Assembly (NCBI GenBank): GCA_934246625.1
Contig: CAKQHZ010000001.1
Coordinates: 434,964 to 498,963, forward strand
Reading direction: 5' to 3'
Source of the DNA: an uncultured Alphaproteobacteria bacterium
GTDB lineage: Bacteria > Pseudomonadota > Alphaproteobacteria > Rs-D84 > CACZYB01
Length of the DNA: 64,000 bases
Shown here: piece by piece, positions 1 through 64,000 of the stretch
Position numbering within the stretch: position 1 is the first letter of the stretch
Layout of the letters: every line of letters starts with the position of its first letter
The notes under the pieces: generated by a model
What the model was told of the DNA's origin: nothing
The model's input: the letters and a program-made list of their open reading frames with translations, nothing else
Database searches by the model: none
Translations under genes and position numbers: made by a program

Positions 1-190
1 TAGTTTGTAATGGATTTTTAAGCCCTGTTATAGATGTGATTTGTTCTTTTGCTATAGATGTATAGGTAGGGATAGAATAATTGATTGTAGTGGTGATTTT
101 TGGGGGTGTATTGTATTGTTGACACTCTGAAGCATATATAGGTGTTGATGTAAGTAATATTCCAGCGATTTTTAATAAATTGCTTTTCAT
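1..190 (-). CDS. Partial CDS (5' end only). Secreted protein with N-terminal signal peptide (MKSNLLKIAGILLTSTPIYASEC...), immediately downstream of virB4. Possibly a T4SS-associated component (VirB5/6-like position).
   Basis: Reverse-strand ATG at 188-190. Hydrophobic signal-like N-terminus. 7-nt gap after the virB4 stop. Runs off the window edge. Confidence 0.4.
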   Translation of the reverse strand, partial: MKSNLLKIAGILLTSTPIYASECQQYNTPPKITTTINYSIPTYTSIAKEQITSITGLKNPLQT

Positions 191-197
191 TTTACAC

Positions 198-2633
198 CTA
201 TTTAAAAGAGTCCAAATAAACCTCGACAAATTTGTTTCCATGTAGTTTTCGTAATTCTTCGGCAAGAAGAACAGCCTTTCTTCCACTGTTGAATAATTGA
301 AGATAAGGACCAAGGCCAGATAAATCAATGTTTAAAATTACAGATTCATCGATGGTTGGTTTTCTGAAAAGAATTGCGTATTTTAAATCCTTGTATATTT
401 TTCCTTGAATAAAAGCCATTTCCTTTGGTGTTAGGTTCCAGCTGTCGTAATCTTCGGGACGTGCCTGAACGTTACGGAAAAAGATTTGTGTTTGACATTG
501 ACCACGGATTACTTCGCCTATACCAAGTTTATCCAAAACATTTGGTTGTTGGAAGGCAGCAAGGTATGCTTGACGTTTTTTACGACCTTCTTGAAGACCG
601 ATGACAAAATTCTGTCTGAAAACTGGATTTGCAAGCATAGGTGCAGTTTCATCAATGATAATTAAACTTGGGGCACCTGTTCTTCCAGTTATATTTTGTA
701 TTCGGTTCATAATATAACTTACAACCGCTGGAGCAAGAGTTTCATCTTCGAAAATATAAGTAAAATCAAAGGTATTGAAACGATTTGATAAATCAAGGCT
801 GTCGGCTTCGCTGTTAAAAAGTTGACCATATTGACTATCATCAACCCAACGGAAAAGTTCACGTCTCATTTTACCAGCTGGGGAAAAACAAGATTTGTAA
901 AGATTTTTAAGTGTTCTTTTGTTTGGTTCAAGATAATCAAATGCAGTTGTAACAGCACGAGCAATTTCGGCTTCGCTGTTTGCATCATCAACAAGTGTAA
1001 TTTCCTTTAACCAACGGCGAAGAAAAGCACGATTTTCTGGTGTATCATCTATACGGAAAGGATTTAGATAAGTTAATGTTCCACCCTTTTGAACATCTTT
1101 GTCCTTTGTATCGCCTTCAAAATTTATGTATGAACCGCCTGCGGAATATGTGAAAATTTCAGCACCTCTGTGGCGGTCGAAAAAGAATACCTTTAAATCA
1201 TCAAATCTTAAAGATTGACCTGCTAAAAAGGAATAAAGTGTTGTTTTACCTTGACCTGTTGGACCTATTGCAACAGTATGAGCAACGGCACTTTGTTCTT
1301 CGGATACATGAAATTCAAATTGATATGCGGTTCCTTGATATGTTGGGAATAGGGCAATAGGACCATTTCCCCAATCGCATTTTGATAATCCCTCTGGTTG
1401 ACGTTCAAAATTAAAACTTGTTGCAACGGCACGTGAAAGCATTTTATACATTCGTGGGTATTTATCATAAGTTGGAAATTGTGAAAACCAAGAGCTTTGA
1501 GCAACCCAACCTTCACGAACTGGTGTTAATCCATAAAGACGACATATTTTTTCAATTTCAAATACAGCTTTGTTTAAATCATCTTGGCTTTCAGCAGTAA
1601 TGAAAAAAGTTTCTGCATAATTTACTAATGTTTGATGGTCTTCATCATTTTGTTCAATAAGTGCAAGAGCATCATCAAATTGTCTTAATACATCATAAGA
1701 GAAGGTGCTTGAACTTGCCATTCTTCGTTGATTGATTAAAATCATTTGAGCTTTTGTTTTTGATATAGGAAAAAGGTTATGTAAGACAGTTATTTCATAA
1801 TTTAATGATAATATGTCAGATAACATTTGTTCATCAACTGTATTTGATTGTTGTTTTATACCAACAACAGCCATATATTTTTCCTTTGTTCCAGAACGAA
1901 ATCTTATGTATCCCTTATTTGAAAAGAATATTTCATCAGATACAATAAGTTCAGAAATATTGTCAAAAACCATATTTTCAGATTTTGGTTGTGGGCGTGA
2001 AATTGGATTTATTATGTGGGCAAAAAATGAAATAGGACTTTCGGATTTGCCATCTTCCTTTAATGCCTTTACACCGAAATTTGATAATATTGCTTCAAGA
2101 TTGCTTGAAGCAGTATCCAAATCCTTCATTGCGTCCTTTCGGTCATTTACAGAAATAACTATATAATGGGAGTTTTTGAAAATATCCTTTTGAGCATCGC
2201 TCCATTTTTCGGAAATTTCCTTTAATACCTTGTTTGTATTGTTTATGACTTTGTCGGTTTGAACCTTTTCACGAATAGTGAAAATACGGCTTTCTATACT
2301 TATTTCAGAAAGAGAATCAATCCATTTTTTTCTTTCCTCAAGTAATGATTGAATTGTTTCACGACGGGCAAATGCTATGCTTGTTCCAGTGATTTTGAAT
2401 ATTCTTACAAGTGAACCATTTGAGCATAAAATAGTTTTTTTATCGTTTAATAATTTTTCAAATGGAAGGTAATCAACAAGTCTTGTATCATAAGGACGTG
2501 GTAAAAATATATTTGATTTTTTTGATATTATTACAGTTATTATTAGTGCAACAGCAATTATGCCTAAAATCAAAGAAATTGTATAGGTGTTTGATAAATG
2601 TGTTAGCAATATTGTTGATAAATCAAAATTCAT
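198..2633 (-). CDS. virB4: Type IV secretion system ATPase VirB4/TrbE (811 aa)
   Basis: Length and N-terminal TM segment. Walker A GPTGQGKTT and VirB4-typical C-terminal motifs (IIDETAP, DxxG). Immediately follows virB3. Confidence 0.9.
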   Translation of the reverse strand: MNFDLSTILLTHLSNTYTISLILGIIAVALIITVIISKKSNIFLPRPYDTRLVDYLPFEKLLNDKKTILCSNGSLVRIFKITGTSIAFARRETIQSLLEERKKWIDSLSEISIESRIFTIREKVQTDKVINNTNKVLKEISEKWSDAQKDIFKNSHYIVISVNDRKDAMKDLDTASSNLEAILSNFGVKALKEDGKSESPISFFAHIINPISRPQPKSENMVFDNISELIVSDEIFFSNKGYIRFRSGTKEKYMAVVGIKQQSNTVDEQMLSDILSLNYEITVLHNLFPISKTKAQMILINQRRMASSSTFSYDVLRQFDDALALIEQNDEDHQTLVNYAETFFITAESQDDLNKAVFEIEKICRLYGLTPVREGWVAQSSWFSQFPTYDKYPRMYKMLSRAVATSFNFERQPEGLSKCDWGNGPIALFPTYQGTAYQFEFHVSEEQSAVAHTVAIGPTGQGKTTLYSFLAGQSLRFDDLKVFFFDRHRGAEIFTYSAGGSYINFEGDTKDKDVQKGGTLTYLNPFRIDDTPENRAFLRRWLKEITLVDDANSEAEIARAVTTAFDYLEPNKRTLKNLYKSCFSPAGKMRRELFRWVDDSQYGQLFNSEADSLDLSNRFNTFDFTYIFEDETLAPAVVSYIMNRIQNITGRTGAPSLIIIDETAPMLANPVFRQNFVIGLQEGRKKRQAYLAAFQQPNVLDKLGIGEVIRGQCQTQIFFRNVQARPEDYDSWNLTPKEMAFIQGKIYKDLKYAILFRKPTIDESVILNIDLSGLGPYLQLFNSGRKAVLLAEELRKLHGNKFVEVYLDSFK

Positions 2634-2642
2634 TTTTGCTTC

Positions 2643-2936
2643 CTATGGTGCGAATTTGTTGCCATTTTCTTTTATTATATTTTTTGTTTTTGCCTTTATA
2701 TTATTCCTTGCACGGATAATATTGTCGATGTGAGGGTCGTGTTTTGCAAGTAAAATCAAAAAAAGATGTATAATTATTATTCCAAGTATTGGTATCCATA
2801 TATATCCCATATAGCCAAAGGTTAGGCATAATAGCATTATAACCACGCCAACAGCGATATTAAACATTGCCAAACCAAATGGTGCAAAAAACATTAAACT
2901 TGGATATGCAATAGATTTTAAAAGTTCTTCTTTCAA
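2643..2936 (-). CDS. virB3: Type IV secretion system protein VirB3 (97 aa, two TM helices)
   Basis: Small bitopic membrane protein directly upstream of, and in the same orientation as, virB4 with a 9-nt gap. This is the canonical virB3-virB4 arrangement. Confidence 0.75.
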   Translation of the reverse strand: MKEELLKSIAYPSLMFFAPFGLAMFNIAVGVVIMLLCLTFGYMGYIWIPILGIIIIHLFLILLAKHDPHIDNIIRARNNIKAKTKNIIKENGNKFAP

Positions 2937-3074
2937 TATATTCCCCCCATATATACCTTATTAATTTTACAAAAATAAGCATAAAAAGACAAGTAAAAAG
3001 TTAGAGTTAGTTGGAATATCTTCTCCTTTTATTTTTTAATTATTTTTATAGTATGATTTTGAAAGGAGTTTTTT

Positions 3075-3407
3075 ATGATGGATTTAAAATATTTTCCGCC
3101 AAAGGAAGCTGTGAGGAATGCAAGACTTGGTTTAAAACTTCGTGAAAAGTATCATAGAGGTGGACTTGGGTATGAAGAAGCGGCGGCCCTTGGCATAGAT
3201 AGTGGTGTTGTAAGAGCATATCAGATTATTTCTGGACGACCTTTGACATTACAAATAATAAAACGTATGGCAAGGTTTAATAGACATAGACGAAACTATA
3301 GACCTTTTATTTTGCTTAAAGATGGTGGTCCAACTGCTGGGACTATTGCGTGGCTTTTGTGGGGTGGTGATGAAGGTATAAATTGGGCAATTAACTTTAA
3401 AGAGTGA
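3075..3407 (+). CDS. Hypothetical protein (110 aa). No recognisable domain. GC-richer than its neighbours.
   Basis: Good SD (AAAGGAG) 7 nt upstream of ATG. Fills the gap between virB3 and mucR. Composition roughly 40% GC in the ORF body. Confidence 0.45.
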   Translation: MMDLKYFPPKEAVRNARLGLKLREKYHRGGLGYEEAAALGIDSGVVRAYQIISGRPLTLQIIKRMARFNRHRRNYRPFILLKDGGPTAGTIAWLLWGGDEGINWAINFKE

Positions 3408-3824
3408 TTAAGCCTTTGTTTTACCTAGACCACTTTTTTTTGCAAGTGTAGAGCGGGTTTTTGCATAGTTTGGGGCAATCATAGGATAATCATTTGAAAG
3501 TCCCCATTTTTCCCTGTATTCCTTATCAGTCATATTATATTTTGTTTTAAGGTATCGTTTTAACATCTTTAATTTTTTTCCATCTTCAAGACAGATTATG
3601 TATTCTGGGTGGACTGAATCCTTTATATCAACAAATGGTGCCAAAGCATAAGATGATGTTTTGTCAGTTATTGAAATAAGGTTTGAATAGATGTTTTCAA
3701 TCAAAGATGGAATTTCGGTTTTTTCAATTTTATTGTTTGCGACATAACTGCTTGTGATTTGTGATGTTGCAGATATTATTGCAAGTTTTAAATTTTCAGA
3801 TATGTTTTTTTGAATTTTATCCAT
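3408..3824 (-). CDS. mucR: MucR/Ros family zinc-finger transcriptional regulator (138 aa)
   Basis: C-terminal ...EYIICLEDGKKLKMLKRYLKTKYNMTDKEYREKWGL..DYPMIAPNYA... matches the Ros/MucR C2H2-like DNA-binding signature. Size is typical (~140 aa). Confidence 0.8.
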   Translation of the reverse strand: MDKIQKNISENLKLAIISATSQITSSYVANNKIEKTEIPSLIENIYSNLISITDKTSSYALAPFVDIKDSVHPEYIICLEDGKKLKMLKRYLKTKYNMTDKEYREKWGLSNDYPMIAPNYAKTRSTLAKKSGLGKTKA

Positions 3825-3919
3825 TTTTTAATACCTTTGATTTTTAATTTTTTCCCTTGTATTATATCAAAAATTAAGGTAAAAGTAAAAGGTAAAATAA
3901 TTTTTTAAGAGGCGTTTTT

Positions 3920-5188
3920 ATGTTTTCAAAATTTTTTAGTAAATTTTATATTGATATTCTTCCAACACTTCCTTTGAATATAAGTTTTTGGGGTGTTATT
4001 TTGTTGTTTTTATTTGCTTTTTTCCCTTCTTATATAGTTTATGCAAAGCAATCAGTTCAACGAAAAATTATTTATTTATTTTCACTTTTTGATTTTGTTT
4101 TATTTTTCTTTTGTATCTTTGTAAAAATAGAAGATTTTTATTTTGATAGGGGGGATTTAACAATATTTGCAAAAAGTTTGTATGTGATTTTGTTTATTGG
4201 TGCGATTTTTGATGCAGATGATAAAAAGTCTTTCCCATATAAAAAGAAAAGTTTTGTAAAAAAATATATTCAACACCCAATGGAATCTTTTATTTCTCAT
4301 TTTATGTTTGTGGTTTTTCGAATTTTGCCTGTGAAGGTAGCATCTGGTATAGGTGGATTTTTGGGAAGAATGTTGGGTAAAACTCAAAAATGGTATAACT
4401 TTCTTATGGACGCAAATTTGAATATTGCATTTCCAAGAAAAAGAAAGGCTGAAAAGGAAAAAATTAAAACCCAAGTTTGGGATATGATGGGAAGATATGT
4501 AAGTGAACCTGCACATTATAAGAATATTTACAGAAATTATAAAAAATATCTTACCTTTGAAAATGATAAAATTTTGGATAAGTTAAATGGAAAACCTTAT
4601 ATTGCATTTATTGCACATTGTGGAAGTTTGGGACTTATTTCTATACCATTTGCTATTCATAAGGCAGATTGTTCAATTATTTATAAATATCCAAGCAATA
4701 ATTTAACAAATAACCTTGTTATAAAATCTTTTGGTAATGGTATTGGAAAATTAAAATTTATTCCAAATACAGCAAATGGAACAAAGGACGCAATGAGAAT
4801 ACTTAGTTCTGGTGGTGCAATTTTGGCTGTGCCAGATCAAAAGTTTCAAACTGGAATTGAAACAAAGTTTTTTGGACAACCTGTTAAAAGTCCTGTGGGT
4901 GTAGCTAAATTGGCAGGTCATTTTAATTGTCCTATTTTGCCTGTGCAACTTGTTCGTGTTGATGGGGTAAAACATAAAATTATATTTCACGAACCATTTA
5001 TGCCTTTTAAATCAAAAAATAAGGAAATGGATGCAATTAAAACTATGCAAAAAATAAATGATATTATTGAAGGTTGGATAAAAGAAAATCCTTCTCAATG
5101 GTTTTGGGTTCATGACAGATGGGGCATTAAAGATGTTTTAAAAAAGAAATACAAAGGAGAAAAAAATGCAACAAAAAACAATAAGTAA
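3920..5188 (+). CDS. lpxL: Lipid A biosynthesis lauroyl/myristoyl acyltransferase (LpxL/HtrB family) with a ~120-aa N-terminal multi-TM extension
   Basis: C-terminal 300 aa has LpxL-family motifs (NLNIAFP..., HCGSLGL.., FWVHDRW). Strong SD AAGAGG before 3920. An alternative internal start is at 4280 (MESFISH...). Confidence 0.7.
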   Translation: MFSKFFSKFYIDILPTLPLNISFWGVILLFLFAFFPSYIVYAKQSVQRKIIYLFSLFDFVLFFFCIFVKIEDFYFDRGDLTIFAKSLYVILFIGAIFDADDKKSFPYKKKSFVKKYIQHPMESFISHFMFVVFRILPVKVASGIGGFLGRMLGKTQKWYNFLMDANLNIAFPRKRKAEKEKIKTQVWDMMGRYVSEPAHYKNIYRNYKKYLTFENDKILDKLNGKPYIAFIAHCGSLGLISIPFAIHKADCSIIYKYPSNNLTNNLVIKSFGNGIGKLKFIPNTANGTKDAMRILSSGGAILAVPDQKFQTGIETKFFGQPVKSPVGVAKLAGHFNCPILPVQLVRVDGVKHKIIFHEPFMPFKSKNKEMDAIKTMQKINDIIEGWIKENPSQWFWVHDRWGIKDVLKKKYKGEKNATKNNK

Positions 5189-6014
5189 AGAAATTTCTAT
5201 TTCTGGAATTGGTCAACATAAGGGAACTGAAAATACTATTGTTTTAAAACCCGCTGGTGTTGATAGTGGTATAATTTTTGTTATTAAAGGAAAAAAATAT
5301 CCCTTTAATGTTGAAAATGTTTTTGGTGAAGCGGGATATACAACTATTGGTCAAGGAGATGAAAGTGTGAAAACTATTGAACACCTTATGTCTTCTTTGC
5401 ATGGTTTGGGTATTGATAATTTGATTATTGAAACAGATTCAGAGGAAACTCCTATTTGTGATGGGTCAAGTGAACCTTTGTTAGCTGAAATTAAAAAAGC
5501 AGGTGTTTTCGAACAAAATGCTCCTAAAAAAATGATAAAAATTTTGAAAAAGGTTGAGTATAGTGATGAAAAAGGACGTGTTAGCATTGAACCAAATGAT
5601 AAAAATTTGCTTACTTTAGATGTAAGTATTGATTATAGTGGTATTAAGCCTATTGGTTTTCAAAGTGTTAAAATTGATTTGACAGAGGATAATTATGAAA
5701 AATTTGTGGCTCCTGCTAGAACTTTTGCAAGAATGAGTGATGTTGAATATCTTCATTCAAAGGGTTTATGTTTGGGTGCAACACTTAAAAGTGGTATTGC
5801 CGTTGATGAAGAAAAAGTTTTAAATCCAGAAGGTTTAAGATTTGAAGATGAATTTGTTCGTCATAAAGTTTTAGATGCAGTTGGTGATTTATATCTTCTT
5901 GGCCATAGTGTTATTGGCTATTATAAGAATAGTAAAGGTGGACATTTTCATAATAATAAATTAGTAAAGGCTGTGCTTTCTGATAAATCTAATTATGAAA
6001 TAGTTGAGATTTAA
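5166..6014 (+). CDS. lpxC: UDP-3-O-acyl-N-acetylglucosamine deacetylase LpxC (282 aa)
   Basis: Strong similarity to the LpxC C-terminal region (RTFARMSDVEYL..GLCLG...GLRFEDEFVRHKVLDAVGDL...HFHNNKL). SD AAAGGAG. Overlaps the lpxL stop. Confidence 0.9.
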   Translation: MQQKTISKEISISGIGQHKGTENTIVLKPAGVDSGIIFVIKGKKYPFNVENVFGEAGYTTIGQGDESVKTIEHLMSSLHGLGIDNLIIETDSEETPICDGSSEPLLAEIKKAGVFEQNAPKKMIKILKKVEYSDEKGRVSIEPNDKNLLTLDVSIDYSGIKPIGFQSVKIDLTEDNYEKFVAPARTFARMSDVEYLHSKGLCLGATLKSGIAVDEEKVLNPEGLRFEDEFVRHKVLDAVGDLYLLGHSVIGYYKNSKGGHFHNNKLVKAVLSDKSNYEIVEI

Positions 6015-6015
6015 A

Positions 6016-6489
6016 ATGATTATTATGGGAATTGACCCTGGGTTAAGATATTGTGGATTTGGTGTTGTTGAATACAAATCCGGAAGTTTTAGGCATATTG
6101 CAAATGGAACGTTTAAAACAAACGAAAAATTAAGTTTGGCTGAACGACTTTCACAAATTTATTATAATCTTATTGATATATTGGAACGATATAAGCCAGA
6201 TGAAGTTGCGGTTGAGGAAGTTTTTGTGAATATAAATCCTTCTTCAACTTTGAAACTTGGGCAGGCGAGAGGGGTTGCGATTTTGACACCTTCGTTGAAA
6301 GGAATACCTGTATTTGAATATTCGCCAAATTTGATTAAAAAATCAGTAGTTGGTGTTGGTCATGCAGGGAAAGAACAAATACAAATGATGGTGAAGTTGT
6401 TGCTTTCTTCTCCTAAAATAGATAGTGAACATAGTGGTGATGCTTTGGCAATGGCAATATGTCATGCACATAACAGAAATTCCTTTTAA
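6016..6489 (+). CDS. ruvC: Crossover junction endodeoxyribonuclease RuvC
   Basis: MIIMGIDPGLRYCGFGVV... N-terminus and ...GDALAMAICHA motif. The ORF track starts 4 codons earlier at 6004. Confidence 0.85.
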   Translation: MIIMGIDPGLRYCGFGVVEYKSGSFRHIANGTFKTNEKLSLAERLSQIYYNLIDILERYKPDEVAVEEVFVNINPSSTLKLGQARGVAILTPSLKGIPVFEYSPNLIKKSVVGVGHAGKEQIQMMVKLLLSSPKIDSEHSGDALAMAICHAHNRNSF

Positions 6490-6635
6490 TAAACAAAATT
6501 ATTGAAATACGAATTTTCTTCTTGATTTTTAGAATATTTTAGGTAAATATGTAAATGTAAAAGTTTTGTATGGCTTGTCGCTTACAACTTTTACTTTCTT
6601 TGTGTTAAAAAAAGGGGCTATTTTATGGCCCTTTT

Positions 6636-7154
6636 TTATTTCCTTAAATATATATAAAATGCGCCATCGTTTTTGTTTTGGTATGGAGCATATTCGACAT
6701 AAAGAATCATTTGCCTTATATCCATTGCATTTATCCATTTTGGAAATTCTTTCCTTATGGTGCCGGTTTGTTTTTCGGGGTTGCCACGACCTGTAATAAC
6801 AAGTAATGTGCGATTATGAGAAGTATAATTTTGTGATACAAATTTTATAAACGTTTCGTATGCAGATTGAAGTGTGTGTCCGTGTAAATCAAGTGTAGAA
6901 TCGGGCTTTTTTAAATCTTTTTTGATTTTTTTTGCAATGGTTTTATCAATACGAGATGTGTCGGATATTGATAAATCGTTTTCAATTATATGGCGTTCTG
7001 GTTTGCGTTTTACATCTTCGGTTGAAATAAATGTGATTTCAATGGTGTTTTCTTTTTTCCTTGGGATTTTATTAGGTATAACTAAATTCCCCTTTGTTTT
7101 TGATTTAAGGGGCTTTATTGTTGATATAATTTCTTCCCATAATGATTTAGTCAT
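6636..7154 (-). CDS. Smr (small MutS-related) domain protein (172 aa)
   Basis: LDLHGHTLQSAYETFIKFV...LLVITGRG matches the Smr-domain hallmark (DLHG). Confidence 0.7.
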   Translation of the reverse strand: MTKSLWEEIISTIKPLKSKTKGNLVIPNKIPRKKENTIEITFISTEDVKRKPERHIIENDLSISDTSRIDKTIAKKIKKDLKKPDSTLDLHGHTLQSAYETFIKFVSQNYTSHNRTLLVITGRGNPEKQTGTIRKEFPKWINAMDIRQMILYVEYAPYQNKNDGAFYIYLRK

Positions 7155-7194
7155 ACGATAAATATAATATTTTTTGTTTATAAAAGCAAATAAA

Positions 7195-7222
7195 AATCCC
7201 TCTTTTGCAAGAGGGACTTATT
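7195..7222 (-). terminator. Rho-independent terminator downstream of dnaN (hairpin TCCCTCTT/AGAGGGAC plus T-run on minus strand)
   Basis: 8-bp GC-rich stem visible at 7195-7222. A-run on plus strand gives a T-run on minus. Confidence 0.5.
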
Positions 7223-7238
7223 AAATCAAAGTTATGAA

Positions 7239-8357
7239 TTATATTCTCATTGGCATAAGAACATAAATTGCAGATTCGTCATCAAGTTCTGTTATAATAG
7301 CAGGTGATGAGCCATCAGAAATCATAAATTTCATAAATTTACCTTCGATTTGTGATGCAATATCAAGAAGGTATTTTGAATTGAAACCTATTTCCATAGA
7401 ATCGCTGTCGTAAACAACTTCTAAATCTTCAAATGCACTTCCAGAATCTGGAGTTGATGCAAGGAGTGTTAATTTTGATTTTGATAATTTAAGTTTAATT
7501 GCTTTTGATTTTTCGTATGCAACAGATGATACACGGTCAACTGCTTCTGAGAAAAGTTTGCAATCTACTTCCATTGCCTTATCATTTGAAGTTGGAATAA
7601 CCTTTTCATAATCTGGGAAACGACCATCAATAAGTTTTGATGTGATTGTTGTGCCACCGAATGAAAATCTTGCTTTGGTTTCACTTACTTCTACATTTAT
7701 GTCTGATGATGTATCTTCAAGAAGAGCACGAAGTTCGTTCACAACCTTTCTTGGAACAATAATACTTGGCATACCCTTTGCACCTTCTGGGCTTAAAACA
7801 TCTTGACGAGCAAGTCTATGTCCATCAGTTGCAACAGCACGGAGTAATTCCTTTCCATCTTTTTCAAGTGTGTGAAGGAAAATTCCGTTTAAGAAATAAC
7901 GAGTTTCTTCTGTTGATACAGCAAATTTTGTTTTATCAATAAGTTTTATTAAATCATCACATGGAAGAGTGAATTTAAAAGGCATTGATGAGCTATTCAT
8001 TAAAGGGAAATCATCAACAGGAAGTGATGGTAATGTAAATTCTGAATTACCTGCCTTTATAACAACTTTTGAATTATCTGATGATGTTTTAAGTTCGATT
8101 GTGCCTTCTGGAAGTTTACGAACAATATCATATAAAATATGTGCAGGTATTGTTGTTGAACCCTTTTCATTGATTGTTGCTTCTAATTCCTCAATAATTT
8201 CCAAATCAATGTTTGTAGCAGTGAATTTTAAGTTATCGTTTGCTTCGATTTTGATATTTGAAAGAACTGGAATAGTAGATTTTTTTTCAACAATTCTATA
8301 TAAATGAGAAAGTGTTTTTGATAAATTTGCTTTTTCAATAGTAATATACATTTTCAT
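7239..8357 (-). CDS. dnaN: DNA polymerase III beta sliding clamp (372 aa)
   Basis: Length, three-domain clamp signature, MKMYITIEKANLSKTL... N-terminus and C-terminal ...MPMRI typical of DnaN. Confidence 0.9.
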   Translation of the reverse strand: MKMYITIEKANLSKTLSHLYRIVEKKSTIPVLSNIKIEANDNLKFTATNIDLEIIEELEATINEKGSTTIPAHILYDIVRKLPEGTIELKTSSDNSKVVIKAGNSEFTLPSLPVDDFPLMNSSSMPFKFTLPCDDLIKLIDKTKFAVSTEETRYFLNGIFLHTLEKDGKELLRAVATDGHRLARQDVLSPEGAKGMPSIIVPRKVVNELRALLEDTSSDINVEVSETKARFSFGGTTITSKLIDGRFPDYEKVIPTSNDKAMEVDCKLFSEAVDRVSSVAYEKSKAIKLKLSKSKLTLLASTPDSGSAFEDLEVVYDSDSMEIGFNSKYLLDIASQIEGKFMKFMISDGSSPAIITELDDESAIYVLMPMRI

Positions 8358-8431
8358 CTCCTTTGATTTAATTCAAGTTTATTCTAGTCCATAATAAGAT
8401 ATAAAAGCAAGCAATTTTTTTGATATTTTTT

Positions 8432-8458
8432 TATTAAAAAAAGGCTCTTGTTAGAGCC
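8432..8458 (-). terminator. Rho-independent terminator downstream of tig (GGCTCT-TGTT-AGAGCC hairpin)
   Basis: Perfect 6-bp stem at 8443-8458 flanked by A/T runs. Confidence 0.6.
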
Positions 8459-8464
8459 CTTTGT

Positions 8465-9766
8465 TTATTTTTTTACTTTGGTAAATTCTTCAGGTTTTAC
8501 TTCGCGTTCCTTTGTTTTTACCTTTGAAAGCATTATATCCAAAACCTTGTCTTCAAAGATTCCAGCACGGATTGCTTCGGTTGCAGATGGATTTTTTTGA
8601 TAGTATTCAAAAATTTGACCTGCTTGGGTTGGATATTTCATTGCTTCGCCCATAATTGCTTGTTGAACATCGTTTTGTGATATTTCAACTTTTTCCTTTT
8701 TACCAATGTCAGCAAGGATAAGACCAAGTTTTACACGGCTTTCTGCTTGCTTTTTTAATTCTTCTTTTTTCTTCTTTTCTGCCTTTTCATCAAGTTTTTC
8801 AGATGAAGAATGTTGGAATTGATGGAACATATATTCTGTTTCTTGATTTACAAGAGATTCAGGAAGTTCAATCTTTTCATCAGCAAGTTTATCAAGAAGT
8901 TCATCTTTCATTTGAGCTTTTGATGAGTTTTCATAATTTTGTTCAAGTAATTCTTTTACATAAGATTTTAGGTCTGCTAAATCTTTTCTTTTAAGTTCAA
9001 CAGCAAATGCGTCATCGATAGCAGGTATTTTCTTTTCCTTTATATCGTTAAGTTTTACTTTGAATACAACTGGTTTTCCAGCAAGTGTTGCATGGCCGTA
9101 ATCCTTTGGGAAACTTACGTTAACATCAAATTCATCACCCTTTGAATGACCGATAATTTGATCTTCGAATCCAGGGATAAATGTGTTTGAGCCAAGTTCA
9201 AGAGGGTAATTTTCACCCTTGCCACCTTCGAATGCTTTACCATTATCAAAGCCTTCAAAATCGATAACAGCTATATCACCAGATTTAATTTTTCTAGCTT
9301 CTGAAATTGATTCAGTTGTAAATCTTGATTTTGCGATGTTTTCGATTGCTTCGTTAATTTCCTTATCTGTTGCCTTTGCAACCTTTTTTTCAAGAGTGAT
9401 TTTTGAAAAATCAATATCCTTTATTATTGGAAGGATTTCAAAATCACAAGAGAATTTTAATGGTTCGTTGCGAACAAAGCTGTCAACTTTTACATTTGGT
9501 TGTGTTGCTGGTGTAATATCATGTTCTTTGCAGTATGAAGATAAAGTGTCGTTTATTAAAGAATTGATAACATCACCAATGAAATGACCTTCGTATTTTT
9601 GTTTGATTACTTCCATAGGAACATGTCCAGGACGGAAACCCTTTTCCTTATGTGTTTTTGCAAATTCAGTTAATTGTTCGTTTAATTTTTTTTCAAATTC
9701 ATCAACTGGAATTTCAAAAGATAATTCGTATTTAATTCCTTTAACTTTTTCTTTTGTTGCTTGCAT
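8465..9766 (-). CDS. tig: Trigger factor (433 aa)
   Basis: Three-domain architecture with the central FKBP-like PPIase segment (GKxxxFxV, FPxxYG) and size typical for Tig. Confidence 0.9.
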   Translation of the reverse strand: MQATKEKVKGIKYELSFEIPVDEFEKKLNEQLTEFAKTHKEKGFRPGHVPMEVIKQKYEGHFIGDVINSLINDTLSSYCKEHDITPATQPNVKVDSFVRNEPLKFSCDFEILPIIKDIDFSKITLEKKVAKATDKEINEAIENIAKSRFTTESISEARKIKSGDIAVIDFEGFDNGKAFEGGKGENYPLELGSNTFIPGFEDQIIGHSKGDEFDVNVSFPKDYGHATLAGKPVVFKVKLNDIKEKKIPAIDDAFAVELKRKDLADLKSYVKELLEQNYENSSKAQMKDELLDKLADEKIELPESLVNQETEYMFHQFQHSSSEKLDEKAEKKKKEELKKQAESRVKLGLILADIGKKEKVEISQNDVQQAIMGEAMKYPTQAGQIFEYYQKNPSATEAIRAGIFEDKVLDIMLSKVKTKEREVKPEEFTKVKK

Positions 9767-9796
9767 TTTTTTTCCTTAGATTTTTAAGAGTTTGTT

Positions 9797-9881
<85 letters not shown>

Positions 9882-9987
9882 AAATTGTTATAAATCTTGT
9901 ATATTTATAGCATAAAAAAAAAATAAATCCATAAAAAATTTAAAATTTTGAAAAAAGTATGATATACTTCTTATTATGGAGGAAAAA

Positions 9988-10461
9988 ATGAAAAAACTTT
10001 TGGTTTTATTTATGTTGCTTAGTTTTAATGTTTTTGCGGGGGAACAACGTTTTTCAGGTGATGTCTTACCGCGATTTATGGCATTAAAGGCAAATAAAAT
10101 AAATGCCAGAGTCGGTCCAAATGTGATGTATCCTGTAAAATATGTTTATACAAAGAAATTTTTGCCTGTGGTTGTAATAAATGAATATTATGGTTGGTAT
10201 CAAATAAAAGATATGAATGGTGATTTGTCATGGGTGTATAAAAGCTATTTAACATCAAAACCGTATGCAATGACACAAAAAGATGGCGTTTATTTGTATG
10301 AAAAACCAAAAATGACAGCCGATATTTTGGCAAAGGTTAATAAGGGTATAATTTTTTCTGTGGATAAGTGCAAAGATAATTTTTGCGAAGTGAAAACAAG
10401 TTATATGGGAAACGTTTTTGAAGGCTATATTTTGGAAGATGAACTTTATGGTATAAATTAA
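9988..10461 (+). CDS. Secreted bacterial SH3-like (SH3b) domain protein
   Basis: Signal peptide MKKLLVLFMLLSFNVFA. ...YGWYQIKDMNGDLSWVYKSYL... resembles SH3b. GGAGG SD 6 nt upstream of ATG 9988. Confidence 0.6.
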   Translation: MKKLLVLFMLLSFNVFAGEQRFSGDVLPRFMALKANKINARVGPNVMYPVKYVYTKKFLPVVVINEYYGWYQIKDMNGDLSWVYKSYLTSKPYAMTQKDGVYLYEKPKMTADILAKVNKGIIFSVDKCKDNFCEVKTSYMGNVFEGYILEDELYGIN

Positions 10462-10519
10462 AGGAAGTAAAAAAAAGAGGTAGAAAAAACTACCTCTTTT
10501 TAATTTAAAGAAATTTGAA

Positions 10520-11395
10520 TTAACATTCTTCTTTCTTTGTAACGCCTTCACCAACTGCAAAACGAACAAATTTTACAATCTTTGCATCAGAAGATATTGA
10601 TTTAACAACATCTTTGATTTTCTTTGAAGGTTCCATAAAGAATGCTTGTTCATTTAAAACAACTTCTTCGTAGTATTTGTTGATTCTTCCGTTAATCATC
10701 TTTTCAACAATTTCAGCTGGCTTTCCTGATTGAAGAGCTGTGTCTCTGAATATTGCCTTTTCACGTTCAAGTGATGCTTCATCAACATTTTCAATGTTTA
10801 AGAATGAAGGTGCAGCAGCAGCAATGTGCATTGCTATTGTATCACCAACTTCAACGATTTTTGCTTTATCAGCAGATGATTCGATACCAACAAGCACAGC
10901 AATCATACCCATACCTTCTGCAACACGGTTGTGAATGTATGAAATTACTGCACCGTTTTCAACTTTTATAACATCAGAACGACGAATGTTTAAGTTTTCA
11001 CCTATTGTTGCGATTTCATTTGCTAATGCTTCGCTTACTGGCATACCATCGATTGATGCTGATTTGATTTGGTCAATATCACCATCTTTTTCAAATGCTA
11101 CATCAGCAACCTTTTTAACAAATGTTTGGAATTTTTCGTTTCTTGCAACAAAGTCAGTTTCAGAATTTACTTCTACTACTATACCCTTTGTGCCTTCAAC
11201 TTTGGCTGCAACAACACCTGCTGCTGCTTCTCTATCGCCCTTTTTTGCTGCTTTTGATAAACCTTTTTTTCTTAGGATATCAATAGCTGCTTCGATATCA
11301 CCATTTGCTTCAACAAGTGCCTTTTTACAATCCATCATACCAGCACTAGTTCTGTCTCTTAATTCTTTTACTAAACTAGCTGTAATTTCTGCCAT
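10520..11395 (-). CDS. tsf: Elongation factor Ts
   Basis: MAEITASLVKELRDRTSAGMMDCKKAL... is the canonical EF-Ts N-terminus. Start is placed at MAEIT, 1 nt after the rpsB stop. The ORF track extends 30 codons upstream, overlapping rpsB. Confidence 0.9.
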   Translation of the reverse strand: MAEITASLVKELRDRTSAGMMDCKKALVEANGDIEAAIDILRKKGLSKAAKKGDREAAAGVVAAKVEGTKGIVVEVNSETDFVARNEKFQTFVKKVADVAFEKDGDIDQIKSASIDGMPVSEALANEIATIGENLNIRRSDVIKVENGAVISYIHNRVAEGMGMIAVLVGIESSADKAKIVEVGDTIAMHIAAAAPSFLNIENVDEASLEREKAIFRDTALQSGKPAEIVEKMINGRINKYYEEVVLNEQAFFMEPSKKIKDVVKSISSDAKIVKFVRFAVGEGVTKKEEC

Positions 11396-11396
11396 A

Positions 11397-12155
11397 TTAT
11401 GCCTCCTTTTTAACTTCAACTTTTGGGTTAAGTGCTGAACCAAGGTCTGCACCAGAATTTTTAAGTTGTTCTTCAAGTCCATCAAGTATTGCTTTTACAG
11501 CCAAATCACAGTAAAGTTTGATTGCCTTTATAGCATCATCGTTTCCTGGGATTGGGTAGTTTACATTTGATGGGTCAGAATTTGTATCACAGATTGCAAC
11601 AACTGGAATATCAAGTTTGTTTGCTTCTGTAATAGCTAAGTCTTCTTTTGATGCATCAATAACAAATATTATATCAGGAGCACCGTTCATATCGATAACA
11701 CCGCCAAGAACTGCTTGTAATTTTTTGTGTTCAAGTTCCATCTTTGCGATTTCTTTTTTTGTGAAACCAAGATTTTCAGCGTTAGCAATATCTGCTTCTA
11801 ATTTTTTAAGTTTTTTGATTGAGTTTACAACAGTTTTCCAGTTTGTAAGCATACCACCCAACCAACGTGTGTTGATGTAGTATTGTCCGCACATTTCAGC
11901 TGATTCTTTTACAATGTCTTGAGCTTGTCTTTTTGTGCCTACGAATAAGATTTTTCCGCCGTTTGCAGCAGTATTTCTTAATGCAGTAAGACCAGCATGA
12001 AGCATTGGAACTGTTTTTTGTAAATCAATAATGTGAATCTTATCTTTTACACCAAAGATGTATGATGCCATTTTTGGGTTCCAACGACGTGTGTGGTGAC
12101 CAAAGTGGCAACCTGCTTCGATAAGTTCTTTCATTGTAAATTTAGGGAATGTCAT
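11397..12155 (-). CDS. rpsB: 30S ribosomal protein S2
   Basis: MTFPKFTMKELIEAGCHFGHHTRRWNPKM... is the canonical uS2 N-terminus. rpsB-tsf synteny. Confidence 0.95.
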   Translation of the reverse strand: MTFPKFTMKELIEAGCHFGHHTRRWNPKMASYIFGVKDKIHIIDLQKTVPMLHAGLTALRNTAANGGKILFVGTKRQAQDIVKESAEMCGQYYINTRWLGGMLTNWKTVVNSIKKLKKLEADIANAENLGFTKKEIAKMELEHKKLQAVLGGVIDMNGAPDIIFVIDASKEDLAITEANKLDIPVVAICDTNSDPSNVNYPIPGNDDAIKAIKLYCDLAVKAILDGLEEQLKNSGADLGSALNPKVEVKKEA

Positions 12156-12342
12156 TTTTGTATCCTTTCATTTTTTATTAGTTATCCCTCTATTCAACAA
12201 ACCGATTCTTCGGACTAAAAGGCAATTTCAAAGGGAAAAAACCTTGTGTTGAATATGTGTATTTATCTTTACTTTTTCAAATAAAGACCTTTGAAAAATA
12301 GCTTTTTTTATAAAAAAAGTCAAGTGAAATCATTAAAAATGC

Positions 12343-12371
12343 TTGCAATTTTAAAATTTTTGGGATATAAA
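12343..12371 (+). promoter_or_regulatory. Sigma-70-like promoter for tRNA-His (TTGCAA-N17-TATAAA)
   Basis: TTGCAA at 12343-12348, 17-nt spacer, TATAAA at 12366-12371. TSS predicted about 12 nt before the tRNA 5' end. Confidence 0.5.
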
Positions 12372-12390
12372 TCTTTACATCTTTTATGAT

Positions 12391-12468
12391 GGCGAATGTA
12401 GCTCAGTTGGTTAGAGCGCCAGTTTGTGGTACTGGATGCCGCCAGTTCGAATCTGGTCATTCGCCCCA
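12391..12468 (+). tRNA. tRNA-His (anticodon GTG) with genome-encoded G-1 paired to C73 and encoded CCA
   Basis: Hand-folded: G-1, acceptor GCGAATG/CATTCGC, U8, A14, anticodon stem CCAGT/ACTGG with loop TTGTGGT, T-loop TTCGAAT. Confidence 0.85.
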
Positions 12469-12561
12469 TTTCTTTGATTTTTCAATAAATTGTTGTTCGT
12501 GTTTAGGGATTAAAAAATCCCCGTATGAAACGAGGATTCTTTTTTGGTTTATTTCTTAATC

Positions 12562-15500
12562 TTAAACTTTCTTTATATCGAAACTTAAGTCTGTGTTATC
12601 AACTTTTGAAGTAAGGGCAGATTGTGCCAATGTAATTTTTGTTGATAAAACAGTTGAGGCAATTTCATTTTCATAAAGTTTTATGCCGTCAATGATTGAC
12701 TTTGTTTCTGTGTAATATGAAAGTTCAATTCTGTCAGAAACGTTAAGATTTCTGGATTTTCTTTCTTCTTGAATTGAGCGAATGAAATCGCGGATAATAC
12801 CTTCGGTTTCAAGGGCTGGTGTTAATTGAGTATCAAGAAGAACAACCGCAGAATTATCTGATGTTGCCTTGCCCTTTATATCGCCAAGGATTTCAACACG
12901 AATTTCAAATTCATTTGGTGAAAGTTCATATCCAGCAATTTTACAGATACCATTTTCGATTGTGTAATCGTTTGCCTTTGATGCCTTTTGTATATCTGCA
13001 AGTGCACGACCTAAACGTTTTCCAACGATAGGAGTATAGATATACAAGAGCTTTTTAGCATATTTATCAATATCCAATGTGAAGTGAACTTCCTTTACAT
13101 TTGATTCTGATTTAATGATTTCTGTGTATGGTTTTAGGATTTCAGCCTTTGGTGATGCTATGGTCATAGATTGCAAAGGTTGACGATTACGGATACCAAC
13201 ATCTTCACGTATATTTTTACCAGCAGAGCAAACGTCTTGGACCATATCCATTGCTTCGATAAGTTTTGTATCGATGTTTTTGTTTGCCTTTGGATATAAA
13301 TCTAAGTGAATTGATAGTTCGCCAGTTAGGTTTTTGAATATAAATTCTGTGGTAAATGGCATAAGTGGTGCCATAATTTTACACAAATCAATCAATACAG
13401 AATAAAGTGTATTGAATGCCTTTTGTTGAGTTTGTTTATCAACACTGGTGCCCCAGAATCTTTCACGGCTTTGGCGAATATACCAGTTGTTTAGAATATC
13501 AAGGAACTTTTCAACTTTGCCACAGAATGTTGCAATGTCGTATTTATCAAGATATGTGCTTGCATTTTCCTTTAATTCATCAAGTTTTGCAATAATGTAT
13601 CTGTCCATAATGTTGTCAGATGAAAGGTCGTAAGTTGCCTTTATTCCATCGGCATTTGCATATAGTGTAAAGAAGTGATATGCGTTGTAAAGTGGAATTT
13701 GTGATTTACGAGCAGTTGCAGAAACTTCAGTTCCTTCCTTTGATATTTTTGCAATTTCACCACGAAGAAGAGGTGATGAAAGTAATAACCAACGGAAAGC
13801 ATCAGAGCCGTATTTATTGAAGAATTCTGTTGGTTCGGCATAGTTGCCAAGTTTTTTTGAAAGTTTTCTTCCTTGTTCATCAAACACAAAACCAGAGCAT
13901 ACACAAGTTTTAAATGGTGCTTTGTCAAATAAAGCTACACCCATTACAACAAGTGTATAGAACCAACCACGGGTTTGGTCGGTTGCTTCGGTAATGAAGT
14001 CAGCAGGGAAATTTTTTTCGAACCAATCCTTGTTTTCAAATGGATAATGGCATGATGCAAATGGCATACTTCCACTTTCGAACCAGCAATCAAATACATC
14101 TGGAACACGACGCATCATTGATTTTCCAGTTGGGTCATCAGGATTTTTGTAGACAATTTTATCAATATGTGGACGATGTAGGTCAACAACTTTCATACCG
14201 CTGGCTTTTTCAATTTCAGCGATTGAACCAAATACATCAATTCTTGGATATTCTGGATTATCAGATTTCCATACAGGAATAGGTGCACCCCAGAAACGAT
14301 TTCGTGAAATTGACCAATCTCTTGCTCCTTCAAGCCATTTACCAAAACGACCATTTTTTATATGTTCAGGTATCCATGTTATTGTTTGGTTGGCTTTGAT
14401 TAGTTTATCCTTTATTTGTGATACGCGAACGAACCAAGAGCTCATTGCCTTATATATAAGAGGTTTATCAGTTCTCCAACAAAATGGATATGAGTGAACA
14501 AGTTGGTCCTTTTTGAAAAGTTTTCCTTCGACTTTTAATCGTGCAAGTATATCGTTGTTTGTATCGAAAACTTGTTTTCCTTCGAAATCCTTTACTTCAC
14601 AATTAAAGCAACCTGTTGAATCAATAGGGCAAAGGATAGGGAAGTTTGGGTTATAGCTTTTGCATAGGTTAAAGTCGTCTTCACCAAAACCTGGTGCAAT
14701 GTGAACAACACCAGTTCCATCTTCGGTTGAAACAAAATCACCATTTAGGACTTGGAATGCATTATATTCATCACGATATTTTTCAAAATATGGGAAAAGT
14801 GGTTTATAGTGAATACCCTTTAATTCTGAACCCATTATTTTGCCGATTTCAGTTGCACCTTCAAGTTCTTTTTTATATGCAGGGATACGAGCGGTTGCAA
14901 GAGTAAGTTTTTCACTATCTTTTTCAAAGATTGTATATTCAATGTTTGCACCTGTAGCAAGCATTAAGTTTGATGGAAGTGTCCATGGGGTTGTTGTCCA
15001 TACAAGCAATGTAAGTCCGTTTTCAAGAGCAAATTTTACAGTTGCAGTTGTGTCGGTTTTGTCTTGATATGCTTGATTTACTTCAAAATTTGATAATGGT
15101 GTTTCAGCAGCCCAAGAATATGGAAGAATACGGAAATCTTCGTAAAGAAGTCCCTTTTCATATAGGGTTTTAAATGCCCACATAATACTTTCTGAATATT
15201 CCTTGTCCATAGTTTTATATGCGTTTTCCATATCAACCCAACGGCCAAGGCGGTTTATGATACCTTTCCAATCATTTGCATAAGTTAAAACATCAATACG
15301 GCATTTGTCAGTAAATTTATCAACACCATATTCTTCTATGGCTTTTTTACCAGAAATACCAAGTTCCTTTTCCGTTTTAAGTTCAGGAGGTAGTCCATGA
15401 CAATCCCAACCCCAACGGCGGTTGACCTTTTTGCCCTTCATTGTTTGATAACGAGCAACGGTATCCTTTGTAAAACTTTGTAAAACATGACCATAGTGAG

Positions 15501-15675
15501 GAAGTCCATTTGCAAATGGAGGACCATCATAGAATACAAATTCGTTCTTTTCATCACGTTCGTCAACAGAGCGTTCGAAAATCTTTTCCTTATTCCAAAA
15601 GGCAAGAATCTTTTCCTCTATTTCAGGAAAATTGGGTTTTGTTGTGGTTTCTGGATAAATATTTTTACTTGACAT
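12562..15675 (-). CDS. ileS: Isoleucine--tRNA ligase, type 2 (eukaryote-like, 1037 aa)
   Basis: N-terminus FPEIEEKILAFW...YDGPPFANGLPHYGHVL (HIGH motif variant) and a KMSKS-region. The long C-terminal extension is typical of type-2 IleS. Confidence 0.9.
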   Translation of the reverse strand: MSSKNIYPETTTKPNFPEIEEKILAFWNKEKIFERSVDERDEKNEFVFYDGPPFANGLPHYGHVLQSFTKDTVARYQTMKGKKVNRRWGWDCHGLPPELKTEKELGISGKKAIEEYGVDKFTDKCRIDVLTYANDWKGIINRLGRWVDMENAYKTMDKEYSESIMWAFKTLYEKGLLYEDFRILPYSWAAETPLSNFEVNQAYQDKTDTTATVKFALENGLTLLVWTTTPWTLPSNLMLATGANIEYTIFEKDSEKLTLATARIPAYKKELEGATEIGKIMGSELKGIHYKPLFPYFEKYRDEYNAFQVLNGDFVSTEDGTGVVHIAPGFGEDDFNLCKSYNPNFPILCPIDSTGCFNCEVKDFEGKQVFDTNNDILARLKVEGKLFKKDQLVHSYPFCWRTDKPLIYKAMSSWFVRVSQIKDKLIKANQTITWIPEHIKNGRFGKWLEGARDWSISRNRFWGAPIPVWKSDNPEYPRIDVFGSIAEIEKASGMKVVDLHRPHIDKIVYKNPDDPTGKSMMRRVPDVFDCWFESGSMPFASCHYPFENKDWFEKNFPADFITEATDQTRGWFYTLVVMGVALFDKAPFKTCVCSGFVFDEQGRKLSKKLGNYAEPTEFFNKYGSDAFRWLLLSSPLLRGEIAKISKEGTEVSATARKSQIPLYNAYHFFTLYANADGIKATYDLSSDNIMDRYIIAKLDELKENASTYLDKYDIATFCGKVEKFLDILNNWYIRQSRERFWGTSVDKQTQQKAFNTLYSVLIDLCKIMAPLMPFTTEFIFKNLTGELSIHLDLYPKANKNIDTKLIEAMDMVQDVCSAGKNIREDVGIRNRQPLQSMTIASPKAEILKPYTEIIKSESNVKEVHFTLDIDKYAKKLLYIYTPIVGKRLGRALADIQKASKANDYTIENGICKIAGYELSPNEFEIRVEILGDIKGKATSDNSAVVLLDTQLTPALETEGIIRDFIRSIQEERKSRNLNVSDRIELSYYTETKSIIDGIKLYENEIASTVLSTKITLAQSALTSKVDNTDLSFDIKKV

Positions 15676-15737
15676 AATTGTTTCCTTTGTTTAAAATGTG
15701 TCCGTTTTAATATTTATTATAATAGTAGGATTTAAAA

Positions 15738-16514
15738 ATGAATTCAATAGAAAAAGATAGTTATTTGCGAGAAAAGTTTGCAGGAAAGCCAGTTTCTGAA
15801 GTTGAATATTGTGATGAAGAAAAAAATAAACTTGTTATTTTTGATTTTGACGAAACTTTGGTTCAAAGTAAAGATATGTTTTTTAATGCGAATAAAAGAG
15901 CGATGGAAATTTTAAACCTTCCACATAATGACTATATCGTTTCAAATATATTTATTCTTGTAAATAGTGAATATTTAGGTTGGGGAAAGGATTTGAAGGA
16001 ACAAGGTGAAATTTATGAAAATTTATATGCTCCTTTGGTGACAAAACTTTCTAATACCGAAGAATTTTTAAATCAAGTTAAGTTTTATAATGTTATGCAT
16101 TCTGTTATCAAAGAATTGGCAAAATTGAATATTGCTTTGGCGGTTGCTTCTTCTCGTGATTTATATTCTATACTTTCCGTTTTAAAGCGTGAAGGTGTAA
16201 AAGGTTATTTTGATATTATTGAAGCAACTGAGGGTGGTAAAAATTTCCGTGATAAGCCTGATACTCATATTGTTCAATATATTTCTCAGGAAGTTGGAGT
16301 TCCTCTTGAAAAGGCTGTGATGGTTGGTGATTCAAAATGTGATATTGAAATGGGAAAATCCGCTGGTATGAAAACAATAGGTGTTGGATTTGGTGCGTTT
16401 ACAAGTTTGGAAAAAATGAAATCTTGTAGACCTAATGTTTTGCTTAGTCGTAAGGAAGAATTGAAAGATATTCCTGTTCATATAAAATATTTGTTAAATC
16501 AAAAATCAAAATAA
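15738..16514 (+). CDS. HAD-superfamily hydrolase (phosphatase-like, 258 aa)
   Basis: Motif I FDFDETL (DxDxT). Later S/T and K...GDS.D motifs (...VGDSKCDIEMG). Confidence 0.7.
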   Translation: MNSIEKDSYLREKFAGKPVSEVEYCDEEKNKLVIFDFDETLVQSKDMFFNANKRAMEILNLPHNDYIVSNIFILVNSEYLGWGKDLKEQGEIYENLYAPLVTKLSNTEEFLNQVKFYNVMHSVIKELAKLNIALAVASSRDLYSILSVLKREGVKGYFDIIEATEGGKNFRDKPDTHIVQYISQEVGVPLEKAVMVGDSKCDIEMGKSAGMKTIGVGFGAFTSLEKMKSCRPNVLLSRKEELKDIPVHIKYLLNQKSK

Positions 16515-16590
16515 TATTTCATAAAGTTAGTGATATTTTTTAATTTGATTATATAATAGTCATATAAAATCAATTTAGAGGTCTTTTATT

Positions 16591-18432
16591 ATGAAGTATG
16601 ATGTTGTTGTGGTTGGTGCTGGACACGCAGGAATTGAGGCTGGTTCCGCATCTGCTAGATTAGGTCTTAAAACGGCTCTTGTAAGTTTTTCAAAAAATAA
16701 TATTGGAGAAATGAGTTGCAATCCATCTATTGGTGGACTTGGTAAAGGTCATTTGGTAAGAGAAATTGATGCTCTTGATGGTGTTATGGCAAGGGCGATT
16801 GATTTTGCAGGGACTCAATTTAGAGTTTTAAATGCTTCAAAGGGGGCTGCGGTTCAAGGTCCACGTGCACAAGCAGATAGAGAGCTTTATAAAAAGGCCG
16901 TTAATTCAATTTTGGCTGAATATAAAACTTTGGATATTATAGAAGACGAAGTTATAGAAATTCTTTTTGATGATGATTTTAAAAATGTTAAGGGTGTTGT
17001 TTTAAAGTCCGCTGGTGTAATAGAATGTAAATCAGTTGTCCTTACAACTGGAACTTTCCTTAATGGTATTATGCATACTGGGGAAGAAAAAACAAAGGGT
17101 GGAAGAATTGGTGAAAAAGCGTCCTATGGAATTACAGAATCGCTTAAAAAAGCCGGCTTTTCTATTTTACGACTTAAAACTGGAACCCCAGCAAGACTTT
17201 CAATGAAGACTATTGATTATAGTGAACTTGAGTGTCAAACAAGTGATGAAGTGCCTGAACCTTTTTCATATATGACAGATAAGATTACACAAGAATTGAT
17301 ACCTTGTTATATAACCTATACAAATCTTAAAACACATAAAATTATTACAGATAATAAAGATAGGACTCCTCTTTATAATGGGCAAATTAAATCTATTGGT
17401 CCAAGATATTGTCCAAGTATTGAAGATAAGGTTGTTCGTTTTGCTCATCACGAATCTCATCATGTGTTTTTGGAGCAAGAAGGTTATGGTTCAGATGTGA
17501 TTTATCCAAATGGAATTTCAACATCATTGCCAAAAGATGTGCAAGATGAGTTTATTCATTCTATTAAAGGGTTAGAGCATGTGAAAATTCTTCGCTATGG
17601 TTATGCGATTGAATATGATGCAATAGATGCTCGTGAGTTAAAAGCTACACTTGGTTCTAAACGCATAAAAGGACTTTATTTTGCAGGTCAGATAAATGGA
17701 ACAAGTGGTTATGAAGAAGCCGCAAGTCAGGGTATTCTTGCTGGTATCAATGCGGGATTGTTTGCAAAGGGTGAAGATGAAGTTGTTCTTGATAGGGCTC
17801 AAGCATACATTGGTGTGTTGGTTGATGATATTACAACTTTGGGTGTTGATGAACCATACAGAATGTTCACTTCTCGTTCAGAATATAGGTTAAGTATTAG
17901 GGCGGATAATGCCGACCAAAGATTGACACCTCTTGGTATCAAAATTGGGGTGGTTGGTGATAAAAGAACCGGCTTTTTCAATGAAAAAATGAAAAAAATG
18001 GACGAGTTTAAAAAGTTTTTAAAATCTCATAAACTTAATCTTAAAATGCTTAAAAGTGTTGGAATAGATGTTGTTGGTATTGCTGGAAACAATTTGTATG
18101 ATGCTTTGCGTTATGCAGAAATTGATATGAAAGTTTTAAAGCAACTTTATCCTGAAATTTCAAATTTTGATGAAAAAATTGTTAATCAAATTGAAATAGA
18201 AGGTAAATATCAAGGCTATTTAAAACGTCAACAAAAGGATATTGAAGCATATAAAAAAGACCAAAGTTTGAAAATTCCATCAAATATTGATTATGACAAA
18301 GTTGGTGGACTTACCTTAGAAGTTAGGGCAAAGTTGAAAAAGGCAAATCCTGAAACTTTGGCTTCGGCTTCTCGAATCCCTGGGATTACTCCTGCGGCTT
18401 TGACTTCTTTGTTAAAATATGTGAAAAAATAG
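16591..18432 (+). CDS. mnmG: tRNA uridine 5-carboxymethylaminomethyl modification enzyme MnmG/GidA (613 aa)
   Basis: MKYDVVVVGAGHAGIEAG FAD-binding N-terminus. Highly conserved GidA core. Confidence 0.95.
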   Translation: MKYDVVVVGAGHAGIEAGSASARLGLKTALVSFSKNNIGEMSCNPSIGGLGKGHLVREIDALDGVMARAIDFAGTQFRVLNASKGAAVQGPRAQADRELYKKAVNSILAEYKTLDIIEDEVIEILFDDDFKNVKGVVLKSAGVIECKSVVLTTGTFLNGIMHTGEEKTKGGRIGEKASYGITESLKKAGFSILRLKTGTPARLSMKTIDYSELECQTSDEVPEPFSYMTDKITQELIPCYITYTNLKTHKIITDNKDRTPLYNGQIKSIGPRYCPSIEDKVVRFAHHESHHVFLEQEGYGSDVIYPNGISTSLPKDVQDEFIHSIKGLEHVKILRYGYAIEYDAIDARELKATLGSKRIKGLYFAGQINGTSGYEEAASQGILAGINAGLFAKGEDEVVLDRAQAYIGVLVDDITTLGVDEPYRMFTSRSEYRLSIRADNADQRLTPLGIKIGVVGDKRTGFFNEKMKKMDEFKKFLKSHKLNLKMLKSVGIDVVGIAGNNLYDALRYAEIDMKVLKQLYPEISNFDEKIVNQIEIEGKYQGYLKRQQKDIEAYKKDQSLKIPSNIDYDKVGGLTLEVRAKLKKANPETLASASRIPGITPAALTSLLKYVKK

Positions 18433-18448
18433 TTTAAAAGGGGATAAA

Positions 18449-19486
18449 ATGAAACCATGTAATTGTTGCTGTTTCCCATTTGAAAGAATTATGTTAGAAG
18501 GTGATGGGGAGGTAAGTTTTTGTTGCCAAAGCAATAATTACAAGTATGTTTTAGGAAATATTTTTTCAGATTCCTTTGAGGATTTATGGTATGGTGAAAA
18601 GGCTATAAATTTTAGAAAATCGATTCTTGACGGGTCGTATAGATATTGCAATTTAGATGTTTGTGGTGATTTTTGTCCTTGGAATTGTTTTGATGCGAAT
18701 GGTAAAGATAAAGAAAAATTATTGTATCCACCATATCCAAAATATGTAAATATAAGTTATGTGTCTTCTTGTAATGTAAGATGTATGACTTGTCGAGATA
18801 AACTTTGTTTGGAACGACCTGAAGATACTGAGCAATTTGATAAAATTACAGATAAAGTTATTGATTTGTGTTGCAATGCTAAAACGGTTTATCTTGATGG
18901 TTCAGGTGAGCTTTTTACAAGTAATCATTTAAAGAAAATGGTTCATAAGTTGGTTGATAAATATCCGAATTTAAAATTTCATATACATACTAATGGTTTG
19001 CTTTGTGATGAACAGCATATTAAAGAATTTGGTTTAGAAGGTAGGATTTTATCACTTAATATTTCTATACACTCAGCAACAAAGAAAACTTATGAAACTA
19101 TAGTCAGAGGAGGGCATTGGGAACAACTTATTCAAAATTTAGAGTATATAAAAAGTTTGAATATTAAAGAAGTTTATTTCATTTTTGTTTTACATTCTCT
19201 TAATTATAAAGAAATGCCAGCTTTTGCAAAAATGGCAAAAAAGTATAATGCAAAAGCAAAGTTTTGGAGATTTAGAAATTGGGAAACATCTCAGATGTGT
19301 AGAGAAATTGATAGATATTCATGTTGGGAAAGTTGGCATCCTGATTATAAGAATTTTATAAAGATTTTAAGCAAACTTAAACGTGTAGGGAATTATATAC
19401 TTGCAGAACCTTTTTTACGAAAACTTCAAGCTGGCGCAAAGGATTCCTTTGTTGATAAAATTGTTAATTTTTTTAATAAAAAATAG
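18449..19486 (+). CDS. Radical SAM enzyme with N-terminal SPASM/twitch-like Cys-rich domain (345 aa). Function unknown.
   Basis: CxxxCxxC (SSCNVRCMTC) about 110 aa from the N-terminus. The N-terminal 90 aa CNCCC...GDGEVSFCC...LGNIFSDSFEDLWYGEKAINFRKSIL...CNLDVCGDFC resembles a SPASM auxiliary-cluster domain. Confidence 0.65.
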   Translation: MKPCNCCCFPFERIMLEGDGEVSFCCQSNNYKYVLGNIFSDSFEDLWYGEKAINFRKSILDGSYRYCNLDVCGDFCPWNCFDANGKDKEKLLYPPYPKYVNISYVSSCNVRCMTCRDKLCLERPEDTEQFDKITDKVIDLCCNAKTVYLDGSGELFTSNHLKKMVHKLVDKYPNLKFHIHTNGLLCDEQHIKEFGLEGRILSLNISIHSATKKTYETIVRGGHWEQLIQNLEYIKSLNIKEVYFIFVLHSLNYKEMPAFAKMAKKYNAKAKFWRFRNWETSQMCREIDRYSCWESWHPDYKNFIKILSKLKRVGNYILAEPFLRKLQAGAKDSFVDKIVNFFNKK

Positions 19487-21346
19487 TTAGTTTGTTGTTA
19501 TAATATAGCTCATTATTGCTTTGAAAATTTTGGCTGGAATTGTTCCGCCATAGCTTGAGTTTGTCATTGCGGTGTTGTTGTCGTTTCCTATCCATACACC
19601 TGTTATATATTTTGGTGAATATCCAATAAACCATGCGTCGCGGTTGTTTTGGCTTGTTCCTGTTTTACCACAAATATATTCGCCCTTTATATTTGCATTG
19701 GAACCTGTGCCACCTTCGATTACTCGCCTTAACATATAATTCATATTTTCGACTTGGGCTTCGGATAAAAGTTTTCCTACACCACTTCCTTTGCGTTCAT
19801 AAATGATATTGCCATCGGCGTCAGTTATTGTTGTAATTGCATGAGGAATTACGCCATAACCCTTATTTGCAAATGTCGCAAATGCAGATGTTAGGTCAAG
19901 TAGTGTTGTTTCAGAGGTGCCAAGGATTATTGAATAATCGTTGTTTATTTTATCAATAAGTCCAAGTTTTCGTGCGGTAGCAATTATATTTTTTAAACCA
20001 ACTTCCTTTGCAATAGCAACAGGGACTGTGTTAACTGATTTTTCAAGTGCATCAGCCATTGAAATTTCGCCTATGTATTTATCATCATGATTTCTTGGGG
20101 TCCAATTTTCAATCGTTGTTGGTGTGTCGTTAAATATATCGTTTGGTTTGAAACCCTTTTCAAGTGCGGTTAGATAAACAAATGGTTTGAATATTGAACC
20201 TGGTTGGCGTTTCATTTGATTAGTGCGATTAAATTGACTTTCGGTGTAATTTTTACCTCCTACCATTGCAAGAATATCTCCGTTTATATCAATTACAATA
20301 CTTGCGATTTGAGAAAAGTTATACTTCTTTCCGTCTTTTTCAATATAGGTTTTAGTTATGTTTTCAGCAGTTTTTTGTATAGAGTTATCAAGGGTTGTAT
20401 AGATTATAATATCCTTTGAAATATCACTTATTAAAGAGTGCATTTCATTTAAAACATAATCTGTAAAATATCTTATTTGATTATAGTTGTTTGTAGGATT
20501 TTCGTATTTATAATTTAATGCTTCCTTGTATTGTTGTTCGTTTATATAGCCTTGGTCATACATAAGAGCAAGCACAGTTTTTGCACGTTTTAAAGATGCT
20601 TCTGGATTATTTATTGGATTTAGTCTTGTTGGGGCTTTTAACATTCCAGCAAGAATTGCAGATTCAGCAATATTTATATCGTAAATTGATTTGTTGAATA
20701 ATATTTCGGCGGCATTGGCGATGCCATATTTTCCTCCGACAAGAGAAATTCGGTTTAAGTATAAAGAGAGGATTTGATTTTTTGTAAATTTGTTTTCAAG
20801 CCAAAGAGTTATCATAACTTCCTGTATCTTACGGCTTATGGAACGCTTACTTGAAAGGAAAACATTTTTTGCAAGTTGTTGGGTGATGGTGCTTCCACCT
20901 TGGGCGGAGCGATTTCTTATGATGTTATTGACTAAGGCACGGAAAAGACCTCTTATATCCACACCAAAGTGAGAATAAAAACGGCGGTCTTCCACAGCAA
21001 GAACGGCTTGCCATATATGTGGTGGTAATGTTTCAACATCAACAGTTTCCCCGTATATATCATTTATTGCAAAAATTTTTTCATCATTTCGGTCTGCAAT
21101 TATTATGCTTGGTTTCCTTGTTTGATTGGTTATGTGTTCTATGTTTGGAAGTGTTAGTGCAAGGTATAGTAATATAATTGATAAAAAAATTCCTGCCCAT
21201 ATTCCAAAGTATATGAAGTAATAAAAAAATTTACCCCAAAGACCATTTTGGTATTTGTATCCCTTTATTCTTCCGTGATATGCGGGACCACAGTGATATG
21301 ATTTGGCACCACTTGAAAGGCTATATCTAAATTTGTTTATCTTCAT
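19487..21346 (-). CDS. mrcA: Class A penicillin-binding protein (transglycosylase/transpeptidase, PBP1A family, 619 aa)
   Basis: N-terminal TM. GT51 motifs (EDRRFYSHFGVD, GGSTITQQLAKN). Transpeptidase SxxK (SIFKP), SxN and KTG(T) (KTGTS) motifs. Confidence 0.85.
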   Translation of the reverse strand: MKINKFRYSLSSGAKSYHCGPAYHGRIKGYKYQNGLWGKFFYYFIYFGIWAGIFLSIILLYLALTLPNIEHITNQTRKPSIIIADRNDEKIFAINDIYGETVDVETLPPHIWQAVLAVEDRRFYSHFGVDIRGLFRALVNNIIRNRSAQGGSTITQQLAKNVFLSSKRSISRKIQEVMITLWLENKFTKNQILSLYLNRISLVGGKYGIANAAEILFNKSIYDINIAESAILAGMLKAPTRLNPINNPEASLKRAKTVLALMYDQGYINEQQYKEALNYKYENPTNNYNQIRYFTDYVLNEMHSLISDISKDIIIYTTLDNSIQKTAENITKTYIEKDGKKYNFSQIASIVIDINGDILAMVGGKNYTESQFNRTNQMKRQPGSIFKPFVYLTALEKGFKPNDIFNDTPTTIENWTPRNHDDKYIGEISMADALEKSVNTVPVAIAKEVGLKNIIATARKLGLIDKINNDYSIILGTSETTLLDLTSAFATFANKGYGVIPHAITTITDADGNIIYERKGSGVGKLLSEAQVENMNYMLRRVIEGGTGSNANIKGEYICGKTGTSQNNRDAWFIGYSPKYITGVWIGNDNNTAMTNSSYGGTIPAKIFKAIMSYIITTN

Positions 21347-22214
21347 ATTTTATTTTGTTTTGTATTAAAAATGCTTTGATAGTGTTATTCATTAACATTG
21401 CTATTGTCATAGGTCCTACACCTCCAGGAATTGGTGTTATGTAGGAGGCAATTTTTGATACGGATTTGAAATCTATATCTCCTGTTAGTTTTTTTGTTTT
21501 TTCGTTTCGAATCATTGCAACATCAACGATGCAAGCCTTTGGCTTTATATAACTTGCGGTTATTTGATTTGCTTTTGTTCCCATAGCAGATATTAAAATA
21601 TCGGCGGTTTTTGTTATTTCCTTTAGGTGTTTTGTGTGGCTGTGGCAAATTGTTATAGTTGCATTTTTTGCAAGCATAAGTTCAGCCATTGGTTTGCCAA
21701 CGATATTTGAACGACCAAGGATTACAACATTTTTACCATCAATTTTTATTTTATAGTTTTCAAGGAGCTTTAATATTCCAAGTGGAGTGCAAGGAATAAA
21801 ATTTGAATTGTGGGTTGTGGAAAGTAGCCCTTTGTTTATAATATTAAAGCCATCAACATCTTTTTCAGGTGCGATTGCATTTATAACAGTAAATTCGTTT
21901 ATATGTGATGGAAGTGGTAATTGAACAAGTATGCCATTTACCTTTTTATCCTTGTTTAATTTAGTGATAGTTTTTAAAAGTTCGGTTTCTGATGTATTGT
22001 TTGGTAAATGGATTGATAAGGAATTTATTCCAATTTCATCACAGCGTTTTTGTTTATTTTTTACATAAATAAGAGATGCAGGATTATCTCCTACCAAAAT
22101 AACGGCAAGGGTTGGAACCTTTTTGTATTTGGATTTAAGGTTGGTTATGGTTTCCTTGAATAATTCAATGTATTTAGATGCGGTCTTTTTCCCGTCCAAT
22201 AATTTTGCAGTCAT
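21327..22214 (-). CDS. folD: Bifunctional methylenetetrahydrofolate dehydrogenase/cyclohydrolase FolD (295 aa)
   Basis: MTAKLLDGKKTAS...VILVGDNPAS..YV..K and ...GPMTIAMLM motifs typical of FolD. Confidence 0.9.
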   Translation of the reverse strand: MTAKLLDGKKTASKYIELFKETITNLKSKYKKVPTLAVILVGDNPASLIYVKNKQKRCDEIGINSLSIHLPNNTSETELLKTITKLNKDKKVNGILVQLPLPSHINEFTVINAIAPEKDVDGFNIINKGLLSTTHNSNFIPCTPLGILKLLENYKIKIDGKNVVILGRSNIVGKPMAELMLAKNATITICHSHTKHLKEITKTADILISAMGTKANQITASYIKPKACIVDVAMIRNEKTKKLTGDIDFKSVSKIASYITPIPGGVGPMTIAMLMNNTIKAFLIQNKIKYEDKQI

Positions 22215-22272
22215 TTCTTTCTCCTTTTCTTCTATTATAACAAAAAATCTGGGATTTAAAAGTTTTTTATAC

Positions 22273-22301
22273 TTGAAAAGGTGATTTTCAGTTGTTATCT
22301 A
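22273..22301 (+). promoter_or_regulatory. Candidate heat-shock/sigma-70-like promoter upstream of grpE (CTTGAAA -35-like box)
   Basis: CTTGAAA at 22272-22278 resembles the sigma-32 -35 consensus. The downstream -10 is weak (TATCTA). Confidence 0.3.
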
Positions 22302-22336
22302 TATATTATATAATAACTTTATAAAGGAATTTGGAA

Positions 22337-23014
22337 ATGACAGATAAAAAATGGAAAAATAAGCATTATGAAAATACAGATGTTAAAAAAGAATCTGAGT
22401 GTGGTTGTAAGTGTGGTGAAAAATGTAATTGTGAAAAGGATAAATGTGCATCTGGAAATTGTGAATGTGGAAAGGATTGTAAGTGCCATCATGAACATCA
22501 TTGCAATGATTGTGGTGAAGGTGTTGAATGTCCAGATAATGGTTGTGAAAAGGAATTTGATAAAATTGAAAATTTAAAGGCTGAAGTTGCTTCTTGGCAA
22601 GAAAAGTATATAAGGACTTTGGCTGATTGTGAAAATGCAAAACGTCGTGCCGATATTGATGCAAAAAATATGATTGATTATAAAATCGCAAAATTTGCAA
22701 AGGATATGTTGCCTTTGGCTGATAATATTGCTTTGGCTTTGGCTTCTATTGAAGGAAAAGTTGATAGTAGTGTTATTGAAGGTTTGAAATCTATACAATC
22801 TGGTTTTATTAGCGCATTAGAAAAAAATAATATTTGCAAAATTAAAACTGTGGGTGAAAAACTTAATCCTCAGGAACATTGTGTTGTTATGCAAGTTGAT
22901 GACCCAAATGTAGAAGAAGGTGTTGTTGCACGTGAGCTTCAAGCTGGTTATAAGTTGGGTGATAAGGTTATTAGAGAAGCAATGGTCGCAACTTCAAATG
23001 GAAAAAAGAACTAA
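22337..23014 (+). CDS. grpE: Nucleotide exchange factor GrpE with an about 60-aa Cys/His-rich metallothionein-like N-terminal extension
   Basis: GrpE core ...ENLKAEVASWQEKYIRTLADCENAKRRADID... onward. The N-terminus is CGCKCGEKCNCEKDKCASGNCECGKDCKCHHEHHCNDCGEGVECPDNGC. SD AAAGGAA 6 nt before ATG 22337. The ORF track begins at an upstream TTG. Confidence 0.85.
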   Translation: MTDKKWKNKHYENTDVKKESECGCKCGEKCNCEKDKCASGNCECGKDCKCHHEHHCNDCGEGVECPDNGCEKEFDKIENLKAEVASWQEKYIRTLADCENAKRRADIDAKNMIDYKIAKFAKDMLPLADNIALALASIEGKVDSSVIEGLKSIQSGFISALEKNNICKIKTVGEKLNPQEHCVVMQVDDPNVEEGVVARELQAGYKLGDKVIREAMVATSNGKKN

Positions 23015-23369
23015 TTATTCTTTGGGTATAGAGGCAGAAGATAGAGCAAAATCGATTCTTCAAGATAAAGGTTTTGAGATATTGACTTCTCGGTATCAGG
23101 TGGGATATGGGCTTGATGCAGGAGAAGTTGATATAATTGCAGTTGATAAGTCAAAAAAATTATTATTGTTTGTTGAAGTGAAAAAGCGAAAAACTTTGGA
23201 GCTTGCAGGAAATTCAATATTTCAATCACAAATGGATAGAATTTATAATTCAGCAGAGGTTTTTTTATCAAAAGAACCGGCTTTTTGTGATTTTGATTGT
23301 CGATTTGATGCAGTGTTATTTGATGATAAATTTAATTATGAATATTTAGAAAATGCATGGGGATTTTAA
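22998..23369 (+). CDS. yraN: YraN-family (UPF0102) predicted endonuclease
   Basis: GIEAEDRAKSILQDKGFEIL..R......GEVDIIAVDKSKKLLLFVEVKKRK matches the UPF0102 signature. Overlaps the grpE 3' end. Start chosen at MEKRT; the ORF track begins at 22920. Confidence 0.6.
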   Translation: MEKRTNYSLGIEAEDRAKSILQDKGFEILTSRYQVGYGLDAGEVDIIAVDKSKKLLLFVEVKKRKTLELAGNSIFQSQMDRIYNSAEVFLSKEPAFCDFDCRFDAVLFDDKFNYEYLENAWGF

Positions 23370-23416
23370 AACTTCTTGATTTTTAATTTAGTTTAATGTA
23401 TAAATATTCTTACTTT

Positions 23417-23501
23417 GGGAATGTGGCGGAATTGGTAGACGCGGCGGACTCAAAATCCGCTGGGGCGACCCTTGAGAGTTCGATTCTCTCCATTCCTACC
23501 A
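23417..23501 (+). tRNA. tRNA-Leu (anticodon CAA), class II, encoded CCA
   Basis: Hand-folded: acceptor GGGAATG/CATTCCT (G1-U72 wobble), anticodon stem GCGGA/TCCGC with loop CTCAAAA, long variable arm, T-arm GAGAG-TTCGATT-CTCTC. Confidence 0.85.
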
Positions 23502-23625
23502 AACTTTTAAAGTAAAGGCGATTGCCAAACAAGGATACAAACTTACAATTCTAAAACTCCTCACTATCGCTGTTCGTCGTTAAGAATTATTCGTGTTTGT
23601 GTTCTCTGATTCCTGCTAAATTTAG

Positions 23626-23655
23626 AATCAGCATTTTTCGGTGCTGATTTTTTTA
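23626..23655 (+). terminator. Rho-independent terminator (ATCAGCA-N8-TGCTGAT plus T6). Overlaps an alternative upstream hairpin.
   Basis: 7-bp stem at 23627-23648 followed by TTTTTT. The competing hairpin CTGATTC/GAATCAG (23606-23631) shares the AATCAG segment. Confidence 0.55.
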
Positions 23656-23747
23656 TGAAAATTTTCTTGTTTATTTTGAAATAATATTATAAAATGGAAT
23701 TAGTTTTTATAGAAATGTGAAAACTTGGGATTAATGAGGAGAAAACT

Positions 23748-24056
23748 ATGATGAAAAAATTTCTATTATTTTTTTCTATTTTATTTTGTGTATTTTTCAA
23801 AGTGAATTCTTCCGTTTATGCAACTGTAAGCAGCAATTCTCTTGAAAAAATTCTATTTCAATATTGTGTTCCAAAAGAAGGAAATTGTGATGTAAAAGCC
23901 ACATATAAAAACGGTAAATGTATTTGTCCTGGTGATAAATTATATATGGACAGAGAATGTTTTAAACCTGTTTGTCCTTCTGGAACTTATATCTATTATA
24001 GTAACGACACAGATTCTTGTGGTGCGGGAAATTACAGAACAAAAGTCAGAAATTAA
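23748..24056 (+). CDS. Small secreted Cys-rich protein (102 aa) with a QYCVPxEGNCDVKATY module
   Basis: Signal peptide. 10 Cys in about 75 mature residues. Paralogous to 43731..44147. Confidence 0.7.
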   Translation: MMKKFLLFFSILFCVFFKVNSSVYATVSSNSLEKILFQYCVPKEGNCDVKATYKNGKCICPGDKLYMDRECFKPVCPSGTYIYYSNDTDSCGAGNYRTKVRN

Positions 24057-24150
24057 GTTTATGGGAGAACTACTTTCATAATTTTTGTCTGTTCTCTCTC
24101 CATTTAAAAATTTGTCTTTTATATAATAATCAAACAAAAAGGAGAAGACT

Positions 24151-25227
24151 ATGAACAATAAAAAATATATAATATCGGTAATAGGTGTGTTATCTTTTGT
24201 TGGAATTGCACACGCTGCTATTTTTCAATGCAGAACTTGTGAAGAGGGGACTTATGGTGATGGAACATCTGTAAGTTGCACAAAATGTCCGACTGGGGCA
24301 GTTTGTCCTGAGGGAACTGGAGCACCAATTTATTTATCAAATTATAAAGATAAGTTATTATCTGTATGTGGTGAGATAGGTAAGGAAATTGCAATAGATA
24401 CAGGTTTTTCTTCCAGTAATTTTGTTTCAGAAATGATTGATAAACAAAAAGTAAAAATAAATTATAGTGGAGATATAATTAAAAAGGGAGAAAGTGGTTA
24501 TAATTATGCAAGGGCATATTATGAAGTTAGTTGTTATGATCTTGATGGTTATTATGCAAGTAGTGGATATAAAGCTATTACAGATTTTATTCAAAGCAAA
24601 ATATGTAATGATGAATCAGAAGTAAAAAGTCATTTAGAACCTATGAGTTCATCATCAACTTTAACACCTGGAATATATAGGATTGATGTAGCTGGTGCCG
24701 GTGGTGGCGGTGCAGGTGGAAATGCTTGTGGATGGTGTTATGGAGCTGGTGGAGGTTATGGAGGTAATGGTGATTTGCAGACTAGATATATATATTTAGT
24801 TGATAATCAGCCTTATAATTATGTTGTTGGTGCTGGTGGTGGTAATGGTTGTGGTTCTGGTTGTAATCATCGTGGAGTAAATGGTAAGAAAGGTGGAACA
24901 TCATCCTTTACTTTGTTAGGAAATGTTTTTGAGGCATTAGGTGGAGATGGTGGAGAATCTGCACATAGTGGTTGTGATGTGTCTAATGGTAAAAATGGTG
25001 CTGCTGCTGGTAATGGTTTAGGTGGTGTTGGTGGTGAGAATAGATATGGTAACAAATGTGCTTATGATGGAAATACTGGTTGGGTAAAGATTTATCAAAT
25101 TGGTATGAGAAAAACCGGTTGTCCTTCTTTAAGACCATCTACTTCTTCTGGTGGATGTTCTTCAGGTGGTTATTTTGGCGGTTGCTCTACAGGTGGTTAT
25201 TTTGGTGGTTGCTCAGGAGGATACTGA
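24151..25227 (+). CDS. Secreted Cys/Gly-rich protein (358 aa) with an ephrin-receptor/TNFR-like CxxCxxGTY...CxxCPxG repeat, a glycine-rich domain and C-terminal GGYFGGCS repeats
   Basis: Signal peptide ...GIAHA. CRTCEEGTYGDGTSVSCTKCPTGAVCPEGTG. Gly-rich stretch VAGAGGGGAGG...GGGYGGNGD...VVGAGGGNG... C-terminal GGYFGGCSTGGYFGGCSGGY. Confidence 0.75.
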   Translation: MNNKKYIISVIGVLSFVGIAHAAIFQCRTCEEGTYGDGTSVSCTKCPTGAVCPEGTGAPIYLSNYKDKLLSVCGEIGKEIAIDTGFSSSNFVSEMIDKQKVKINYSGDIIKKGESGYNYARAYYEVSCYDLDGYYASSGYKAITDFIQSKICNDESEVKSHLEPMSSSSTLTPGIYRIDVAGAGGGGAGGNACGWCYGAGGGYGGNGDLQTRYIYLVDNQPYNYVVGAGGGNGCGSGCNHRGVNGKKGGTSSFTLLGNVFEALGGDGGESAHSGCDVSNGKNGAAAGNGLGGVGGENRYGNKCAYDGNTGWVKIYQIGMRKTGCPSLRPSTSSGGCSSGGYFGGCSTGGYFGGCSGGY

Positions 25228-25244
25228 TAATATATTAATAAATT

Positions 25245-25271
25245 TTCCCCTCTTTGTAGGGGAATTTTTTT
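25245..25271 (+). terminator. Rho-independent terminator (TTCCCCT-N6-AGGGGAA plus T-run)
   Basis: 7-bp stem followed by TTTTTTT directly after the 24151..25227 stop. Confidence 0.7.
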
Positions 25272-25428
25272 AAGAAGAAAAACCAATTTATAGATTTTGC
25301 TTTGCTTTTGCCTAATCTTTTGTTATTATATTTCATGCAGGGAATAGTTTTTATATTATTTATTTTTTCCTTTGCTGTTCCTTGTTTCGGGAGGGGAAAT
25401 TTAAGACCATGAACAATTTCAATTCCTG

Positions 25429-25460
25429 AAAAAAAGGAGGGCTTTAAAACCCTCCTTTTT
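25429..25460 (-). terminator. Bidirectional rho-independent terminator downstream of infB (GGAGGG-N8-CCCTCC flanked by A7 and T5)
   Basis: Perfect 6-bp GC stem at 25436-25455. A-run on plus strand gives T-run on minus, just after the infB stop at 25484. Confidence 0.65.
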
Positions 25461-25483
25461 CTTTTATCTTTTTTATTTTATGA

Positions 25484-28003
25484 TTAAAGAGTTGCTTTTA
25501 CCTCTTCTACTTCATAACATTCAAGTCTGTCGCCAACTTGGATATCATTAAAGTTTTCAAATGAAATACCGCATTCCATTCCTGAACGAACTTCCTTTAC
25601 ATCATCTTTCATACGTTTAAGTTGTGCAAGTTTGCCTTCGAAAATAACGATGTTATCGCGAAGCATACGAACACCACAACCTTTCTTTACTATACCTTCG
25701 GTTACCTTACATCCAGCAGCCTTTGCCTTACCAGCATTGAATACTTGTAATACATCGGCATATCCAATAAAGGTTTCCTTTACTACAGGGGCAAGAAGTC
25801 CAGACATAAGAACCTTTACATCATCAATAATGTTATAAATAATTGAGTAGTATCTTATATCTACTTCGTCGTGATGAGCTTGTTCCTTTGCATTGGCATT
25901 TGCACGAACATTGAAAGCAATGATTACAGAGCCAGTTGTTTTTGCAAGTGTAATATCGGATTCGTTAATACCACCAACACCAGAGTGCATAACCTTTACT
26001 TGGACCTTTTCTGATGGAATCTTTATCAAAGATTCGGCAATCGCTTCGGCTGAACCTTGGGTGTCGGCCTTGATTATAACAGGAAGTGTTTCGGCACGAC
26101 CTTCTTTGATGTTTTGGAAAAGTTCTTGCCAGTTTGATTTTTTTGCAATCATTTGGCGTTCTTTTTCTTTTCTTTTTCTGTATTCTGATACTTCGCGAGC
26201 TTTGGCTTCGGATTCAACAACAACAAAGTCATCGCCAGCAACTGGAGTTCCTTCGAATCCAAGAACGACTACTGGTTGAGAAGGTCTTGCTTCTTGAACC
26301 TTTTTACCATATTCGTCAAGGAGTTCACGAACCTTTCCAGTTGATGAACCAGATACGAAAATATCACCCTTTTTAAGGATACCTTTTTGAACAAGGATTG
26401 TTGCAACGGAACCTTTACCCTTTTCCATTTTGGCTTCAATAACGGCACCCTTTACTAATCCGTTAACGTCAGCCTTTAATTCAAGCATATCTGCTTGTAA
26501 AAGGATAAGTTCTTCCAGTTTATCAAGGTTGATTTTTTGTTTTGCTGAAATTTCAACGTCAAGAACATCACCACCCATTTTTTCAACAACTACACCTTGT
26601 TGAAGAAGGTCCATACGAACCTTTTCTGGATTTGCATCTGGTAAATCGATTTTGTTAATTGCGACAATCATTGGAACGTTTGCTGCCTTTGCATGATTGA
26701 TAGCTTCAATGGTTTGAGGCATTATTCCATCGTTTGCAGCAACAACAAGAATTACTATATCTGTGATATTAACACCACGAGCACGCATAGCTGAAAAGGC
26801 TTCGTGTCCTGGGGTATCAATGAAAGTAATTTTTCGACCGGATTTTGATTTGATTTGGTATGCACCAATGTGTTGTGTAATACCACCAGCTTCACCACTT
26901 ACAACATCAGTTTTACGGAAAGCATCAAGAAGTGATGTTTTACCATGGTCAACGTGTCCCATAACTGTTACAACAGGTGGGCGAGATTCAAATTTTTCAT
27001 TTGCTGTATTTTCAACAAGAATTTCCTTTTCAATATCGGAATCAGATACACGTTTTACAGTATGACCAAATTCCATAACAATCAATTCAGCAGTGTCGGC
27101 ATCAATAATTTGATTGATTGTTGCCATAATGCCAAGTTTCATCATTGTTTTGATAACATCACTGCTTTTTTCAGCCATACGGATAGCCAAATCCTTTACA
27201 GAAATTGTTTCAGGAAGTATTACTTCGTGATAAGTTTTAACTGTTTCCTTTGGTTCTTGGCGTTCCATAAATTTACGATATTGTTTTTCCTTTTGTCTTT
27301 TGATTGAGGCAAAAGAACGGCGTTTTTGATATGTGCCAACGGCTTCCATTGCAGAAGTAAGAGAATTTGATGGAGCTTCTGAAGCATCGTCTTCTTCATC
27401 AAAATCCAAATCACTGCTTGAAACGATGATATTTGAAAAGTTTATTTTTCTGTTGTCATAAGATGATTTATTCTTTTTTGATTTTTTATCATCATCAGAA
27501 GATTTATTTTTTTTACCTTTGGTTTTATAGGATTCTTCTTCCTCTTCATCATCTTCTTCTGCATAAACATCTTTGTTCTTTTTATATTTTTTTTGTTCAG
27601 AAGGTTGTTCTTCGGTTTTTATATCTGTTGAAGATGGTTTTTCTTCTGAAATAATAGTTTGAGTTTTGGTTTCAGCTTCAATTTCTTCCTCAACCTTTTT
27701 ATTTAATTCTTCTTGGGCCTTTCTTTCTTGTTCGATTAGGGCAAGACGTTCACGTTCAGCCTTTGCAAGGAGTTCTTGTTCCTCCTTTGCAGATTCTTCG
27801 ATACGTTTTGCATTTGCAAGAATATTTTTAAGTTTATCGGCCTTTTTAGAATCGATTTCAGGTTGTTCAGTTGAAGGAGAAGAGGTATTTTCATTGCTTG
27901 AAAAAACACGTCTTTTCTTTATAACTTCAACCTCGATTCCATTTGAACGAGATGTAGATGAAGGAACTTTTGTTCCAAGTTTTAATGTTAATTTTCCAGC
28001 CAT
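25484..28003 (-). CDS. infB: Translation initiation factor IF-2 (839 aa)
   Basis: G-domain [24 protein letters not shown]. Low-complexity K/E-rich N-terminal region. nusA-infB synteny. Confidence 0.95.
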
Positions 28004-28030
28004 TTAATACCTCTTTATATTTTTATTGTT

Positions 28031-29581
28031 TTATTTTCCTTCTTTTTCAAACCAATGTGAACGAGCAGACATAATAATTTTTTCTGCTTCTTTTTCTGTT
28101 ATGTTATCTTTGCCTAAGATTTCAACAAGTTCATCTGATGCAAGGTCAGCTAAATCGTCAAGAGTTTTAACACCATTGTTTCCAAGAGTTAAAACCATAT
28201 CTGAGGTAAGACCTTCGAATGAAGCAAGTTTGTCTTCGATACCAATTTCTTTTGATTCTTTTGTAAATGTTGCTTTTTCTTTTTCCAAGAATTCTTTTGC
28301 ACGAGATTGAAGTTCACGAGCCAAATCTTCATCGAAACCTTCGATTGATTTTAATTCTTCAATATTTACAAAAGCAATTTCTTCAATAGTTGTGAAGCCT
28401 TCTGCAACAAGTAAGTGTGCAATAACATCATCAATGTCAAGAGCAGAAATAAATCTTTCTGTTCTTTGTTTTACGTCCTTTTGACGTTTTTCTGATGATT
28501 GATCTTCACTCATTACATCAATGCCCCAACCAAGAAGTTGTGATGCAAGACGAACATTTTGACCATGACGACCAATTGCAAGAGAAAGTTGATCATCTTC
28601 AACAATAGCATCAATTTTCTTTGCTTCTTCATCAACAATAACTTTTGATACTTTTGCAGGTGATAATGCATCAACAGCAAGTGTTGCAATATTTGTTGTC
28701 CATTCGATAACATCGATTTTTTCACCAGCAAGTTCGTTCACGATATTTTGAATACGACTTCCTTTCATACCAACACAAGCACCAACTGCATCAATAGAGC
28801 TGTCGCTTGCAAATACAGCAACTTTTGCACGAGAACCTGGGTCACGAGCAACAGATTTTACTTCGATTGTGCCTTCGTAAACTTCTGGAATTTCAGCTTC
28901 GAAAAGTTTAGCAAGGAATAGTGGGTGTGAACGTGTAAGTAAAACTTGGGCAGAAGAATTATCTCTTTTTACTTCTAAAACCAAAGCACGGATTCTGTCG
29001 CCAACATGTAAGTTTTCGCGTGGAATAGTTTCGTTTCTTCTTATCAATGCTTCGGCTTTGCCATTGATGTCAACATAAACACTTCCGTATTCAACACGTT
29101 TAACTGTTCCGTTAACAATAGTTGATACTTTGTCAGCAAATTCGTTATATTCTTTTTCCTTTTCTGCTGATTTGATTTTTTGTAAAACAATTTGACGAAC
29201 AGATTGGAAATTTGCACGTCCAAAATCAACAGGAAGTAGTTCTTCGTCGATATGAGAGCCAACTTCTAATGTAGAATTGATTTTTTTTGCATCTGATAAA
29301 CGAATCATTGTGTTTGAGTCAAAATCAACTTCTTCGCCTAAATCATCAGTAATTTTATCATCTGGAACAACAGTAATTCTTTTTAAGATAGTAATAGTTC
29401 CATCACGGCGGTTGATGTTTGCAACTATATCATAATCATAGCCATATTTGTTTTTTGCAACCTTTTCAACAGCAGCTTCAAGTGCAGAAAAAACAATTTC
29501 TGAGTCGATGTTTTTTTCGCTACTTACACTTGCTGCGATTGCAACTAGTTCAGGGCGTGGTAAAGATAATTTTGAAGTCAT
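28031..29581 (-). CDS. nusA: Transcription termination/antitermination factor NusA (516 aa)
   Basis: S1 plus two KH domains (…VDIN.KAEA.L...E..P.E....GDRIRA.V, GACVG.KGSRIQ.IV.EL.GEKIDVI) and C-terminal acidic repeats. Confidence 0.95.
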   Translation of the reverse strand: MTSKLSLPRPELVAIAASVSSEKNIDSEIVFSALEAAVEKVAKNKYGYDYDIVANINRRDGTITILKRITVVPDDKITDDLGEEVDFDSNTMIRLSDAKKINSTLEVGSHIDEELLPVDFGRANFQSVRQIVLQKIKSAEKEKEYNEFADKVSTIVNGTVKRVEYGSVYVDINGKAEALIRRNETIPRENLHVGDRIRALVLEVKRDNSSAQVLLTRSHPLFLAKLFEAEIPEVYEGTIEVKSVARDPGSRAKVAVFASDSSIDAVGACVGMKGSRIQNIVNELAGEKIDVIEWTTNIATLAVDALSPAKVSKVIVDEEAKKIDAIVEDDQLSLAIGRHGQNVRLASQLLGWGIDVMSEDQSSEKRQKDVKQRTERFISALDIDDVIAHLLVAEGFTTIEEIAFVNIEELKSIEGFDEDLARELQSRAKEFLEKEKATFTKESKEIGIEDKLASFEGLTSDMVLTLGNNGVKTLDDLADLASDELVEILGKDNITEKEAEKIIMSARSHWFEKEGK

Positions 29582-29598
29582 TTTACTTTCCTTTCTTA

Positions 29599-30117
29599 TT
29601 ACTTATTTTTGTTATTCTTTTTGTTGTTTTTTAAAATTTCTTTTATCATTTCATCAGTGATGAGTAATTTTGCCTTTGCAATATTATCAAATTCAAATTC
29701 GATAGTTTGGTTTTTATCATCTAAAAATGTATCAAGAGAGATTGTTTGATTTTTAAGAGAGGCAATTTTACCCTTAAATCTTTTTCTTTCATCTTCAAGG
29801 TTGCGAGGCATTTTTAATTCAACCTTTATATCGCGACCAATGAATTTTTCAAAATCAGCAAGTTTTGTAAGTGGGCGGTCCATACCAGCAGAGCCAACTT
29901 CCAACATATATTTTTCGTTGATTAAATCTTCTACATCAAGGGTTGCAGAAAATGCACGTGATGCTTCTTCGCATTCGTCGATAGTAGGAGATGAACCATC
30001 TTTTTTTTCAAGCAAAATTTGAAGATTCTTCTTTGCATAGTTGACTTGGACAATATCCATATCGTAATCATTTGCAATAGGTGTAAGAATTTCTTCGATT
30101 TTTTCAGTTAATAACAT
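29599..30117 (-). CDS. rimP: Ribosome maturation factor RimP (172 aa)
   Basis: Position upstream of nusA. ...YMLEVGSAGMDRPL motif typical of RimP. Confidence 0.85.
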   Translation of the reverse strand: MLLTEKIEEILTPIANDYDMDIVQVNYAKKNLQILLEKKDGSSPTIDECEEASRAFSATLDVEDLINEKYMLEVGSAGMDRPLTKLADFEKFIGRDIKVELKMPRNLEDERKRFKGKIASLKNQTISLDTFLDDKNQTIEFEFDNIAKAKLLITDEMIKEILKNNKKNNKNK

Positions 30118-30267
30118 TTTTACCTCTTGATATTAAAAAAAGCGGGGCTTTTAAGCTCCCACTCTTTGATTTTCTTAAGAATGTGATTACATTATAATAC
30201 TTTTCTTTACAATTTCAAGAAAAAAATGTATAATATTGCCTATATTTATTAACTTAAGGAGAACGTT

Positions 30268-30873
30268 ATGAACGAAATGATGGATTTGGTTCCTATGGTT
30301 GTGGAACAAACAGGTAGAGGTGAAAGAAGTTATGATATTTTTTCACGTCTTTTGAAGGAAAGAATTATCTTTTTGAATGGTGAAGTAAATGATGCAAGTG
30401 CAAGTTTGATTGTTGCACAACTTTTGTTTTTGGAATCGGAAAATCCTGATAAAGATATTTTTATGTATATAAATTCTCCTGGTGGAGTAATTACTTCTGG
30501 TATGGCAATTTATGATACTATGCAATATATTAAACCTGATGTTGCAACTCTTTGCATTGGTCAAGCATGCTCTATGGGTTCATTTTTGCTTGCGGGTGGA
30601 GCAAAGGGAAAAAGATATGCTCTTCCAAATGCAAGAATTATGATACATCAACCTTTGGGTGGTTTTCAGGGGCAAGCAACAGATATTGAAATTCATGCAA
30701 AAGAAATTCTTAATATCAGAAAAAGAATGAATAGCCTTTATTCTTTCCATACAGGTAAGGATATTTGCGAAGTGGAAAAGGCTGTGGAACGTGATAATTT
30801 TATGAGTGCCGAAGATGCAAAGAATTTTGGTCTTATCGATTTTGTTGTTAAAAACAGAGGTGATATTAAGTAA
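30268..30873 (+). CDS. clpP: ATP-dependent Clp protease proteolytic subunit (201 aa)
   Basis: Catalytic Ser in GQACSMGS, His in IMIHQPLGG. Typical ClpP N-terminus ...[18 protein letters not shown]. Confidence 0.95.
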
Positions 30874-30989
30874 AATTGTCTAGATTTTTCATAATATATA
30901 AATTATTGACTATAAATTTAAAGAATGTATAATTTTAACAGGTAGTTTTTCCTAAGGAACTGCCTGTTAATTTAAAAAAGGAGAAAAAT

Positions 30990-31592
30990 ATGAATACAAA
31001 AATTATTTCAACAGGTTTAATCCTATCTTCACTTATACTTATGGCTCCTAAAGCAGATGCTTACTATATCGGTGCTTCTGTTGGTTCTTCAAAAACAAAA
31101 GTTAGTGTGGAAGATAAAATTAATATGCAAAGTAAAACTGCTTTTACAGTTTCTACTGGTATGGAAATTCCTCTACCTCTTATTCCAATAAGAGCTGAAG
31201 TTGAATATTTACAACTTAATTCTGATAAAGATGGAGCAGATTTGAAAACTTATGGAGTTGGTGCAAATGCTTATGTTGGATTGCCACTTCTTCCTATTAT
31301 TAAACCTTATGTTGGTATGGGATTGGGTTATTTAAAACAAGATCTAAAAATGCCTGCTGATTTTGATGATGATGATATTTATGAATCAAAAGTTAAGACA
31401 AAATCAGATTGGACAGTTGTTCCACAATATATGATTGGTCTTGATGTATCACTTCCTATTATCCCAGTTGCTGGTGGTGTTGAATATAGATATATCGATT
31501 CTAAATTCAAAGGATTTAATGATACAGAAGAAAATTTTAATGCAAAATCAAAAATCCATACTTTCTTAATGAAAGCAAGAATTAAATTCTAA
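30990..31592 (+). CDS. Small outer-membrane beta-barrel protein (Omp25/Omp31/OMP_b-brl-like, 200 aa)
   Basis: Signal peptide ...APKADA. Alternating hydrophobic beta-strand pattern. C-terminal aromatic ...ARIKF. Confidence 0.65.
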   Translation: MNTKIISTGLILSSLILMAPKADAYYIGASVGSSKTKVSVEDKINMQSKTAFTVSTGMEIPLPLIPIRAEVEYLQLNSDKDGADLKTYGVGANAYVGLPLLPIIKPYVGMGLGYLKQDLKMPADFDDDDIYESKVKTKSDWTVVPQYMIGLDVSLPIIPVAGGVEYRYIDSKFKGFNDTEENFNAKSKIHTFLMKARIKF

Positions 31593-31615
31593 GATTTAAT
31601 TTTTGGAAAATTAAA

Positions 31616-31648
31616 ACTGTCATATTTTTAGTATGGCAGTTTTTTTTA
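31616..31648 (+). terminator. Rho-independent terminator after the OMP gene (ACTGTCATA-N7-TATGGCAGT plus T8)
   Basis: 9-bp stem with one G-U pair, followed by TTTTTTTT. Confidence 0.7.
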
Positions 31649-31774
31649 TTGCCTTTTTGTTTCAAAAATGATAAATTTTTTTTAGATGTAATGAATAATT
31701 ACATTTAGTATCAAGTGTATAGTGATACGGAGCTTTGAACGGCTTTTTTACTTACAAGGGTATGAATTTTGTGT

Positions 31775-31797
31775 GATACCGTTTGGTATCTTTTTTT
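31775..31797 (+). terminator. Second terminator-like hairpin (GATACC-GTTT-GGTATC plus T7) inside the long intergenic region
   Basis: 6-bp stem and 7 Ts, about 125 nt after the previous terminator. May close a short untranslated transcript. Confidence 0.4.
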
Positions 31798-31961
31798 ATA
31801 CCCAAAGCCCCAACCTTTGTTGGTTGGGGAGCTGTGGTTATACAACAGGAATATAGTCTTTGCTATAGTCTAAAAGCCTCAGAGTCATTGTAAGTATGAT
31901 TGTTCAACTGCCCGACCACTATCTTTGATATGTGGGTTTATTTTATTAAAGGGAGAAAAAT

Positions 31962-32528
31962 ATGAAAATCATGAACAAAAAATTACTTTTATTATATATG
32001 TCTTTATATCCTTGTATAACAAATGCAAATGTATATATGTGTTTGCGATGTCCTGTTGGAACTTATGGTGATGGAAAATCATCATATTGTTCACCTTGTC
32101 CAAAAATAGATGGAGCACATTATTTGGAAGATTCAAAGAATTGTGAATGGGAGTGTGATGAAGGTAAAGTTGTTGTTGCAAAATATGCGAATGGTGGAGG
32201 TTGTTGCACTGAACCAGCTAAACCAAAATGTCCTTCTGTTAAAGTTTATGTTTTCGGTAACTGTTCAGGTTCGGGTTCTCATGGAGGATCTTGTCAACTT
32301 CAATATTCAAAAACTTTGGAATGTGGAGAAAGTTTTCAAAATGATGGGAGTGCGACAAATACACCAAATGGACAATATGATTGTATAACGATGGCTTGTA
32401 GAAGCGGAGGTTTTGTTAAAAATATTAATGGAGAAATGTGGTGTTATAAAGACTCCTATGATATGAAAAAAAATAAAAATGGACGTCATTATGATAGGTC
32501 AGGTGATGCTAAATGTCTAAAAGAGTAA
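31962..32528 (+). CDS. Secreted Cys-rich protein (188 aa) with ephrin-receptor/TNFR-like CLRCPVGTYGDGKSSYCSPCP repeat
   Basis: Signal peptide. 25 Cys. SD AAAGGGAGA. Motif shared with 24151..25227 and 44255..44908. Confidence 0.7.
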   Translation: MKIMNKKLLLLYMSLYPCITNANVYMCLRCPVGTYGDGKSSYCSPCPKIDGAHYLEDSKNCEWECDEGKVVVAKYANGGGCCTEPAKPKCPSVKVYVFGNCSGSGSHGGSCQLQYSKTLECGESFQNDGSATNTPNGQYDCITMACRSGGFVKNINGEMWCYKDSYDMKKNKNGRHYDRSGDAKCLKE

Positions 32529-32533
32529 AAAAA

Positions 32534-32559
32534 GTCCCTAGTTTTGGCTAGGGATTTTT
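32534..32559 (+). terminator. Rho-independent terminator (TCCCTAG-N6-CTAGGGA plus T5)
   Basis: Perfect 7-bp stem right after the stop at 32528. Confidence 0.7.
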
Positions 32560-32717
32560 AATTATCTTTTGTTTGAAAGATGGTGGTTTAATATTTCAAT
32601 TTATTTTTAAATTAAGTAAATAATTATCCATCAAGATTGCGTCTTTCTTTGCTTTTTTTAGTTGATAAATTTTTGCTAATATAGATGCTTTGATTTTATT
32701 GTGTTAATAGATTTTAT

Positions 32718-32754
32718 AAAAAAATTCCCCTTATAAAAACAAGGGGAAAATTTT
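32718..32754 (-). terminator. Bidirectional terminator downstream of the rubrerythrin gene (TTCCCCTT-N8-AAGGGGAA)
   Basis: 8-bp stem flanked by an A-run (plus) and a T-run. Confidence 0.6.
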
Positions 32755-32767
32755 GTAAGATTTTGTT

Positions 32768-33352
32768 TTATCTCCAGCTATCACGCTTTCTTGCAAAATA
32801 TGCTTGAGGGTGATTGCATGCAGGACAAACTTCAGGAGCAGAATTTCCAATGTGAAGATATCCACAATTTAAGCATTCCCAAATGATTCTTTCGGATTTT
32901 TTGAAAATTGTATCTTCTTTTAATTCCTTTACCATAGAAAGGAATCTTTCTTCGTGGTGTTTTTCTGCTACACCAATTGCACCCATAATTTTTGCGATTT
33001 CTTCAAAACCTTCTTCACGAGCAATTTTTGCAAAGGTAGGATACATTTCTGTGTATTCTTCCTTTTCTCCATTTGCAGCAGCAACAAGGTTTTCGGCTGT
33101 ATCACCAATTACACCAGCAGGGAAACTTGCATCAACATTTATTGATGACATACCGCCTTCTAAAAGTTTAAAAAGACGTTTTGCATGTTCCTTTTCTTGG
33201 TCGGCTGTTTCCTCAAATAATTTTGAAATTTGAACGTAGCCTTCCTTTTTTGCAACAGAGGCAAAGAATGTATATCGGTTTCTTGCTTGGGATTCTCCAG
33301 CAAATGCTGTTAATATATTTTTTTCTGTTTGTGTCCCTTTTAAGCTAGGCAT
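32768..33352 (-). CDS. rbr: Rubrerythrin (ferritin-like diiron domain plus C-terminal rubredoxin-like CxxC...CxxC)
   Basis: ExxH diiron motifs (EKEHAKRL, EKHHEERF). C-terminal CLNCGYLHIGNSAPEVCPACNHP. Confidence 0.9.
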   Translation of the reverse strand: MPSLKGTQTEKNILTAFAGESQARNRYTFFASVAKKEGYVQISKLFEETADQEKEHAKRLFKLLEGGMSSINVDASFPAGVIGDTAENLVAAANGEKEEYTEMYPTFAKIAREEGFEEIAKIMGAIGVAEKHHEERFLSMVKELKEDTIFKKSERIIWECLNCGYLHIGNSAPEVCPACNHPQAYFARKRDSWR

Positions 33353-33368
33353 TTTTTATATCCTTTCA

Positions 33369-33665
33369 TTATTTATGAGATTTCACTTTTTCCAATTCTT
33401 TGGTTATTTGTTTTTCTGTATCTGCGAATGCATTATTAAAAGCAGTATATGCGTCATCAGCTTCGGCTTTTGCAAAGAAATCAGCAAGTTTTAATTCCAA
33501 TTTTACAGATGCTTGAACCTTTTTATGTGGGGCATCAGTAAATGTAATATTTGCAGATATTAAGTTTTGATTATACTTTTCGATTTTTTTTGAAATAGTT
33601 GATTTAACATGTTCTGTTAAAGATTCTCCTATATCAAAATTTTGTCCTATAACTTGAATAGTCAT
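33369..33665 (-). CDS. hpf: Ribosome hibernation promoting factor / sigma-54 modulation protein family (98 aa)
   Basis: MTIQVIGQNFDIGESLTEHV... and ...KLELKLADFFAKAEADDAYTAFNNAFAD... match the HPF/RaiA/YfiA fold signature. Confidence 0.85.
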   Translation of the reverse strand: MTIQVIGQNFDIGESLTEHVKSTISKKIEKYNQNLISANITFTDAPHKKVQASVKLELKLADFFAKAEADDAYTAFNNAFADTEKQITKELEKVKSHK

Positions 33666-33785
33666 TTGAAACCTCCTTGGTTAGTTGAACATACTTTATA
33701 TATAGCTTTTTTTTAGGAGTTTTTCAATATAAATAATTTTTGATTTTTATCTATTTTTATGTTATTATTGAAAATAAAGGAAAGA

Positions 33786-35114
33786 ATGGGAATGAAAAAA
33801 ATTTTATGTTTTTTGATGGTTTTTACTTTTGCCGTTGAGGGCTTTTCTGCTCCACGAAAGAAGGCTGGCTCTTCTAAACGTGTAGCAACAGCAGGTAAGA
33901 TAAGGACTGCTTCTTCAACCACAATAACGGCCACAAATTCAACAGAGGAAGATTCTTTTGAATCTTGTATGGATAATATTTGTAAATCAGAACTTTATGA
34001 AGATAAGGGTAGATGTAGATGTTCATCTCAACTTGGAAGAATTGAAAAGGTTCTTCGTGATATTGAAAAAATCCAAAACCAAGCAGATGAAGATAATAAG
34101 TTGATGGAAACTTTGATGAATGTTTCAAATACTGCAAATGTAGATGATACTGTTGGAAGTGTTTATGATAATATTAACAGTATTGAAAAAAAGGCAAAAA
34201 CTATTTCTGCAAGGGCTGTGGATAAAGATTTACTTGTGATGGAAGGATTGCCTTTGTATGAAGTAGGATTAAAGAAATGTAAGGGCTTTTTGGATACACT
34301 TTCATCAAAAGATAAGGATAAAAAGAAAGAAGAATATACAAAACTTATTGAAGGAGATTGTTCTGCTTATACAACTATTTTAAAAGAAAAGGCAGATAGT
34401 GCACAAAATCTTTTGGTGCAAGCACAAAAAAATCGCGAAAAGTTTGATGAACAGGAATATAAAAAGCGTAATCAACTTGATACTAATGCTTGTTATGTAG
34501 AATATGAAGCATGTGCAAAAACCGAATGTGGCACAAACTTTAAGTATTGTAAGGATAGTGCAAAACAAGCGACCGTCCTTAAAAAGTGTCAAGCTGTGAA
34601 TTATGGTAAATGTGAAGATAATAAAACAACGGTTATTGCCGATGTAAAAAAGTATATTGCAAAGGAGCTTGAAAAGGTAAGATTAGTTGATAATTGTAAG
34701 GCTGCAATGGGTCATCTTCAAAATGGAAAATGTTTGTTTAAGGTTATGTATATTGCAGATAAATGTTCAAGTGGTAGTGGTTGTGGATCTTCTCAAGTTG
34801 TATGGGCGACACCACGTCAAAAATTCAAATGTGATGATACACGCGGTAGTTTTAAAGAGCTTATTGCTGGATGTTATGAAAGTTGTTATATTATTGGACC
34901 AAATGATGAAAAGATTTATAAGGGAACAAACCATAGTGATAATATGGGTGGTCAAATTGTTGGTGCAATATTTTCTTTGGGTATAAGTGTTGCACATACA
35001 CTTCCTGGATGTGTAGAAAAAAAGAATATTGATACTTTCTATACTCCTGCGGCTCCTGATGGTTGGGGCGAAGATGGTTATCCAACGAATCCAGAATATA
35101 AGGGAATTTTATAA
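33786..35114 (+). CDS. Secreted Cys-containing coiled-coil protein (about 442 aa) with post-signal KR/S/T-rich tract
   Basis: Signal peptide MGMKKILCFLMVFTFAVEGFSA, then PRKKAGSSKRVATAGKIRTASSTTITATNSTEED. About 28 Cys. Start chosen at ATG 33786 (SD AAGGAAAG) rather than the upstream ATG 33759, which lacks an SD. Confidence 0.65.
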   Translation: MGMKKILCFLMVFTFAVEGFSAPRKKAGSSKRVATAGKIRTASSTTITATNSTEEDSFESCMDNICKSELYEDKGRCRCSSQLGRIEKVLRDIEKIQNQADEDNKLMETLMNVSNTANVDDTVGSVYDNINSIEKKAKTISARAVDKDLLVMEGLPLYEVGLKKCKGFLDTLSSKDKDKKKEEYTKLIEGDCSAYTTILKEKADSAQNLLVQAQKNREKFDEQEYKKRNQLDTNACYVEYEACAKTECGTNFKYCKDSAKQATVLKKCQAVNYGKCEDNKTTVIADVKKYIAKELEKVRLVDNCKAAMGHLQNGKCLFKVMYIADKCSSGSGCGSSQVVWATPRQKFKCDDTRGSFKELIAGCYESCYIIGPNDEKIYKGTNHSDNMGGQIVGAIFSLGISVAHTLPGCVEKKNIDTFYTPAAPDGWGEDGYPTNPEYKGIL

Positions 35115-36452
35115 ATGAAAAAATTTTTAGTATTTGTTGTTTCTTTTGTGGTTGTATTAGGTAGTTTTTTTGATGTGGCTTTTTCTCAAAGAGCAAGGAG
35201 AAGACAAGCATCATCAAGAAAAACAAAACGTGCTGGGAATATTAAAAGGGCGGCAACTTCTGGTGGAAGTGGGGCAAAATCTTCTGGAAATACAAAAAAG
35301 GCAACTGGTTCAAAATCAAAAAGTAAAAGTTCCTCTTCTTCAAAAAGTGGGTCTTCCTCCTCCTCTTCATCATCATCATCTTCTTCTGATGAAGGGTTGT
35401 CAGCTGAACTTAAATGTCTTCAACAAAATCTTTCTTCTCTTTTAGGAGATAAATGTAAGTTTGTTGTGGATTCTGATATAACTTCTGCTTTGGAAGGAGA
35501 AGATTTATATTGTGTTTATAATTATAAGGATAGTGGTAAAACCTCAAGTGTTTATAATTATTATTTGAATGCTTATTATGGTGTTTCAGAAACATCTGTA
35601 AAGTCAGATACTTCCATCGTTAATGTGAAAAATAGTTCTAAAAATGCACTTAAGTATTATCAATATTTGATTGATGAAATTGCAAATGGAACATTAAAGG
35701 AAAGTAAAATTCTTGATAGTGTTACTGAAAAGGTTTTGGAAAATTCAAATGTTGCAAATGATGTGCAAGGTGTTATTGAAAAAAAAAGTGTTGAAACTGT
35801 GCCATTATCAATGAGTATTGTTTCTTCGGATTTGGAAAATTGCACAAAGGCGACGAAGGCAATTTTAAAAGAGTGTGGTGCGATTGGTAATCAAACAGTT
35901 AAAAAGAAAATTTCTGAAAGTTGCACCGCTTATAATGCAGTATTGTTAAAACTTGCTGGTAATAAAAAGACAGAAGCTCTTGGTTTCGAGGGTGAAATTA
36001 TAAATGCATTGAAGGAACGTGCAAATGCAGACTTTTATGATTATAAAGAGCTTGTTGAACAACAGGCTGAAAAGTTGAAACTTGATGAACAATATGCAGA
36101 AACACAAAAGAAAACAAAGCTTTTGACACTTAAGAATAAGCGTGATGATACTGCAAGTAAATTGGTTGAATTGCGAAATAGGATAAAAGGACTTAATTCG
36201 GATGATTCTGCAAAGGAAACATTTGAAAGTCAGGCAAATACTTATGCAAGCTCACTTTGTCTTTTGGATCAACAAATTTCAAGTTTGGATAGCACTTATA
36301 AACCATCTGATAATTTAGCAAAGTGTTCAGATGATGATAAAAAAAATGATAGTGATAAAAAAGATGTAGATAAAAATAAAACATCAGAAAGCGGAAATAC
36401 TTCTTCTGGTTCAAATGATACCGCTGGTAAAGCTAATATGGATGCAAAATAA
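35115..36452 (+). CDS. Secreted protein (445 aa) with a KR-rich tract, a poly-Ser run and coiled-coil regions. Translationally coupled to the upstream gene.
   Basis: ATG overlaps the upstream stop (TAAATG). Signal peptide, then QRARRRQASSRKTKRAGNIKRAATSGG..., [29 protein letters not shown]. Confidence 0.65.
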   Translation: MKKFLVFVVSFVVVLGSFFDVAFSQRARRRQASSRKTKRAGNIKRAATSGGSGAKSSGNTKKATGSKSKSKSSSSSKSGSSSSSSSSSSSSDEGLSAELKCLQQNLSSLLGDKCKFVVDSDITSALEGEDLYCVYNYKDSGKTSSVYNYYLNAYYGVSETSVKSDTSIVNVKNSSKNALKYYQYLIDEIANGTLKESKILDSVTEKVLENSNVANDVQGVIEKKSVETVPLSMSIVSSDLENCTKATKAILKECGAIGNQTVKKKISESCTAYNAVLLKLAGNKKTEALGFEGEIINALKERANADFYDYKELVEQQAEKLKLDEQYAETQKKTKLLTLKNKRDDTASKLVELRNRIKGLNSDDSAKETFESQANTYASSLCLLDQQISSLDSTYKPSDNLAKCSDDDKKNDSDKKDVDKNKTSESGNTSSGSNDTAGKANMDAK

Positions 36453-36474
36453 TTAAATAATGTAAAATCAAATA

Positions 36475-36512
36475 TTAAAAAAGGAGCAAAGTAATTTTTG
36501 CTCCCTTTGAAT
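36475..36512. terminator. Bidirectional rho-independent terminator between the 35115..36452 gene and rpmJ (GGAGCAAA-N6-TTTGCTCC)
   Basis: Perfect 8-bp stem at 36483-36504, with an A6 run upstream (a T-run for the minus-strand rpmJ) and T-rich downstream. Confidence 0.6.
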
Positions 36513-36533
36513 TTTATTTAAATCAGCGAAGAT

Positions 36534-36656
36534 TTATTGTTTTGCCTTGAATCTTGGATTCTTTTTATCAATAGCATAAACACGTTTTCCGCGACGAACT
36601 AATTGGATAGTGTTACTTCTTTTTTTTGCTGATTTTAATGAACTTAAAACTTTCAT
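36534..36656 (-). CDS. rpmJ: 50S ribosomal protein bL36 (zinc-independent type, 40 aa)
   Basis: Translation [40 protein letters not shown] closely matches the Cys-less L36 paralog family (E. coli YkgO-like). Not in the supplied ORF track because it is under 60 aa. Confidence 0.85.
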
Positions 36657-36829
36657 TTTTACCTCACATAATTTAATTGTTTATGTATCATATATAAAGA
36701 GTCGTAATTTGTCAAGTAAATTTATTATTTTAAAGGAAATTAGTCTTTTATATATTTAATTATAAATATTATTGATTATCAAAAAAAAAATTTGTATTAT
36801 TTCAAATTATATGAATTTAAGGAGTTATT

Positions 36830-37906
36830 ATGTTTATGGGGATTGTTGCTTTTATTATATTGATTCCAATAGTGGTTTTCGTTCACGAGTTCGGACATTT
36901 TCTTTTCGCACGAATCAATGGCGTTAAGGTCGAGTCTTTTTCAATAGGTTTTGGTATGAAACTTTTTGGTTGGCGTGATTCTTTTGGCACAGAATGGAAG
37001 GTTTGTTTGGTTCCGCTGGGTGGATATGTGAAAATGTTGGGACAATCCGATACTCCTGAAACTTCTGAACAAAAGCAAGCAAATAGAAAAAAACTTTCAA
37101 AAAAGGAAAAGTCCGAAAGTTTTGAATTTAAAAAGCGTTATCAAAAGGCATCTATTGTTTTTGCAGGTCCGTTGTTTAATTTTATTTTGGGTATTTTGGT
37201 TTTCTTTTGTCTTTTCTTTTTTATTGGAATGGCAAAGTATTCACCCGTTATACATAGTGTTGTAAAGGAATCTCCTGCGGTGAAAGCTGGGCTTAAAAGT
37301 GGTGATAAATTGATTAGTCTTGGCAGTAATAAAATCGAAATTGCATCTGATGTGTCAAAATTTATGAAGGAGGCAACTGGTAAGCCTATGCCAATAGTTG
37401 TTGAACGAGATGGTAAAGTTTTAAAATTTTCTATTACACCAAAAAAAAGTGATGGAAAGTTTTTATTGGGAATTGTTTATGCTCCAAAATTTGAAAATTA
37501 TACAAAGGTTGGATTTATTGATGCCGTTAAAAATTCATATAATCAAACCTCAACTATTGTTGTGGAAACTGTGAAATCATTGGGTGAAATGATTATTGGA
37601 AAACGTTCATCAAAGGATTTGGGTGGTATGATTTCTATTGCTCAGATTTCAGGTTCTGCTTTTGAAAATGGATTTTATTCATTTATGTATTTGATGGCAT
37701 TTATTTCTATTAGTTTGGGGCTTTTTAATTTGTTCCCTATACCTGTGCTTGATGGAGGATATTTATTTATTTATATAATAGAAGGAATCATAAGACGAGA
37801 TTTACCAGAAAAATTAAAAGAAATAATGTTTTTAATTGGTTTTTGGTTTATTATATTCCTTCTTTTGCTTTCTAATTATAACGATATTGTAAGGTTGCTA
37901 AAGTAA
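36830..37906 (+). CDS. rseP: RIP zinc metalloprotease RseP (site-2 protease, 358 aa)
   Basis: HEFGHFLFAR (HExxH) in the first TM helix, PDZ domain, and LDGG motif (PIPVLDGG) near the C-terminus. Confidence 0.85.
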   Translation: MFMGIVAFIILIPIVVFVHEFGHFLFARINGVKVESFSIGFGMKLFGWRDSFGTEWKVCLVPLGGYVKMLGQSDTPETSEQKQANRKKLSKKEKSESFEFKKRYQKASIVFAGPLFNFILGILVFFCLFFFIGMAKYSPVIHSVVKESPAVKAGLKSGDKLISLGSNKIEIASDVSKFMKEATGKPMPIVVERDGKVLKFSITPKKSDGKFLLGIVYAPKFENYTKVGFIDAVKNSYNQTSTIVVETVKSLGEMIIGKRSSKDLGGMISIAQISGSAFENGFYSFMYLMAFISISLGLFNLFPIPVLDGGYLFIYIIEGIIRRDLPEKLKEIMFLIGFWFIIFLLLLSNYNDIVRLLK

Positions 37907-40179
37907 TGAAGAAGTTTGTAAGTTTTGTTTTGGGATTTATGTGTGTCGGCCTTTCTTCTGTAAAGGCTGGTGTATTAAAGGATATTAAAGTTGTTGGTAA
38001 TGAGAGAATTCATTCTGATATGATAAAAAATTTCTTATCAATAAAAATTGGTGATGAAGTTAATGAAAAGGTTTTAAATAAAAACCTTAATATCCTTTAT
38101 AGATCAGGGTTTTTTAATAATATTAAAATTGATGAAAATGATGGTGTCCTTGTAATAAAGGTTTCTGAAAATCCTGTTATAAATAGTGTGGCATTAGAAG
38201 GTAATTCATCAGTAAAAGATGACGATTTGAAAAAAGGTTTGCAAACAAGAAGTAGGGCTATATTTTCTCCAGCAACAATAAAGCAAGATGTTGAAAATAT
38301 AAAAACTATGTATAAAAGGTTGGGCTATTTTAAGGCTTCTGTTGATGCAAAGGTGATTAAAAAAAATGACAATAGATATGATGTTGTTTTTGAAATAAAT
38401 GAAGGTGATAAAGCATTTATTAAAAAAATTGAAATAAATGGAAATGAAAGTTTTTCTTCCTCTCAATTACAAGATGTGATTATGAGTAAGGAATATGCTT
38501 GGTGGAAATTTATGGAAATGTTTGATACCTATGATGAAGACAGAATTTTATATGATACCGAGCTTCTTCGAAATTATTATGTATCCCAAGGATTTTTGGA
38601 TTTTGAAGTTGTTTCCTATACATCAAAAATGGATTTGAGTGAGAAAAATTTCTTTGTTAAATTTAATTTAAAAGAAGGTAAGCGTTATAAAGTTGGTAAT
38701 GTTTCAATTAACTCCCAGATACCAGATTTGAATATTGAAAAATTGCAAAAGAAAATTATTCTTCCAACTGGGATTTGGTATGATGAAAATTTGGCAAAAA
38801 AATCTGTGTCTGCTTTGGCTTCACAAATGGGTGAAGATGGATTTGCATTTGTGGATATTGAAATTATCAGAAAACCAAATAAGGAAACTGGGGTTGTCGA
38901 TGTTATTTTTGATATTCAAAATTCGTCAAAGGCTTTTATAAATAAAATTGAAATAAAAAATAATACACGAACCTATGAAAATGTGATAAGACGAAATCTT
39001 GCATTTGATGAACAAGATATTTTTAATTCCAATAAGTTAAAACAATCAGAACAAAATTTGATGGGACTTGGCTATTTTGATAATGTGAAATTTGTTCCAA
39101 AGCCAGTTGCTGGGACTCCTGATAAAGTTAATGTTGATGTTAATGTTCAGGAAAAATCAACTGGTGAACTTTCTTTGGGTGCAGGTTGGTCAAGTATCAA
39201 TAAGGGATTCTTTGAATTTGGCATAAAGGAAACTAACTTTATGGGAAAGGGGCAAACTTTGGGCTTTACCTCTACATTTTCAGGAAGACAAAATAATTTT
39301 AGTTTATCATTTGTTGAACCTTATTTATTTGATAGGGATTTGATGGGTGGTGTTGATGCTTACTATAATCAATATAAATACTCTTCTACTTATGGTTATG
39401 ATATTAATGGTATTGGATTGGCTCTTAAACTTGGGTGGAGTTATACTGATAAACTTTATCACAGATTAAGATTTTCAGCAAAAAATGAAAAAATGACCAA
39501 CATTGCCGACAATTTGCCAAATGATTTGCGTGTTGGTATTGGTGAATATAATGTATTTAAGGTTGGTCAAACTTTGACCTTTAAGGACCAATTTGTTGAT
39601 TATGTAAATGATACCAAAAATGGTTATGTAATTTCATTGTCAAATGAGTATGCTGGTTTTGGTGGCGATAAGTATTTCATTAAAAATGATTTGTCATTTA
39701 AGCAATCATTTTCTTTTTGGGATAATGAGTGGATGTTCGGTATTTTGGTTGATGCTGGAAAAATACATTCTTTGAACGAAAAGGTTTTAAGTCGAAGCGA
39801 TAGATATCTTTTGGGTGGTGATAGTTTGAGAGGTTTTGAGTATGGTGGTATTGGTGCAAGAAATAAATTAAATCCAACCTATGCTTATGGTGGTGATTGG
39901 GTTGTAAATGGAACTTTCCAACTTAACTTCCCTATTGGTATTCCAAAGAAATATAAAATTTCAGGATATGTTTTCTATGATTGGGGAAAACTTGGAAGCC
40001 CAGATTTGAAAAATGACGAATATATTATGTATAGTGGAAAGATAAGAACTTCTGCTGGATATGGAATTTTATGGAATTCTCCAATCGGAGCAATCAATCT
40101 TTCTTGGTCTAAAGCCTTAGAATATGAAGATTATGATGAACTTCAAAGATTTAGATTTTCTATTGGAAGTTCGTTTTAA
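37906..40179 (+). CDS. bamA: Outer membrane protein assembly factor BamA (757 aa)
   Basis: Five POTRA-like repeats followed by a 16-strand barrel. C-terminal ...RFRFSIGSSF. rseP-bamA-skp synteny. Confidence 0.95.
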   Translation: MKKFVSFVLGFMCVGLSSVKAGVLKDIKVVGNERIHSDMIKNFLSIKIGDEVNEKVLNKNLNILYRSGFFNNIKIDENDGVLVIKVSENPVINSVALEGNSSVKDDDLKKGLQTRSRAIFSPATIKQDVENIKTMYKRLGYFKASVDAKVIKKNDNRYDVVFEINEGDKAFIKKIEINGNESFSSSQLQDVIMSKEYAWWKFMEMFDTYDEDRILYDTELLRNYYVSQGFLDFEVVSYTSKMDLSEKNFFVKFNLKEGKRYKVGNVSINSQIPDLNIEKLQKKIILPTGIWYDENLAKKSVSALASQMGEDGFAFVDIEIIRKPNKETGVVDVIFDIQNSSKAFINKIEIKNNTRTYENVIRRNLAFDEQDIFNSNKLKQSEQNLMGLGYFDNVKFVPKPVAGTPDKVNVDVNVQEKSTGELSLGAGWSSINKGFFEFGIKETNFMGKGQTLGFTSTFSGRQNNFSLSFVEPYLFDRDLMGGVDAYYNQYKYSSTYGYDINGIGLALKLGWSYTDKLYHRLRFSAKNEKMTNIADNLPNDLRVGIGEYNVFKVGQTLTFKDQFVDYVNDTKNGYVISLSNEYAGFGGDKYFIKNDLSFKQSFSFWDNEWMFGILVDAGKIHSLNEKVLSRSDRYLLGGDSLRGFEYGGIGARNKLNPTYAYGGDWVVNGTFQLNFPIGIPKKYKISGYVFYDWGKLGSPDLKNDEYIMYSGKIRTSAGYGILWNSPIGAINLSWSKALEYEDYDELQRFRFSIGSSF

Positions 40180-40243
40180 TACCTATTGCAACTTTGTTTG
40201 AATGCTTTATAATATAAATATATTTAGAAATAAGGAGATAAAA

Positions 40244-40870
40244 ATGAAAAAAAATATAATTGTAAATTTGGTTTTGGGTTTTGGTCTTTTGTTTGCAAGC
40301 GAATCTTTTGCTTCTGGATTTGGTGTTGTTGATATGAATAAAATTACTATGCAATCAAAGGTTATGAAATCTCTTAATGGTCAAAAAGATGAAAAGTTAA
40401 AATCTATACAAACTGTGGTTGATGCAAAGCGTAAGGATTTTGAAAAACGTGAAGCAGATTTAAAATCAAAGGCAAAGGATTTTGAAAAACGTGAAGCTGC
40501 TTTGAAAACAAAGGCTTCTATGCTTAGCGATGATGCAAAAAAGGAATTTATGGGTGAAGTTGCCACTTTCCAAAAAGATGTGGCTGAATATGAAAAACTT
40601 TATAACCAATTCCAACGTGATGTTGTTGAGTATGATAAATCTACTGCTTTGAAAGTGAATGCTGTGGAAAAAGCATATATGGACGCAGTTTTGAAAGTTC
40701 AAAAAGACTATCTTGATGGTATTATTAAAAAAATTGGTAAAAATAAAGGATTAGATTTAGTGTTTAATTCTCAAGCTGCTATTGTTGTTAATAATGATAT
40801 GGATATTACAGATGTTGTTATTGACGAGCTTAACAATCAAGTTGTGGAAATAGAACTTAAAACAAAATAA
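40244..40870 (+). CDS. skp: OmpH/Skp periplasmic chaperone
   Basis: Signal peptide, coiled-coil K/E-rich body, position after bamA. Start at MKKNIIV with AAGGAG SD. The ORF track starts 14 codons upstream. Confidence 0.75.
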   Translation: MKKNIIVNLVLGFGLLFASESFASGFGVVDMNKITMQSKVMKSLNGQKDEKLKSIQTVVDAKRKDFEKREADLKSKAKDFEKREAALKTKASMLSDDAKKEFMGEVATFQKDVAEYEKLYNQFQRDVVEYDKSTALKVNAVEKAYMDAVLKVQKDYLDGIIKKIGKNKGLDLVFNSQAAIVVNNDMDITDVVIDELNNQVVEIELKTK

Positions 40871-40941
40871 TTGTATTAAATACTTGAGTCCCCTTTGAAA
40901 ATTTGTTATAATTTTGTTATGAATTTAAAAGGGGATTTTTT

Positions 40942-41778
40942 ATGCAAAAATTTTTTAAAAAAGTTTCTTTGATTTTTGTTTTGGGATTGGTTAGTGCTTG
41001 TTCATCTAATGTAAAACAAGATAATGTTGCTCCTCGTGTGGTGGCGGAACTTCCTGTGTTTGAATATAAGGAAACTGAAGTTATTAGCAATGATAATGAC
41101 AATATAGAGCAAACAAAACAAGAAAAGTATTTTTCAACAAAATCTGAATATGATGGAAAAATGCTTTATAAAGAAGTGGAAAAACAAGTCAAAAAAGTTG
41201 AACTAAAAAAGAAGGTGATTAAGCCTGTGTATGATACAGAAAATCATCCTATTAGTTTAGATAAAAATCAAGTAAAGCAAGTTATTAAACAAATTTCTTC
41301 TAGTCCTGATTTTGTTGATGGTGTTGAATATAAGGATAAAAATGTAAAGGCTTTGATGGAAAATTATCAAAATATCCTTAAAACTTCTTATAGTTGTTGT
41401 GTTGTAAATATTGCAGAAGAATTAAAGCATCGTGGAGTTTCCAAAGAAAGTATTGTTCAATTTTTAAAATTTGATGCTGAGGAATTTGCTTTGCAAAATA
41501 TGTGTATTGTTGTTGATGATAGTGATATTAACGATGTTTATGGAAATAAACTTTTGACAGAGGTTGTTGCAAAATCAAAAAATAGTTGTATTTGTAATAA
41601 TGCTGAATTTTTAAAACGAAATATTGATAATTTTTATAAAATTTATAATATGAAACCTGAGTTATATAATGAAGTTTTAGTCTATAGATTTAAGGATAAA
41701 AAGGGTCGTATTGTTGAGCATGATATAAATGAAACAGTCCTTAATATTTCAACAATTTTGAACAGTTGTGTAAAGTAG
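40942..41778 (+). CDS. Hypothetical lipoprotein (278 aa) inserted between skp and lpxD
   Basis: Lipobox LGLVSAC at residues 15-21. No recognisable domain. Confidence 0.55.
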   Translation: MQKFFKKVSLIFVLGLVSACSSNVKQDNVAPRVVAELPVFEYKETEVISNDNDNIEQTKQEKYFSTKSEYDGKMLYKEVEKQVKKVELKKKVIKPVYDTENHPISLDKNQVKQVIKQISSSPDFVDGVEYKDKNVKALMENYQNILKTSYSCCVVNIAEELKHRGVSKESIVQFLKFDAEEFALQNMCIVVDDSDINDVYGNKLLTEVVAKSKNSCICNNAEFLKRNIDNFYKIYNMKPELYNEVLVYRFKDKKGRIVEHDINETVLNISTILNSCVK

Positions 41779-41786
41779 GGGGCATT

Positions 41787-42851
41787 ATGGAAAATAGATT
41801 TTTTGATGTTGTAAATTCTATGGCCTTGGGTCAAATTGCAACTTTGTTAGATGTAAAATTATCAGATGAGTCAAAGAAAGATTTGGAAATTACTAATCTT
41901 GGCTCTCTTGAAAAAGCAGATGAGCATAGTATTATTTACCTTGCTTTGGGTAATGCAACATCTGAACTTCTTAATAAATCTTCTGAATATAAAGAAAAAT
42001 TGAAAAGTGTAAAGGCTGGGGCTTGCTTTATTTCAGAAGCTAATGTCGGTTTATTGCCTTCATCTATTGTGCCAGTTATTACAGATGACCCAAAGGGTGC
42101 ATTTATCAAACTTACAAACCTTTTTTATAAGGATAAGTCTTTGCAATTTAAGGGTATTTCAAAAAATGCAGTGATTGGTGAAAATGTAAAATTTGCGGAT
42201 AAAAATTCTGTGCATATTGGGGATTTTGCCGTTATTGAAGATGATGTTGAAATTGGTGAAAATTGCTATATCGCAAGTGGTGCCAAAATCAAAGTTGGTG
42301 TTGTTATGGGAAATAATTGTGTTGTTAAAGAAAATGCAGTGATTTCACATACAATGATGGGTAATAATGTTAAAATTGGTGAAGGTTCTTGTATCGGTGG
42401 CGATGGCTTTGGCTGGCATAGTGGAGCTTTCGGTCATATTTGGGTGCCTCAACTTGGTCGTGTTATTTTGGAAGATAATGTTGAAGTTGGTATAAACTCT
42501 TCTATTGATAGAGGTGCTTTGGACGATACAGTTATTGGCAAGGGAACAAAAATTGATAATGTGATACAAATAGGTCATAATTGTAAAATTGGAAAGAATT
42601 GTATCTTGGCAGCGATGAGTGGTGTTGCAGGTTCAACAATAGTTGAAGATTGGGTTTTGATTGGTGCGGCGGCTGGTGTTTCTGGACATCTTAAAATAGG
42701 TGCAGGAAGCCAAATTGGTGCTGGTGCTGGTGTTATTCAAAGTCTTCCTCCTAAATCAGTGGTAAGTGGTTATCCTGCACAACCTGTTGCGGACTTTTTA
42801 AAACAAACTGCGATGTTAAGACGATTTGTTAAAAAAAGGAAAATGGATTAG
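41787..42851 (+). CDS. lpxD: UDP-3-O-(3-hydroxyacyl)glucosamine N-acyltransferase LpxD
   Basis: Left-handed beta-helix hexapeptide repeats throughout (IGxxxxIGxxxxI...). Position after skp. Start at MENRFF. Confidence 0.9.
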   Translation: MENRFFDVVNSMALGQIATLLDVKLSDESKKDLEITNLGSLEKADEHSIIYLALGNATSELLNKSSEYKEKLKSVKAGACFISEANVGLLPSSIVPVITDDPKGAFIKLTNLFYKDKSLQFKGISKNAVIGENVKFADKNSVHIGDFAVIEDDVEIGENCYIASGAKIKVGVVMGNNCVVKENAVISHTMMGNNVKIGEGSCIGGDGFGWHSGAFGHIWVPQLGRVILEDNVEVGINSSIDRGALDDTVIGKGTKIDNVIQIGHNCKIGKNCILAAMSGVAGSTIVEDWVLIGAAAGVSGHLKIGAGSQIGAGAGVIQSLPPKSVVSGYPAQPVADFLKQTAMLRRFVKKRKMD

Positions 42852-42924
42852 TCAAAAAAGTTCTTGCCTTTTGTTCTTTAAAGTAATATTTTAATAACGT
42901 ATAAATTTTAGGAAAGAAATTACT

Positions 42925-43380
42925 ATGGAAAAAAATGTATTATATATTGATGATATAAAAAAGATATTGCCACACAGATATCCTTTTTTGCTTGTTGATA
43001 GAGTTATTGATATTGTGCCTGGACAATCTGGAACAGGTATTAAAAATGTAACAGTTAATGAAGAATTTTTTAATGGACATTTTCCTTCTTCTCCTGTGAT
43101 GCCTGGGGTTTTAATGTTGGAAGCAATGGCTCAAACAGCGGTGCTTGTTGGTGCAACAGATGAAACTGAGGAATTAAAGGGACAAATCGTATTTTTAACA
43201 GGAATTGATGATGCAAAATTTAAAAATAGAGTTATTCCTGGTGATCAACTTCATATCAAAGTTGAAAAATGTTCACAAAGAGGTGCTTTTGAAAAATGGA
43301 AAGCTGCAATCTATGTTGATGACAAACTTTGTGTATCTGCAACTTTGAGTGCTATGAAATCAGGTAAAACAAAGGTTTAA
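42925..43380 (+). CDS. fabZ: 3-hydroxyacyl-ACP dehydratase FabZ (151 aa)
   Basis: IxxxLPHRYPFLLVDRV...HFP..PVMPGVL..EAMAQ catalytic motif. Confidence 0.95.
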   Translation: MEKNVLYIDDIKKILPHRYPFLLVDRVIDIVPGQSGTGIKNVTVNEEFFNGHFPSSPVMPGVLMLEAMAQTAVLVGATDETEELKGQIVFLTGIDDAKFKNRVIPGDQLHIKVEKCSQRGAFEKWKAAIYVDDKLCVSATLSAMKSGKTKV

Positions 43381-43406
43381 ATTTTTATTATTTCAGTTAT
43401 TAAAGA

Positions 43407-43435
43407 AGGGTGTTAATTTTTTAACACCTTTTTTT
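43407..43435 (+). terminator. Rho-independent terminator after fabZ (GGTGTTAA-TTTT-TTAACACC plus T7)
   Basis: Perfect 8-bp stem followed by TTTTTTT. Confidence 0.75.
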
Positions 43436-43730
43436 GTTGCTTAAATCTTTATTATGTAATATCATAAAATTAGATTTGGATTTATCCAAGTTTAGCGTCC
43501 ATAGGTGGACGTGGGACTGTCGTAAGTTCTTTATATACTGCCGTATGTTATTTTACATACGATCTTTGTCCCCACCTTTAGTGGGGAGTCTTTGGTGTAT
43601 GTCCAGAGGATATTTTTATATTCTTAAAGACCAAGGAAATCATCTTGCAGTATATATGATTTACGAACTCCCCGCCATTTATGTGATAAATGGGAAAAAT
43701 TTTGTGATACACAAAAAAGGGGAAGAAACC

Positions 43731-44147
43731 ATGAAAAACTTATCTAAAGTACTTTGTATTTGTGCGGGGGCTATCTCGGCAAATCCTATTAACCTTCAGG
43801 CTAAAACTTTGCTTGAAACCTTGACTCAATACTGTGTTCCGACGGTTGGCAACTGCGACAAAAAGGCTACCTACAATACCTCTGGCAACTATTGCGATTG
43901 TGCCAACATCAACAAATTCTATAACTCTTCGAATCGTTCTTGCGAGAACTGTATCCTCGGCTCTTTCGCAACCTCAGACTATAAAACTTGTGAGCCTATT
44001 CATTGCCCTGACGGCTATGTTGCGACTTTGATTTCCAAAGGGGCGTGTCCAGATGGCTATACTTTGCAACAAATCAATGTGGCTTCGGGTTGTGGCGAGG
44101 GTTATGCGTTGAAGAAGTATAATCCGGCGACGAAGAGTTTTAATTAA
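43731..44147 (+). CDS. Secreted Cys-rich protein (138 aa), paralog of 23748..24056 (QYCVPTVGNCDKKATY module) but with a GC-rich codon style
   Basis: SD AAGGGGA before ATG 43731. Signal peptide MKNLSKVLCICAGAISA. The ORF body is about 43% GC against a genome background of about 30%. The upstream part of track ORF 43434..44147 is rejected as leader. Confidence 0.7.
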   Translation: MKNLSKVLCICAGAISANPINLQAKTLLETLTQYCVPTVGNCDKKATYNTSGNYCDCANINKFYNSSNRSCENCILGSFATSDYKTCEPIHCPDGYVATLISKGACPDGYTLQQINVASGCGEGYALKKYNPATKSFN

Positions 44148-44254
44148 AGATATGGGCGGGAGTTTTTTATCATAGTCTTGCTTCCGCCCTCCCAGATTGG
44201 CACTTTTGAAGAGGGGGAGGTGTCAAGGAAGAAACACCCTCGAAGGAGAAAAAA

Positions 44255-44908
44255 ATGAAAACCATGAAGAAAAAGAAATTAGCGGTGATAGGGATAGCGG
44301 GAATGCTCTCTGCAACACCTGCCTCCGCTCAAACATTTTATCAATGTATGCCTGTAAAGTGTAAAGCAGGAGAGTATGTAAGTGGAAGTAGTTGTGAGCG
44401 TTGCACTGGAGGTTATCGTTGTCCAGGAGATAATAAAAGGTATGCGTGCACAGGCGAATGGGAATATGCAACACCAGGAAGTTCATACTGCTCTACCTTT
44501 GGCCCAAGTGATGTTCGTATTTGGGTTGGTGGTGGCTGTGCTGATAGAGATAGAAACGATCAAGCTCTAATGTCTAAGTTAGTGCCAATTACATCTTTTT
44601 CTACAAAGAAGGAAAATGGTCAAACAAAATATATTACAAACTTTAGTATTCTATCAGACAGAAACAAATATGATAGATCAGGTTTCTTTAATTGTTTAGA
44701 TAATAATTTTAAAAAAAAATATACTTCACAAGAACAATGGTGTAAATATGCAAGTATTACTCTTTTAACAACTCCAAATGCTGGTGGTTCATCAGACTTT
44801 ACCGTAAAACAATATAGTAAAGTATATGGAACGTTAGAGTTTCGATCTAGTTTTGAGTGTTTAAGATTAGGTCCAGGCGGTGGTTGTGCAAATAAATGTA
44901 ATAATTAA
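44255..44908 (+). CDS. Secreted Cys-rich protein (217 aa) with ephrin-receptor/TNFR-like CKAGEYVSGSSCERCTGGYRCPG repeat. Compositionally mosaic.
   Basis: Strong SD GAAGGAGA. Signal peptide ...ATPASA. The 5' 330 nt are about 43% GC and the 3' 320 nt about 25% GC. Confidence 0.7.
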   Translation: MKTMKKKKLAVIGIAGMLSATPASAQTFYQCMPVKCKAGEYVSGSSCERCTGGYRCPGDNKRYACTGEWEYATPGSSYCSTFGPSDVRIWVGGGCADRDRNDQALMSKLVPITSFSTKKENGQTKYITNFSILSDRNKYDRSGFFNCLDNNFKKKYTSQEQWCKYASITLLTTPNAGGSSDFTVKQYSKVYGTLEFRSSFECLRLGPGGGCANKCNN

Positions 44909-44940
44909 AAAAAAGCCCTCAAATGAGGGCCTTTTTAATT
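44907..44940. terminator. Bidirectional rho-independent terminator (GCCCTC-AAAT-GAGGGC) between convergent genes
   Basis: Perfect 6-bp GC stem flanked by A8 and a T-run. Lies between the 44255..44908 stop and the 44948..45352 (minus) stop. Confidence 0.75.
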
Positions 44941-44947
44941 TTGAGGT

Positions 44948-45352
44948 TTATTCCCAACCTGATGTATCGCTTAGACCACCGTATGTTTGTTGGATATTGT
45001 TTTTACCTTCTGGGTCAGCCATATATGATACGATAAAGCCAGCAACTCCAAGAAGAACAAGTGCAACGATTAACATAAATAATTTTTTCCAGTCAATGTC
45101 TCCTTTTTCGATAGCATTCCATGCATATCCTAAAAATGCAACAGCAGCAACAACGAATAATGCATTTCTTGTATATGCGAATAGTTGGCTTCCACGTTGT
45201 AAGAATCTTTCAAAAGGACCAGTTTTTCCGGTTGTTACAATCTCACTTCCAGTTTGTGCAAGAACATCAACAGGAACCATAAACATAAATGCAACTAAAA
45301 TACCAAGACATACAAGTGTAGATTTTTTAGTTAAAAATTTGAATATTGACAT
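44948..45352 (-). CDS. virB2: Candidate VirB2/TrbC-family T4SS pilin (134 aa)
   Basis: Long signal peptide ending VDVLA/QTG, then two hydrophobic helices separated by a short charged loop (…ALFVVAAVAFLGYAWNAI-EKGDIDWKK-LFMLIVALVLLGVAGFIVSYMA). This is VirB2-like topology and size. Confidence 0.5.
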   Translation of the reverse strand: MSIFKFLTKKSTLVCLGILVAFMFMVPVDVLAQTGSEIVTTGKTGPFERFLQRGSQLFAYTRNALFVVAAVAFLGYAWNAIEKGDIDWKKLFMLIVALVLLGVAGFIVSYMADPEGKNNIQQTYGGLSDTSGWE

Positions 45353-45419
45353 TATTTTTTCTCCTATCCGTTAATATCTTAGACAATTATATCAAAATTT
45401 GTATGGTAAAGCAAGTTTT

Positions 45420-46031
45420 TTATTTTGATGTGATGGTCTTTGGTTTTGCATAATGAGGCTTTATATATAATGCCTCTATCTCACCTTGGATAAAGGTTTT
45501 TGGGTCAAATGTTTTATCAAAATATTTTAAAATTTTAGGGGCATTGATTTTTGCAGTTATTATATTATCACCATTTAAAAAGTCAGAAATGATTGTTTGG
45601 TTTAAATCTATTTCCTCCTTTTTTATAAGTTTATGTGGAATAGTTTCCAAACCATTTTTATCAAGTTGGGTAAAGTAGCAATCATTCCCGCCTGCATTAA
45701 GGGCAATATTGTATTGTGGTAAGTTTTTATCATTAAGGCTGTGATATAATGCTTCGAAATTATTGATACATATCACAGGAGTGTTTGTTGCGATTAAAAA
45801 ACCCTTTATTACAGAAAGTCCAAGGCGGATTCCAGTAAATGATCCAGGTCCCACATTTACAACAATAAAATCCAAATCAGAAATTTTTGTGCCGTTAAGA
45901 GTTGATGAAATTGCATCAATTATTTCTTCGGATTGGCTTTTTTTTCCATCAGAAATAAAATCGACTATTTTATCATTATTTTTAAAACAAATTTCAAGTA
46001 ATTGATTTGATGTGTTTATGTAAAGGGATTT
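45420..46031 (-). CDS. tsaB: tRNA threonylcarbamoyladenosine biosynthesis protein TsaB (YeaZ)
   Basis: MKSLYINTSNQLLEI... and the VNVGPGSFTGIRLGLSV motif. About 200 aa. Confidence 0.8.
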   Translation of the reverse strand, partial: KSLYINTSNQLLEICFKNNDKIVDFISDGKKSQSEEIIDAISSTLNGTKISDLDFIVVNVGPGSFTGIRLGLSVIKGFLIATNTPVICINNFEALYHSLNDKNLPQYNIALNAGGNDCYFTQLDKNGLETIPHKLIKKEEIDLNQTIISDFLNGDNIITAKINAPKILKYFDKTFDPKTFIQGEIEALYIKPHYAKPKTITSK

Positions 46032-46103
46032 CATTATTTTAATTGACCTCAATATTTTTTCTTATATAATAACAAAGAGGGAATAAAATTACAAGAGGGA
46101 AAG

Positions 46104-47060
46104 ATGTTAGAAAAATTCTTAAAACAAGAAACTTCAAAAGATATCTATACATTGCCGATTGGCAGTAAGGAAGTTGTTTCCTTTGCCACAACAATTTTTG
46201 AATTTGCATCTGATGCGATGTTAATCCTTGATGCAGTAGGTAAAATTGTATCAGTTAATACAGCCCTTTGTAATTTGATTGGTGATGAAAAGGAAAATAT
46301 CGTTGGAAAAATTCCAGAATTTTTATTTGGAGGACAAAGCGATATTTCATCATATAAAAATTTTATTCGTGATTTGGTGATAAATGGTTATTGGTCTGGG
46401 CAAGTTTTTGCACGAAATAAATTCGGTGCGGTTGTGCCAATGGAACTTCATTTTTCAGCAATTTATAATGATGTAGGTGAAGCAAATCATTATGTGGGTA
46501 TTTGTTCTTCTATTTATTCATATATTTCAAAAATGAATGAGTTGCCTTTTGATCCGAATATTGACCCACTTACAAAAACATATAATTCAAATTCTTTTTT
46601 ACACAGGCTTGAACATAATATACATAAGGTGGAAAAGGATATGTCCGTTCTTTCATTACTTTATATTGATATTGATAAGTTTAAGGAGCTTGATAAAAAT
46701 CATAATTATTTGACTGGGGATACTGTGCTTAAAAACCTTGGTCAATTGCTTATGGATACACTTGAAAAAAGTGATACTGTTGCAAGATTAAAGGCAGATA
46801 TTTTTTGTGTAATAATCCTTGATATTTATACTCAAGAAAGTATTGAGGAAATGGCAGAAAAGATTTTCAAAAAGATAACGGCACCTTATGCTTTGCACGA
46901 AAATATAGAAAAGGTTTCTATTAGTATGGGGGTTGCGACTTTTCCAATAAGTGGTGATAATCCTCAAGATTTGATTGCAGCGGCTGCGGAGGCATCTCAA
47001 CGTGCCAAAGCCGAAGGGGGTAATCAAATTTGTTATCACAAACGTTTGAATGAAGTTTAG
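46104..47060 (+). CDS. PAS domain / degenerate GGDEF domain protein (318 aa; GGDEF replaced by KADIF)
   Basis: N-terminal PAS-like segment. GGDEF-fold landmarks DPLTKTYN, LLYIDIDKFKELD, ...VARLKADIFCVIIL..., ISMGVATFP. Confidence 0.65.
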   Translation: MLEKFLKQETSKDIYTLPIGSKEVVSFATTIFEFASDAMLILDAVGKIVSVNTALCNLIGDEKENIVGKIPEFLFGGQSDISSYKNFIRDLVINGYWSGQVFARNKFGAVVPMELHFSAIYNDVGEANHYVGICSSIYSYISKMNELPFDPNIDPLTKTYNSNSFLHRLEHNIHKVEKDMSVLSLLYIDIDKFKELDKNHNYLTGDTVLKNLGQLLMDTLEKSDTVARLKADIFCVIILDIYTQESIEEMAEKIFKKITAPYALHENIEKVSISMGVATFPISGDNPQDLIAAAAEASQRAKAEGGNQICYHKRLNEV

Positions 47061-47061
47061 T

Positions 47062-47850
47062 TTAAAACGTATAATCTGTATATTTGAATTGACGGCGAGC
47101 TTCTTTGTTGGCTTCTAGGATATCGAAAGCCTGTTGTTTTTTGTTTTCCAATGTAAGTTTTCCGTATTCGGCAGTAAGTCCAGTTGGAAGTTCCTCTTCC
47201 ACATCTAAAAGCCATTGATTTGGTTCAACATTTGGTTCCCCATATTTTGATAAAACGAAATACCAAAAGGCTCTTCTTCGTTCGTCCCTTTGATATTGGA
47301 AATTTTTTGCATCGCCATATTTTTTATTTACATCATTTGTATATTCGACCTTGAAAACTTTGTTGTCTGTAATAGGGCTTGTAAAATAAACATTGATGTC
47401 TTCGTTTGTATCGTGTTTTTTGAATGAAACTTTATAGATGTATTCCATCTTGTCCTTTTTTGCAAGACCCTTGATGCATGCCTTTAGATTTTCAGGGATA
47501 AAAATTTCATAAGAGCGACATATTGAGTCATAGTTGAATGAAAAATATTCTGGAATTTTGTATTCTATATCAACAAGTTTGTATTTGCGTTCCTTTAATA
47601 CTTCACGAACCTTTTTATAATCCATACCAAGCATTACACCAGATATGTCAAAAGCCTTTACACGTTCGTTTAGGTTTGAGGTGATGACTTCCTCTTGACC
47701 TTCTTCAACGTAATCTTCGTATTCTTCCTCTTCACCATTATCACCAATATCTTCTACTGCGTATTCTTCGTCCTCCATATCCATAAATTCTTGGGAATAT
47801 GAAACCGAGCTTGTGAAAATAAATATCAGTGTTAATAAAATTTTAAGCAA
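47062..47850 (-). CDS. Secreted hypothetical protein with N-terminal acidic tract (262 aa)
   Basis: Signal peptide, then EFMDMEDEEYAVEDIGDNGEEEEYEDYVEEGQEE. No recognisable domain. Confidence 0.5.
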   Translation of the reverse strand: MLKILLTLIFIFTSSVSYSQEFMDMEDEEYAVEDIGDNGEEEEYEDYVEEGQEEVITSNLNERVKAFDISGVMLGMDYKKVREVLKERKYKLVDIEYKIPEYFSFNYDSICRSYEIFIPENLKACIKGLAKKDKMEYIYKVSFKKHDTNEDINVYFTSPITDNKVFKVEYTNDVNKKYGDAKNFQYQRDERRRAFWYFVLSKYGEPNVEPNQWLLDVEEELPTGLTAEYGKLTLENKKQQAFDILEANKEARRQFKYTDYTF

Positions 47851-47903
47851 AGTTTTCTCCTTCTTAAAACATTATAATATATACTTTTTGAAAAGTAAAT
47901 TGA

Positions 47904-48749
47904 TTACTTTGTTTTGAATTCGGTGATGATTTCATTTATTTTGTTTGATTTTAAAAGTTCACCTAATTTTATTTCAATAAAGTTTTTAAATGGATAAATT
48001 TCCTTATCTGAAGTGATTTTTGCAAATGTCTTTTTCTTGTTTAATGCCATAAAGTAATTTATTTTGTTTGGGTATTTTATTATTTTAAGGCTTTTGATTT
48101 TTGGATTATTTTTATTATCGTTTAGGTAGTTATTTACAAATTCCATTGTGGAAATAAGAAAACTTTTGTTATTAAAAATTGTTTCCATAGCGGAGTTTAT
48201 ATTTGCAATTTTTATTGATGATAGTTGTAGGTTTGGAATTGTGAAACCTTCTAATTCTATTGCATTATTTGTTTGTGATAGTTTTGATATTGTTTCAAAT
48301 AAATCCTTTGAAATTGTATTGTTGTTTGGAATAGAAGATTTATCAATAACAAGGACAATATTGTCAGTGTAGATTGGTTGAGAAATATAATCTAAATATT
48401 CAAGATTGTTTTCGTCAAATGTTATGCCTATGATTATATCAGGTGTGTTATTGGATAGGTAAAGCATAGATGTTTGTAATGCTTCGTTATAATTTGAATA
48501 TGGTGTGTATTTTGTTTTTACATTTGTGTTTTTGAATATTTCATTAAGGATACTGTGGCTTGCACCATAAGAAGTTGAGTTATAATAGTTTTTATTTGAT
48601 TTTATGTTAGGATTTAAAGTTTGCATACCAATAGGGGCTGTGTATTGAATGTATAGAGGTTCATTTGTTTGTGCAAAAGATAAACTACTTATCATTAAAA
48701 ATATAAGTATTAAAAGATAGTTTAAAATTTGTTTGCCCCCTCGAACCAT
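47904..48749 (-). CDS. Secreted Asn-rich hypothetical protein. Weak resemblance to family-3 periplasmic solute-binding proteins.
   Basis: Signal peptide. ...PDIIIGITFDENNLEYLDYISQPIYTDNIVLVIDKSS loosely resembles the SBP_bac_3 core. The assignment is weak. Confidence 0.4.
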   Translation of the reverse strand: MVRGGKQILNYLLILIFLMISSLSFAQTNEPLYIQYTAPIGMQTLNPNIKSNKNYYNSTSYGASHSILNEIFKNTNVKTKYTPYSNYNEALQTSMLYLSNNTPDIIIGITFDENNLEYLDYISQPIYTDNIVLVIDKSSIPNNNTISKDLFETISKLSQTNNAIELEGFTIPNLQLSSIKIANINSAMETIFNNKSFLISTMEFVNNYLNDNKNNPKIKSLKIIKYPNKINYFMALNKKKTFAKITSDKEIYPFKNFIEIKLGELLKSNKINEIITEFKTK

Positions 48750-48751
48750 TA

Positions 48752-49864
48752 TTAACCATCCTCTTCATATAATAAAATCGTGATACATAAAAGTATTGTA
48801 ACAGTTGGGATTGTGATGTTTGCAATTATGATAGGGATTCTTCCTGATGTGCCGATTGCACGAACGACTTGGTCCATAAAAAATGCACCAAACCCGATTA
48901 AAATACCACCTGTAAGTTTGAATATAAGGTTTGCTTGGTTTCGCTTTGGTGATATTGAAAATATTGCAGAAATTAAAAGCATTGCACAAAGTGTTAATGG
49001 TAAGAATAATAATGTATAAAAATATGATAAATGTTTTCGTGCAGAGAAGCCTGATTTTTCAAAAAATCTTATGAAACTTGGAAGTTCCCAAAATGAAAAA
49101 CTTTCTGGTTCAGAAGAATTTTCTTCGATTTTATCGGTTGTAAGCAATGTTGGATAATCGTATATATCAAATTCATCAATGAAAAGTTGAGGGTCAATCA
49201 TCTTTACATTATTTAAAATAAGTTTGTGATTTTTAAGAATTGCAGATTTTGCCTCTATACGTTTTAGGAAATTATTTTTTAAATCAGTTATAAAAATTGT
49301 TAAATTTTTTGCGTTAAGTTCTACACCTTCCTTTTTTATAAATTCGGCATAAATAAATGATTGGGTAAGGTCGGATTTTTCCTTTAACCATAAACCATTT
49401 TGTGAAAATAAAAGTGGGTTAGAATGTGTTATTTCATATTTATAACTTAGTCTTGAAATTCGTTTTTGTAAGGCCGAACCAATAGGGCTTAGGACAGTCA
49501 TATTAAGTAAGCCGATTGTAATACATACGCCAAGAATTGGAGTTAAAAATTGCCATACGGAAATTCCAATGGAACGAATAACGGTTAGTTCTGATGTCCT
49601 TGATAATTTCCAAAAGGTTAATATTCCAGCAAGTAAAACAGATAATGGAAGTACCGTTGTAAGAGTGTATGATATATCAAGTAAAGCATATTGAATTGTT
49701 ATGCTGAACGGAATATCCTTTACTTTGTTTGCAAATTTTTTGGAATTGTCGATTATTGAAAATAGGGCGATTATTCCAGATATGCAAAAAAATACAAGGC
49801 TGAATGACTTGATGAAATGGATTGCCAAAAATTTATATAAAATATTATATTTCTTTATTTTCAT
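48752..49864 (-). CDS. lptG: LPS export ABC transporter permease LptF/LptG (YjgP/YjgQ family, 370 aa)
   Basis: Six-TM permease with a central periplasmic beta-jellyroll-like insert. YjgP/YjgQ-type N-terminal helix pattern. Confidence 0.75.
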   Translation of the reverse strand: MKIKKYNILYKFLAIHFIKSFSLVFFCISGIIALFSIIDNSKKFANKVKDIPFSITIQYALLDISYTLTTVLPLSVLLAGILTFWKLSRTSELTVIRSIGISVWQFLTPILGVCITIGLLNMTVLSPIGSALQKRISRLSYKYEITHSNPLLFSQNGLWLKEKSDLTQSFIYAEFIKKEGVELNAKNLTIFITDLKNNFLKRIEAKSAILKNHKLILNNVKMIDPQLFIDEFDIYDYPTLLTTDKIEENSSEPESFSFWELPSFIRFFEKSGFSARKHLSYFYTLLFLPLTLCAMLLISAIFSISPKRNQANLIFKLTGGILIGFGAFFMDQVVRAIGTSGRIPIIIANITIPTVTILLCITILLYEEDG

Positions 49865-49906
49865 AATTCTATTTATACTATATTATTTAATAAAATAAAG
49901 ACTTTT

Positions 49907-50788
49907 TTACACAGATTTAAAGGAAACAATTTTATCCTTGTCAACAATGGATAAAAAATAACCGCCAAGATATCCTGCAGTTCTTATATTTATTCCATTG
50001 ATTGTTTCGTTAAGGGCAAAGATTTTGTCGTTAAGGTTGCTTATCGGATATGATATTTCCACAAGATGTAAAACTGTGCCATTGAAAATTGCAGTAGAAT
50101 CAATTACTTCGTAAAGAGGTATTTGCAATCTGTGTAATGCACTTTTAAGCCATGTGTTTGTGATTGTTTCTGATGTAGCAATTACCATTATACTTCGGTC
50201 AAAATTCCAATGATTTGAGCTGTTAGCAATAAGGTATTCTGGTGTTTTGTCGTAATCTTCGATTAGTGGAATTTTGTTTATGATTTTTACATTTTGTTTT
50301 TCAGGAGCAAGCATACCCATCCACCAAACATCTTTTGGTGATGTTTTTGTTGCGGGAATTACTGCCATTAAGTTGTTAGAGTGGGTTATGTTTGAAATGA
50401 TTTCGCTGTATTTTGAAAAGTATTTATATTTTATATTGTCGAAAAGTGGGAAAAGGTTGTTTATATAAGATGATGTTGATGAAAGTTCATCTTTTAACAC
50501 AAGACCCAATTCAATATTTCGTGATGTTAAGTTTATAAGTTCAATTAAGCCAGAAGTTGTTGATAAAGTTTGTTTATCGTATTTACGTTGGCTTGTTATC
50601 TTTTCAATACTTAAAGAAAGGGATTTTGATAAATCAGATATTGATAAATCAGTTTTGGTATTTAATTCAGCCATAAGTTCAGTTCTTTTTTTTATAAGGT
50701 CGTATAATGAAATATCAATTATATCTATTGTTGAATTGATTTCTTGTATTTCCCCTTCGTTTAAAGGTTTTATTTTCCTTATAAGCAT
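49907..50788 (-). CDS. Hypothetical protein (293 aa). The N-terminal 60 aa are weakly chorismate-mutase-like.
   Basis: Long ORF with coding-like composition. No confident domain. Confidence 0.45.
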   Translation of the reverse strand: MLIRKIKPLNEGEIQEINSTIDIIDISLYDLIKKRTELMAELNTKTDLSISDLSKSLSLSIEKITSQRKYDKQTLSTTSGLIELINLTSRNIELGLVLKDELSSTSSYINNLFPLFDNIKYKYFSKYSEIISNITHSNNLMAVIPATKTSPKDVWWMGMLAPEKQNVKIINKIPLIEDYDKTPEYLIANSSNHWNFDRSIMVIATSETITNTWLKSALHRLQIPLYEVIDSTAIFNGTVLHLVEISYPISNLNDKIFALNETINGINIRTAGYLGGYFLSIVDKDKIVSFKSV

Positions 50789-50922
50789 TTTCCTTCCTTA
50801 GAAATTTTACTTAAGTATTATATCAAAAAAAGTTAAAGTTGGAAAGAAGAATTTTTTAAATCGAAAAATTGTATTGTAAAATTTGTTATTTTAAGATAAA
50901 TTTATGTATAAGGAGAGGGTAA

Positions 50923-51888
50923 ATGTCAAATGAAGTTTTAAATTCAGCTCTTAAATATCTGGCGAATTGGTATATGCAATCTAATATAGAAGAAGTTGCT
51001 GTAAATAGGGCTGGTGAAGTATGGCTTAGACTTCGTGGAAAGCGTGAAATTCCGTGGGTTATGGAGCCTGATAAACATTTATCAAAACAATATTTGACCG
51101 ATATAATGAATATTATTGCAAATACTTATGAAGTGCCTTTTGACCCATCTGTGGGAATACCTGTTGTATATGCAACTTTGCCTGGCGACCATAGATTTTC
51201 TGGGATTGCAGGGAAAAATGTTTTATATGATAATGATGATATAGAAGGGGGAATTGCCCTTGCAATTAGAACGAAAAAGGATAGTGTCGATTTTAATTTT
51301 GCCGATTATGGCCTTGTAAAGGGTGAGGAGCTTAAAAAACTTTCTTGTGAGGAGGAAGTACTTTCATCTGACCCATATCAAAGATTGATGGATTTTATTA
51401 AACGTGGCGACCATATTTTGATAAGTGGTGCAACTGCCACTGGTAAGACAACTTTTTTGAATAATATTTTGAAGTTGCTAAGTCCAAATCTTCGTGTGAT
51501 TACGATTGAAGATTCAAGAGAATTGATTGTCCCACAAAAAAATCATCTTCATTTGTTGTTGTCAAGAACGACTCAAACAAATATGTTTTCATATAAAGAT
51601 GTGATTGATTTAGTTGTTCGTATGACACCAGATGCAATTATGGGTGGTGAAATTTCAACGGAAAATGCTGGTGCAATTTGGGAATTGATGGGAACTGGAC
51701 ATAAGCATTTCTATGCAACTATACATGCAGAATCTGTTGAAGGAGCGTATGAGGCCTTTATTGATAGAATTTTGCATACCTTTCCAGAATTGGATCAGGA
51801 AAAAACATTGGCTGAAATGAAAAAGAAACTTCACGTTGTGCAAATTGGTCGTGAAGGAAATATCAGAACAATTACAGAAATTGCATAA
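50923..51888 (+). CDS. virB11: Type IV secretion system ATPase VirB11 (321 aa)
   Basis: Walker A GATATGKTT, Asp/His boxes (…VITIEDSRELIV…), size and N-terminal domain typical of VirB11/TrbB. Confidence 0.85.
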   Translation: MSNEVLNSALKYLANWYMQSNIEEVAVNRAGEVWLRLRGKREIPWVMEPDKHLSKQYLTDIMNIIANTYEVPFDPSVGIPVVYATLPGDHRFSGIAGKNVLYDNDDIEGGIALAIRTKKDSVDFNFADYGLVKGEELKKLSCEEEVLSSDPYQRLMDFIKRGDHILISGATATGKTTFLNNILKLLSPNLRVITIEDSRELIVPQKNHLHLLLSRTTQTNMFSYKDVIDLVVRMTPDAIMGGEISTENAGAIWELMGTGHKHFYATIHAESVEGAYEAFIDRILHTFPELDQEKTLAEMKKKLHVVQIGREGNIRTITEIA

Positions 51889-52248
51889 TTATTTACCAAA
51901 AGGTTTTAGTGAAAATAACACAACAAGAGGATTTTCAGATTCAATTGTAAGTGTTAGTGATTCATCTTCGCGTTTAAATGATATTGCATTTGTTTTTTCA
52001 GAAATTTTATTCCAACCCAATGATTTTAATGTTTGGGTATAAAAGTTTAAAAATTCATCTTTTGTTAGGGTTGCACTTGAAACATATTGTTCAATAATTC
52101 TTATTTCTTCATTGTCATAGGAGAATGGCTCTTCCTCGGTTAATGTGTCTTGAAGTGGGATTTCTTCGAATGCAGACATAAAACCTTCAGCCCTTGCACA
52201 AAGGGAAAATGTTAAACATAGTAAAATTGTAAATAAAAATTTTTTCAT
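51889..52248 (-). CDS. Small secreted/lipoprotein-like hypothetical (119 aa) downstream of virB10
   Basis: Signal peptide MKKFLFTILLCLTFSLCARA. Its stop codon abuts the convergent virB11 stop. Confidence 0.45.
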   Translation of the reverse strand: MKKFLFTILLCLTFSLCARAEGFMSAFEEIPLQDTLTEEEPFSYDNEEIRIIEQYVSSATLTKDEFLNFYTQTLKSLGWNKISEKTNAISFKREDESLTLTIESENPLVVLFSLKPFGK

Positions 52249-52258
52249 TTTTCACCTA

Positions 52259-54352
52259 TTATTGTCCATATTTATGGTCAGGATTTGCATCTTCAATCAT
52301 TTGATCCATTTCATCTTCAATTCTTAACATAACATCGTTTTGAAGAAATACCATAATTCGTGTTCCCGCAGCAACGGTAAATGGAATGCTTGTTTGTGCA
52401 CTTTGGTCAATTAACTTTTGCATAGTTGTTTTCCAATTTTGCTCGATTTCCAATTTCATTTTATCCTTTGATGACATATTTGCTATTGTTTGTGTATCAG
52501 TTGGGGACCAGCCATATTCAGGTTGGTTTTCTGTATTAATTACGTCAGATACATTTTCTCCATCATCATTTATAAATGTATCTAATGCTTGATATGTTCC
52601 ATCGGAACGTTTTACACGTGTTACAAATTGAGAAGAAGTTGGGAATAATGCTTCCATTGCAACAGGAAGAACAGAATAAAGTAATGGTTTTACGAATAAA
52701 TCACGCATATATTCGGTATCGTTTTTACCTGCTACACCCTGACGACCTTGGGCATCTGCAGTATAGTTAACAACTTGAGTTAAATCAAATTCGGCACCAT
52801 CTGGACGTATAAGTCGGTCCCATTCTATGCTGATTTTTTCAATTTCTTGAAGACCTGCACCTTTAGGAGCGGTTGCTTTTCCAATAAGTTGTGAGCCAGC
52901 AGGGACAATAATTGTGCGTCCATCACCACCATAAACATTTCGTTCAACCGTTGCAACGGCAGGTGTTTCGTTTTCAAAATTTGTTCCATCATTTTCAGCA
53001 TAATCTATATTGCCGAAGTAAATTGGTCTGTTTAACACAGCTGGAATTGGTTTTGATTGACGAAGAACGTATCTTTCATCCTTTGGCATAGAAGATACTT
53101 GACCAGTGCTTGTTATAGTAAATGGAATAAGTGAGTTTTTTTGTTTGCCAATTATGTTTAATGGGTCGTCTGCCTTATATAAATCATAGTCAACATCTTT
53201 TCCACCATAACCTTCTTGTTTCACAGCAAGGCGGTTGTTCCAAACATCTTCGAAATTTGGATTAAAGTTTTCGGAATTGATTGTTTGCATTACCTCGTCC
53301 AAAACAGGAAGAGTTAGTTCAATTCTTTTTTCTTCGGATTTCTTTTTATCAAATACGGCACCCTTTCCAATGATTTTTCCAGTTGCAGTTTCAAGGACCA
53401 TTCCGTCTTCTTGAAGTGAGCCGATTATTTTTGAACAATTTGGTGAAAATACATCATTATTTGATTGAACCCAACCAATAAATGTTCCAGAAAAATCATA
53501 GGCTTTACTTGCATATTTCTTGCAATCGCTTGGATATACAGTTCTTTTTTCTTGTGCCTTTGGTGTGATTGCAGGAGCCACTGCATTTGTGAATTCTTCG
53601 ACTTCTTCCTCGTCTGCTGGTTCTATATCTTCATTATCATAGATTTCTTCATCATCATCTTCTTCAAAAAATTCATCTACTTTCTCTTGTTGTTGAGGTT
53701 GTGTTTGCACAGGTGCAGGTTTTTCTATTGAAGAGATTGATAAATTGACCTTGAAACTTTTTTCGGGTGAATTTTCGTTAGTATTATTTAGTTCATTATA
53801 TTTTATAAGTATAAATATATTTTTATTTTCAACCTTTGTAGGGGTCCAAACAACATTTATTATACATCCAGATTCTGGTGTAATTGATGCTCTTTCAGTG
53901 CAATCTTGGTCAAAGCCAAGTCCATTTACAGATGTTGATAATGAAATATTGTTAATTTTGATTGGATTATTTGCAACAGATAACATAATAGAGTTAAATG
54001 TTTCATTTCCAATAATTATATTTTCAAATTTTATATTTTGTGGGTCTGCAGTTAAAATAGGTGAAATATAAGTGAAATTTTGAGTTGTTTCCTTTTTTGT
54101 TTGTGCTGGGGTAGATGGAGTTTGCTCTATGGTTTCAATCTTTTTATTTGTTTGGTTTGCTGTGATAATAGCTCCTAATACAAAAATGCCAAGCATTACA
54201 AATGCGATAAAAAGCAAAATGATATTTGTCTTTTTTGTGGCAAGTTCAGATTTGCTTTTTTTATCGTTTGGAAGCATTTCCGCATTTTCTTCTGATGTTG
54301 AAGAAGATGGAGTATTTGTTGCTTTACCCTTTTTCTTAAATAAATCTACCAT
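52259..54352 (-). CDS. virB10: Type IV secretion system protein VirB10/TrbI with an unusually long (about 450 aa) N-terminal/periplasmic linker region (697 aa total)
   Basis: N-terminal cytoplasmic tail plus TM helix. Acidic/Pro-Gln-rich linker. C-terminal barrel motifs RTIIVPAGSQLIGKA...ISIEWDRLIRPDGAEFDL...DAQGRQGVAGKND...IPFTVAAGTRIMVFLQNDV. Confidence 0.75.
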   Translation of the reverse strand: MVDLFKKKGKATNTPSSSTSEENAEMLPNDKKSKSELATKKTNIILLFIAFVMLGIFVLGAIITANQTNKKIETIEQTPSTPAQTKKETTQNFTYISPILTADPQNIKFENIIIGNETFNSIMLSVANNPIKINNISLSTSVNGLGFDQDCTERASITPESGCIINVVWTPTKVENKNIFILIKYNELNNTNENSPEKSFKVNLSISSIEKPAPVQTQPQQQEKVDEFFEEDDDEEIYDNEDIEPADEEEVEEFTNAVAPAITPKAQEKRTVYPSDCKKYASKAYDFSGTFIGWVQSNNDVFSPNCSKIIGSLQEDGMVLETATGKIIGKGAVFDKKKSEEKRIELTLPVLDEVMQTINSENFNPNFEDVWNNRLAVKQEGYGGKDVDYDLYKADDPLNIIGKQKNSLIPFTITSTGQVSSMPKDERYVLRQSKPIPAVLNRPIYFGNIDYAENDGTNFENETPAVATVERNVYGGDGRTIIVPAGSQLIGKATAPKGAGLQEIEKISIEWDRLIRPDGAEFDLTQVVNYTADAQGRQGVAGKNDTEYMRDLFVKPLLYSVLPVAMEALFPTSSQFVTRVKRSDGTYQALDTFINDDGENVSDVINTENQPEYGWSPTDTQTIANMSSKDKMKLEIEQNWKTTMQKLIDQSAQTSIPFTVAAGTRIMVFLQNDVMLRIEDEMDQMIEDANPDHKYGQ

Positions 54353-54373
54353 AGAAAAAACCTCTATCTTCTT

Positions 54374-55888
54374 TTATTGAGTCCTTACAACACTGCATGG
54401 AACACTTTGAAGTGAAAGTTTTTGACATATTTCATCAGCAACTTCTATCTTTGCAAATGGTCCAATTCTTAGGCGATAAAATTCTCCGCCGTAATATCTT
54501 TGTTGTCCGATTTCATCAACACCACTTGTTTCAACAGAATAGAAAGGTGTGTATTCGTCAAGCCATGGAAGTTTTTCAGTTAATTCAAGCCATTTGTTTT
54601 CAAGGTCGACAACTGACTTTCCTTTAAAGACTTCTACACTTACGTTTTGTGAATTTTGTTTTACAAGTGGAACGTAGTGGTTTGGAAGCACAGATGCGTT
54701 TGTCTTTGTTTTTGGTAAAAGTGAGTTATATATAATTTCATTTTCTTGAGATGTATAAGGTTGCATACCTCCCATAGGATAACCACCAACCATATTTGTC
54801 ATAGGGTATGACAAGTTTTGTGGATACATATATGCACCAGTTGTCATATCTCCAGCATAGCCAGTTGTAAGCATCTCTTGTCCAGACATATAATTTCCAG
54901 ATAATGTTGCGTTTGCATCACCAATGTTTCCAGCAACTGCAACCAAATCTTGTGGAGGTGGTGGATTAGAGAGCAAGTATGGTTTTGAACGAAGTTTTAT
55001 ACAAACAATTCTTTGTCCGTTTCGTAAAACCAAATCGCCGATAGCTTCAACAACAAGAAGACGGCTTTGTGGACCTTCGGTTCGTGAACCTACAGGAGTT
55101 TCGCCACCTTCGACCAATAATGAAACTACAGGTCGTTGATTCATATTTAATGCCTTTTCACCGAAGTCAATGTATGTGAAAATTTGATCACGCCATACAC
55201 GTTCAGGTGCAATTACGTAATCATCAGGATTTGGAACGAATACATCTAAATCAAAACGAAATTCTGTTGGGTCAACATTTATACTTTTTATCCAACCGAA
55301 ATCTTCGCCTTCCCAATCATTATCACCCACATCTTTGAAACTTTGTCCGCCCATCATTGATTTTGATGATACAAAGTTGTTTGATGAACCAGATGAAGAT
55401 GCACCGTTGCTTCCTTTTCTGTATTTATATGGAACAGAAATATCAATTACAGAAGAGGTAATTTTTTCAGAATTAAGTGGTTCTGATTTTAGGTAAAAGA
55501 CATATTTATTTCCACTGTTTCCGAAAATGAATAGGTTTGTATCAGCCATTGCACGACCATCAACAGGAGAAATCATAAATGTATTTTTTTCAACTGGACG
55601 ACCATCAAAGAAATCCTTGTCCCCGACATAAGCGTCCTTTATGGTTTCCCATTCTGGGAAGTTAATGATTGTTAACATACCATCACGAAGTTTGATAGGC
55701 ATAACTGATCCTGGTTCCCATTGTATTTTTTGGAAACCTGGTTTTGTTTGGTTTTCTCCCATATTTTGCATTGGGTTATCCCATGCGTTTTGTGTTCCAA
55801 AACCAACCCCAGGAACAACTTCTTGAGAATAAACTGGAGCTGTTAAGAGTGAAAATATTAAAGGTAAAATTTTAAAAATATTTTTCAT
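54374..55888 (-). CDS. virB9: Type IV secretion system protein VirB9 fused to a C-terminal SPOR-like domain (504 aa)
   Basis: N-terminal VirB9/TrbG signature (IQWEPGSVMPIKLRDGMLTIINFP...TNLFIFGNSGNKYVFYLK). C-terminal 80 aa (...FYSVETSG...FYRLRIGPFAKIEVADEICQKL...VPCSVV) resemble a SPOR peptidoglycan-binding domain. Confidence 0.8.
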   Translation of the reverse strand: MKNIFKILPLIFSLLTAPVYSQEVVPGVGFGTQNAWDNPMQNMGENQTKPGFQKIQWEPGSVMPIKLRDGMLTIINFPEWETIKDAYVGDKDFFDGRPVEKNTFMISPVDGRAMADTNLFIFGNSGNKYVFYLKSEPLNSEKITSSVIDISVPYKYRKGSNGASSSGSSNNFVSSKSMMGGQSFKDVGDNDWEGEDFGWIKSINVDPTEFRFDLDVFVPNPDDYVIAPERVWRDQIFTYIDFGEKALNMNQRPVVSLLVEGGETPVGSRTEGPQSRLLVVEAIGDLVLRNGQRIVCIKLRSKPYLLSNPPPPQDLVAVAGNIGDANATLSGNYMSGQEMLTTGYAGDMTTGAYMYPQNLSYPMTNMVGGYPMGGMQPYTSQENEIIYNSLLPKTKTNASVLPNHYVPLVKQNSQNVSVEVFKGKSVVDLENKWLELTEKLPWLDEYTPFYSVETSGVDEIGQQRYYGGEFYRLRIGPFAKIEVADEICQKLSLQSVPCSVVRTQ

Positions 55889-55959
55889 TTTATGTCTTTC
55901 CTGTTCCTCATTTTTATAATTTAGCCTTTTTTTTACTGATAATACAAGTATTTTTTTTA

Positions 55960-56604
55960 TTATTTTATGTATTTGTATTCTTCAATGACAAAACCAAGAG
56001 GATTTTTCCACATTGATTTTGTATCCTTTTTATATGGAGTTTCAAGAAACTTTGCCTTTATTTGGATTTTTTTAATTTCTGTTCGTTTGTTTAATCCGTA
56101 TTCGTCTGTTATGTTTAGGGTTGCTAATGCTTCCCATAAATTTAGTTTTGAATGATATTGAATGTCATCAGGATTTATTGAAACGGTTATTATTTCCTTA
56201 TTTGGATTTAAAATACCGTTTTTGAAATCTGAACTTGTGTAAAAAGATTTGTATGTGTTTTCTGTGCTCATAAAAAATAAATTGCTGTCTATACCCCAAA
56301 GTTGTCGCATTTTAACTGGATTTGTGTATAGGCTTTCACGTTCAATAATGTATTGAATTATGTATGATTTTGCAATTTGATAGCCCACAGAATTTTGTGA
56401 AATGTTTAAATTTGATGCACGTTGGATATATAAAGTTTCGATATTTTTATCTTGTGCTTCGACAAAAAAAGCCTCCCACTTTGTTTGTGGAGCAATTTTA
56501 TTTAATGAAAATATAAGGACAATGTTGAGTATTATGCTTAGGGCAATAAAAATACCAAAAATTCTTAAAAGCCATAAATATCTTTGTTCGTCAATTTTTT
56601 TCAA
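55960..56604 (-). CDS. virB8: Type IV secretion system protein VirB8 (214 aa)
   Basis: Short cytoplasmic N-terminus, single TM (LWLLRIFGIFIALSIILNIVLIF), NTF2-like periplasmic domain ending ...KNPLGFVIEEYKYIK (VirB8 NPLGF signature). Confidence 0.7.
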   Translation of the reverse strand: MKKIDEQRYLWLLRIFGIFIALSIILNIVLIFSLNKIAPQTKWEAFFVEAQDKNIETLYIQRASNLNISQNSVGYQIAKSYIIQYIIERESLYTNPVKMRQLWGIDSNLFFMSTENTYKSFYTSSDFKNGILNPNKEIITVSINPDDIQYHSKLNLWEALATLNITDEYGLNKRTEIKKIQIKAKFLETPYKKDTKSMWKNPLGFVIEEYKYIK

Positions 56605-56671
56605 TTATTCTCTCCTTATAATTATAGTTCATATAATAATCTTATTCTTTGAAAATTTCAAGTAAATATAA

Positions 56672-58225
<1,554 letters not shown>

Positions 58226-58228
58226 GCT

Positions 58229-58609
58229 GTGAAACTTAAAATTATTGCACCGTTGGAAATGTATGAAGTAGATGATGTTGATGTTGTCTATGCCGAAGGT
58301 ATGGAAGGCTATTTTACAATACTTCCTTTGCATGCGGACTATACAACTTCTTTGGAAACATCGGTGTTTAGATATAAAAAAGGTGGAAAAGAATTTATTT
58401 TTGCAGTTGATGGTGGTGTTCTTGTAAAAATGGGTGATGAAGTTCGTATTGCAATAAGGCATATTATAAAGGGCGATAGTCTTTTGGATTTGAAAAAACA
58501 AATGCAAAAAGAGTTTTTTGAAATTGATGATAATGAAAGAAAAACACGAACTGCTCTTGCTTCATTAGAGGGAAATATTGCAAAACTTTTGTTGGAATTA
58601 AGTGAGTAG
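58229..58609 (+). CDS. atpC: ATP synthase epsilon subunit (GTG start)
   Basis: 126 aa. Beta-sandwich plus helical hairpin pattern. Immediately follows atpD with SD AAGAGGA. Confidence 0.85.
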   Translation: MKLKIIAPLEMYEVDDVDVVYAEGMEGYFTILPLHADYTTSLETSVFRYKKGGKEFIFAVDGGVLVKMGDEVRIAIRHIIKGDSLLDLKKQMQKEFFEIDDNERKTRTALASLEGNIAKLLLELSE

Positions 58610-58617
58610 AGGTTGAT

Positions 58618-58962
58618 ATGGTAAAAGAGGGAAATATTCAAAATAAAAATAGTTCCAAAATTGATAAGGATATGGAAATTACTGTGTCAAAAAAAATTGA
58701 TAGGAAACTTCTTGCTGGTCCTAAAAAAAATTTTGTGATACGTGCATTTTCTTTGTTCGGGCTTGTTGGGTGGAGTATTGTAATACCTGCTGTGCTTTGT
58801 GCATATATTGGTATGTGGTTTGATGAAAAGTATAAATCTGCATCAATTTCATATACTTTTTATTTTATATTATTTGGACTTTTGGCTGGCTGTTATAATG
58901 CTTTTCGTTGGATAAAAAGAGAAAAAGAAAGATTGGATAAGGAGGATAGTTATTATGGATAA
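58618..58962 (+). CDS. atpQ: N-ATPase accessory membrane protein AtpQ-like (AtpZ/AtpI-like, 114 aa, 2 TM)
   Basis: Small two-helix membrane protein between atpC and atpB, as in N-ATPase operons. Confidence 0.5.
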   Translation: MVKEGNIQNKNSSKIDKDMEITVSKKIDRKLLAGPKKNFVIRAFSLFGLVGWSIVIPAVLCAYIGMWFDEKYKSASISYTFYFILFGLLAGCYNAFRWIKREKERLDKEDSYYG

Positions 58963-59269
58963 AATTCTTCATTATTTAGTAATTATTTTTGCAACTGGTT
59001 TGTTTAGTGTTATTTATTTTGCTATGCTTAAATCTGGTATGACAAAGGTTTTACAAAGAAGTAGGGAGCTTAATTATGTTGAAATGAATTATTTGTATGG
59101 TTCGTTTTTGTTAAGGTTTTTCCTTGCTGGTGTTTTTTTCTTTTTTATATTAAAATATTATAAACGTTTAGATGAAATTATTTTGGTTGTGGCAACCTTT
59201 GTTTTTATAAGATATTTGGAAATAAAATTTGAAAAATCAAAAATAAAAAAGGGAAATAATAATCAATGA
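58955..59269 (+). CDS. atpR: N-ATPase accessory membrane protein AtpR-like (104 aa, membrane-embedded Arg)
   Basis: Hydrophobic protein with an Arg inside the predicted helix (LLRFFLAG). Overlaps atpQ and atpB by 8 and 4 nt. Confidence 0.5.
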   Translation: MDKILHYLVIIFATGLFSVIYFAMLKSGMTKVLQRSRELNYVEMNYLYGSFLLRFFLAGVFFFFILKYYKRLDEIILVVATFVFIRYLEIKFEKSKIKKGNNNQ

Positions 59270-60033
59270 ATATAAGTCCAGATGAAATTGTATTATTTAA
59301 AATTCCAATGATGCTTTTTGGAAAGTTCTTTTATATTGATATAAATATGACTTTGGTTGGCACATGGGGAATTATGATTTTTATGTTATTATTTTTCCGA
59401 TATTTAACAAGAAATTTTAATAGCTCATTTAAACTTTCACCTCTTCAAAATGGTATAGAAGTTGTTGTAAAGTTTGTAAGGGACCAAATTGAAGGTATGA
59501 TGGGAAGAAAGGCCGATAAATTTATTCCAATTATTGGAAGTTTGTTTATTTTTATTTTGATTTCAAATTGGAGTTCTTTGCTTCCAATACCTTTTTTTGT
59601 TAATGGAGAGATTGAGTGGTATATGCCTCCAACAGCATCAATTTCAACTACCGCTGGGCTTTCAATTTGTGTGATGAGTTCGGTTGTAGTGTTTGGTATG
59701 GCAAAACTTGGCTTTTTTGCTTATTTTAAAAGATTTTTTGAACCAGTGTTTTTCCTTTTTCCACTTAATGTTTTAAGTGAGATTTCAAATGGTGTTTCAT
59801 TGGCGATAAGACTTTATGGTAATATTATGAGTGGAGGATTGTTAGCAACAATACTTTTTGCTTTGGCTCCGCTTTTTTTACCGGGACTTATAAATATTTA
59901 TGGGCTTCTTGCTGGAACTATACAACCATATATTTTTTCTGTGCTTGCTATGGTGTATATAAGTGCTGGTATGGGAGATCCAACGGAATCTGAGGAAGAA
60001 GAACTTATGAAATTACAACTTTCAAGGATTTAA
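59266..60033 (+). CDS. atpB: ATP synthase a subunit
   Basis: Five-TM a-subunit pattern with the conserved Arg in ...SLAIRLYGNIMSGG. Confidence 0.85.
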   Translation: MNISPDEIVLFKIPMMLFGKFFYIDINMTLVGTWGIMIFMLLFFRYLTRNFNSSFKLSPLQNGIEVVVKFVRDQIEGMMGRKADKFIPIIGSLFIFILISNWSSLLPIPFFVNGEIEWYMPPTASISTTAGLSICVMSSVVVFGMAKLGFFAYFKRFFEPVFFLFPLNVLSEISNGVSLAIRLYGNIMSGGLLATILFALAPLFLPGLINIYGLLAGTIQPYIFSVLAMVYISAGMGDPTESEEEELMKLQLSRI

Positions 60034-60071
60034 TTTAACTTTATAATAACAAAAAGAAAGGAAGGTATAAT

Positions 60072-60353
60072 ATGGATATGGGTTTAGTTTGGATTGCAGT
60101 TGCATCTGTGATTGGCGCTTCTTTTGCTGTGGGTCTTGGTGGTATTGCTCCATCACTTGCAGAAGGTGGTGCCGTTAAGCAAACTTTGGCATCTATGGCT
60201 CAACAACCAGATGAAGCAAGTAATTTAAGAAGCACTTTGTTTGTTTCTTTGGCTATGCTTGAATCTACTGCTATTTATGCGTTGTTAGTAGCTATGATTT
60301 TGATTTTTAGTAATCCATTTTGGAACTATGCAGTTGCAAATGTTGCAAAATAA
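60072..60353 (+). CDS. atpE: ATP synthase c subunit (93 aa) with Na+-type binding motif
   Basis: Helical hairpin. Second helix ...AMLESTAIYALLVAMILIFSNPF carries the E-S-T...Y ligands seen in Na+-binding c-rings (compare I. tartaricus [22 protein letters not shown]). Confidence 0.9.
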   Translation: MDMGLVWIAVASVIGASFAVGLGGIAPSLAEGGAVKQTLASMAQQPDEASNLRSTLFVSLAMLESTAIYALLVAMILIFSNPFWNYAVANVAK

Positions 60354-60378
60354 AATTTTTAAAATTTAAGGATTTATT

Positions 60379-61170
60379 ATGAATATAAATTGGAGCACTG
60401 TTTTTTTTCAGATTGTAAATTTCTTACTGATTATTTGGATACTTAAAAAATATCTTTTTAAGCCTGTTTTGATGTCTATGGATAAGCGTGAAAAGGCTAT
60501 TCAATCACGACTTAAAGATGCAGAAGAGGCAAAAATTTTGACTGAAAAAGAACGAGAGAATCTTAAGGCAAAAATTGCTCAAATTGAAAAAATGAAAAAT
60601 GATGTGTTGGCAGAAGCATATAAAAAAGCCGATAATGAACAAGCAATCCTTATTAAAACTTTGAAAGCAGAAATTCAAGGTAAAAGAATTGCTAATGATG
60701 AGCAAATGAGGCAAGAACGAGAAGCTCTTAAATCTTCAATTAAAGATATTGCAGGAGAAACCATTATCAATACGGTTTCTTCTGCTTTGTCAGATTTGGC
60801 AAATGTTAATATTCAAAATGTTATATTGGAAAATTTTACACAAAGACTTTTTTCTGGGGAAATTGAAAAAATTGATGAATTAAAAAAGTTTTATAGGGAA
60901 TTTAATCATATTATTATTAACACATCGTTTGATTTAGATGTGGAAGAAGAAAACAGAATTAAAGAGGCTCTTACAAAACTTTTGGGTGAAGAGGTTAATG
61001 TTGATTTCAGAGTAGATAAATCGATTTTGTGTGGAATAGAGGTTGTTTGTGAATCTCTTTTGATTAGTTTTGGTATGAATACTTATATAAAGGCGTTAAA
61101 AGTAAATCTTGATAATAAGATTGCAGAGTTGACTAAAACAGAAGAACCAGTTGATGCAAATGATGAATAG
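60379..61170 (+). CDS. atpF: ATP synthase b subunit, extended (263 aa); no separate delta gene
   Basis: N-terminal TM followed by a long charged coiled coil. About 100 aa longer than canonical b. Position between c and alpha. Confidence 0.7.
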   Translation: MNINWSTVFFQIVNFLLIIWILKKYLFKPVLMSMDKREKAIQSRLKDAEEAKILTEKERENLKAKIAQIEKMKNDVLAEAYKKADNEQAILIKTLKAEIQGKRIANDEQMRQEREALKSSIKDIAGETIINTVSSALSDLANVNIQNVILENFTQRLFSGEIEKIDELKKFYREFNHIIINTSFDLDVEEENRIKEALTKLLGEEVNVDFRVDKSILCGIEVVCESLLISFGMNTYIKALKVNLDNKIAELTKTEEPVDANDE

Positions 61171-61181
61171 GGGAATATGAA

Positions 61182-62696
61182 ATGCTTACAGAAGTTATTA
61201 AAGATACTTTGAATGATTTGAATGCCGTTTCAAAAGAAACAAAGGCAAGTGTTATTTCAGAAGAAATTGGTGAAGTTATTGAAATTGTCGGTAATGTTGT
61301 AAGGGCAACTGGACTTTCTTCTGTAAAAATGGACGAGCTTGTAAAAATAAAGGATTCTATGGGTATTGTTATCAACCTTAATGAAGATAGTGTTGGTATA
61401 GTTCTTCTTGATAATGCACAAAATATAGAAGCAGGTGAAAAGGTTAAACGCACTGGAAGAATTGCTGATGTGCCAGTTGGTAAAGAATTGCTTGGTAGGG
61501 TTGTTGACCCTCTTGGTAATCCATTAGATGGTGGAAATAAAATTATTACAAAGGACAGATATAATATTGAACGTGAAGCGCATCAAATTATGGAAAGACG
61601 CGAAGTTTCAGTTCCTTTGCAAACTGGACTTAAGGCAGTTGATGCGATTATCCCAATAGGTCGTGGACAACGAGAACTTATCCTTGGGGACAGACAAACA
61701 GGTAAAACAGCATTGGCGGTTGATACTATATTGGCACAAAAAAATACAGGTGTGATTTGTGTTTATTGTGCTATTGGAAGTAGGGCTGATAGTGTCGCAA
61801 AAGTTATTGATGTTTTGAAGCAAAATGATTGTATGAAAAATACTATTGTTGTTGTTGCAAGTGGTGAAAGTTCTCCTGGGCTTTTGTATATTGCACCGTA
61901 TGCTGCAACTTCTATGGCAGAATATTTTATGGAACGTGAGGGAAAAGATGTTCTTATTATCTATGATAATTTGACTTTCCATGCACAGGCATATAGACAG
62001 CTTTCTTTGTTCCTTCGTAGGGCTCCTGGTAGAGAGGCTTATCCAGGTGATATTTTCTATGTTCATTCCAGATTGTTGGAACGTTCAACTCGATTGAGAG
62101 AAGAATTTGGCGGTGGTTCTTTGACTGCATTGCCAATATGTGAAACTTTGGCTGAAAATATTTCTGCATATATTCCAACAAACCTTATATCCATTACTGA
62201 TGGACAAATATTTTTAACAAATACTTTGTTCCAAAAGGGTATTATTCCAGCAATCAATATAGGTATTTCGGTTTCTCGTGTGGGGTCAAAGGCACAACTT
62301 CCTGCTTATAAAGCAGTGGCTGGAGATATGAAAATCTCATATTCTCAATTTGAGGAGTTAGAGGCGTTTTCAAAATTTGGAACACAGCTTGATGAAGATA
62401 CAAGAAAAACTTTGCGACGTGGTGAAAGAATTAGAGAAATTTTAAAACAACCTCAATACAAACCTCTTCGTGCATCAGAACAAATTGTGGTGATTTATGC
62501 AACAAATATTGGTGTGTTTGATGATGTGGATTTGGATAAACTTGCATTGGTGCAAGATGAACTTATTAAACGTGCCAATATAGAAATTAAAAATGTTTTA
62601 GATGATATTGATAATGGTTCAAAACTTCATGACAGCTTTAAAGAAAAAATTAAAAAATTGGCTGAAGATGTGGCAAAAAAATATATAGAGGAATAA
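61182..62696 (+). CDS. atpA: ATP synthase alpha subunit
   Basis: Walker A GDRQTGKTA, 504 aa, conserved alpha-subunit core. Confidence 0.95.
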   Translation: MLTEVIKDTLNDLNAVSKETKASVISEEIGEVIEIVGNVVRATGLSSVKMDELVKIKDSMGIVINLNEDSVGIVLLDNAQNIEAGEKVKRTGRIADVPVGKELLGRVVDPLGNPLDGGNKIITKDRYNIEREAHQIMERREVSVPLQTGLKAVDAIIPIGRGQRELILGDRQTGKTALAVDTILAQKNTGVICVYCAIGSRADSVAKVIDVLKQNDCMKNTIVVVASGESSPGLLYIAPYAATSMAEYFMEREGKDVLIIYDNLTFHAQAYRQLSLFLRRAPGREAYPGDIFYVHSRLLERSTRLREEFGGGSLTALPICETLAENISAYIPTNLISITDGQIFLTNTLFQKGIIPAINIGISVSRVGSKAQLPAYKAVAGDMKISYSQFEELEAFSKFGTQLDEDTRKTLRRGERIREILKQPQYKPLRASEQIVVIYATNIGVFDDVDLDKLALVQDELIKRANIEIKNVLDDIDNGSKLHDSFKEKIKKLAEDVAKKYIEE

Positions 62697-62697
62697 A

Positions 62698-63615
62698 ATG
62701 CAAACTCTTGAAGGACTTAAACGCAGAATTAAAACGACTACTTCTCTTAAGGATATTGTAAGTAGTATGAAAACTTTGTCTGCGGTAAGTGTGGGACAAT
62801 ATGAAAAGTCAACAAAGGCATTGGAAAATTATGTCGATGTCATTGAACAAGGTTTGCAAGTTGTTTTGAAGGATATTACTTTCCCTAATGTAAAAGAAAA
62901 GCCAATTCAAAATCAAAAGGTAATTGCAATTTTGATTGGTTCGGACCAAGGATTGGTTGGTAAGTTTAATAAGGTTATTTCTGATTATGCCTTTAGATAT
63001 TTTAGGGATAATAATATTGATAAAAAAGATATAACTCTTATTGTTGCAGGACGAAGTTTGGCACCAAAGGTTTTAAGTGAAGGTTGGAATATTGATACTT
63101 TGTTTTCTATGCCAAGTTCTGTGAAAATGATGGTTGCAGTTGCAAAAAAGATTATTTTGCGATTAAAGGATATCGCTTTTAAAGATGATAAAGATGCTTT
63201 ATTAAATTTTGCAAAAAATAACCTTAAAGTTTTGGTTTTCTTTAATAAAAAAATTGATGCAGTAAGTTTTGGGCAAAATATGTATCAGCTTTTGCCTGTG
63301 GATATAAATTATTTGAAAACAGTGAAATTAAGAAAGTGGAATACTAAGCAAATTCCAATGTATAATGCAAATAGTGCAAAGTTGTTTTCATCATTTTTAA
63401 GACAATTATTGTTTGTGAATATTTATCGAATTATTTCACAAAGTTTGTCTGCGGAACATTTTACTCGTATGATAACAATGCAAAATGCTGAAAAAAATAT
63501 TGATGAACATTTGGAAGAAATGAATCTTGAATATCAACAAAGACGTCAAACAGAAATTACAAATGAACTTTTAGATGTTGTAATTGGTGCAGAAGTTTTA
63601 AAATCCAAAAAGTAA
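62698..63615 (+). CDS. atpG: ATP synthase gamma subunit
   Basis: 305 aa. N- and C-terminal coiled-coil helices (MQTLEGLKRRIKTTTSLKDIVSSMKTLSAVS..., ...ITNELLDVVIGAEVL). Follows atpA with 1-nt spacing. Confidence 0.85.
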   Translation: MQTLEGLKRRIKTTTSLKDIVSSMKTLSAVSVGQYEKSTKALENYVDVIEQGLQVVLKDITFPNVKEKPIQNQKVIAILIGSDQGLVGKFNKVISDYAFRYFRDNNIDKKDITLIVAGRSLAPKVLSEGWNIDTLFSMPSSVKMMVAVAKKIILRLKDIAFKDDKDALLNFAKNNLKVLVFFNKKIDAVSFGQNMYQLLPVDINYLKTVKLRKWNTKQIPMYNANSAKLFSSFLRQLLFVNIYRIISQSLSAEHFTRMITMQNAEKNIDEHLEEMNLEYQQRRQTEITNELLDVVIGAEVLKSKK

Positions 63616-63678
63616 GTTGCTAGTTTTTGATTTTTAATGTAATATAATTTTATAATATAAATAAAAAAGGAGGCTAAT

Positions 63679-64000
63679 ATGGTTAAAGATAAAAAAGTAA
63701 AATCAACTAAGTTTAAAAAAATATCAATGGTAATTTTTTTCCTTTTATTGATTGTTGCAATAGCATTTGGGGTAAAGTCATTTTTCCCATGTAGCAAAAT
63801 GAAAAAGGAAACTTATAAAATTACTTCTTTTGATGGTAGAGTGAAAAAAGCAAAGTTTGATTTGGAAGTTGCCGATAATAACGAAGCAAGATTAAAAGGT
63901 TTGATGTATAGAAAAAGTCTTCCTGAAAATACAGGTATGATTTTTGATTTTGAAAAACCAGATTATTATGCAATGTGGATGAAAAATACTTATGTTCCTT
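63679..64000 (+). CDS. DUF192-family protein (partial, runs off window)
   Basis: SD AAAAGGAGG. TM/signal, then ...FDLEVADNNEARLKGLMYRKSLPENTGMIFDF...YAMWMKNTYVP, typical of DUF192/COG1430. Confidence 0.6.
   Translation, partial: MVKDKKVKSTKFKKISMVIFFLLLIVAIAFGVKSFFPCSKMKKETYKITSFDGRVKKAKFDLEVADNNEARLKGLMYRKSLPENTGMIFDFEKPDYYAMWMKNTYVP

Follow-up and report, generated by a model that had tools for sequence, protein, structure and literature searches.

A putative leader-gated cassette for variable, exported cysteine-rich proteins in an uncultured alphaproteobacterium

What kind of protein is encoded at positions 44255-44908 (+ strand) of this stretch of 64,000 nucleotides (hereafter, the window)? 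A sequence-only reading had proposed a secreted protein with ephrin-receptor/TNFR-like Cys repeats, preceded by a strong Shine-Dalgarno (SD) sequence, carrying a signal peptide and belonging to a family spread over three loci. The open reading frame is confirmed as a real gene (ATG start, 217 aa). It is the second member, B, of a conserved pair of genes (the cassette), and a small Cys-rich gene, A, lies upstream of it. Our best reading, judging function from the evolutionary pattern alone, is that B is a binding protein, secreted or at the surface, which diversifies and is regulated conditionally. The whole explanation, namely that this frame would encode the variable B subunit of a leader-gated, diversifying exported cassette, we hold to be somewhat better than an even bet (about 0.55). 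The pairing of A with B, the near-invariant 5' unit, the hypervariability of the C-terminal part and the structured RNA leader all go beyond that first reading.

The proposed SD sequence and signal peptide are indeed there. GAAGGAG lies at 44242-44248 (+), 6 nt ahead of the ATG, and codons 1-25 (44255-44329, +) have the rule-based features of a Sec-type signal peptide: a charged n-region with five Lys (including KKKK), a hydrophobic core, LAVIGIAGMLSA, at residues 9-20 (mean Kyte-Doolittle 2.2), small residues at -3 and -1 (A-S-A at -3 to -1, then Q) and no lipobox of the form [LVI][ASTVI][GAS]C. Classical rules predict cleavage by signal peptidase I at 25/26, that is between MKTMKKKKLAVIGIAGMLSATPASA and QTFYQC. 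Anchors, lipoboxes and sorting signals were looked for in B and none was found, nor does the mature protein contain a second hydrophobic stretch (highest 19-residue Kyte-Doolittle window 0.43). Codons 26-86 (44330-44512, +) form a conserved Cys module with C31, C36, C47, C50, C56, C65 and C79 of the 13 Cys of B, the others being at 95, 147, 163, 202, 211 and 215, and codons 87-217 with the stop (44513-44908, +) encode a C-terminal domain that is hypervariable between strains. Among orthologues, dN is 0 in the signal peptide (whose DNA is 92-100% identical between paralogues), and dN/dS is 0.33 in the Cys module and 1.47 in the C-terminal domain. The protein ends in GPGGGCANKCNN; its C-terminal half, which had been called Lys/Asn-rich, is only moderately so, with 12 K and 11 N in the last 132 residues and S and G as frequent.

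The multigene family exists at three loci of the window, with A-type and B-type genes around 23748 and 43731 and a B-type gene alone at 31962, but it does not include all seven Cys-rich open reading frames that had been counted in it. In a pairwise BLASTP, five are related and form two subfamilies, A-type (23748, 43731) and B-type (24151, 31962, 44255), whereas neither ORF 33759 nor the Cys-rich stretch that extends GrpE (22337) at its N-terminus resembles the five significantly. The E-values between B-type members (9e-5 for 24151 vs 44255, 4e-7 for 24151 vs 31962 and 0.04 for 31962 vs 44255) come from a tiny database, and the similarities are weak. One of the other loci is a diverged cassette (23748-25227, +) made up of an A-type gene (23748-24056, +, 102 aa), a hairpin (24060-24105, +) and a B-type gene (24151-25227, +, 358 aa) with a Gly-rich C-terminal domain; the other is a B-type paralogue (31962-32528, +; 17 Cys in 188 aa; orthologue P0089) that stands alone, without A, and whose signal peptide differs.

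The likeness to ephrin-receptor and TNFR repeats was right for the relatives and cannot be read from the target directly, which has no Pfam match whatever, even at E<=1, and does not reach the gathering cut-off of PF07699 (Ephrin_rec_like, GCC2_GCC3; 23.1 bits). The label holds through relatives that have this N-terminal motif in common with the target and do pass PF07699: the B protein of L003 scores 35.9 bits, from ...FYQCMPC onward, P0022/26/27/35/44 score 23.8-26.8 bits, P0100 55.6 and P0090 66.9. In an alignment of 11 N-termini that includes Pfam-passing members, C31, C36, G39 and C50 are invariant and C47 is kept in at least 90%, which also bears out the Cys spacing proposed to be common to 24151, 31962 and the target; the framework C-x2-C-x2-G-x-[YF] ... 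C-x2-C of B can be aligned with bona fide PF07699 members. A local hhalign comparison of target residues 47-81 with the repeats of paralogues gives P=3.9e-4 with 4 Cys aligned, at a probability of only 36%, and the AF2 pLDDT is below 50 over residues 26-86, where a PF07699 member would form a beta-hairpin held by disulfides. By transitive homology, residues 26-86 would thus be a degenerate ephrin-receptor/TNFR-like repeat. The CxxC-xxG-x-Y periodicity is common to PF07699, the TNFR-like PF23091, PF00020 and the target, but the latter has only one degenerate repeat-and-a-half, and is a small bacterial protein exported to the periplasm rather than the ectodomain of a eukaryotic receptor. Ephrin_rec_like is mainly eukaryotic, and its bacterial cases have been interpreted as horizontal transfer (PMC6993872).

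The cassette is most probably a transcription unit of its own, because a terminator-like hairpin with a T-run (GGGTGTTAATTTTTTAACACC followed by TTTTTTT; 43408-43435, +) ends the fabZ unit upstream; the terminator scan reported this stem on the - strand. By eye, a promoter-like site can be seen at 43437-43465 (+; TTGCTT, 17 nt, TAATAT/TATCAT) upstream of the leader RNA, for which a consensus promoter scan made no call; other leaders are likewise preceded by AT-rich -35/-10-like hexamers, and the site may act as the cassette promoter. Gene A (43731-44147, +) encodes a 138-aa exported Cys-rich protein with L..L.QYCVPTVGNC followed by CxxC repeats, so that both products combine a Sec-type signal peptide with many Cys. 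A spacer of 107 nt (44148-44254, +) separates A from B; it is 98-100% identical between paralogous loci, and the scans made no promoter or terminator call on its + strand. It holds a conserved hairpin (44154-44189, +; GGGCGGGAG ... CUUCCGCCC, with UCAUAGUCUU in the loop) starting 6-8 nt past the A stop codon, one copy of which is present in each cassette at every locus. Its stem is kept by compensatory changes across five sequence variants (each with z of -2.6 to -3.3), which were folded one by one because the MAFFT alignment was out of structural register. After the B stop comes a bidirectional terminator (44915-44936; G+C-rich hairpin and T-run), shared with a convergent virB2-like pilin gene (44948-45352, -). 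A and B thus lie within one terminator-bounded unit, and this arrangement suggests that they are co-transcribed and that their products may interact.

The same layout recurs elsewhere: A precedes B in L003, L004 (twice, as two tandem cassettes), L005, L007, L008, L009, L010 and L013, and B genes are followed across loci by a terminator and then a convergent virB2, rpsD or 169-aa gene. The cassette is kept in three diverged lineages, the first being the group of the window (L005, L007, L008, L009 and L013), the second L010 (A 59% identical) and the third L003 and L004 (A 47-52% identical). One paralogous cassette has a DsbA/ScsC-like gene directly upstream, a neighbourhood that supports disulfide chemistry. 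A is the more constant of the two partners, with only 6 clusters at 90% identity vs about 50 for B, and exact protein matches on contigs number 4 for the target, 18 for A and 134 for FabZ.

About 50 relatives, all metagenomic, have the spacer, the signal peptide and the first Cys module in common with the target; across 42 sequences, B positions 12-14, 22, 24-31, 33, 36 and 41 are invariant. The spacer stays 98-100% identical even where A is 56-66% identical and B diverges past codon 26-44. The family appears either to be narrowly distributed or to have diverged members that pattern-based scans overlook: a scan of GTDB representative genomes gave 2 loci only, both within one MAG labelled "uncultured Bacteroidales", and a scan of JGI metagenomes gave 1 locus. 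It is probably restricted to a lineage of uncultured gut bacteria within the Alphaproteobacteria; the basis for placing it in this class is a Mic60/Mitofilin gene carried by a related contig, L010. The relatives come from animal-gut bacteria, and their sample names include Hadza. A phage or defence origin of the cassette was considered and rejected, searches of PHROGs, PADLOC and IMG/VR (the last with the spacer as query) all being negative. In the literature, nothing of direct relevance was found on Ephrin_rec_like families of bacteria, on Gly_rich_2 or on comparable gene families.

What follows the constant 5' end of B is of quite another nature. The relatives carry at least four groups of C-terminal domains without detectable mutual sequence similarity; types A and B match each other (hhalign probability 96.6%), and neither reaches 13% with types C, F, D or E. 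Some paralogues have PF21722 (Gly_rich_2) behind the same kind of N-terminal module (P0048 25.3 bits, ORF 24151 22.5 bits, cut-off 24.3), and on inspection of the sequence L004, L009 and L010 likewise have B genes rich in glycine; the target has, in this place, a domain without detectable relatives. At the rpsD locus, the C-terminal domain is the sole difference between two strains: L002 and L009 agree in 95.7% of the first 184 nt, have no homology through the remaining part of B, and are 99.6% identical again from the stop codon on, over 2.2 kb. These sequences show whole C-terminal domains exchanged at a single chromosomal locus, that is, allelic replacement.

The domain also changes by point substitutions. 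Among target orthologues the C-terminal domain has dN 0.116 and dS 0.079. Its average dN/dS, 1.47, with single pairs reaching 6.8, is compatible with relaxed constraint plus recombination as well, dS itself being raised in the domain. Its dN is about 10 times that of the flanking genes (virB2 dN 0.014; tsaB dN 0.007, dS 0.032), which are nearly identical between strains. The variable sites cluster in three patches, Cys95, 147, 163, 202 and 215 and framework motifs are common to types A and B, and the target frame is intact in all orthologues examined. The Asn/Lys-rich variable end, together with an Mtd_N gene near a paralogue, prompted the idea of a diversity-generating retroelement target. 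This was rejected, as there is neither a template repeat nor an adenine bias: a second copy of 44500-44908 is absent from the window, the substitutions span all base classes, and no repeat connects the Mtd_N-domain gene near the L005 paralogue to B. As for the fold, a PDB profile search with the C-terminal domain gave nothing, and a phmmer search with residues 81-217 against 1.84e9 cluster representatives gave 0 matches. As even the target's own orthologues were missed, its cluster is evidently represented, at 50% identity, by a protein that is not of type A, and the null result has to be weighed accordingly. The domain is predicted, at low confidence, to be all-beta. AlphaFold2 reached pLDDT 43.4 with a 14-sequence orthologue/type-B alignment and 41.2 with the 42-sequence family alignment, and the models are therefore too poor for fold comparison.

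How would such a gene be controlled? The 5' UTR of the cassette (43470-43716, +) is a structured leader RNA of about 250 nt, as indicated by both MFE and covariation. Its MFE is -90.4 kcal/mol (z=-6.75), with 0 of 200 shuffles equally stable. Along the + strand one finds P1 (43474-43491), P2 (43496-43511), the 5' strand of P3 (43520-43525), Hx (43542-43561), H4, the C1:G pairing (43570-43588), H5 (43589-43596 with 43630-43637), H7 (43639-43660), the 3' strand of P3 with C2 (43661-43674) and downstream hairpins (43675-43693 and 43700-43716). A G-rich segment can pair with either of two C-rich segments, C1 or C2, to give mutually exclusive pairings, and terminator-like elements (hairpin and U-tract) are visible in the sequence. 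In alignment A9, 88.9% of cells are paired vs 77.2% in shuffles (0/500), pairs altered on both sides number 8 vs 3.5 expected (0/500), and slid controls give 35-55%; the MAFFT alignment A6 gives 90.2% vs 80.6% (0/500), with 4 of the 6 P3 pairs altered on both sides. The long-range helix P3 is complementary in all 10 leaders, in 10 distinct sequences.

The CM R1 matches this leader at 43566-43676 (88.4 bits) and a second copy at 31805-31916 (90.9 bits), within a leader (31682-31947, +) upstream of the B-only paralogue 31962-32528. This copy has an MFE z of -4.65 and P3 as TTGAAC/GTTCAA, and terminates in a hairpin and a U-rich tract (31916-31947). In a search of 220 kb, each of the 15 strong matches (68-100 bits) is followed directly, in sense orientation, by a gene for an exported Cys-rich protein, and the next-ranked match within the window scores 15.7 bits. 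A leader thus stands ahead of each of these cassettes except the diverged one at 23748, upstream of which the CM search detected no copy. Rfam 15 (4227 families) has no match at E<=1 in 43350-44300 or 31550-32000 and, at gathering thresholds, finds only 3 tRNAs across the window. The covarying structure, together with the consistent position upstream of one gene class, makes the leader a well-supported candidate for a cis-regulatory structured RNA. As in riboswitch and attenuator leaders, a long-range helix closes a domain of several helices within a long 5' UTR, some pairings exclude one another, a terminator-like hairpin stands ahead of the SD, and the element is attached to one gene family; unlike riboswitches, it precedes genes for exported Cys-rich proteins, not metabolic genes.

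We propose that the leader would gate expression, by attenuation or by access to the SD, in response to some signal, and that A and B, translated together from a single mRNA, would then leave through Sec and become oxidised in the periplasm. B may consist of a rigid stalk, held by disulfides, and a head that is all-beta and variable; this layout is a guess, both structure predictions having failed. A is possibly its constant partner. The head would bind, or be recognised by, an external partner (host antibody, phage or other microbes), and would diversify because this partner keeps changing, through point changes in loop patches and through recombination, for which the invariant 5' unit might be the crossover site.

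Several known systems invite comparison. Cone-snail conotoxin superfamilies combine a conserved signal peptide with a hypervariable Cys-rich mature part, and the Mycoplasma Vlp/Vsp/Vsa variable lipoproteins have a conserved 5' UTR and signal peptide. B resembles both in its almost frozen signal-peptide DNA, a C-terminal part with dN/dS above 1 and many paralogues per genome, but it is a bacterial non-lipoprotein (no lipobox), it has whole domains without detectable similarity attached, not just variants, it has an upstream partner gene and an RNA leader, and neither a phase-variable repeat tract nor an invertible promoter was found. The Helicobacter pylori babA/babB and Neisseria opa genes encode outer-membrane adhesin paralogues that recombine through conserved 5' ends; dispersed paralogues, conserved 5' ends, mosaic alleles and, from strain to strain, different genes at one locus are common to these and to B, which, however, lacks a beta-barrel or autotransporter anchor and exchanges its whole mature C-terminal domain, by a mechanism that is putative.

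Polymorphic toxins (Rhs, CDI, MafB) also join a conserved N-terminal part to interchangeable C-terminal domains, and one may ask whether B is a Sec-exported polymorphic toxin or bacteriocin, its N-terminus serving for export or receptor binding and its swapped modules acting against competitors. A single conserved N-terminus joined to several domains without detectable mutual similarity, whole-domain replacement at one locus and fast evolution of the domain would all fit. Yet B is small and Sec-dependent, without a dedicated secretion partner, and it has no candidate immunity gene downstream, where a terminator follows directly, with a housekeeping or pilin gene in convergent orientation; A does not co-vary either, near-identical A genes accompanying B genes of types A, C and C', and similar A genes lying upstream of Gly-rich and non-Gly-rich B alike. 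Pfam, NCBIfam, PADLOC, PHROGs and PDB sequence searches found no toxin domain, and the recurrent glycine-rich type is no known toxin, so we consider this explanation quite improbable. We find it simply unlikely that B is an ordinary periplasmic or outer-membrane structural protein without external partner, the C-terminal half of which is weakly constrained and changes by neutral drift and recombination. A mean dN/dS near 1 (0.8-1.5 for pairs of the window with others), a composition leaning to low complexity (S, G, K, N) and the lack of detectable relatives of the domain speak for drift; the intact frame of the orthologues, the Cys and framework motifs kept between types A and B, changes concentrated in three patches rather than evenly spread, some pairs with dN/dS of 2-6.8 and the roughly tenfold excess of dN over flanking genes speak against it. 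That B might be a host-mimicking effector of eukaryotic origin, with repeats engaging host ligands or receptors, is suggested by the mainly eukaryotic occurrence of Ephrin_rec_like (PMC6993872) and by life in animal guts. We find this very hard to believe, since the module of the target is too diverged for the Pfam model, repeats of this sort are a generic disulfide scaffold, G+C does not depart from that of the surrounding genome, the family has signal peptides and an operon layout of bacterial type, and the searches gave no eukaryotic relatives.

The conserved spacer and signal-peptide unit could also be read as a dedicated recombination site (shufflon-like or expression-site-like) for programmed antigenic or phase variation, with cells switching C-terminal cassettes. 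This unit is far better conserved than the coding DNA on both sides, contigs break inside it in L001, L002, L006, L014, L016, L017 and L019, the fabZ-A flank leads into one B gene and flank in the window and into others in L007, and P0056 is an A/B chimera. But any repeat above k-mer length should break contigs, and L007, the sole case in which the fabZ-A flank is joined to a different B gene and downstream flank, could be an assembly chimera across the repeat. All copies are complete (own SD, start codon and signal peptide) and none is a silent cassette; no recombinase is a constant neighbour, and the XerC/D-like gene near L008 seems to be housekeeping; inverted-repeat crossover sites are not defined, and the window holds no inverted copy of the 5' unit. 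The arrangement of the window is also found in three independent assemblies, and on all these counts we regard a programmed switch as decidedly improbable. The rearranged flanks between assemblies fit homologous recombination and chimeric assembly equally, and contigs with an alternative A' gene, which might have carried the reciprocal product of the window/L007 rearrangement, end inside the repeat.

We return to the variable subunit of a leader-gated cassette, of which a bolder version can be formulated: a new class of riboswitch-like leader RNA (43470-43716, 31682-31947) would switch on polymorphic exported Cys-rich binders, and the adjacent 5' unit would be the crossover site for shuffling of C-terminal domains between loci or strains, the two together making up a system of surface variation, regulated and recombining, for which bacteria have so far offered no described example. 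This version is possible, but we lean towards doubting it. If our main reading is correct, repeats deemed essentially eukaryotic are here the constant scaffold of a bacterial secreted family, the variable end of which shows the marks of an arms race; the uncultured gut lineage concerned has received little study. As a new structured RNA with a regulatory role, not present in Rfam, the leader is a well-supported candidate, and since it is tied so closely to one gene family, its regulon is plain to see. The family may then offer a handle on the dealings of these bacteria with host immunity, phages and neighbours.

The open reading frame at 44255-44908, which the sequence-only reading had described as a secreted Cys-repeat protein, is present on the forward strand with an ATG start and encodes 217 aa (hereafter B), and the strong SD claimed for it is there as well (GAAGGAG at 44242-44248, 6 nt 5' of the ATG). 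Its N-terminus, MKTMKKKKLAVIGIAGMLSATPASA with a predicted cut before QTFYQC, is by classical rules that of a signal peptidase I substrate, in line with the signal peptide claimed for it: five Lys in the n-region, a hydrophobic core of mean Kyte-Doolittle 2.2 and A-S-A at -3 to -1. Inspection of the sequence found no lipobox and no second hydrophobic segment in the mature part, where all 13 Cys are located. The C-terminal half, said to be Lys/Asn-rich, is indeed abundant in K and N, but likewise in S and G (last 132 residues), and ends in GPGGGCANKCNN. A search with this domain found no match among 1.84e9 representatives, a search that also missed the target's own orthologues; a PDB search with it found no match either, and AlphaFold2 gave all-beta models for the target, at low confidence only.

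The window (28-36% G+C) carries genes for LPS/outer-membrane biogenesis, VirB-type secretion and rubrerythrin, and the neighbourhood of B consists of chromosomal housekeeping genes, with rseP-bamA-skp-ORF-lpxD-fabZ upstream, and virB2, tsaB, a PAS-GGDEF gene, lptF/G, virB11 and virB10 downstream. A G+C-rich hairpin followed by a T-run (44915-44936), 3' of the B stop codon, is common to B and to the convergent gene 44948-45352, which encodes a TrbC/VirB2-type pilin. Three minus-strand ORFs without Pfam match (262, 281 and 293 aa; 47062-50788) share the interval from tsaB to virB11/virB10 with lptF/G, and may encode type IV secretion components that have gone unrecognised.

When the Cys-rich ORFs of the window were compared all-against-all by BLASTP, they fell into two subfamilies: A-type genes at 23748 (102 aa) and 43731 (138 aa; true start at ATG 43731), which match each other at E=3e-8 and share L..L.QYCVP..GNCD.KATY, and B-type genes at 24151, 31962 and 44255, whose likeness covers no more than the signal peptide plus the first ~50 residues. 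Neither ORFs 33759 and 35115 nor the Cys/His-rich extension of GrpE (22337) showed significant BLASTP likeness to either subfamily. The proposed multigene family is therefore real, with five members in the window rather than seven. Alignment of the Cys spacings, set beforehand as a refutation test, showed them to be shared by 11 N-termini, including those of 24151 and 31962, with C31, C36, G39 and C50 invariant and C47 nearly so. The GrpE homologue (22337-23014), unrelated to the exported family, has a Cys- and His-rich, metallothionein-like N-terminal extension of ~70 residues (ECGCKCGEKCNCEKDKCASGNCECGKDCKCHHEHHCNDCGEG...), which is odd for a cytoplasmic co-chaperone. The two neighbouring ORFs at 33759-36452 (451 and 445 aa) each begin with a signal-peptide-like stretch and have scattered Cys, long low-complexity Ser/Lys-rich tracts, no Pfam match and a weak mutual similarity (E=0.002).

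The ephrin/TNFR-like label reaches the target through its relatives, the target itself having no match in Pfam or NCBIfam. Relatives with the same N-terminal motif pass the PF07699 cut-off of 23.1 bits: five proteins (P0022, P0026, P0027, P0035 and P0044) at 23.8-26.8 bits, the B protein of locus L003 at 35.9 bits with a match starting at ...FYQCMPC, and P0090 and P0100 at 55-67 bits. In addition, hhalign aligns four Cys of target residues 47-81 with the repeats of type C (types A-F denote B proteins grouped by C-terminal domain, the target being of type A), with P=3.9e-4 and a probability of only 36%. By transitive homology, and with no direct match, the target is thus predicted to be a diverged ephrin-like member.

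An A gene, encoding a small Cys-rich exported protein, precedes B in each cassette locus that is readable end to end: in the species group, the window (twice), L005, L007, L008, L009 and L013, and, beyond that group, L010 (A identity 59%) as well as L003 and L004, both from a distant MAG (A identity 47-52%), with two tandem cassettes in L004. The window gene 31962 is B-only. By inspection, A and B have in common the mature N-terminal motif Y-x-C-[VM]-P ... C. In every cassette a hairpin begins 6-8 nt 3' of the A stop codon (window 44154-44189 and 24063-24102, and one per cassette in L003-L018); its arms covary, the stem being kept by compensatory changes through five sequence variants (GGGCGGGAG/CUUCCGCCC, GGGAGGAAG/CUUCCUCCC, GGGGUUGAAG/CUUCAACCUC, GGGAGAAC/GUUCUCUC), each with a folding z of -2.6 to -3.3, around a conserved loop, UCAUAGUCUU. 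Since this hairpin has no U-tract behind its stem, and a consensus scan called no forward-strand promoter or terminator in the 107-nt A-B spacer, we infer that A and B are probably co-transcribed; the hairpin may be an intercistronic element for processing or stability. In L003 the spacer reaches 699 nt versus the usual ~100-200 nt, by a G+C-rich insertion (2360-2900) with several GC-rich inverted repeats such as GCCGCCCGGCCCCCGCACCCTTCGGGCGGGCG, possibly a small mobile element or a repeat element. Directly 5' of the L009 cassette at the rpsD locus lies a gene (6771-7613) for a DsbA/ScsC-like periplasmic thiol-disulfide oxidoreductase, which fits the disulfide chemistry of B.

An RNA leader of ~250 nt lies upstream of every Cys-rich cassette but the diverged one at 23748, its architecture being conserved over 250-290 nt 5' of the first cassette gene. 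It was seen upstream of A 43731 (43470-43716), of 31962 (31682-31947), and of the cassettes in L003 (~1594-1810), L004 (~2080-2333 and ~4050-4313), L005 and L009 (~7695-7953), and it also precedes a gene for a 143-aa Cys-rich exported protein in L005-L008; the L005 copies lie at ~5218-5422 and 11757-11940 (minus strand), and L008 and L010 have shorter forms. Folding gave -90.4 kcal/mol (z=-6.75) for 43470-43735 and -85.4 kcal/mol (z=-4.65) for 31682-31966, with 0/200 shuffles equally stable in each case. Both folds recover the 5' hairpin P1, an optional hairpin Hx, H4 (CCCC...GGGG), H5 enclosing H6, and P3, a long-range helix closing a multi-helix domain; comparison of leaders identified a further hairpin, H7 (AUCAU...AUGAU). 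P3 complementarity is found in 10/10 leaders with ten distinct sequences (among them UCGUAA/UUACGA, UUGAAC/GUUCAA, UUAACAA/UUGUUAA, GUAAGA/UCUUAC, CACAAAA/UUUUGUG and UUAGUCG/CGACUAA), and a descriptor based on it gives 0-2 matches per shuffled window. In a MAFFT alignment (A6), 90.2% of cells are paired versus 80.6% in shuffles (0/500) and 34-57% in slid controls, with both sides changed in 4/6 P3 pairs; a model-based alignment (A9) gives 88.9% versus 77.2% (0/500), and 8 double-change pairs versus 3.5 expected (0/500). A covariance model of the leader core has 15 strong matches (68-100 bits) in 220 kb, all 15 directly 5' of a Cys-rich exported gene, the next best match in the window scoring 15.7 bits. 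No Rfam 15 family matched the leader, even at E<=1, and we regard it as a candidate for a new cis-regulatory RNA.

The 3' arm of H4, which is G-rich (e.g. GGUUGGGGAG), can pair with C1, a C-rich segment just 5' of it, or, in a helix of 7-11 bp that shows covariation, with C2 (ACUNCCCGACC), a near-duplicate of C1 located ~100 nt downstream, immediately after P3; the two pairings are mutually exclusive. C2 in turn shares nucleotides with the 5' arm of a terminator-like hairpin, behind which several leaders carry a U-tract (CCACAC...GUGUGG CUUUUUU before the L005 143-aa gene, and similarly at window 31916-31947). These pairings suggest a possible switch that works through an antiterminator/terminator or through SD access. 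A 112-nt inverted repeat in L005 (4916-5027 and, inverted, 11995-12106, plus 5090-5141), 80% complementary and with AGAACA-type motifs repeated within it, lies upstream of two divergent units of leader and Cys-rich gene and brackets ~7 kb; it could be a shared operator/promoter region or an inversion substrate. Convergent with the type C B genes is a 169-aa gene (L005 6612-7121, minus strand, also in L006-L008), whose product has a sub-threshold OmpR/PhoB-type winged-helix match (Trans_reg_C, 19.6 bits versus a cut-off of 26.2) and may regulate the family.

In the collections searched, members of the family are rare. The target has ~50 relatives among 5.8e9 proteins, in every case from metagenome assemblies, several of whose records name Hadza gut samples. 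The sole GTDB-representative MAG with members is labelled "uncultured Bacteroidales"; against this label, contig L010 has a Mitofilin/Mic60 gene adjoining a HemY_N gene, a pairing that is an alphaproteobacterial hallmark, which makes the alphaproteobacterial assignment probable. Seven full-length relatives are 78-88% identical to the target, and six of type B are ~50% identical overall, with residues 1-90 identical and divergence beyond. In the remainder, likeness ends at residue 36-44 (signal peptide and AQTFYQCMP..C..G.Y). Beyond it, types C and F carry two to four ephrin-like repeats together with a C-terminal domain, type D carries a short Cys-rich domain, and type E carries a glycine-rich one, PF21722. 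Local hhalign indicates homology between types A and B (probability 96.6%) and finds no relationship of either to C, F, D or E (each <13%).

With the window as reference, identity in all the species-group loci sampled is 98-100% over the A-B spacer and 92-100% over the B signal-peptide codons; this 5' unit is kept even where the identity of gene A falls to 56-66% (L009) and B can no longer be aligned past codon 26-44. Seven contigs (L001, L002, L006, L014, L016, L017 and L019) end within the unit, as expected of a dispersed repeat. The cleanest evidence for cassette exchange comes from the rpsD locus. There the first 184 nt of L002 (type B) and L009 (type E, glycine-rich) agree at 95.7%, the rest of B has nothing in common, and over the 2.2 kb that begin with the stop codon identity is back at 99.6%. 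At the TraT locus, L005 (198 aa) and L007 (243 aa) differ by an internal length difference, L005 having about two ephrin-like repeats fewer by sequence. In L007 6001-6732 the lpxD-fabZ-A flank of the window, 98.4% identical up to window 44385, runs into a type C gene with a downstream flank unlike the window's (the 169-aa gene, TraT, accB, accC); this junction may have arisen by rearrangement of the chromosome through the repeat, or in assembly as a chimera. The window arrangement itself is found in three independent assemblies (window, L013, L018). The chimera P0056 (155 aa, on a 10-kb ENA contig) consists of the N-terminal two-thirds of gene A and, in the same frame, the C-terminal ~70 residues of a B protein of type A, implying A-B deletion/recombination or an assembly artefact.

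Among five type-A orthologues (pairwise, Nei-Gojobori), dN and dS are 0 and 0.06 in the signal peptide, 0.05 and 0.15 in the Cys module, and 0.116 and 0.079 in the C-terminal domain, with a mean dN/dS of 1.47 and values of 2.0, 2.6 and 6.8 in single pairs; neighbouring virB2 has a dN of 0.014, and tsaB a dN of 0.007 and a dS of 0.032. Variable sites form three patches (gene nt ~290-330, 390-420 and 480-540), Cys and framework residues being retained. The exact sequence of the target occurs in 4 contigs, that of A in 18 and that of FabZ in 134.

The best-supported reading is that B is a Sec-exported, disulfide-rich, conditionally expressed protein with a constant stalk and a diversifying head. 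Its rivals are host mimicry, programmed switching, neutral drift and a polymorphic toxin. Gene A is conserved (only 6 clusters at 90% identity), and it does not follow the C-terminal type of the B beside it, evidence against A being an immunity gene. In published surveys the PF07699 domain is regarded as eukaryotic, bacterial cases being rare (PMC6993872). A diversity-generating retroelement was ruled out for the target, because both a template repeat and an adenine bias are absent. On the minus strand of L005, ~660 nt upstream of a cassette, lies a gene (3684-4814) for 376 aa that include an Mtd_N domain (37 bits), the domain of the Bordetella phage major tropism determinant; no template/variable repeat pair was found near this gene in the 12.6 kb covered.

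On the stalk-and-head reading, B would present a diversifying head on a constant ephrin-like stalk and would be made together with its conserved partner A, and the family would diversify by point change and by recombination through the frozen 5' unit. Such a pattern matches that of proteins facing an adaptive external partner.

Follow-up and report, generated by a model that had tools for sequence, protein, structure and literature searches.

The 64,000-nucleotide stretch of DNA analysed here (the window), probably from a gut alphaproteobacterium with a reduced genome and kinship to Candidatus Enterousia (order Rs-D84), encodes on its minus strand a 504-residue VirB9 protein whose C-terminus is confirmed as a genuine SPOR-fold domain. 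This VirB9-SPOR architecture is real and widespread, and it is undescribed in the literature searched, whereas other machines are known to carry wall-binding modules. We consider it reasonably likely that the protein is the VirB9 of a chromosomal, Rickettsia-like type IV secretion system (T4SS) with genes scattered in islets, and that the SPOR tail would act as a flexible peptidoglycan tether anchoring the core complex. The gene and its domains are laid out as follows.

54374..55888, minus strand: VirB9-SPOR gene, whole (504 codons plus stop)
55826..55888, minus strand: predicted signal peptide, residues 1-21 (MKNIFKILPLIFSLLTAPVYS, cleaved before QE), read from the sequence; no lipobox Cys; helix at residues 4-15 in the model
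55439..55825, minus strand: VirB9 N-terminal domain, residues 22-150 (pLDDT 85-96; Pfam CagX; Foldseek)
55304..55438, minus strand: Ser/Gly-rich inter-domain linker, residues 151-195, little conserved (15% identity in distant relatives)
54974..55303, minus strand: VirB9 C-terminal domain, residues 196-305 (Pfam CagX to residue 298; conservation)
54647..54973, minus strand: disordered putative tether rich in Pro, Gly, Asn, Tyr and Met, residues 306-414 (pLDDT <50 over most of it)
54377..54646, minus strand: SPOR domain, residues 415-504 (Pfam, AlphaFold2 model, Foldseek, conservation)

The gene is a single intact ORF with an ATG start, and its translation ends in ...FYSVETSGVDEIGQQRYYGGEFYRLRIGPFAKIEVADEICQKLSLQSVPCSVVRTQ. 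Residues 1-21 would be a Sec signal. The Pfam CagX/VirB9 family (PF03524) matched residues 52-298 with 71.1 bits against a cut-off of 34.2, covering model positions 3-196 of 198, while the cut-off of the NCBIfam VirB9 equivalog TIGR02781 was missed (53.4 against 217.7 bits). Because the latter match is below threshold, the protein is, as judged from its sequence, a divergent VirB9 and not the P-type conjugative equivalog. The N-terminal domain, which forms the I-layer domain in solved T4SS core complexes, resembled the N-terminal domain of R388 TrwF/VirB9 in Foldseek searches (7o3t_B, TM 0.81; 8rt6_v, TM 0.82), and the full-length model matched VirB9 of X. citri (6gyb_B, E = 2.5e-13) and of R388. 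Residues 196-305 are the best-conserved part of the protein, of constant length and 77% identical even in relatives that are ~43% identical overall, and Cys296 near the end of this domain is invariant. As a monomer the C-terminal domain was modelled with low pLDDT, and it matched the TrwF C-terminal domain (7o3j_B) weakly. VirB9 C-terminal domains have been reported to fold when VirB7 binds, and the low monomer pLDDT would fit such folding on VirB7.

The initial annotation had described the first 270 residues as a conventional VirB9. The identity held, and the VirB9 part was found to run further, to residue ~305. What had been taken as an extension of ~230 residues does belong to the same ORF, and it consists of a ~110-residue linker followed by a 90-residue SPOR domain. 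Within the linker, residues 306-404 correspond to stretches of 66 to 118 residues among relatives and are ~15% identical; in distant relatives the SPOR domain retains 39% identity against 15% for the linker. A length-variable, weakly conserved linker is the pattern expected of a tether.

The SPOR domain had been proposed from the spacing of its motifs, with a Pfam search and structure prediction named as checks, and both bore it out. Pfam SPOR (PF05036) matched residues 464-502 of the whole protein with 26.5 bits against a cut-off of 21 (E = 8e-6), and the C-terminus alone with 30.1 bits against the same cut-off. The family was likewise matched by 19 of 20 diverse C-termini of the protein family (best E = 2.9e-9). 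The PF05036 alignment covers model positions 36-76, the second half only. From 71 sequences, AlphaFold2 modelled residues 395-504 as a beta-alpha-beta-beta-alpha-beta arrangement with core pLDDT >90 (beta1 416-423, alpha1 426-445, beta2 448-454, beta3 469-478, alpha2 481-493, beta4 499-502), and the full-length model showed the same fold. The best geometry among PDB entries was to SPOR domains, those of RlpA (6i09, TM 0.70, rmsd 3.1 Å), CwlC (1x60, TM 0.74) and DedD (6ztg), at weak Foldseek E-values of ~7e-3 to 1e-2. Ribosomal protein S6, ranked alike by Foldseek, was rejected on geometry (TM ~0.4, rmsd 6-7 Å, against TM 0.70-0.74 for SPOR). When the SPOR region was searched by sequence against the full set of PDB chains, neither the single sequence nor the family profile gave a match. 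A SPOR-only profile run against a word-indexed database returned no alternative architectures, only short fragments, mostly on short contigs. Since the Pfam match is above threshold, the AlphaFold fold is confident and the best geometry is to RlpA and CwlC, we conclude that the C-terminus of this VirB9 is a SPOR domain. One detail of the original description was corrected by the model: the two FY strands exist (beta2 and beta3), but no helix lies between them; a 14-residue loop takes its place, and the helices precede beta2 and come after beta3.

The residues through which SPOR domains contact glycans are known from crystal structures of RlpA with glycans (PMC6895207). A Gln in beta1, the only highly conserved SPOR glycan contact (RlpA Q270 = FtsN Q251 = DamX Q351), contacts MurNAc/GlcNAc, and a basic patch in beta3 (FtsN R285/RlpA R309) binds the MurNAc lactyl carboxylate, FtsN R285 being needed for septal localisation; the exposed sheet face is the glycan-binding side in RlpA, FtsN and DamX (PMC6895207). 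In the VirB9-SPOR family the Gln position is Glu419 in all 83 sequences compared (beta1 motif V-S/A-V-E-V/L), and 14 aligned distant fusions have Gln in one case (P0296), Asp in one and Glu in the rest. Glu419 occupies position five of beta1 and faces away from the core; given this position and the Gln and Asp of the two distant fusions, it was taken as homologous to the SPOR Gln. Alignment of the family profile with the FtsN SPOR domain (1UTA) by hhalign, which covered the second half only at 9% probability and was used for residue equivalence only, placed R472 opposite FtsN R285, F470 opposite W283 and C498 opposite C312. Both R472 and R474 are invariant. By strand alternation they share with E419 the exposed sheet face, which is the most conserved surface of the domain. 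In total ten residues are 100% conserved in the 83 sequences (E419, Y471, R472, L473, R474, G476, P477, C488, C498 and R502). Cys488 in alpha2 is probably disulfide-bonded to Cys498, where beta4 starts. The negatively charged Glu419 may repel the MurNAc lactyl carboxylate, so that ligand specificity may differ from that of other SPOR domains. A PBP5-like carboxypeptidase encoded in a Candidatus Enterousia locus carries a canonical SPOR domain in which the Gln is kept (GVQFGAFSS...YRVR). Therefore the Glu is specific to the VirB9-attached subfamily and not lineage-wide, and these bacteria do use SPOR domains to target the wall.

These departures raise the question of whether the SPOR fold was kept while glycan binding was lost, the domain having been repurposed as a protein-protein module that contacts the VirB10 N-terminal region, orf119 (see below) or a neighbouring VirB9. 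Such a change would account for the replacement of Gln by an invariant Glu in a lineage whose housekeeping SPOR keeps VQFGAF, for a first half too diverged for Pfam to align, and for the long beta2-beta3 loop (14 residues), which is clade-specific and contains invariant G456 and V457; the co-conservation of orf119 in the operon also fits. We nevertheless regard it as unlikely, since the long, non-conserved and length-variable linker suits a tether that reaches for and binds the sacculus, not a fixed subunit contact, the basic counterpart of FtsN R285 is invariant, and the Gln that P0296 still has in beta1 points to an ordinary glycan-binding SPOR domain as the ancestor.

The two canonical VirB9 domains build the outer-membrane core complex together with VirB10. 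If the tail is a wall tether, the ~110-residue disordered linker would let the SPOR domain hang into the periplasm and reach the wall below the outer membrane. There it would bind the glycan strands of peptidoglycan via its exposed beta-sheet face. VirB9 rings contain about 14 copies in solved minimal systems, and one flexible wall tether per VirB9 copy would give a multivalent ring fixing the core complex to the sacculus. Other SPOR domains prefer peptide-free ('denuded') glycans, and the septum is rich in these; were denuded glycans preferred here too, VirB9 would be recruited to the division septum and the machine would become part of the nascent pole. The initial annotation assumed binding to septal or denuded peptidoglycan; for the SPOR tail we infer peptidoglycan binding, a ligand preference and targeting to the septum or pole. 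A more specific proposal, which we put forward tentatively as a possibility, is that the tail is a positioning device: it would recognise amidase-processed or modified septal glycan, the T4SS of these host- or partner-dependent gut bacteria would be pre-installed across the nascent wall at new poles so that a VirB1 hydrolase is unnecessary, and the Glu would mark a SPOR subfamily that prefers a glycan chemotype of its own.

The secretion genes of the window fall into two islets, one with virB3/4 (0.2-2.9 kb) and one with virB8-11 (50.9-56.6 kb).

55960..56604, minus strand: virB8, upstream of virB9 in the same operon (Pfam VirB8, 38.6 bits; synteny in related loci)
52259..54352, minus strand: virB10, 697 aa, with the TrbI domain at residues 456-675 and a long N-terminal extension
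51889..52248, minus strand: orf119, small secreted protein of 119 codons, conserved 3' of virB10; cleavage site AxA followed by EF, without a lipobox
50923..51888, plus strand: virB11-like T2SSE ATPase, convergent with the operon (Pfam T2SSE, 70.8 bits)
2643..2936, minus strand: virB3-like, in the second T4SS islet with virB4
198..2633, minus strand: virB4, in the second T4SS islet, 48 kb from virB8-10

The traits that define rvh-type (Rickettsiales vir homolog) systems are scattered vir islets, duplicated virB8, virB9 and virB4, an expanded virB6 and a VirB7 with the KSP-Cys motif. No duplicated vir genes were seen within the 64-kb window. Two window proteins of 451 and 445 aa were considered as VirB6 paralogues and rejected, as they are without predicted transmembrane segments; they showed no similarity to the uncharacterised ORFs of L081 or L083, two related loci with the fusion. 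A class A PBP is also encoded in the window. The distant locus L081 has the order virB4, five uncharacterised ORFs, virB8, a 66-aa lipoprotein, virB8, virB9-SPOR, a 2,717-aa protein and virB11; of interest for the comparison with rvh-type systems are its two virB8 genes, the VirB7-like lipoprotein with KRSPCAC and the five ORFs after virB4. The T2SSE gene of the L081 cluster is 64% identical to the virB11-like ATPase of the window.

That a VirB1 transglycosylase and a VirB7 lipoprotein are missing nearby had been pointed out at the outset, and neither was found in the 64-kb window; for VirB7, every small ORF was scanned for a lipobox and the SPC motif was looked for as well, without a candidate. 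The small secreted orf119 was ruled out as VirB7; in its homologues an AxA motif marks cleavage by signal peptidase I, and no Cys is conserved. The absence had led to the suggestion that SPOR stands in for VirB7, and more broadly SPOR could replace VirB7 and/or VirB1 in stabilising or inserting the core complex. For the VirB1 half there is an analogy in PilQ, whose pre-installation through AMIN domains spares a dedicated hydrolase (PMC5285504). The VirB7 half did not survive comparison with other fusion loci, in which VirB7-like lipoproteins adjoin virB8: L081 (LAVSC...KRSPCAC), L083 (LSGC...KLSPCAC) and L020 (a 57-aa protein). The SPCAC of L081 and L083 resembles the KSP-Cys motif described for Rickettsia VirB7 and ComB7 (PMC2653234), and the invariant Cys296 of VirB9 is consistent with a disulfide to VirB7. 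Taken with Cys296, these lipoproteins speak for a SPOR domain that supplements VirB7 instead of replacing it. Because T4SS genes are scattered, with virB3/4 lying 48 kb off, failing to find VirB7 and VirB1 in the window tells little about the genome as a whole. We consider compensation for VirB7 and/or VirB1 improbable as an explanation, though its VirB1 half may still hold.

The fusion is not peculiar to the source genome. A protein search returned >1,800 matches, of which the best 120 are mostly ~500 aa long, full-length and 42-99% identical, many with both Pfam domains, and a scan with one genome per species found relatives in at least 279 species-level genomes. The best 80 of these were used for locus statistics. 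All are MAGs from the guts of termites, ruminants, chickens, horses and humans, and their labels read Alphaproteobacteria, 'Rickettsiales' or Candidatus Enterousia. The last of these is placed in order Rs-D84; the genomes are mostly <1 Mb, and dependence on a partner is suspected (PMC12306168). In 80/80 of these best loci virB9 is one ORF ending in SPOR; in tblastn the match reached residue 504 in one frame in all 80 and began at residue 1-30 in 79. The gene is followed by virB10 in 78/80, and virB8 was detected upstream in ~30/80. Exhaustive profile searching with the SPOR region recovered more VirB9-SPOR proteins of 450-621 aa, and a second large clade carries the fusion with the same residue signature (>1,400 matches), one member of which (P0233) is ~36% identical to the window protein. 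By these sequence matches, VirB9-SPOR is fixed throughout the order and also in the second large clade, and the fusion is conserved in thousands of sequences from uncultured gut Alphaproteobacteria; it appears to be kept by purifying selection. The possibility, allowed for in the initial annotation, that the extension is a separate ORF behind an unrecognised frameshift is refuted by the single frame in the 80 best loci and the uninterrupted frame here. An artefact more generally (frameshift, assembly error or a chance Pfam match on a low-complexity tail) can be dismissed: some database entries are indeed short SPOR-only fragments, mostly contigs of 0.5-5 kb, but SPOR ends an uninterrupted ORF here and the ORF in all 80 best loci, the 120 best homologues are mostly full-length, ten residues are invariant and the fold is confident.

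A literature search found no paper linking VirB9 with a SPOR domain, and among the papers listed for type IV secretion and SPOR domains, no title or abstract opening linked the two. SPOR is not mentioned in a 2025 review of T4SS diversity, nor is the T4SS of the Rs-D84 lineage mentioned in its genomic description (PMC12306168). Homologues are named plainly 'TrbG/VirB9 family' by NCBI, and both domains are detected automatically by databases. How envelope-spanning secretion machines cross and sit on peptidoglycan is partly understood. The usual T4SS answer to wall crossing is the VirB1 lytic transglycosylase. A VirB9 with its own predicted wall-binding domain points to another solution, which may be wall anchoring or septal pre-installation as with type IV pili. 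The family also offers a natural Glu-for-Gln variant for probing SPOR ligand specificity, and a conserved T4SS in Rs-D84 may underlie the proposed partner-dependent lifestyle.

With the VirB9/TrbG/CagX proteins of known systems (6GYB; TrwF, 7O3T/8RT6; Rickettsia VirB9a) the window protein shares the signal peptide, the N- and C-terminal beta-sandwich domains (TM 0.81 for the N-terminal one) and a gene position between virB8 and virB10. To this family plan it adds the 45-residue Ser/Gly inter-domain linker and 200 C-terminal residues of linker plus SPOR, and it has twice the usual length; in Rickettsia, VirB9a has 247 aa and VirB9b 158 aa (PMC2653234). The scattered islets are common to both, virB3/4 lying far from virB8-10 here and Rickettsia T4SS genes forming an 'archipelago' (PMC2653234). 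Compared with the SPOR domains of FtsN, DamX, DedD, RlpA and CwlC, the VirB9-attached domain has the same beta-alpha-beta-beta-alpha-beta fold, the beta3 motif YRxRxGP, the counterpart of FtsN R285 and a Cys that aligns with C312 of FtsN, and like them it is carried on the end of a long linker that is disordered and periplasmic. It differs in having Glu for Gln without the following GAF, in its 14-residue beta2-beta3 insert, in the placement of the Cys pair (488/498, against C252-C312 in FtsN), and in sitting on a secretion-machine subunit and not on the divisome or a wall enzyme. Among secretion machines, DotK, a confirmed component of the Legionella Dot/Icm core complex, and TssL/TagL of the T6SS have OmpA-like peptidoglycan-binding domains; there the OmpA-like protein is separate, whereas here SPOR is fused to VirB9. 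The closest functional precedent is PilQ, whose AMIN domains are reported to recruit the type IV pilus machine to future division sites and thus to new poles (PMC5285504; PMC10653833). AMIN is N-terminal in PilQ and SPOR C-terminal in VirB9, and fold and machine are different, but in both a peptidoglycan-binding module, its binding being predicted in the case of VirB9, is fused to an outer-membrane channel subunit of an envelope-spanning machine.

The window belongs to the chromosome of a diderm bacterium that has a peptidoglycan wall, as shown by the following genes together with those of LPS synthesis and transport (LpxC, LpxD, a lipid A acyltransferase and LptF/G):

Window 3408-3824 (-), MucR/Ros regulator, of the type typical of Alphaproteobacteria
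Window 19487-21346 (-), class A PBP
Window 37906-40179 (+), BamA

SPOR-based wall targeting of the ordinary type is present in the reduced-genome Candidatus Enterousia lineage, which is shown by a carboxypeptidase with a canonical C-terminal SPOR domain ('GVQFGAFSS...YRVR'):

L082 (Enterousia locus) 20457-21539 (-), PBP5-like D-Ala-D-Ala carboxypeptidase (Peptidase_S11)

No VirB7-like small lipoprotein was found in the 64-kb window. Loci of related genomes that share the VirB9-SPOR fusion encode small lipoproteins adjoining virB8:

L081 9024-9230, small lipoprotein
L083 7215-7367, small lipoprotein
L020 5543-5716, small lipoprotein

The L081 and L083 products have in common a '[KR]-x-S-P-C-A-C' motif like that of Rickettsia VirB7 and ComB7 (PMC2653234). 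Cys296, in the C-terminal VirB9 domain, is invariant and may be the disulfide partner of these VirB7-like lipoproteins.

The virB10 position is taken by the following genes in the window and in the distant VirB9-SPOR locus L081:

Window 52259-54352 (-), VirB10, unusually long (697 aa)
L081 11611-19764, 2,717-aa protein in the virB10 position

In the window VirB10, the TrbI domain (residues 456-675) is preceded by an acidic low-complexity stretch and, at residues 104-177, by a weak ASH/Ig-like match; similarity to the 2,717-aa protein is weak and local only. After virB10 in many Rs-D84 loci lies orf119, which may be a so far unrecognised T4SS component:

Window 51889-52248 (-), orf119, whose small product is secreted and has the cleavage site AxA|EF

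Its mature N-terminus is conserved (F-M/I-S-A-F-E-E-I-P-L), and neither a lipobox nor a Pfam family match was found. Elsewhere in the window, two further secreted proteins have signal peptides and Arg/Lys/Ser-rich N-terminal regions, with no Pfam match and no predicted membrane segments apart from the signal peptide:

Window 33759-36452 (+), genes side by side for secreted proteins of 451 and 445 aa

The Rs-D84 ATPase was termed F0F1-type in the published description (PMC12306168). In the window, the genes of an ATPase operon are arranged as in N-ATPases:

Window 56741-63615 (+), ATPase operon

The order is beta, epsilon, two small AtpQ/R-like membrane ORFs (about 58.6-59.27 kb), a, c, b (including an OSCP/delta-like part), alpha and gamma. 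The c subunit (about 60043-60320) carries 'LESTAIY', a motif typical for Na+-binding c rings.

The T4SS genes are themselves scattered, with an islet 48 kb away from virB8-11:

Window 198-2936 (-), virB3-like gene (97 aa) and virB4

This layout resembles that of the Rickettsia rvh (Rickettsiales vir homolog) system (PMC2653234).
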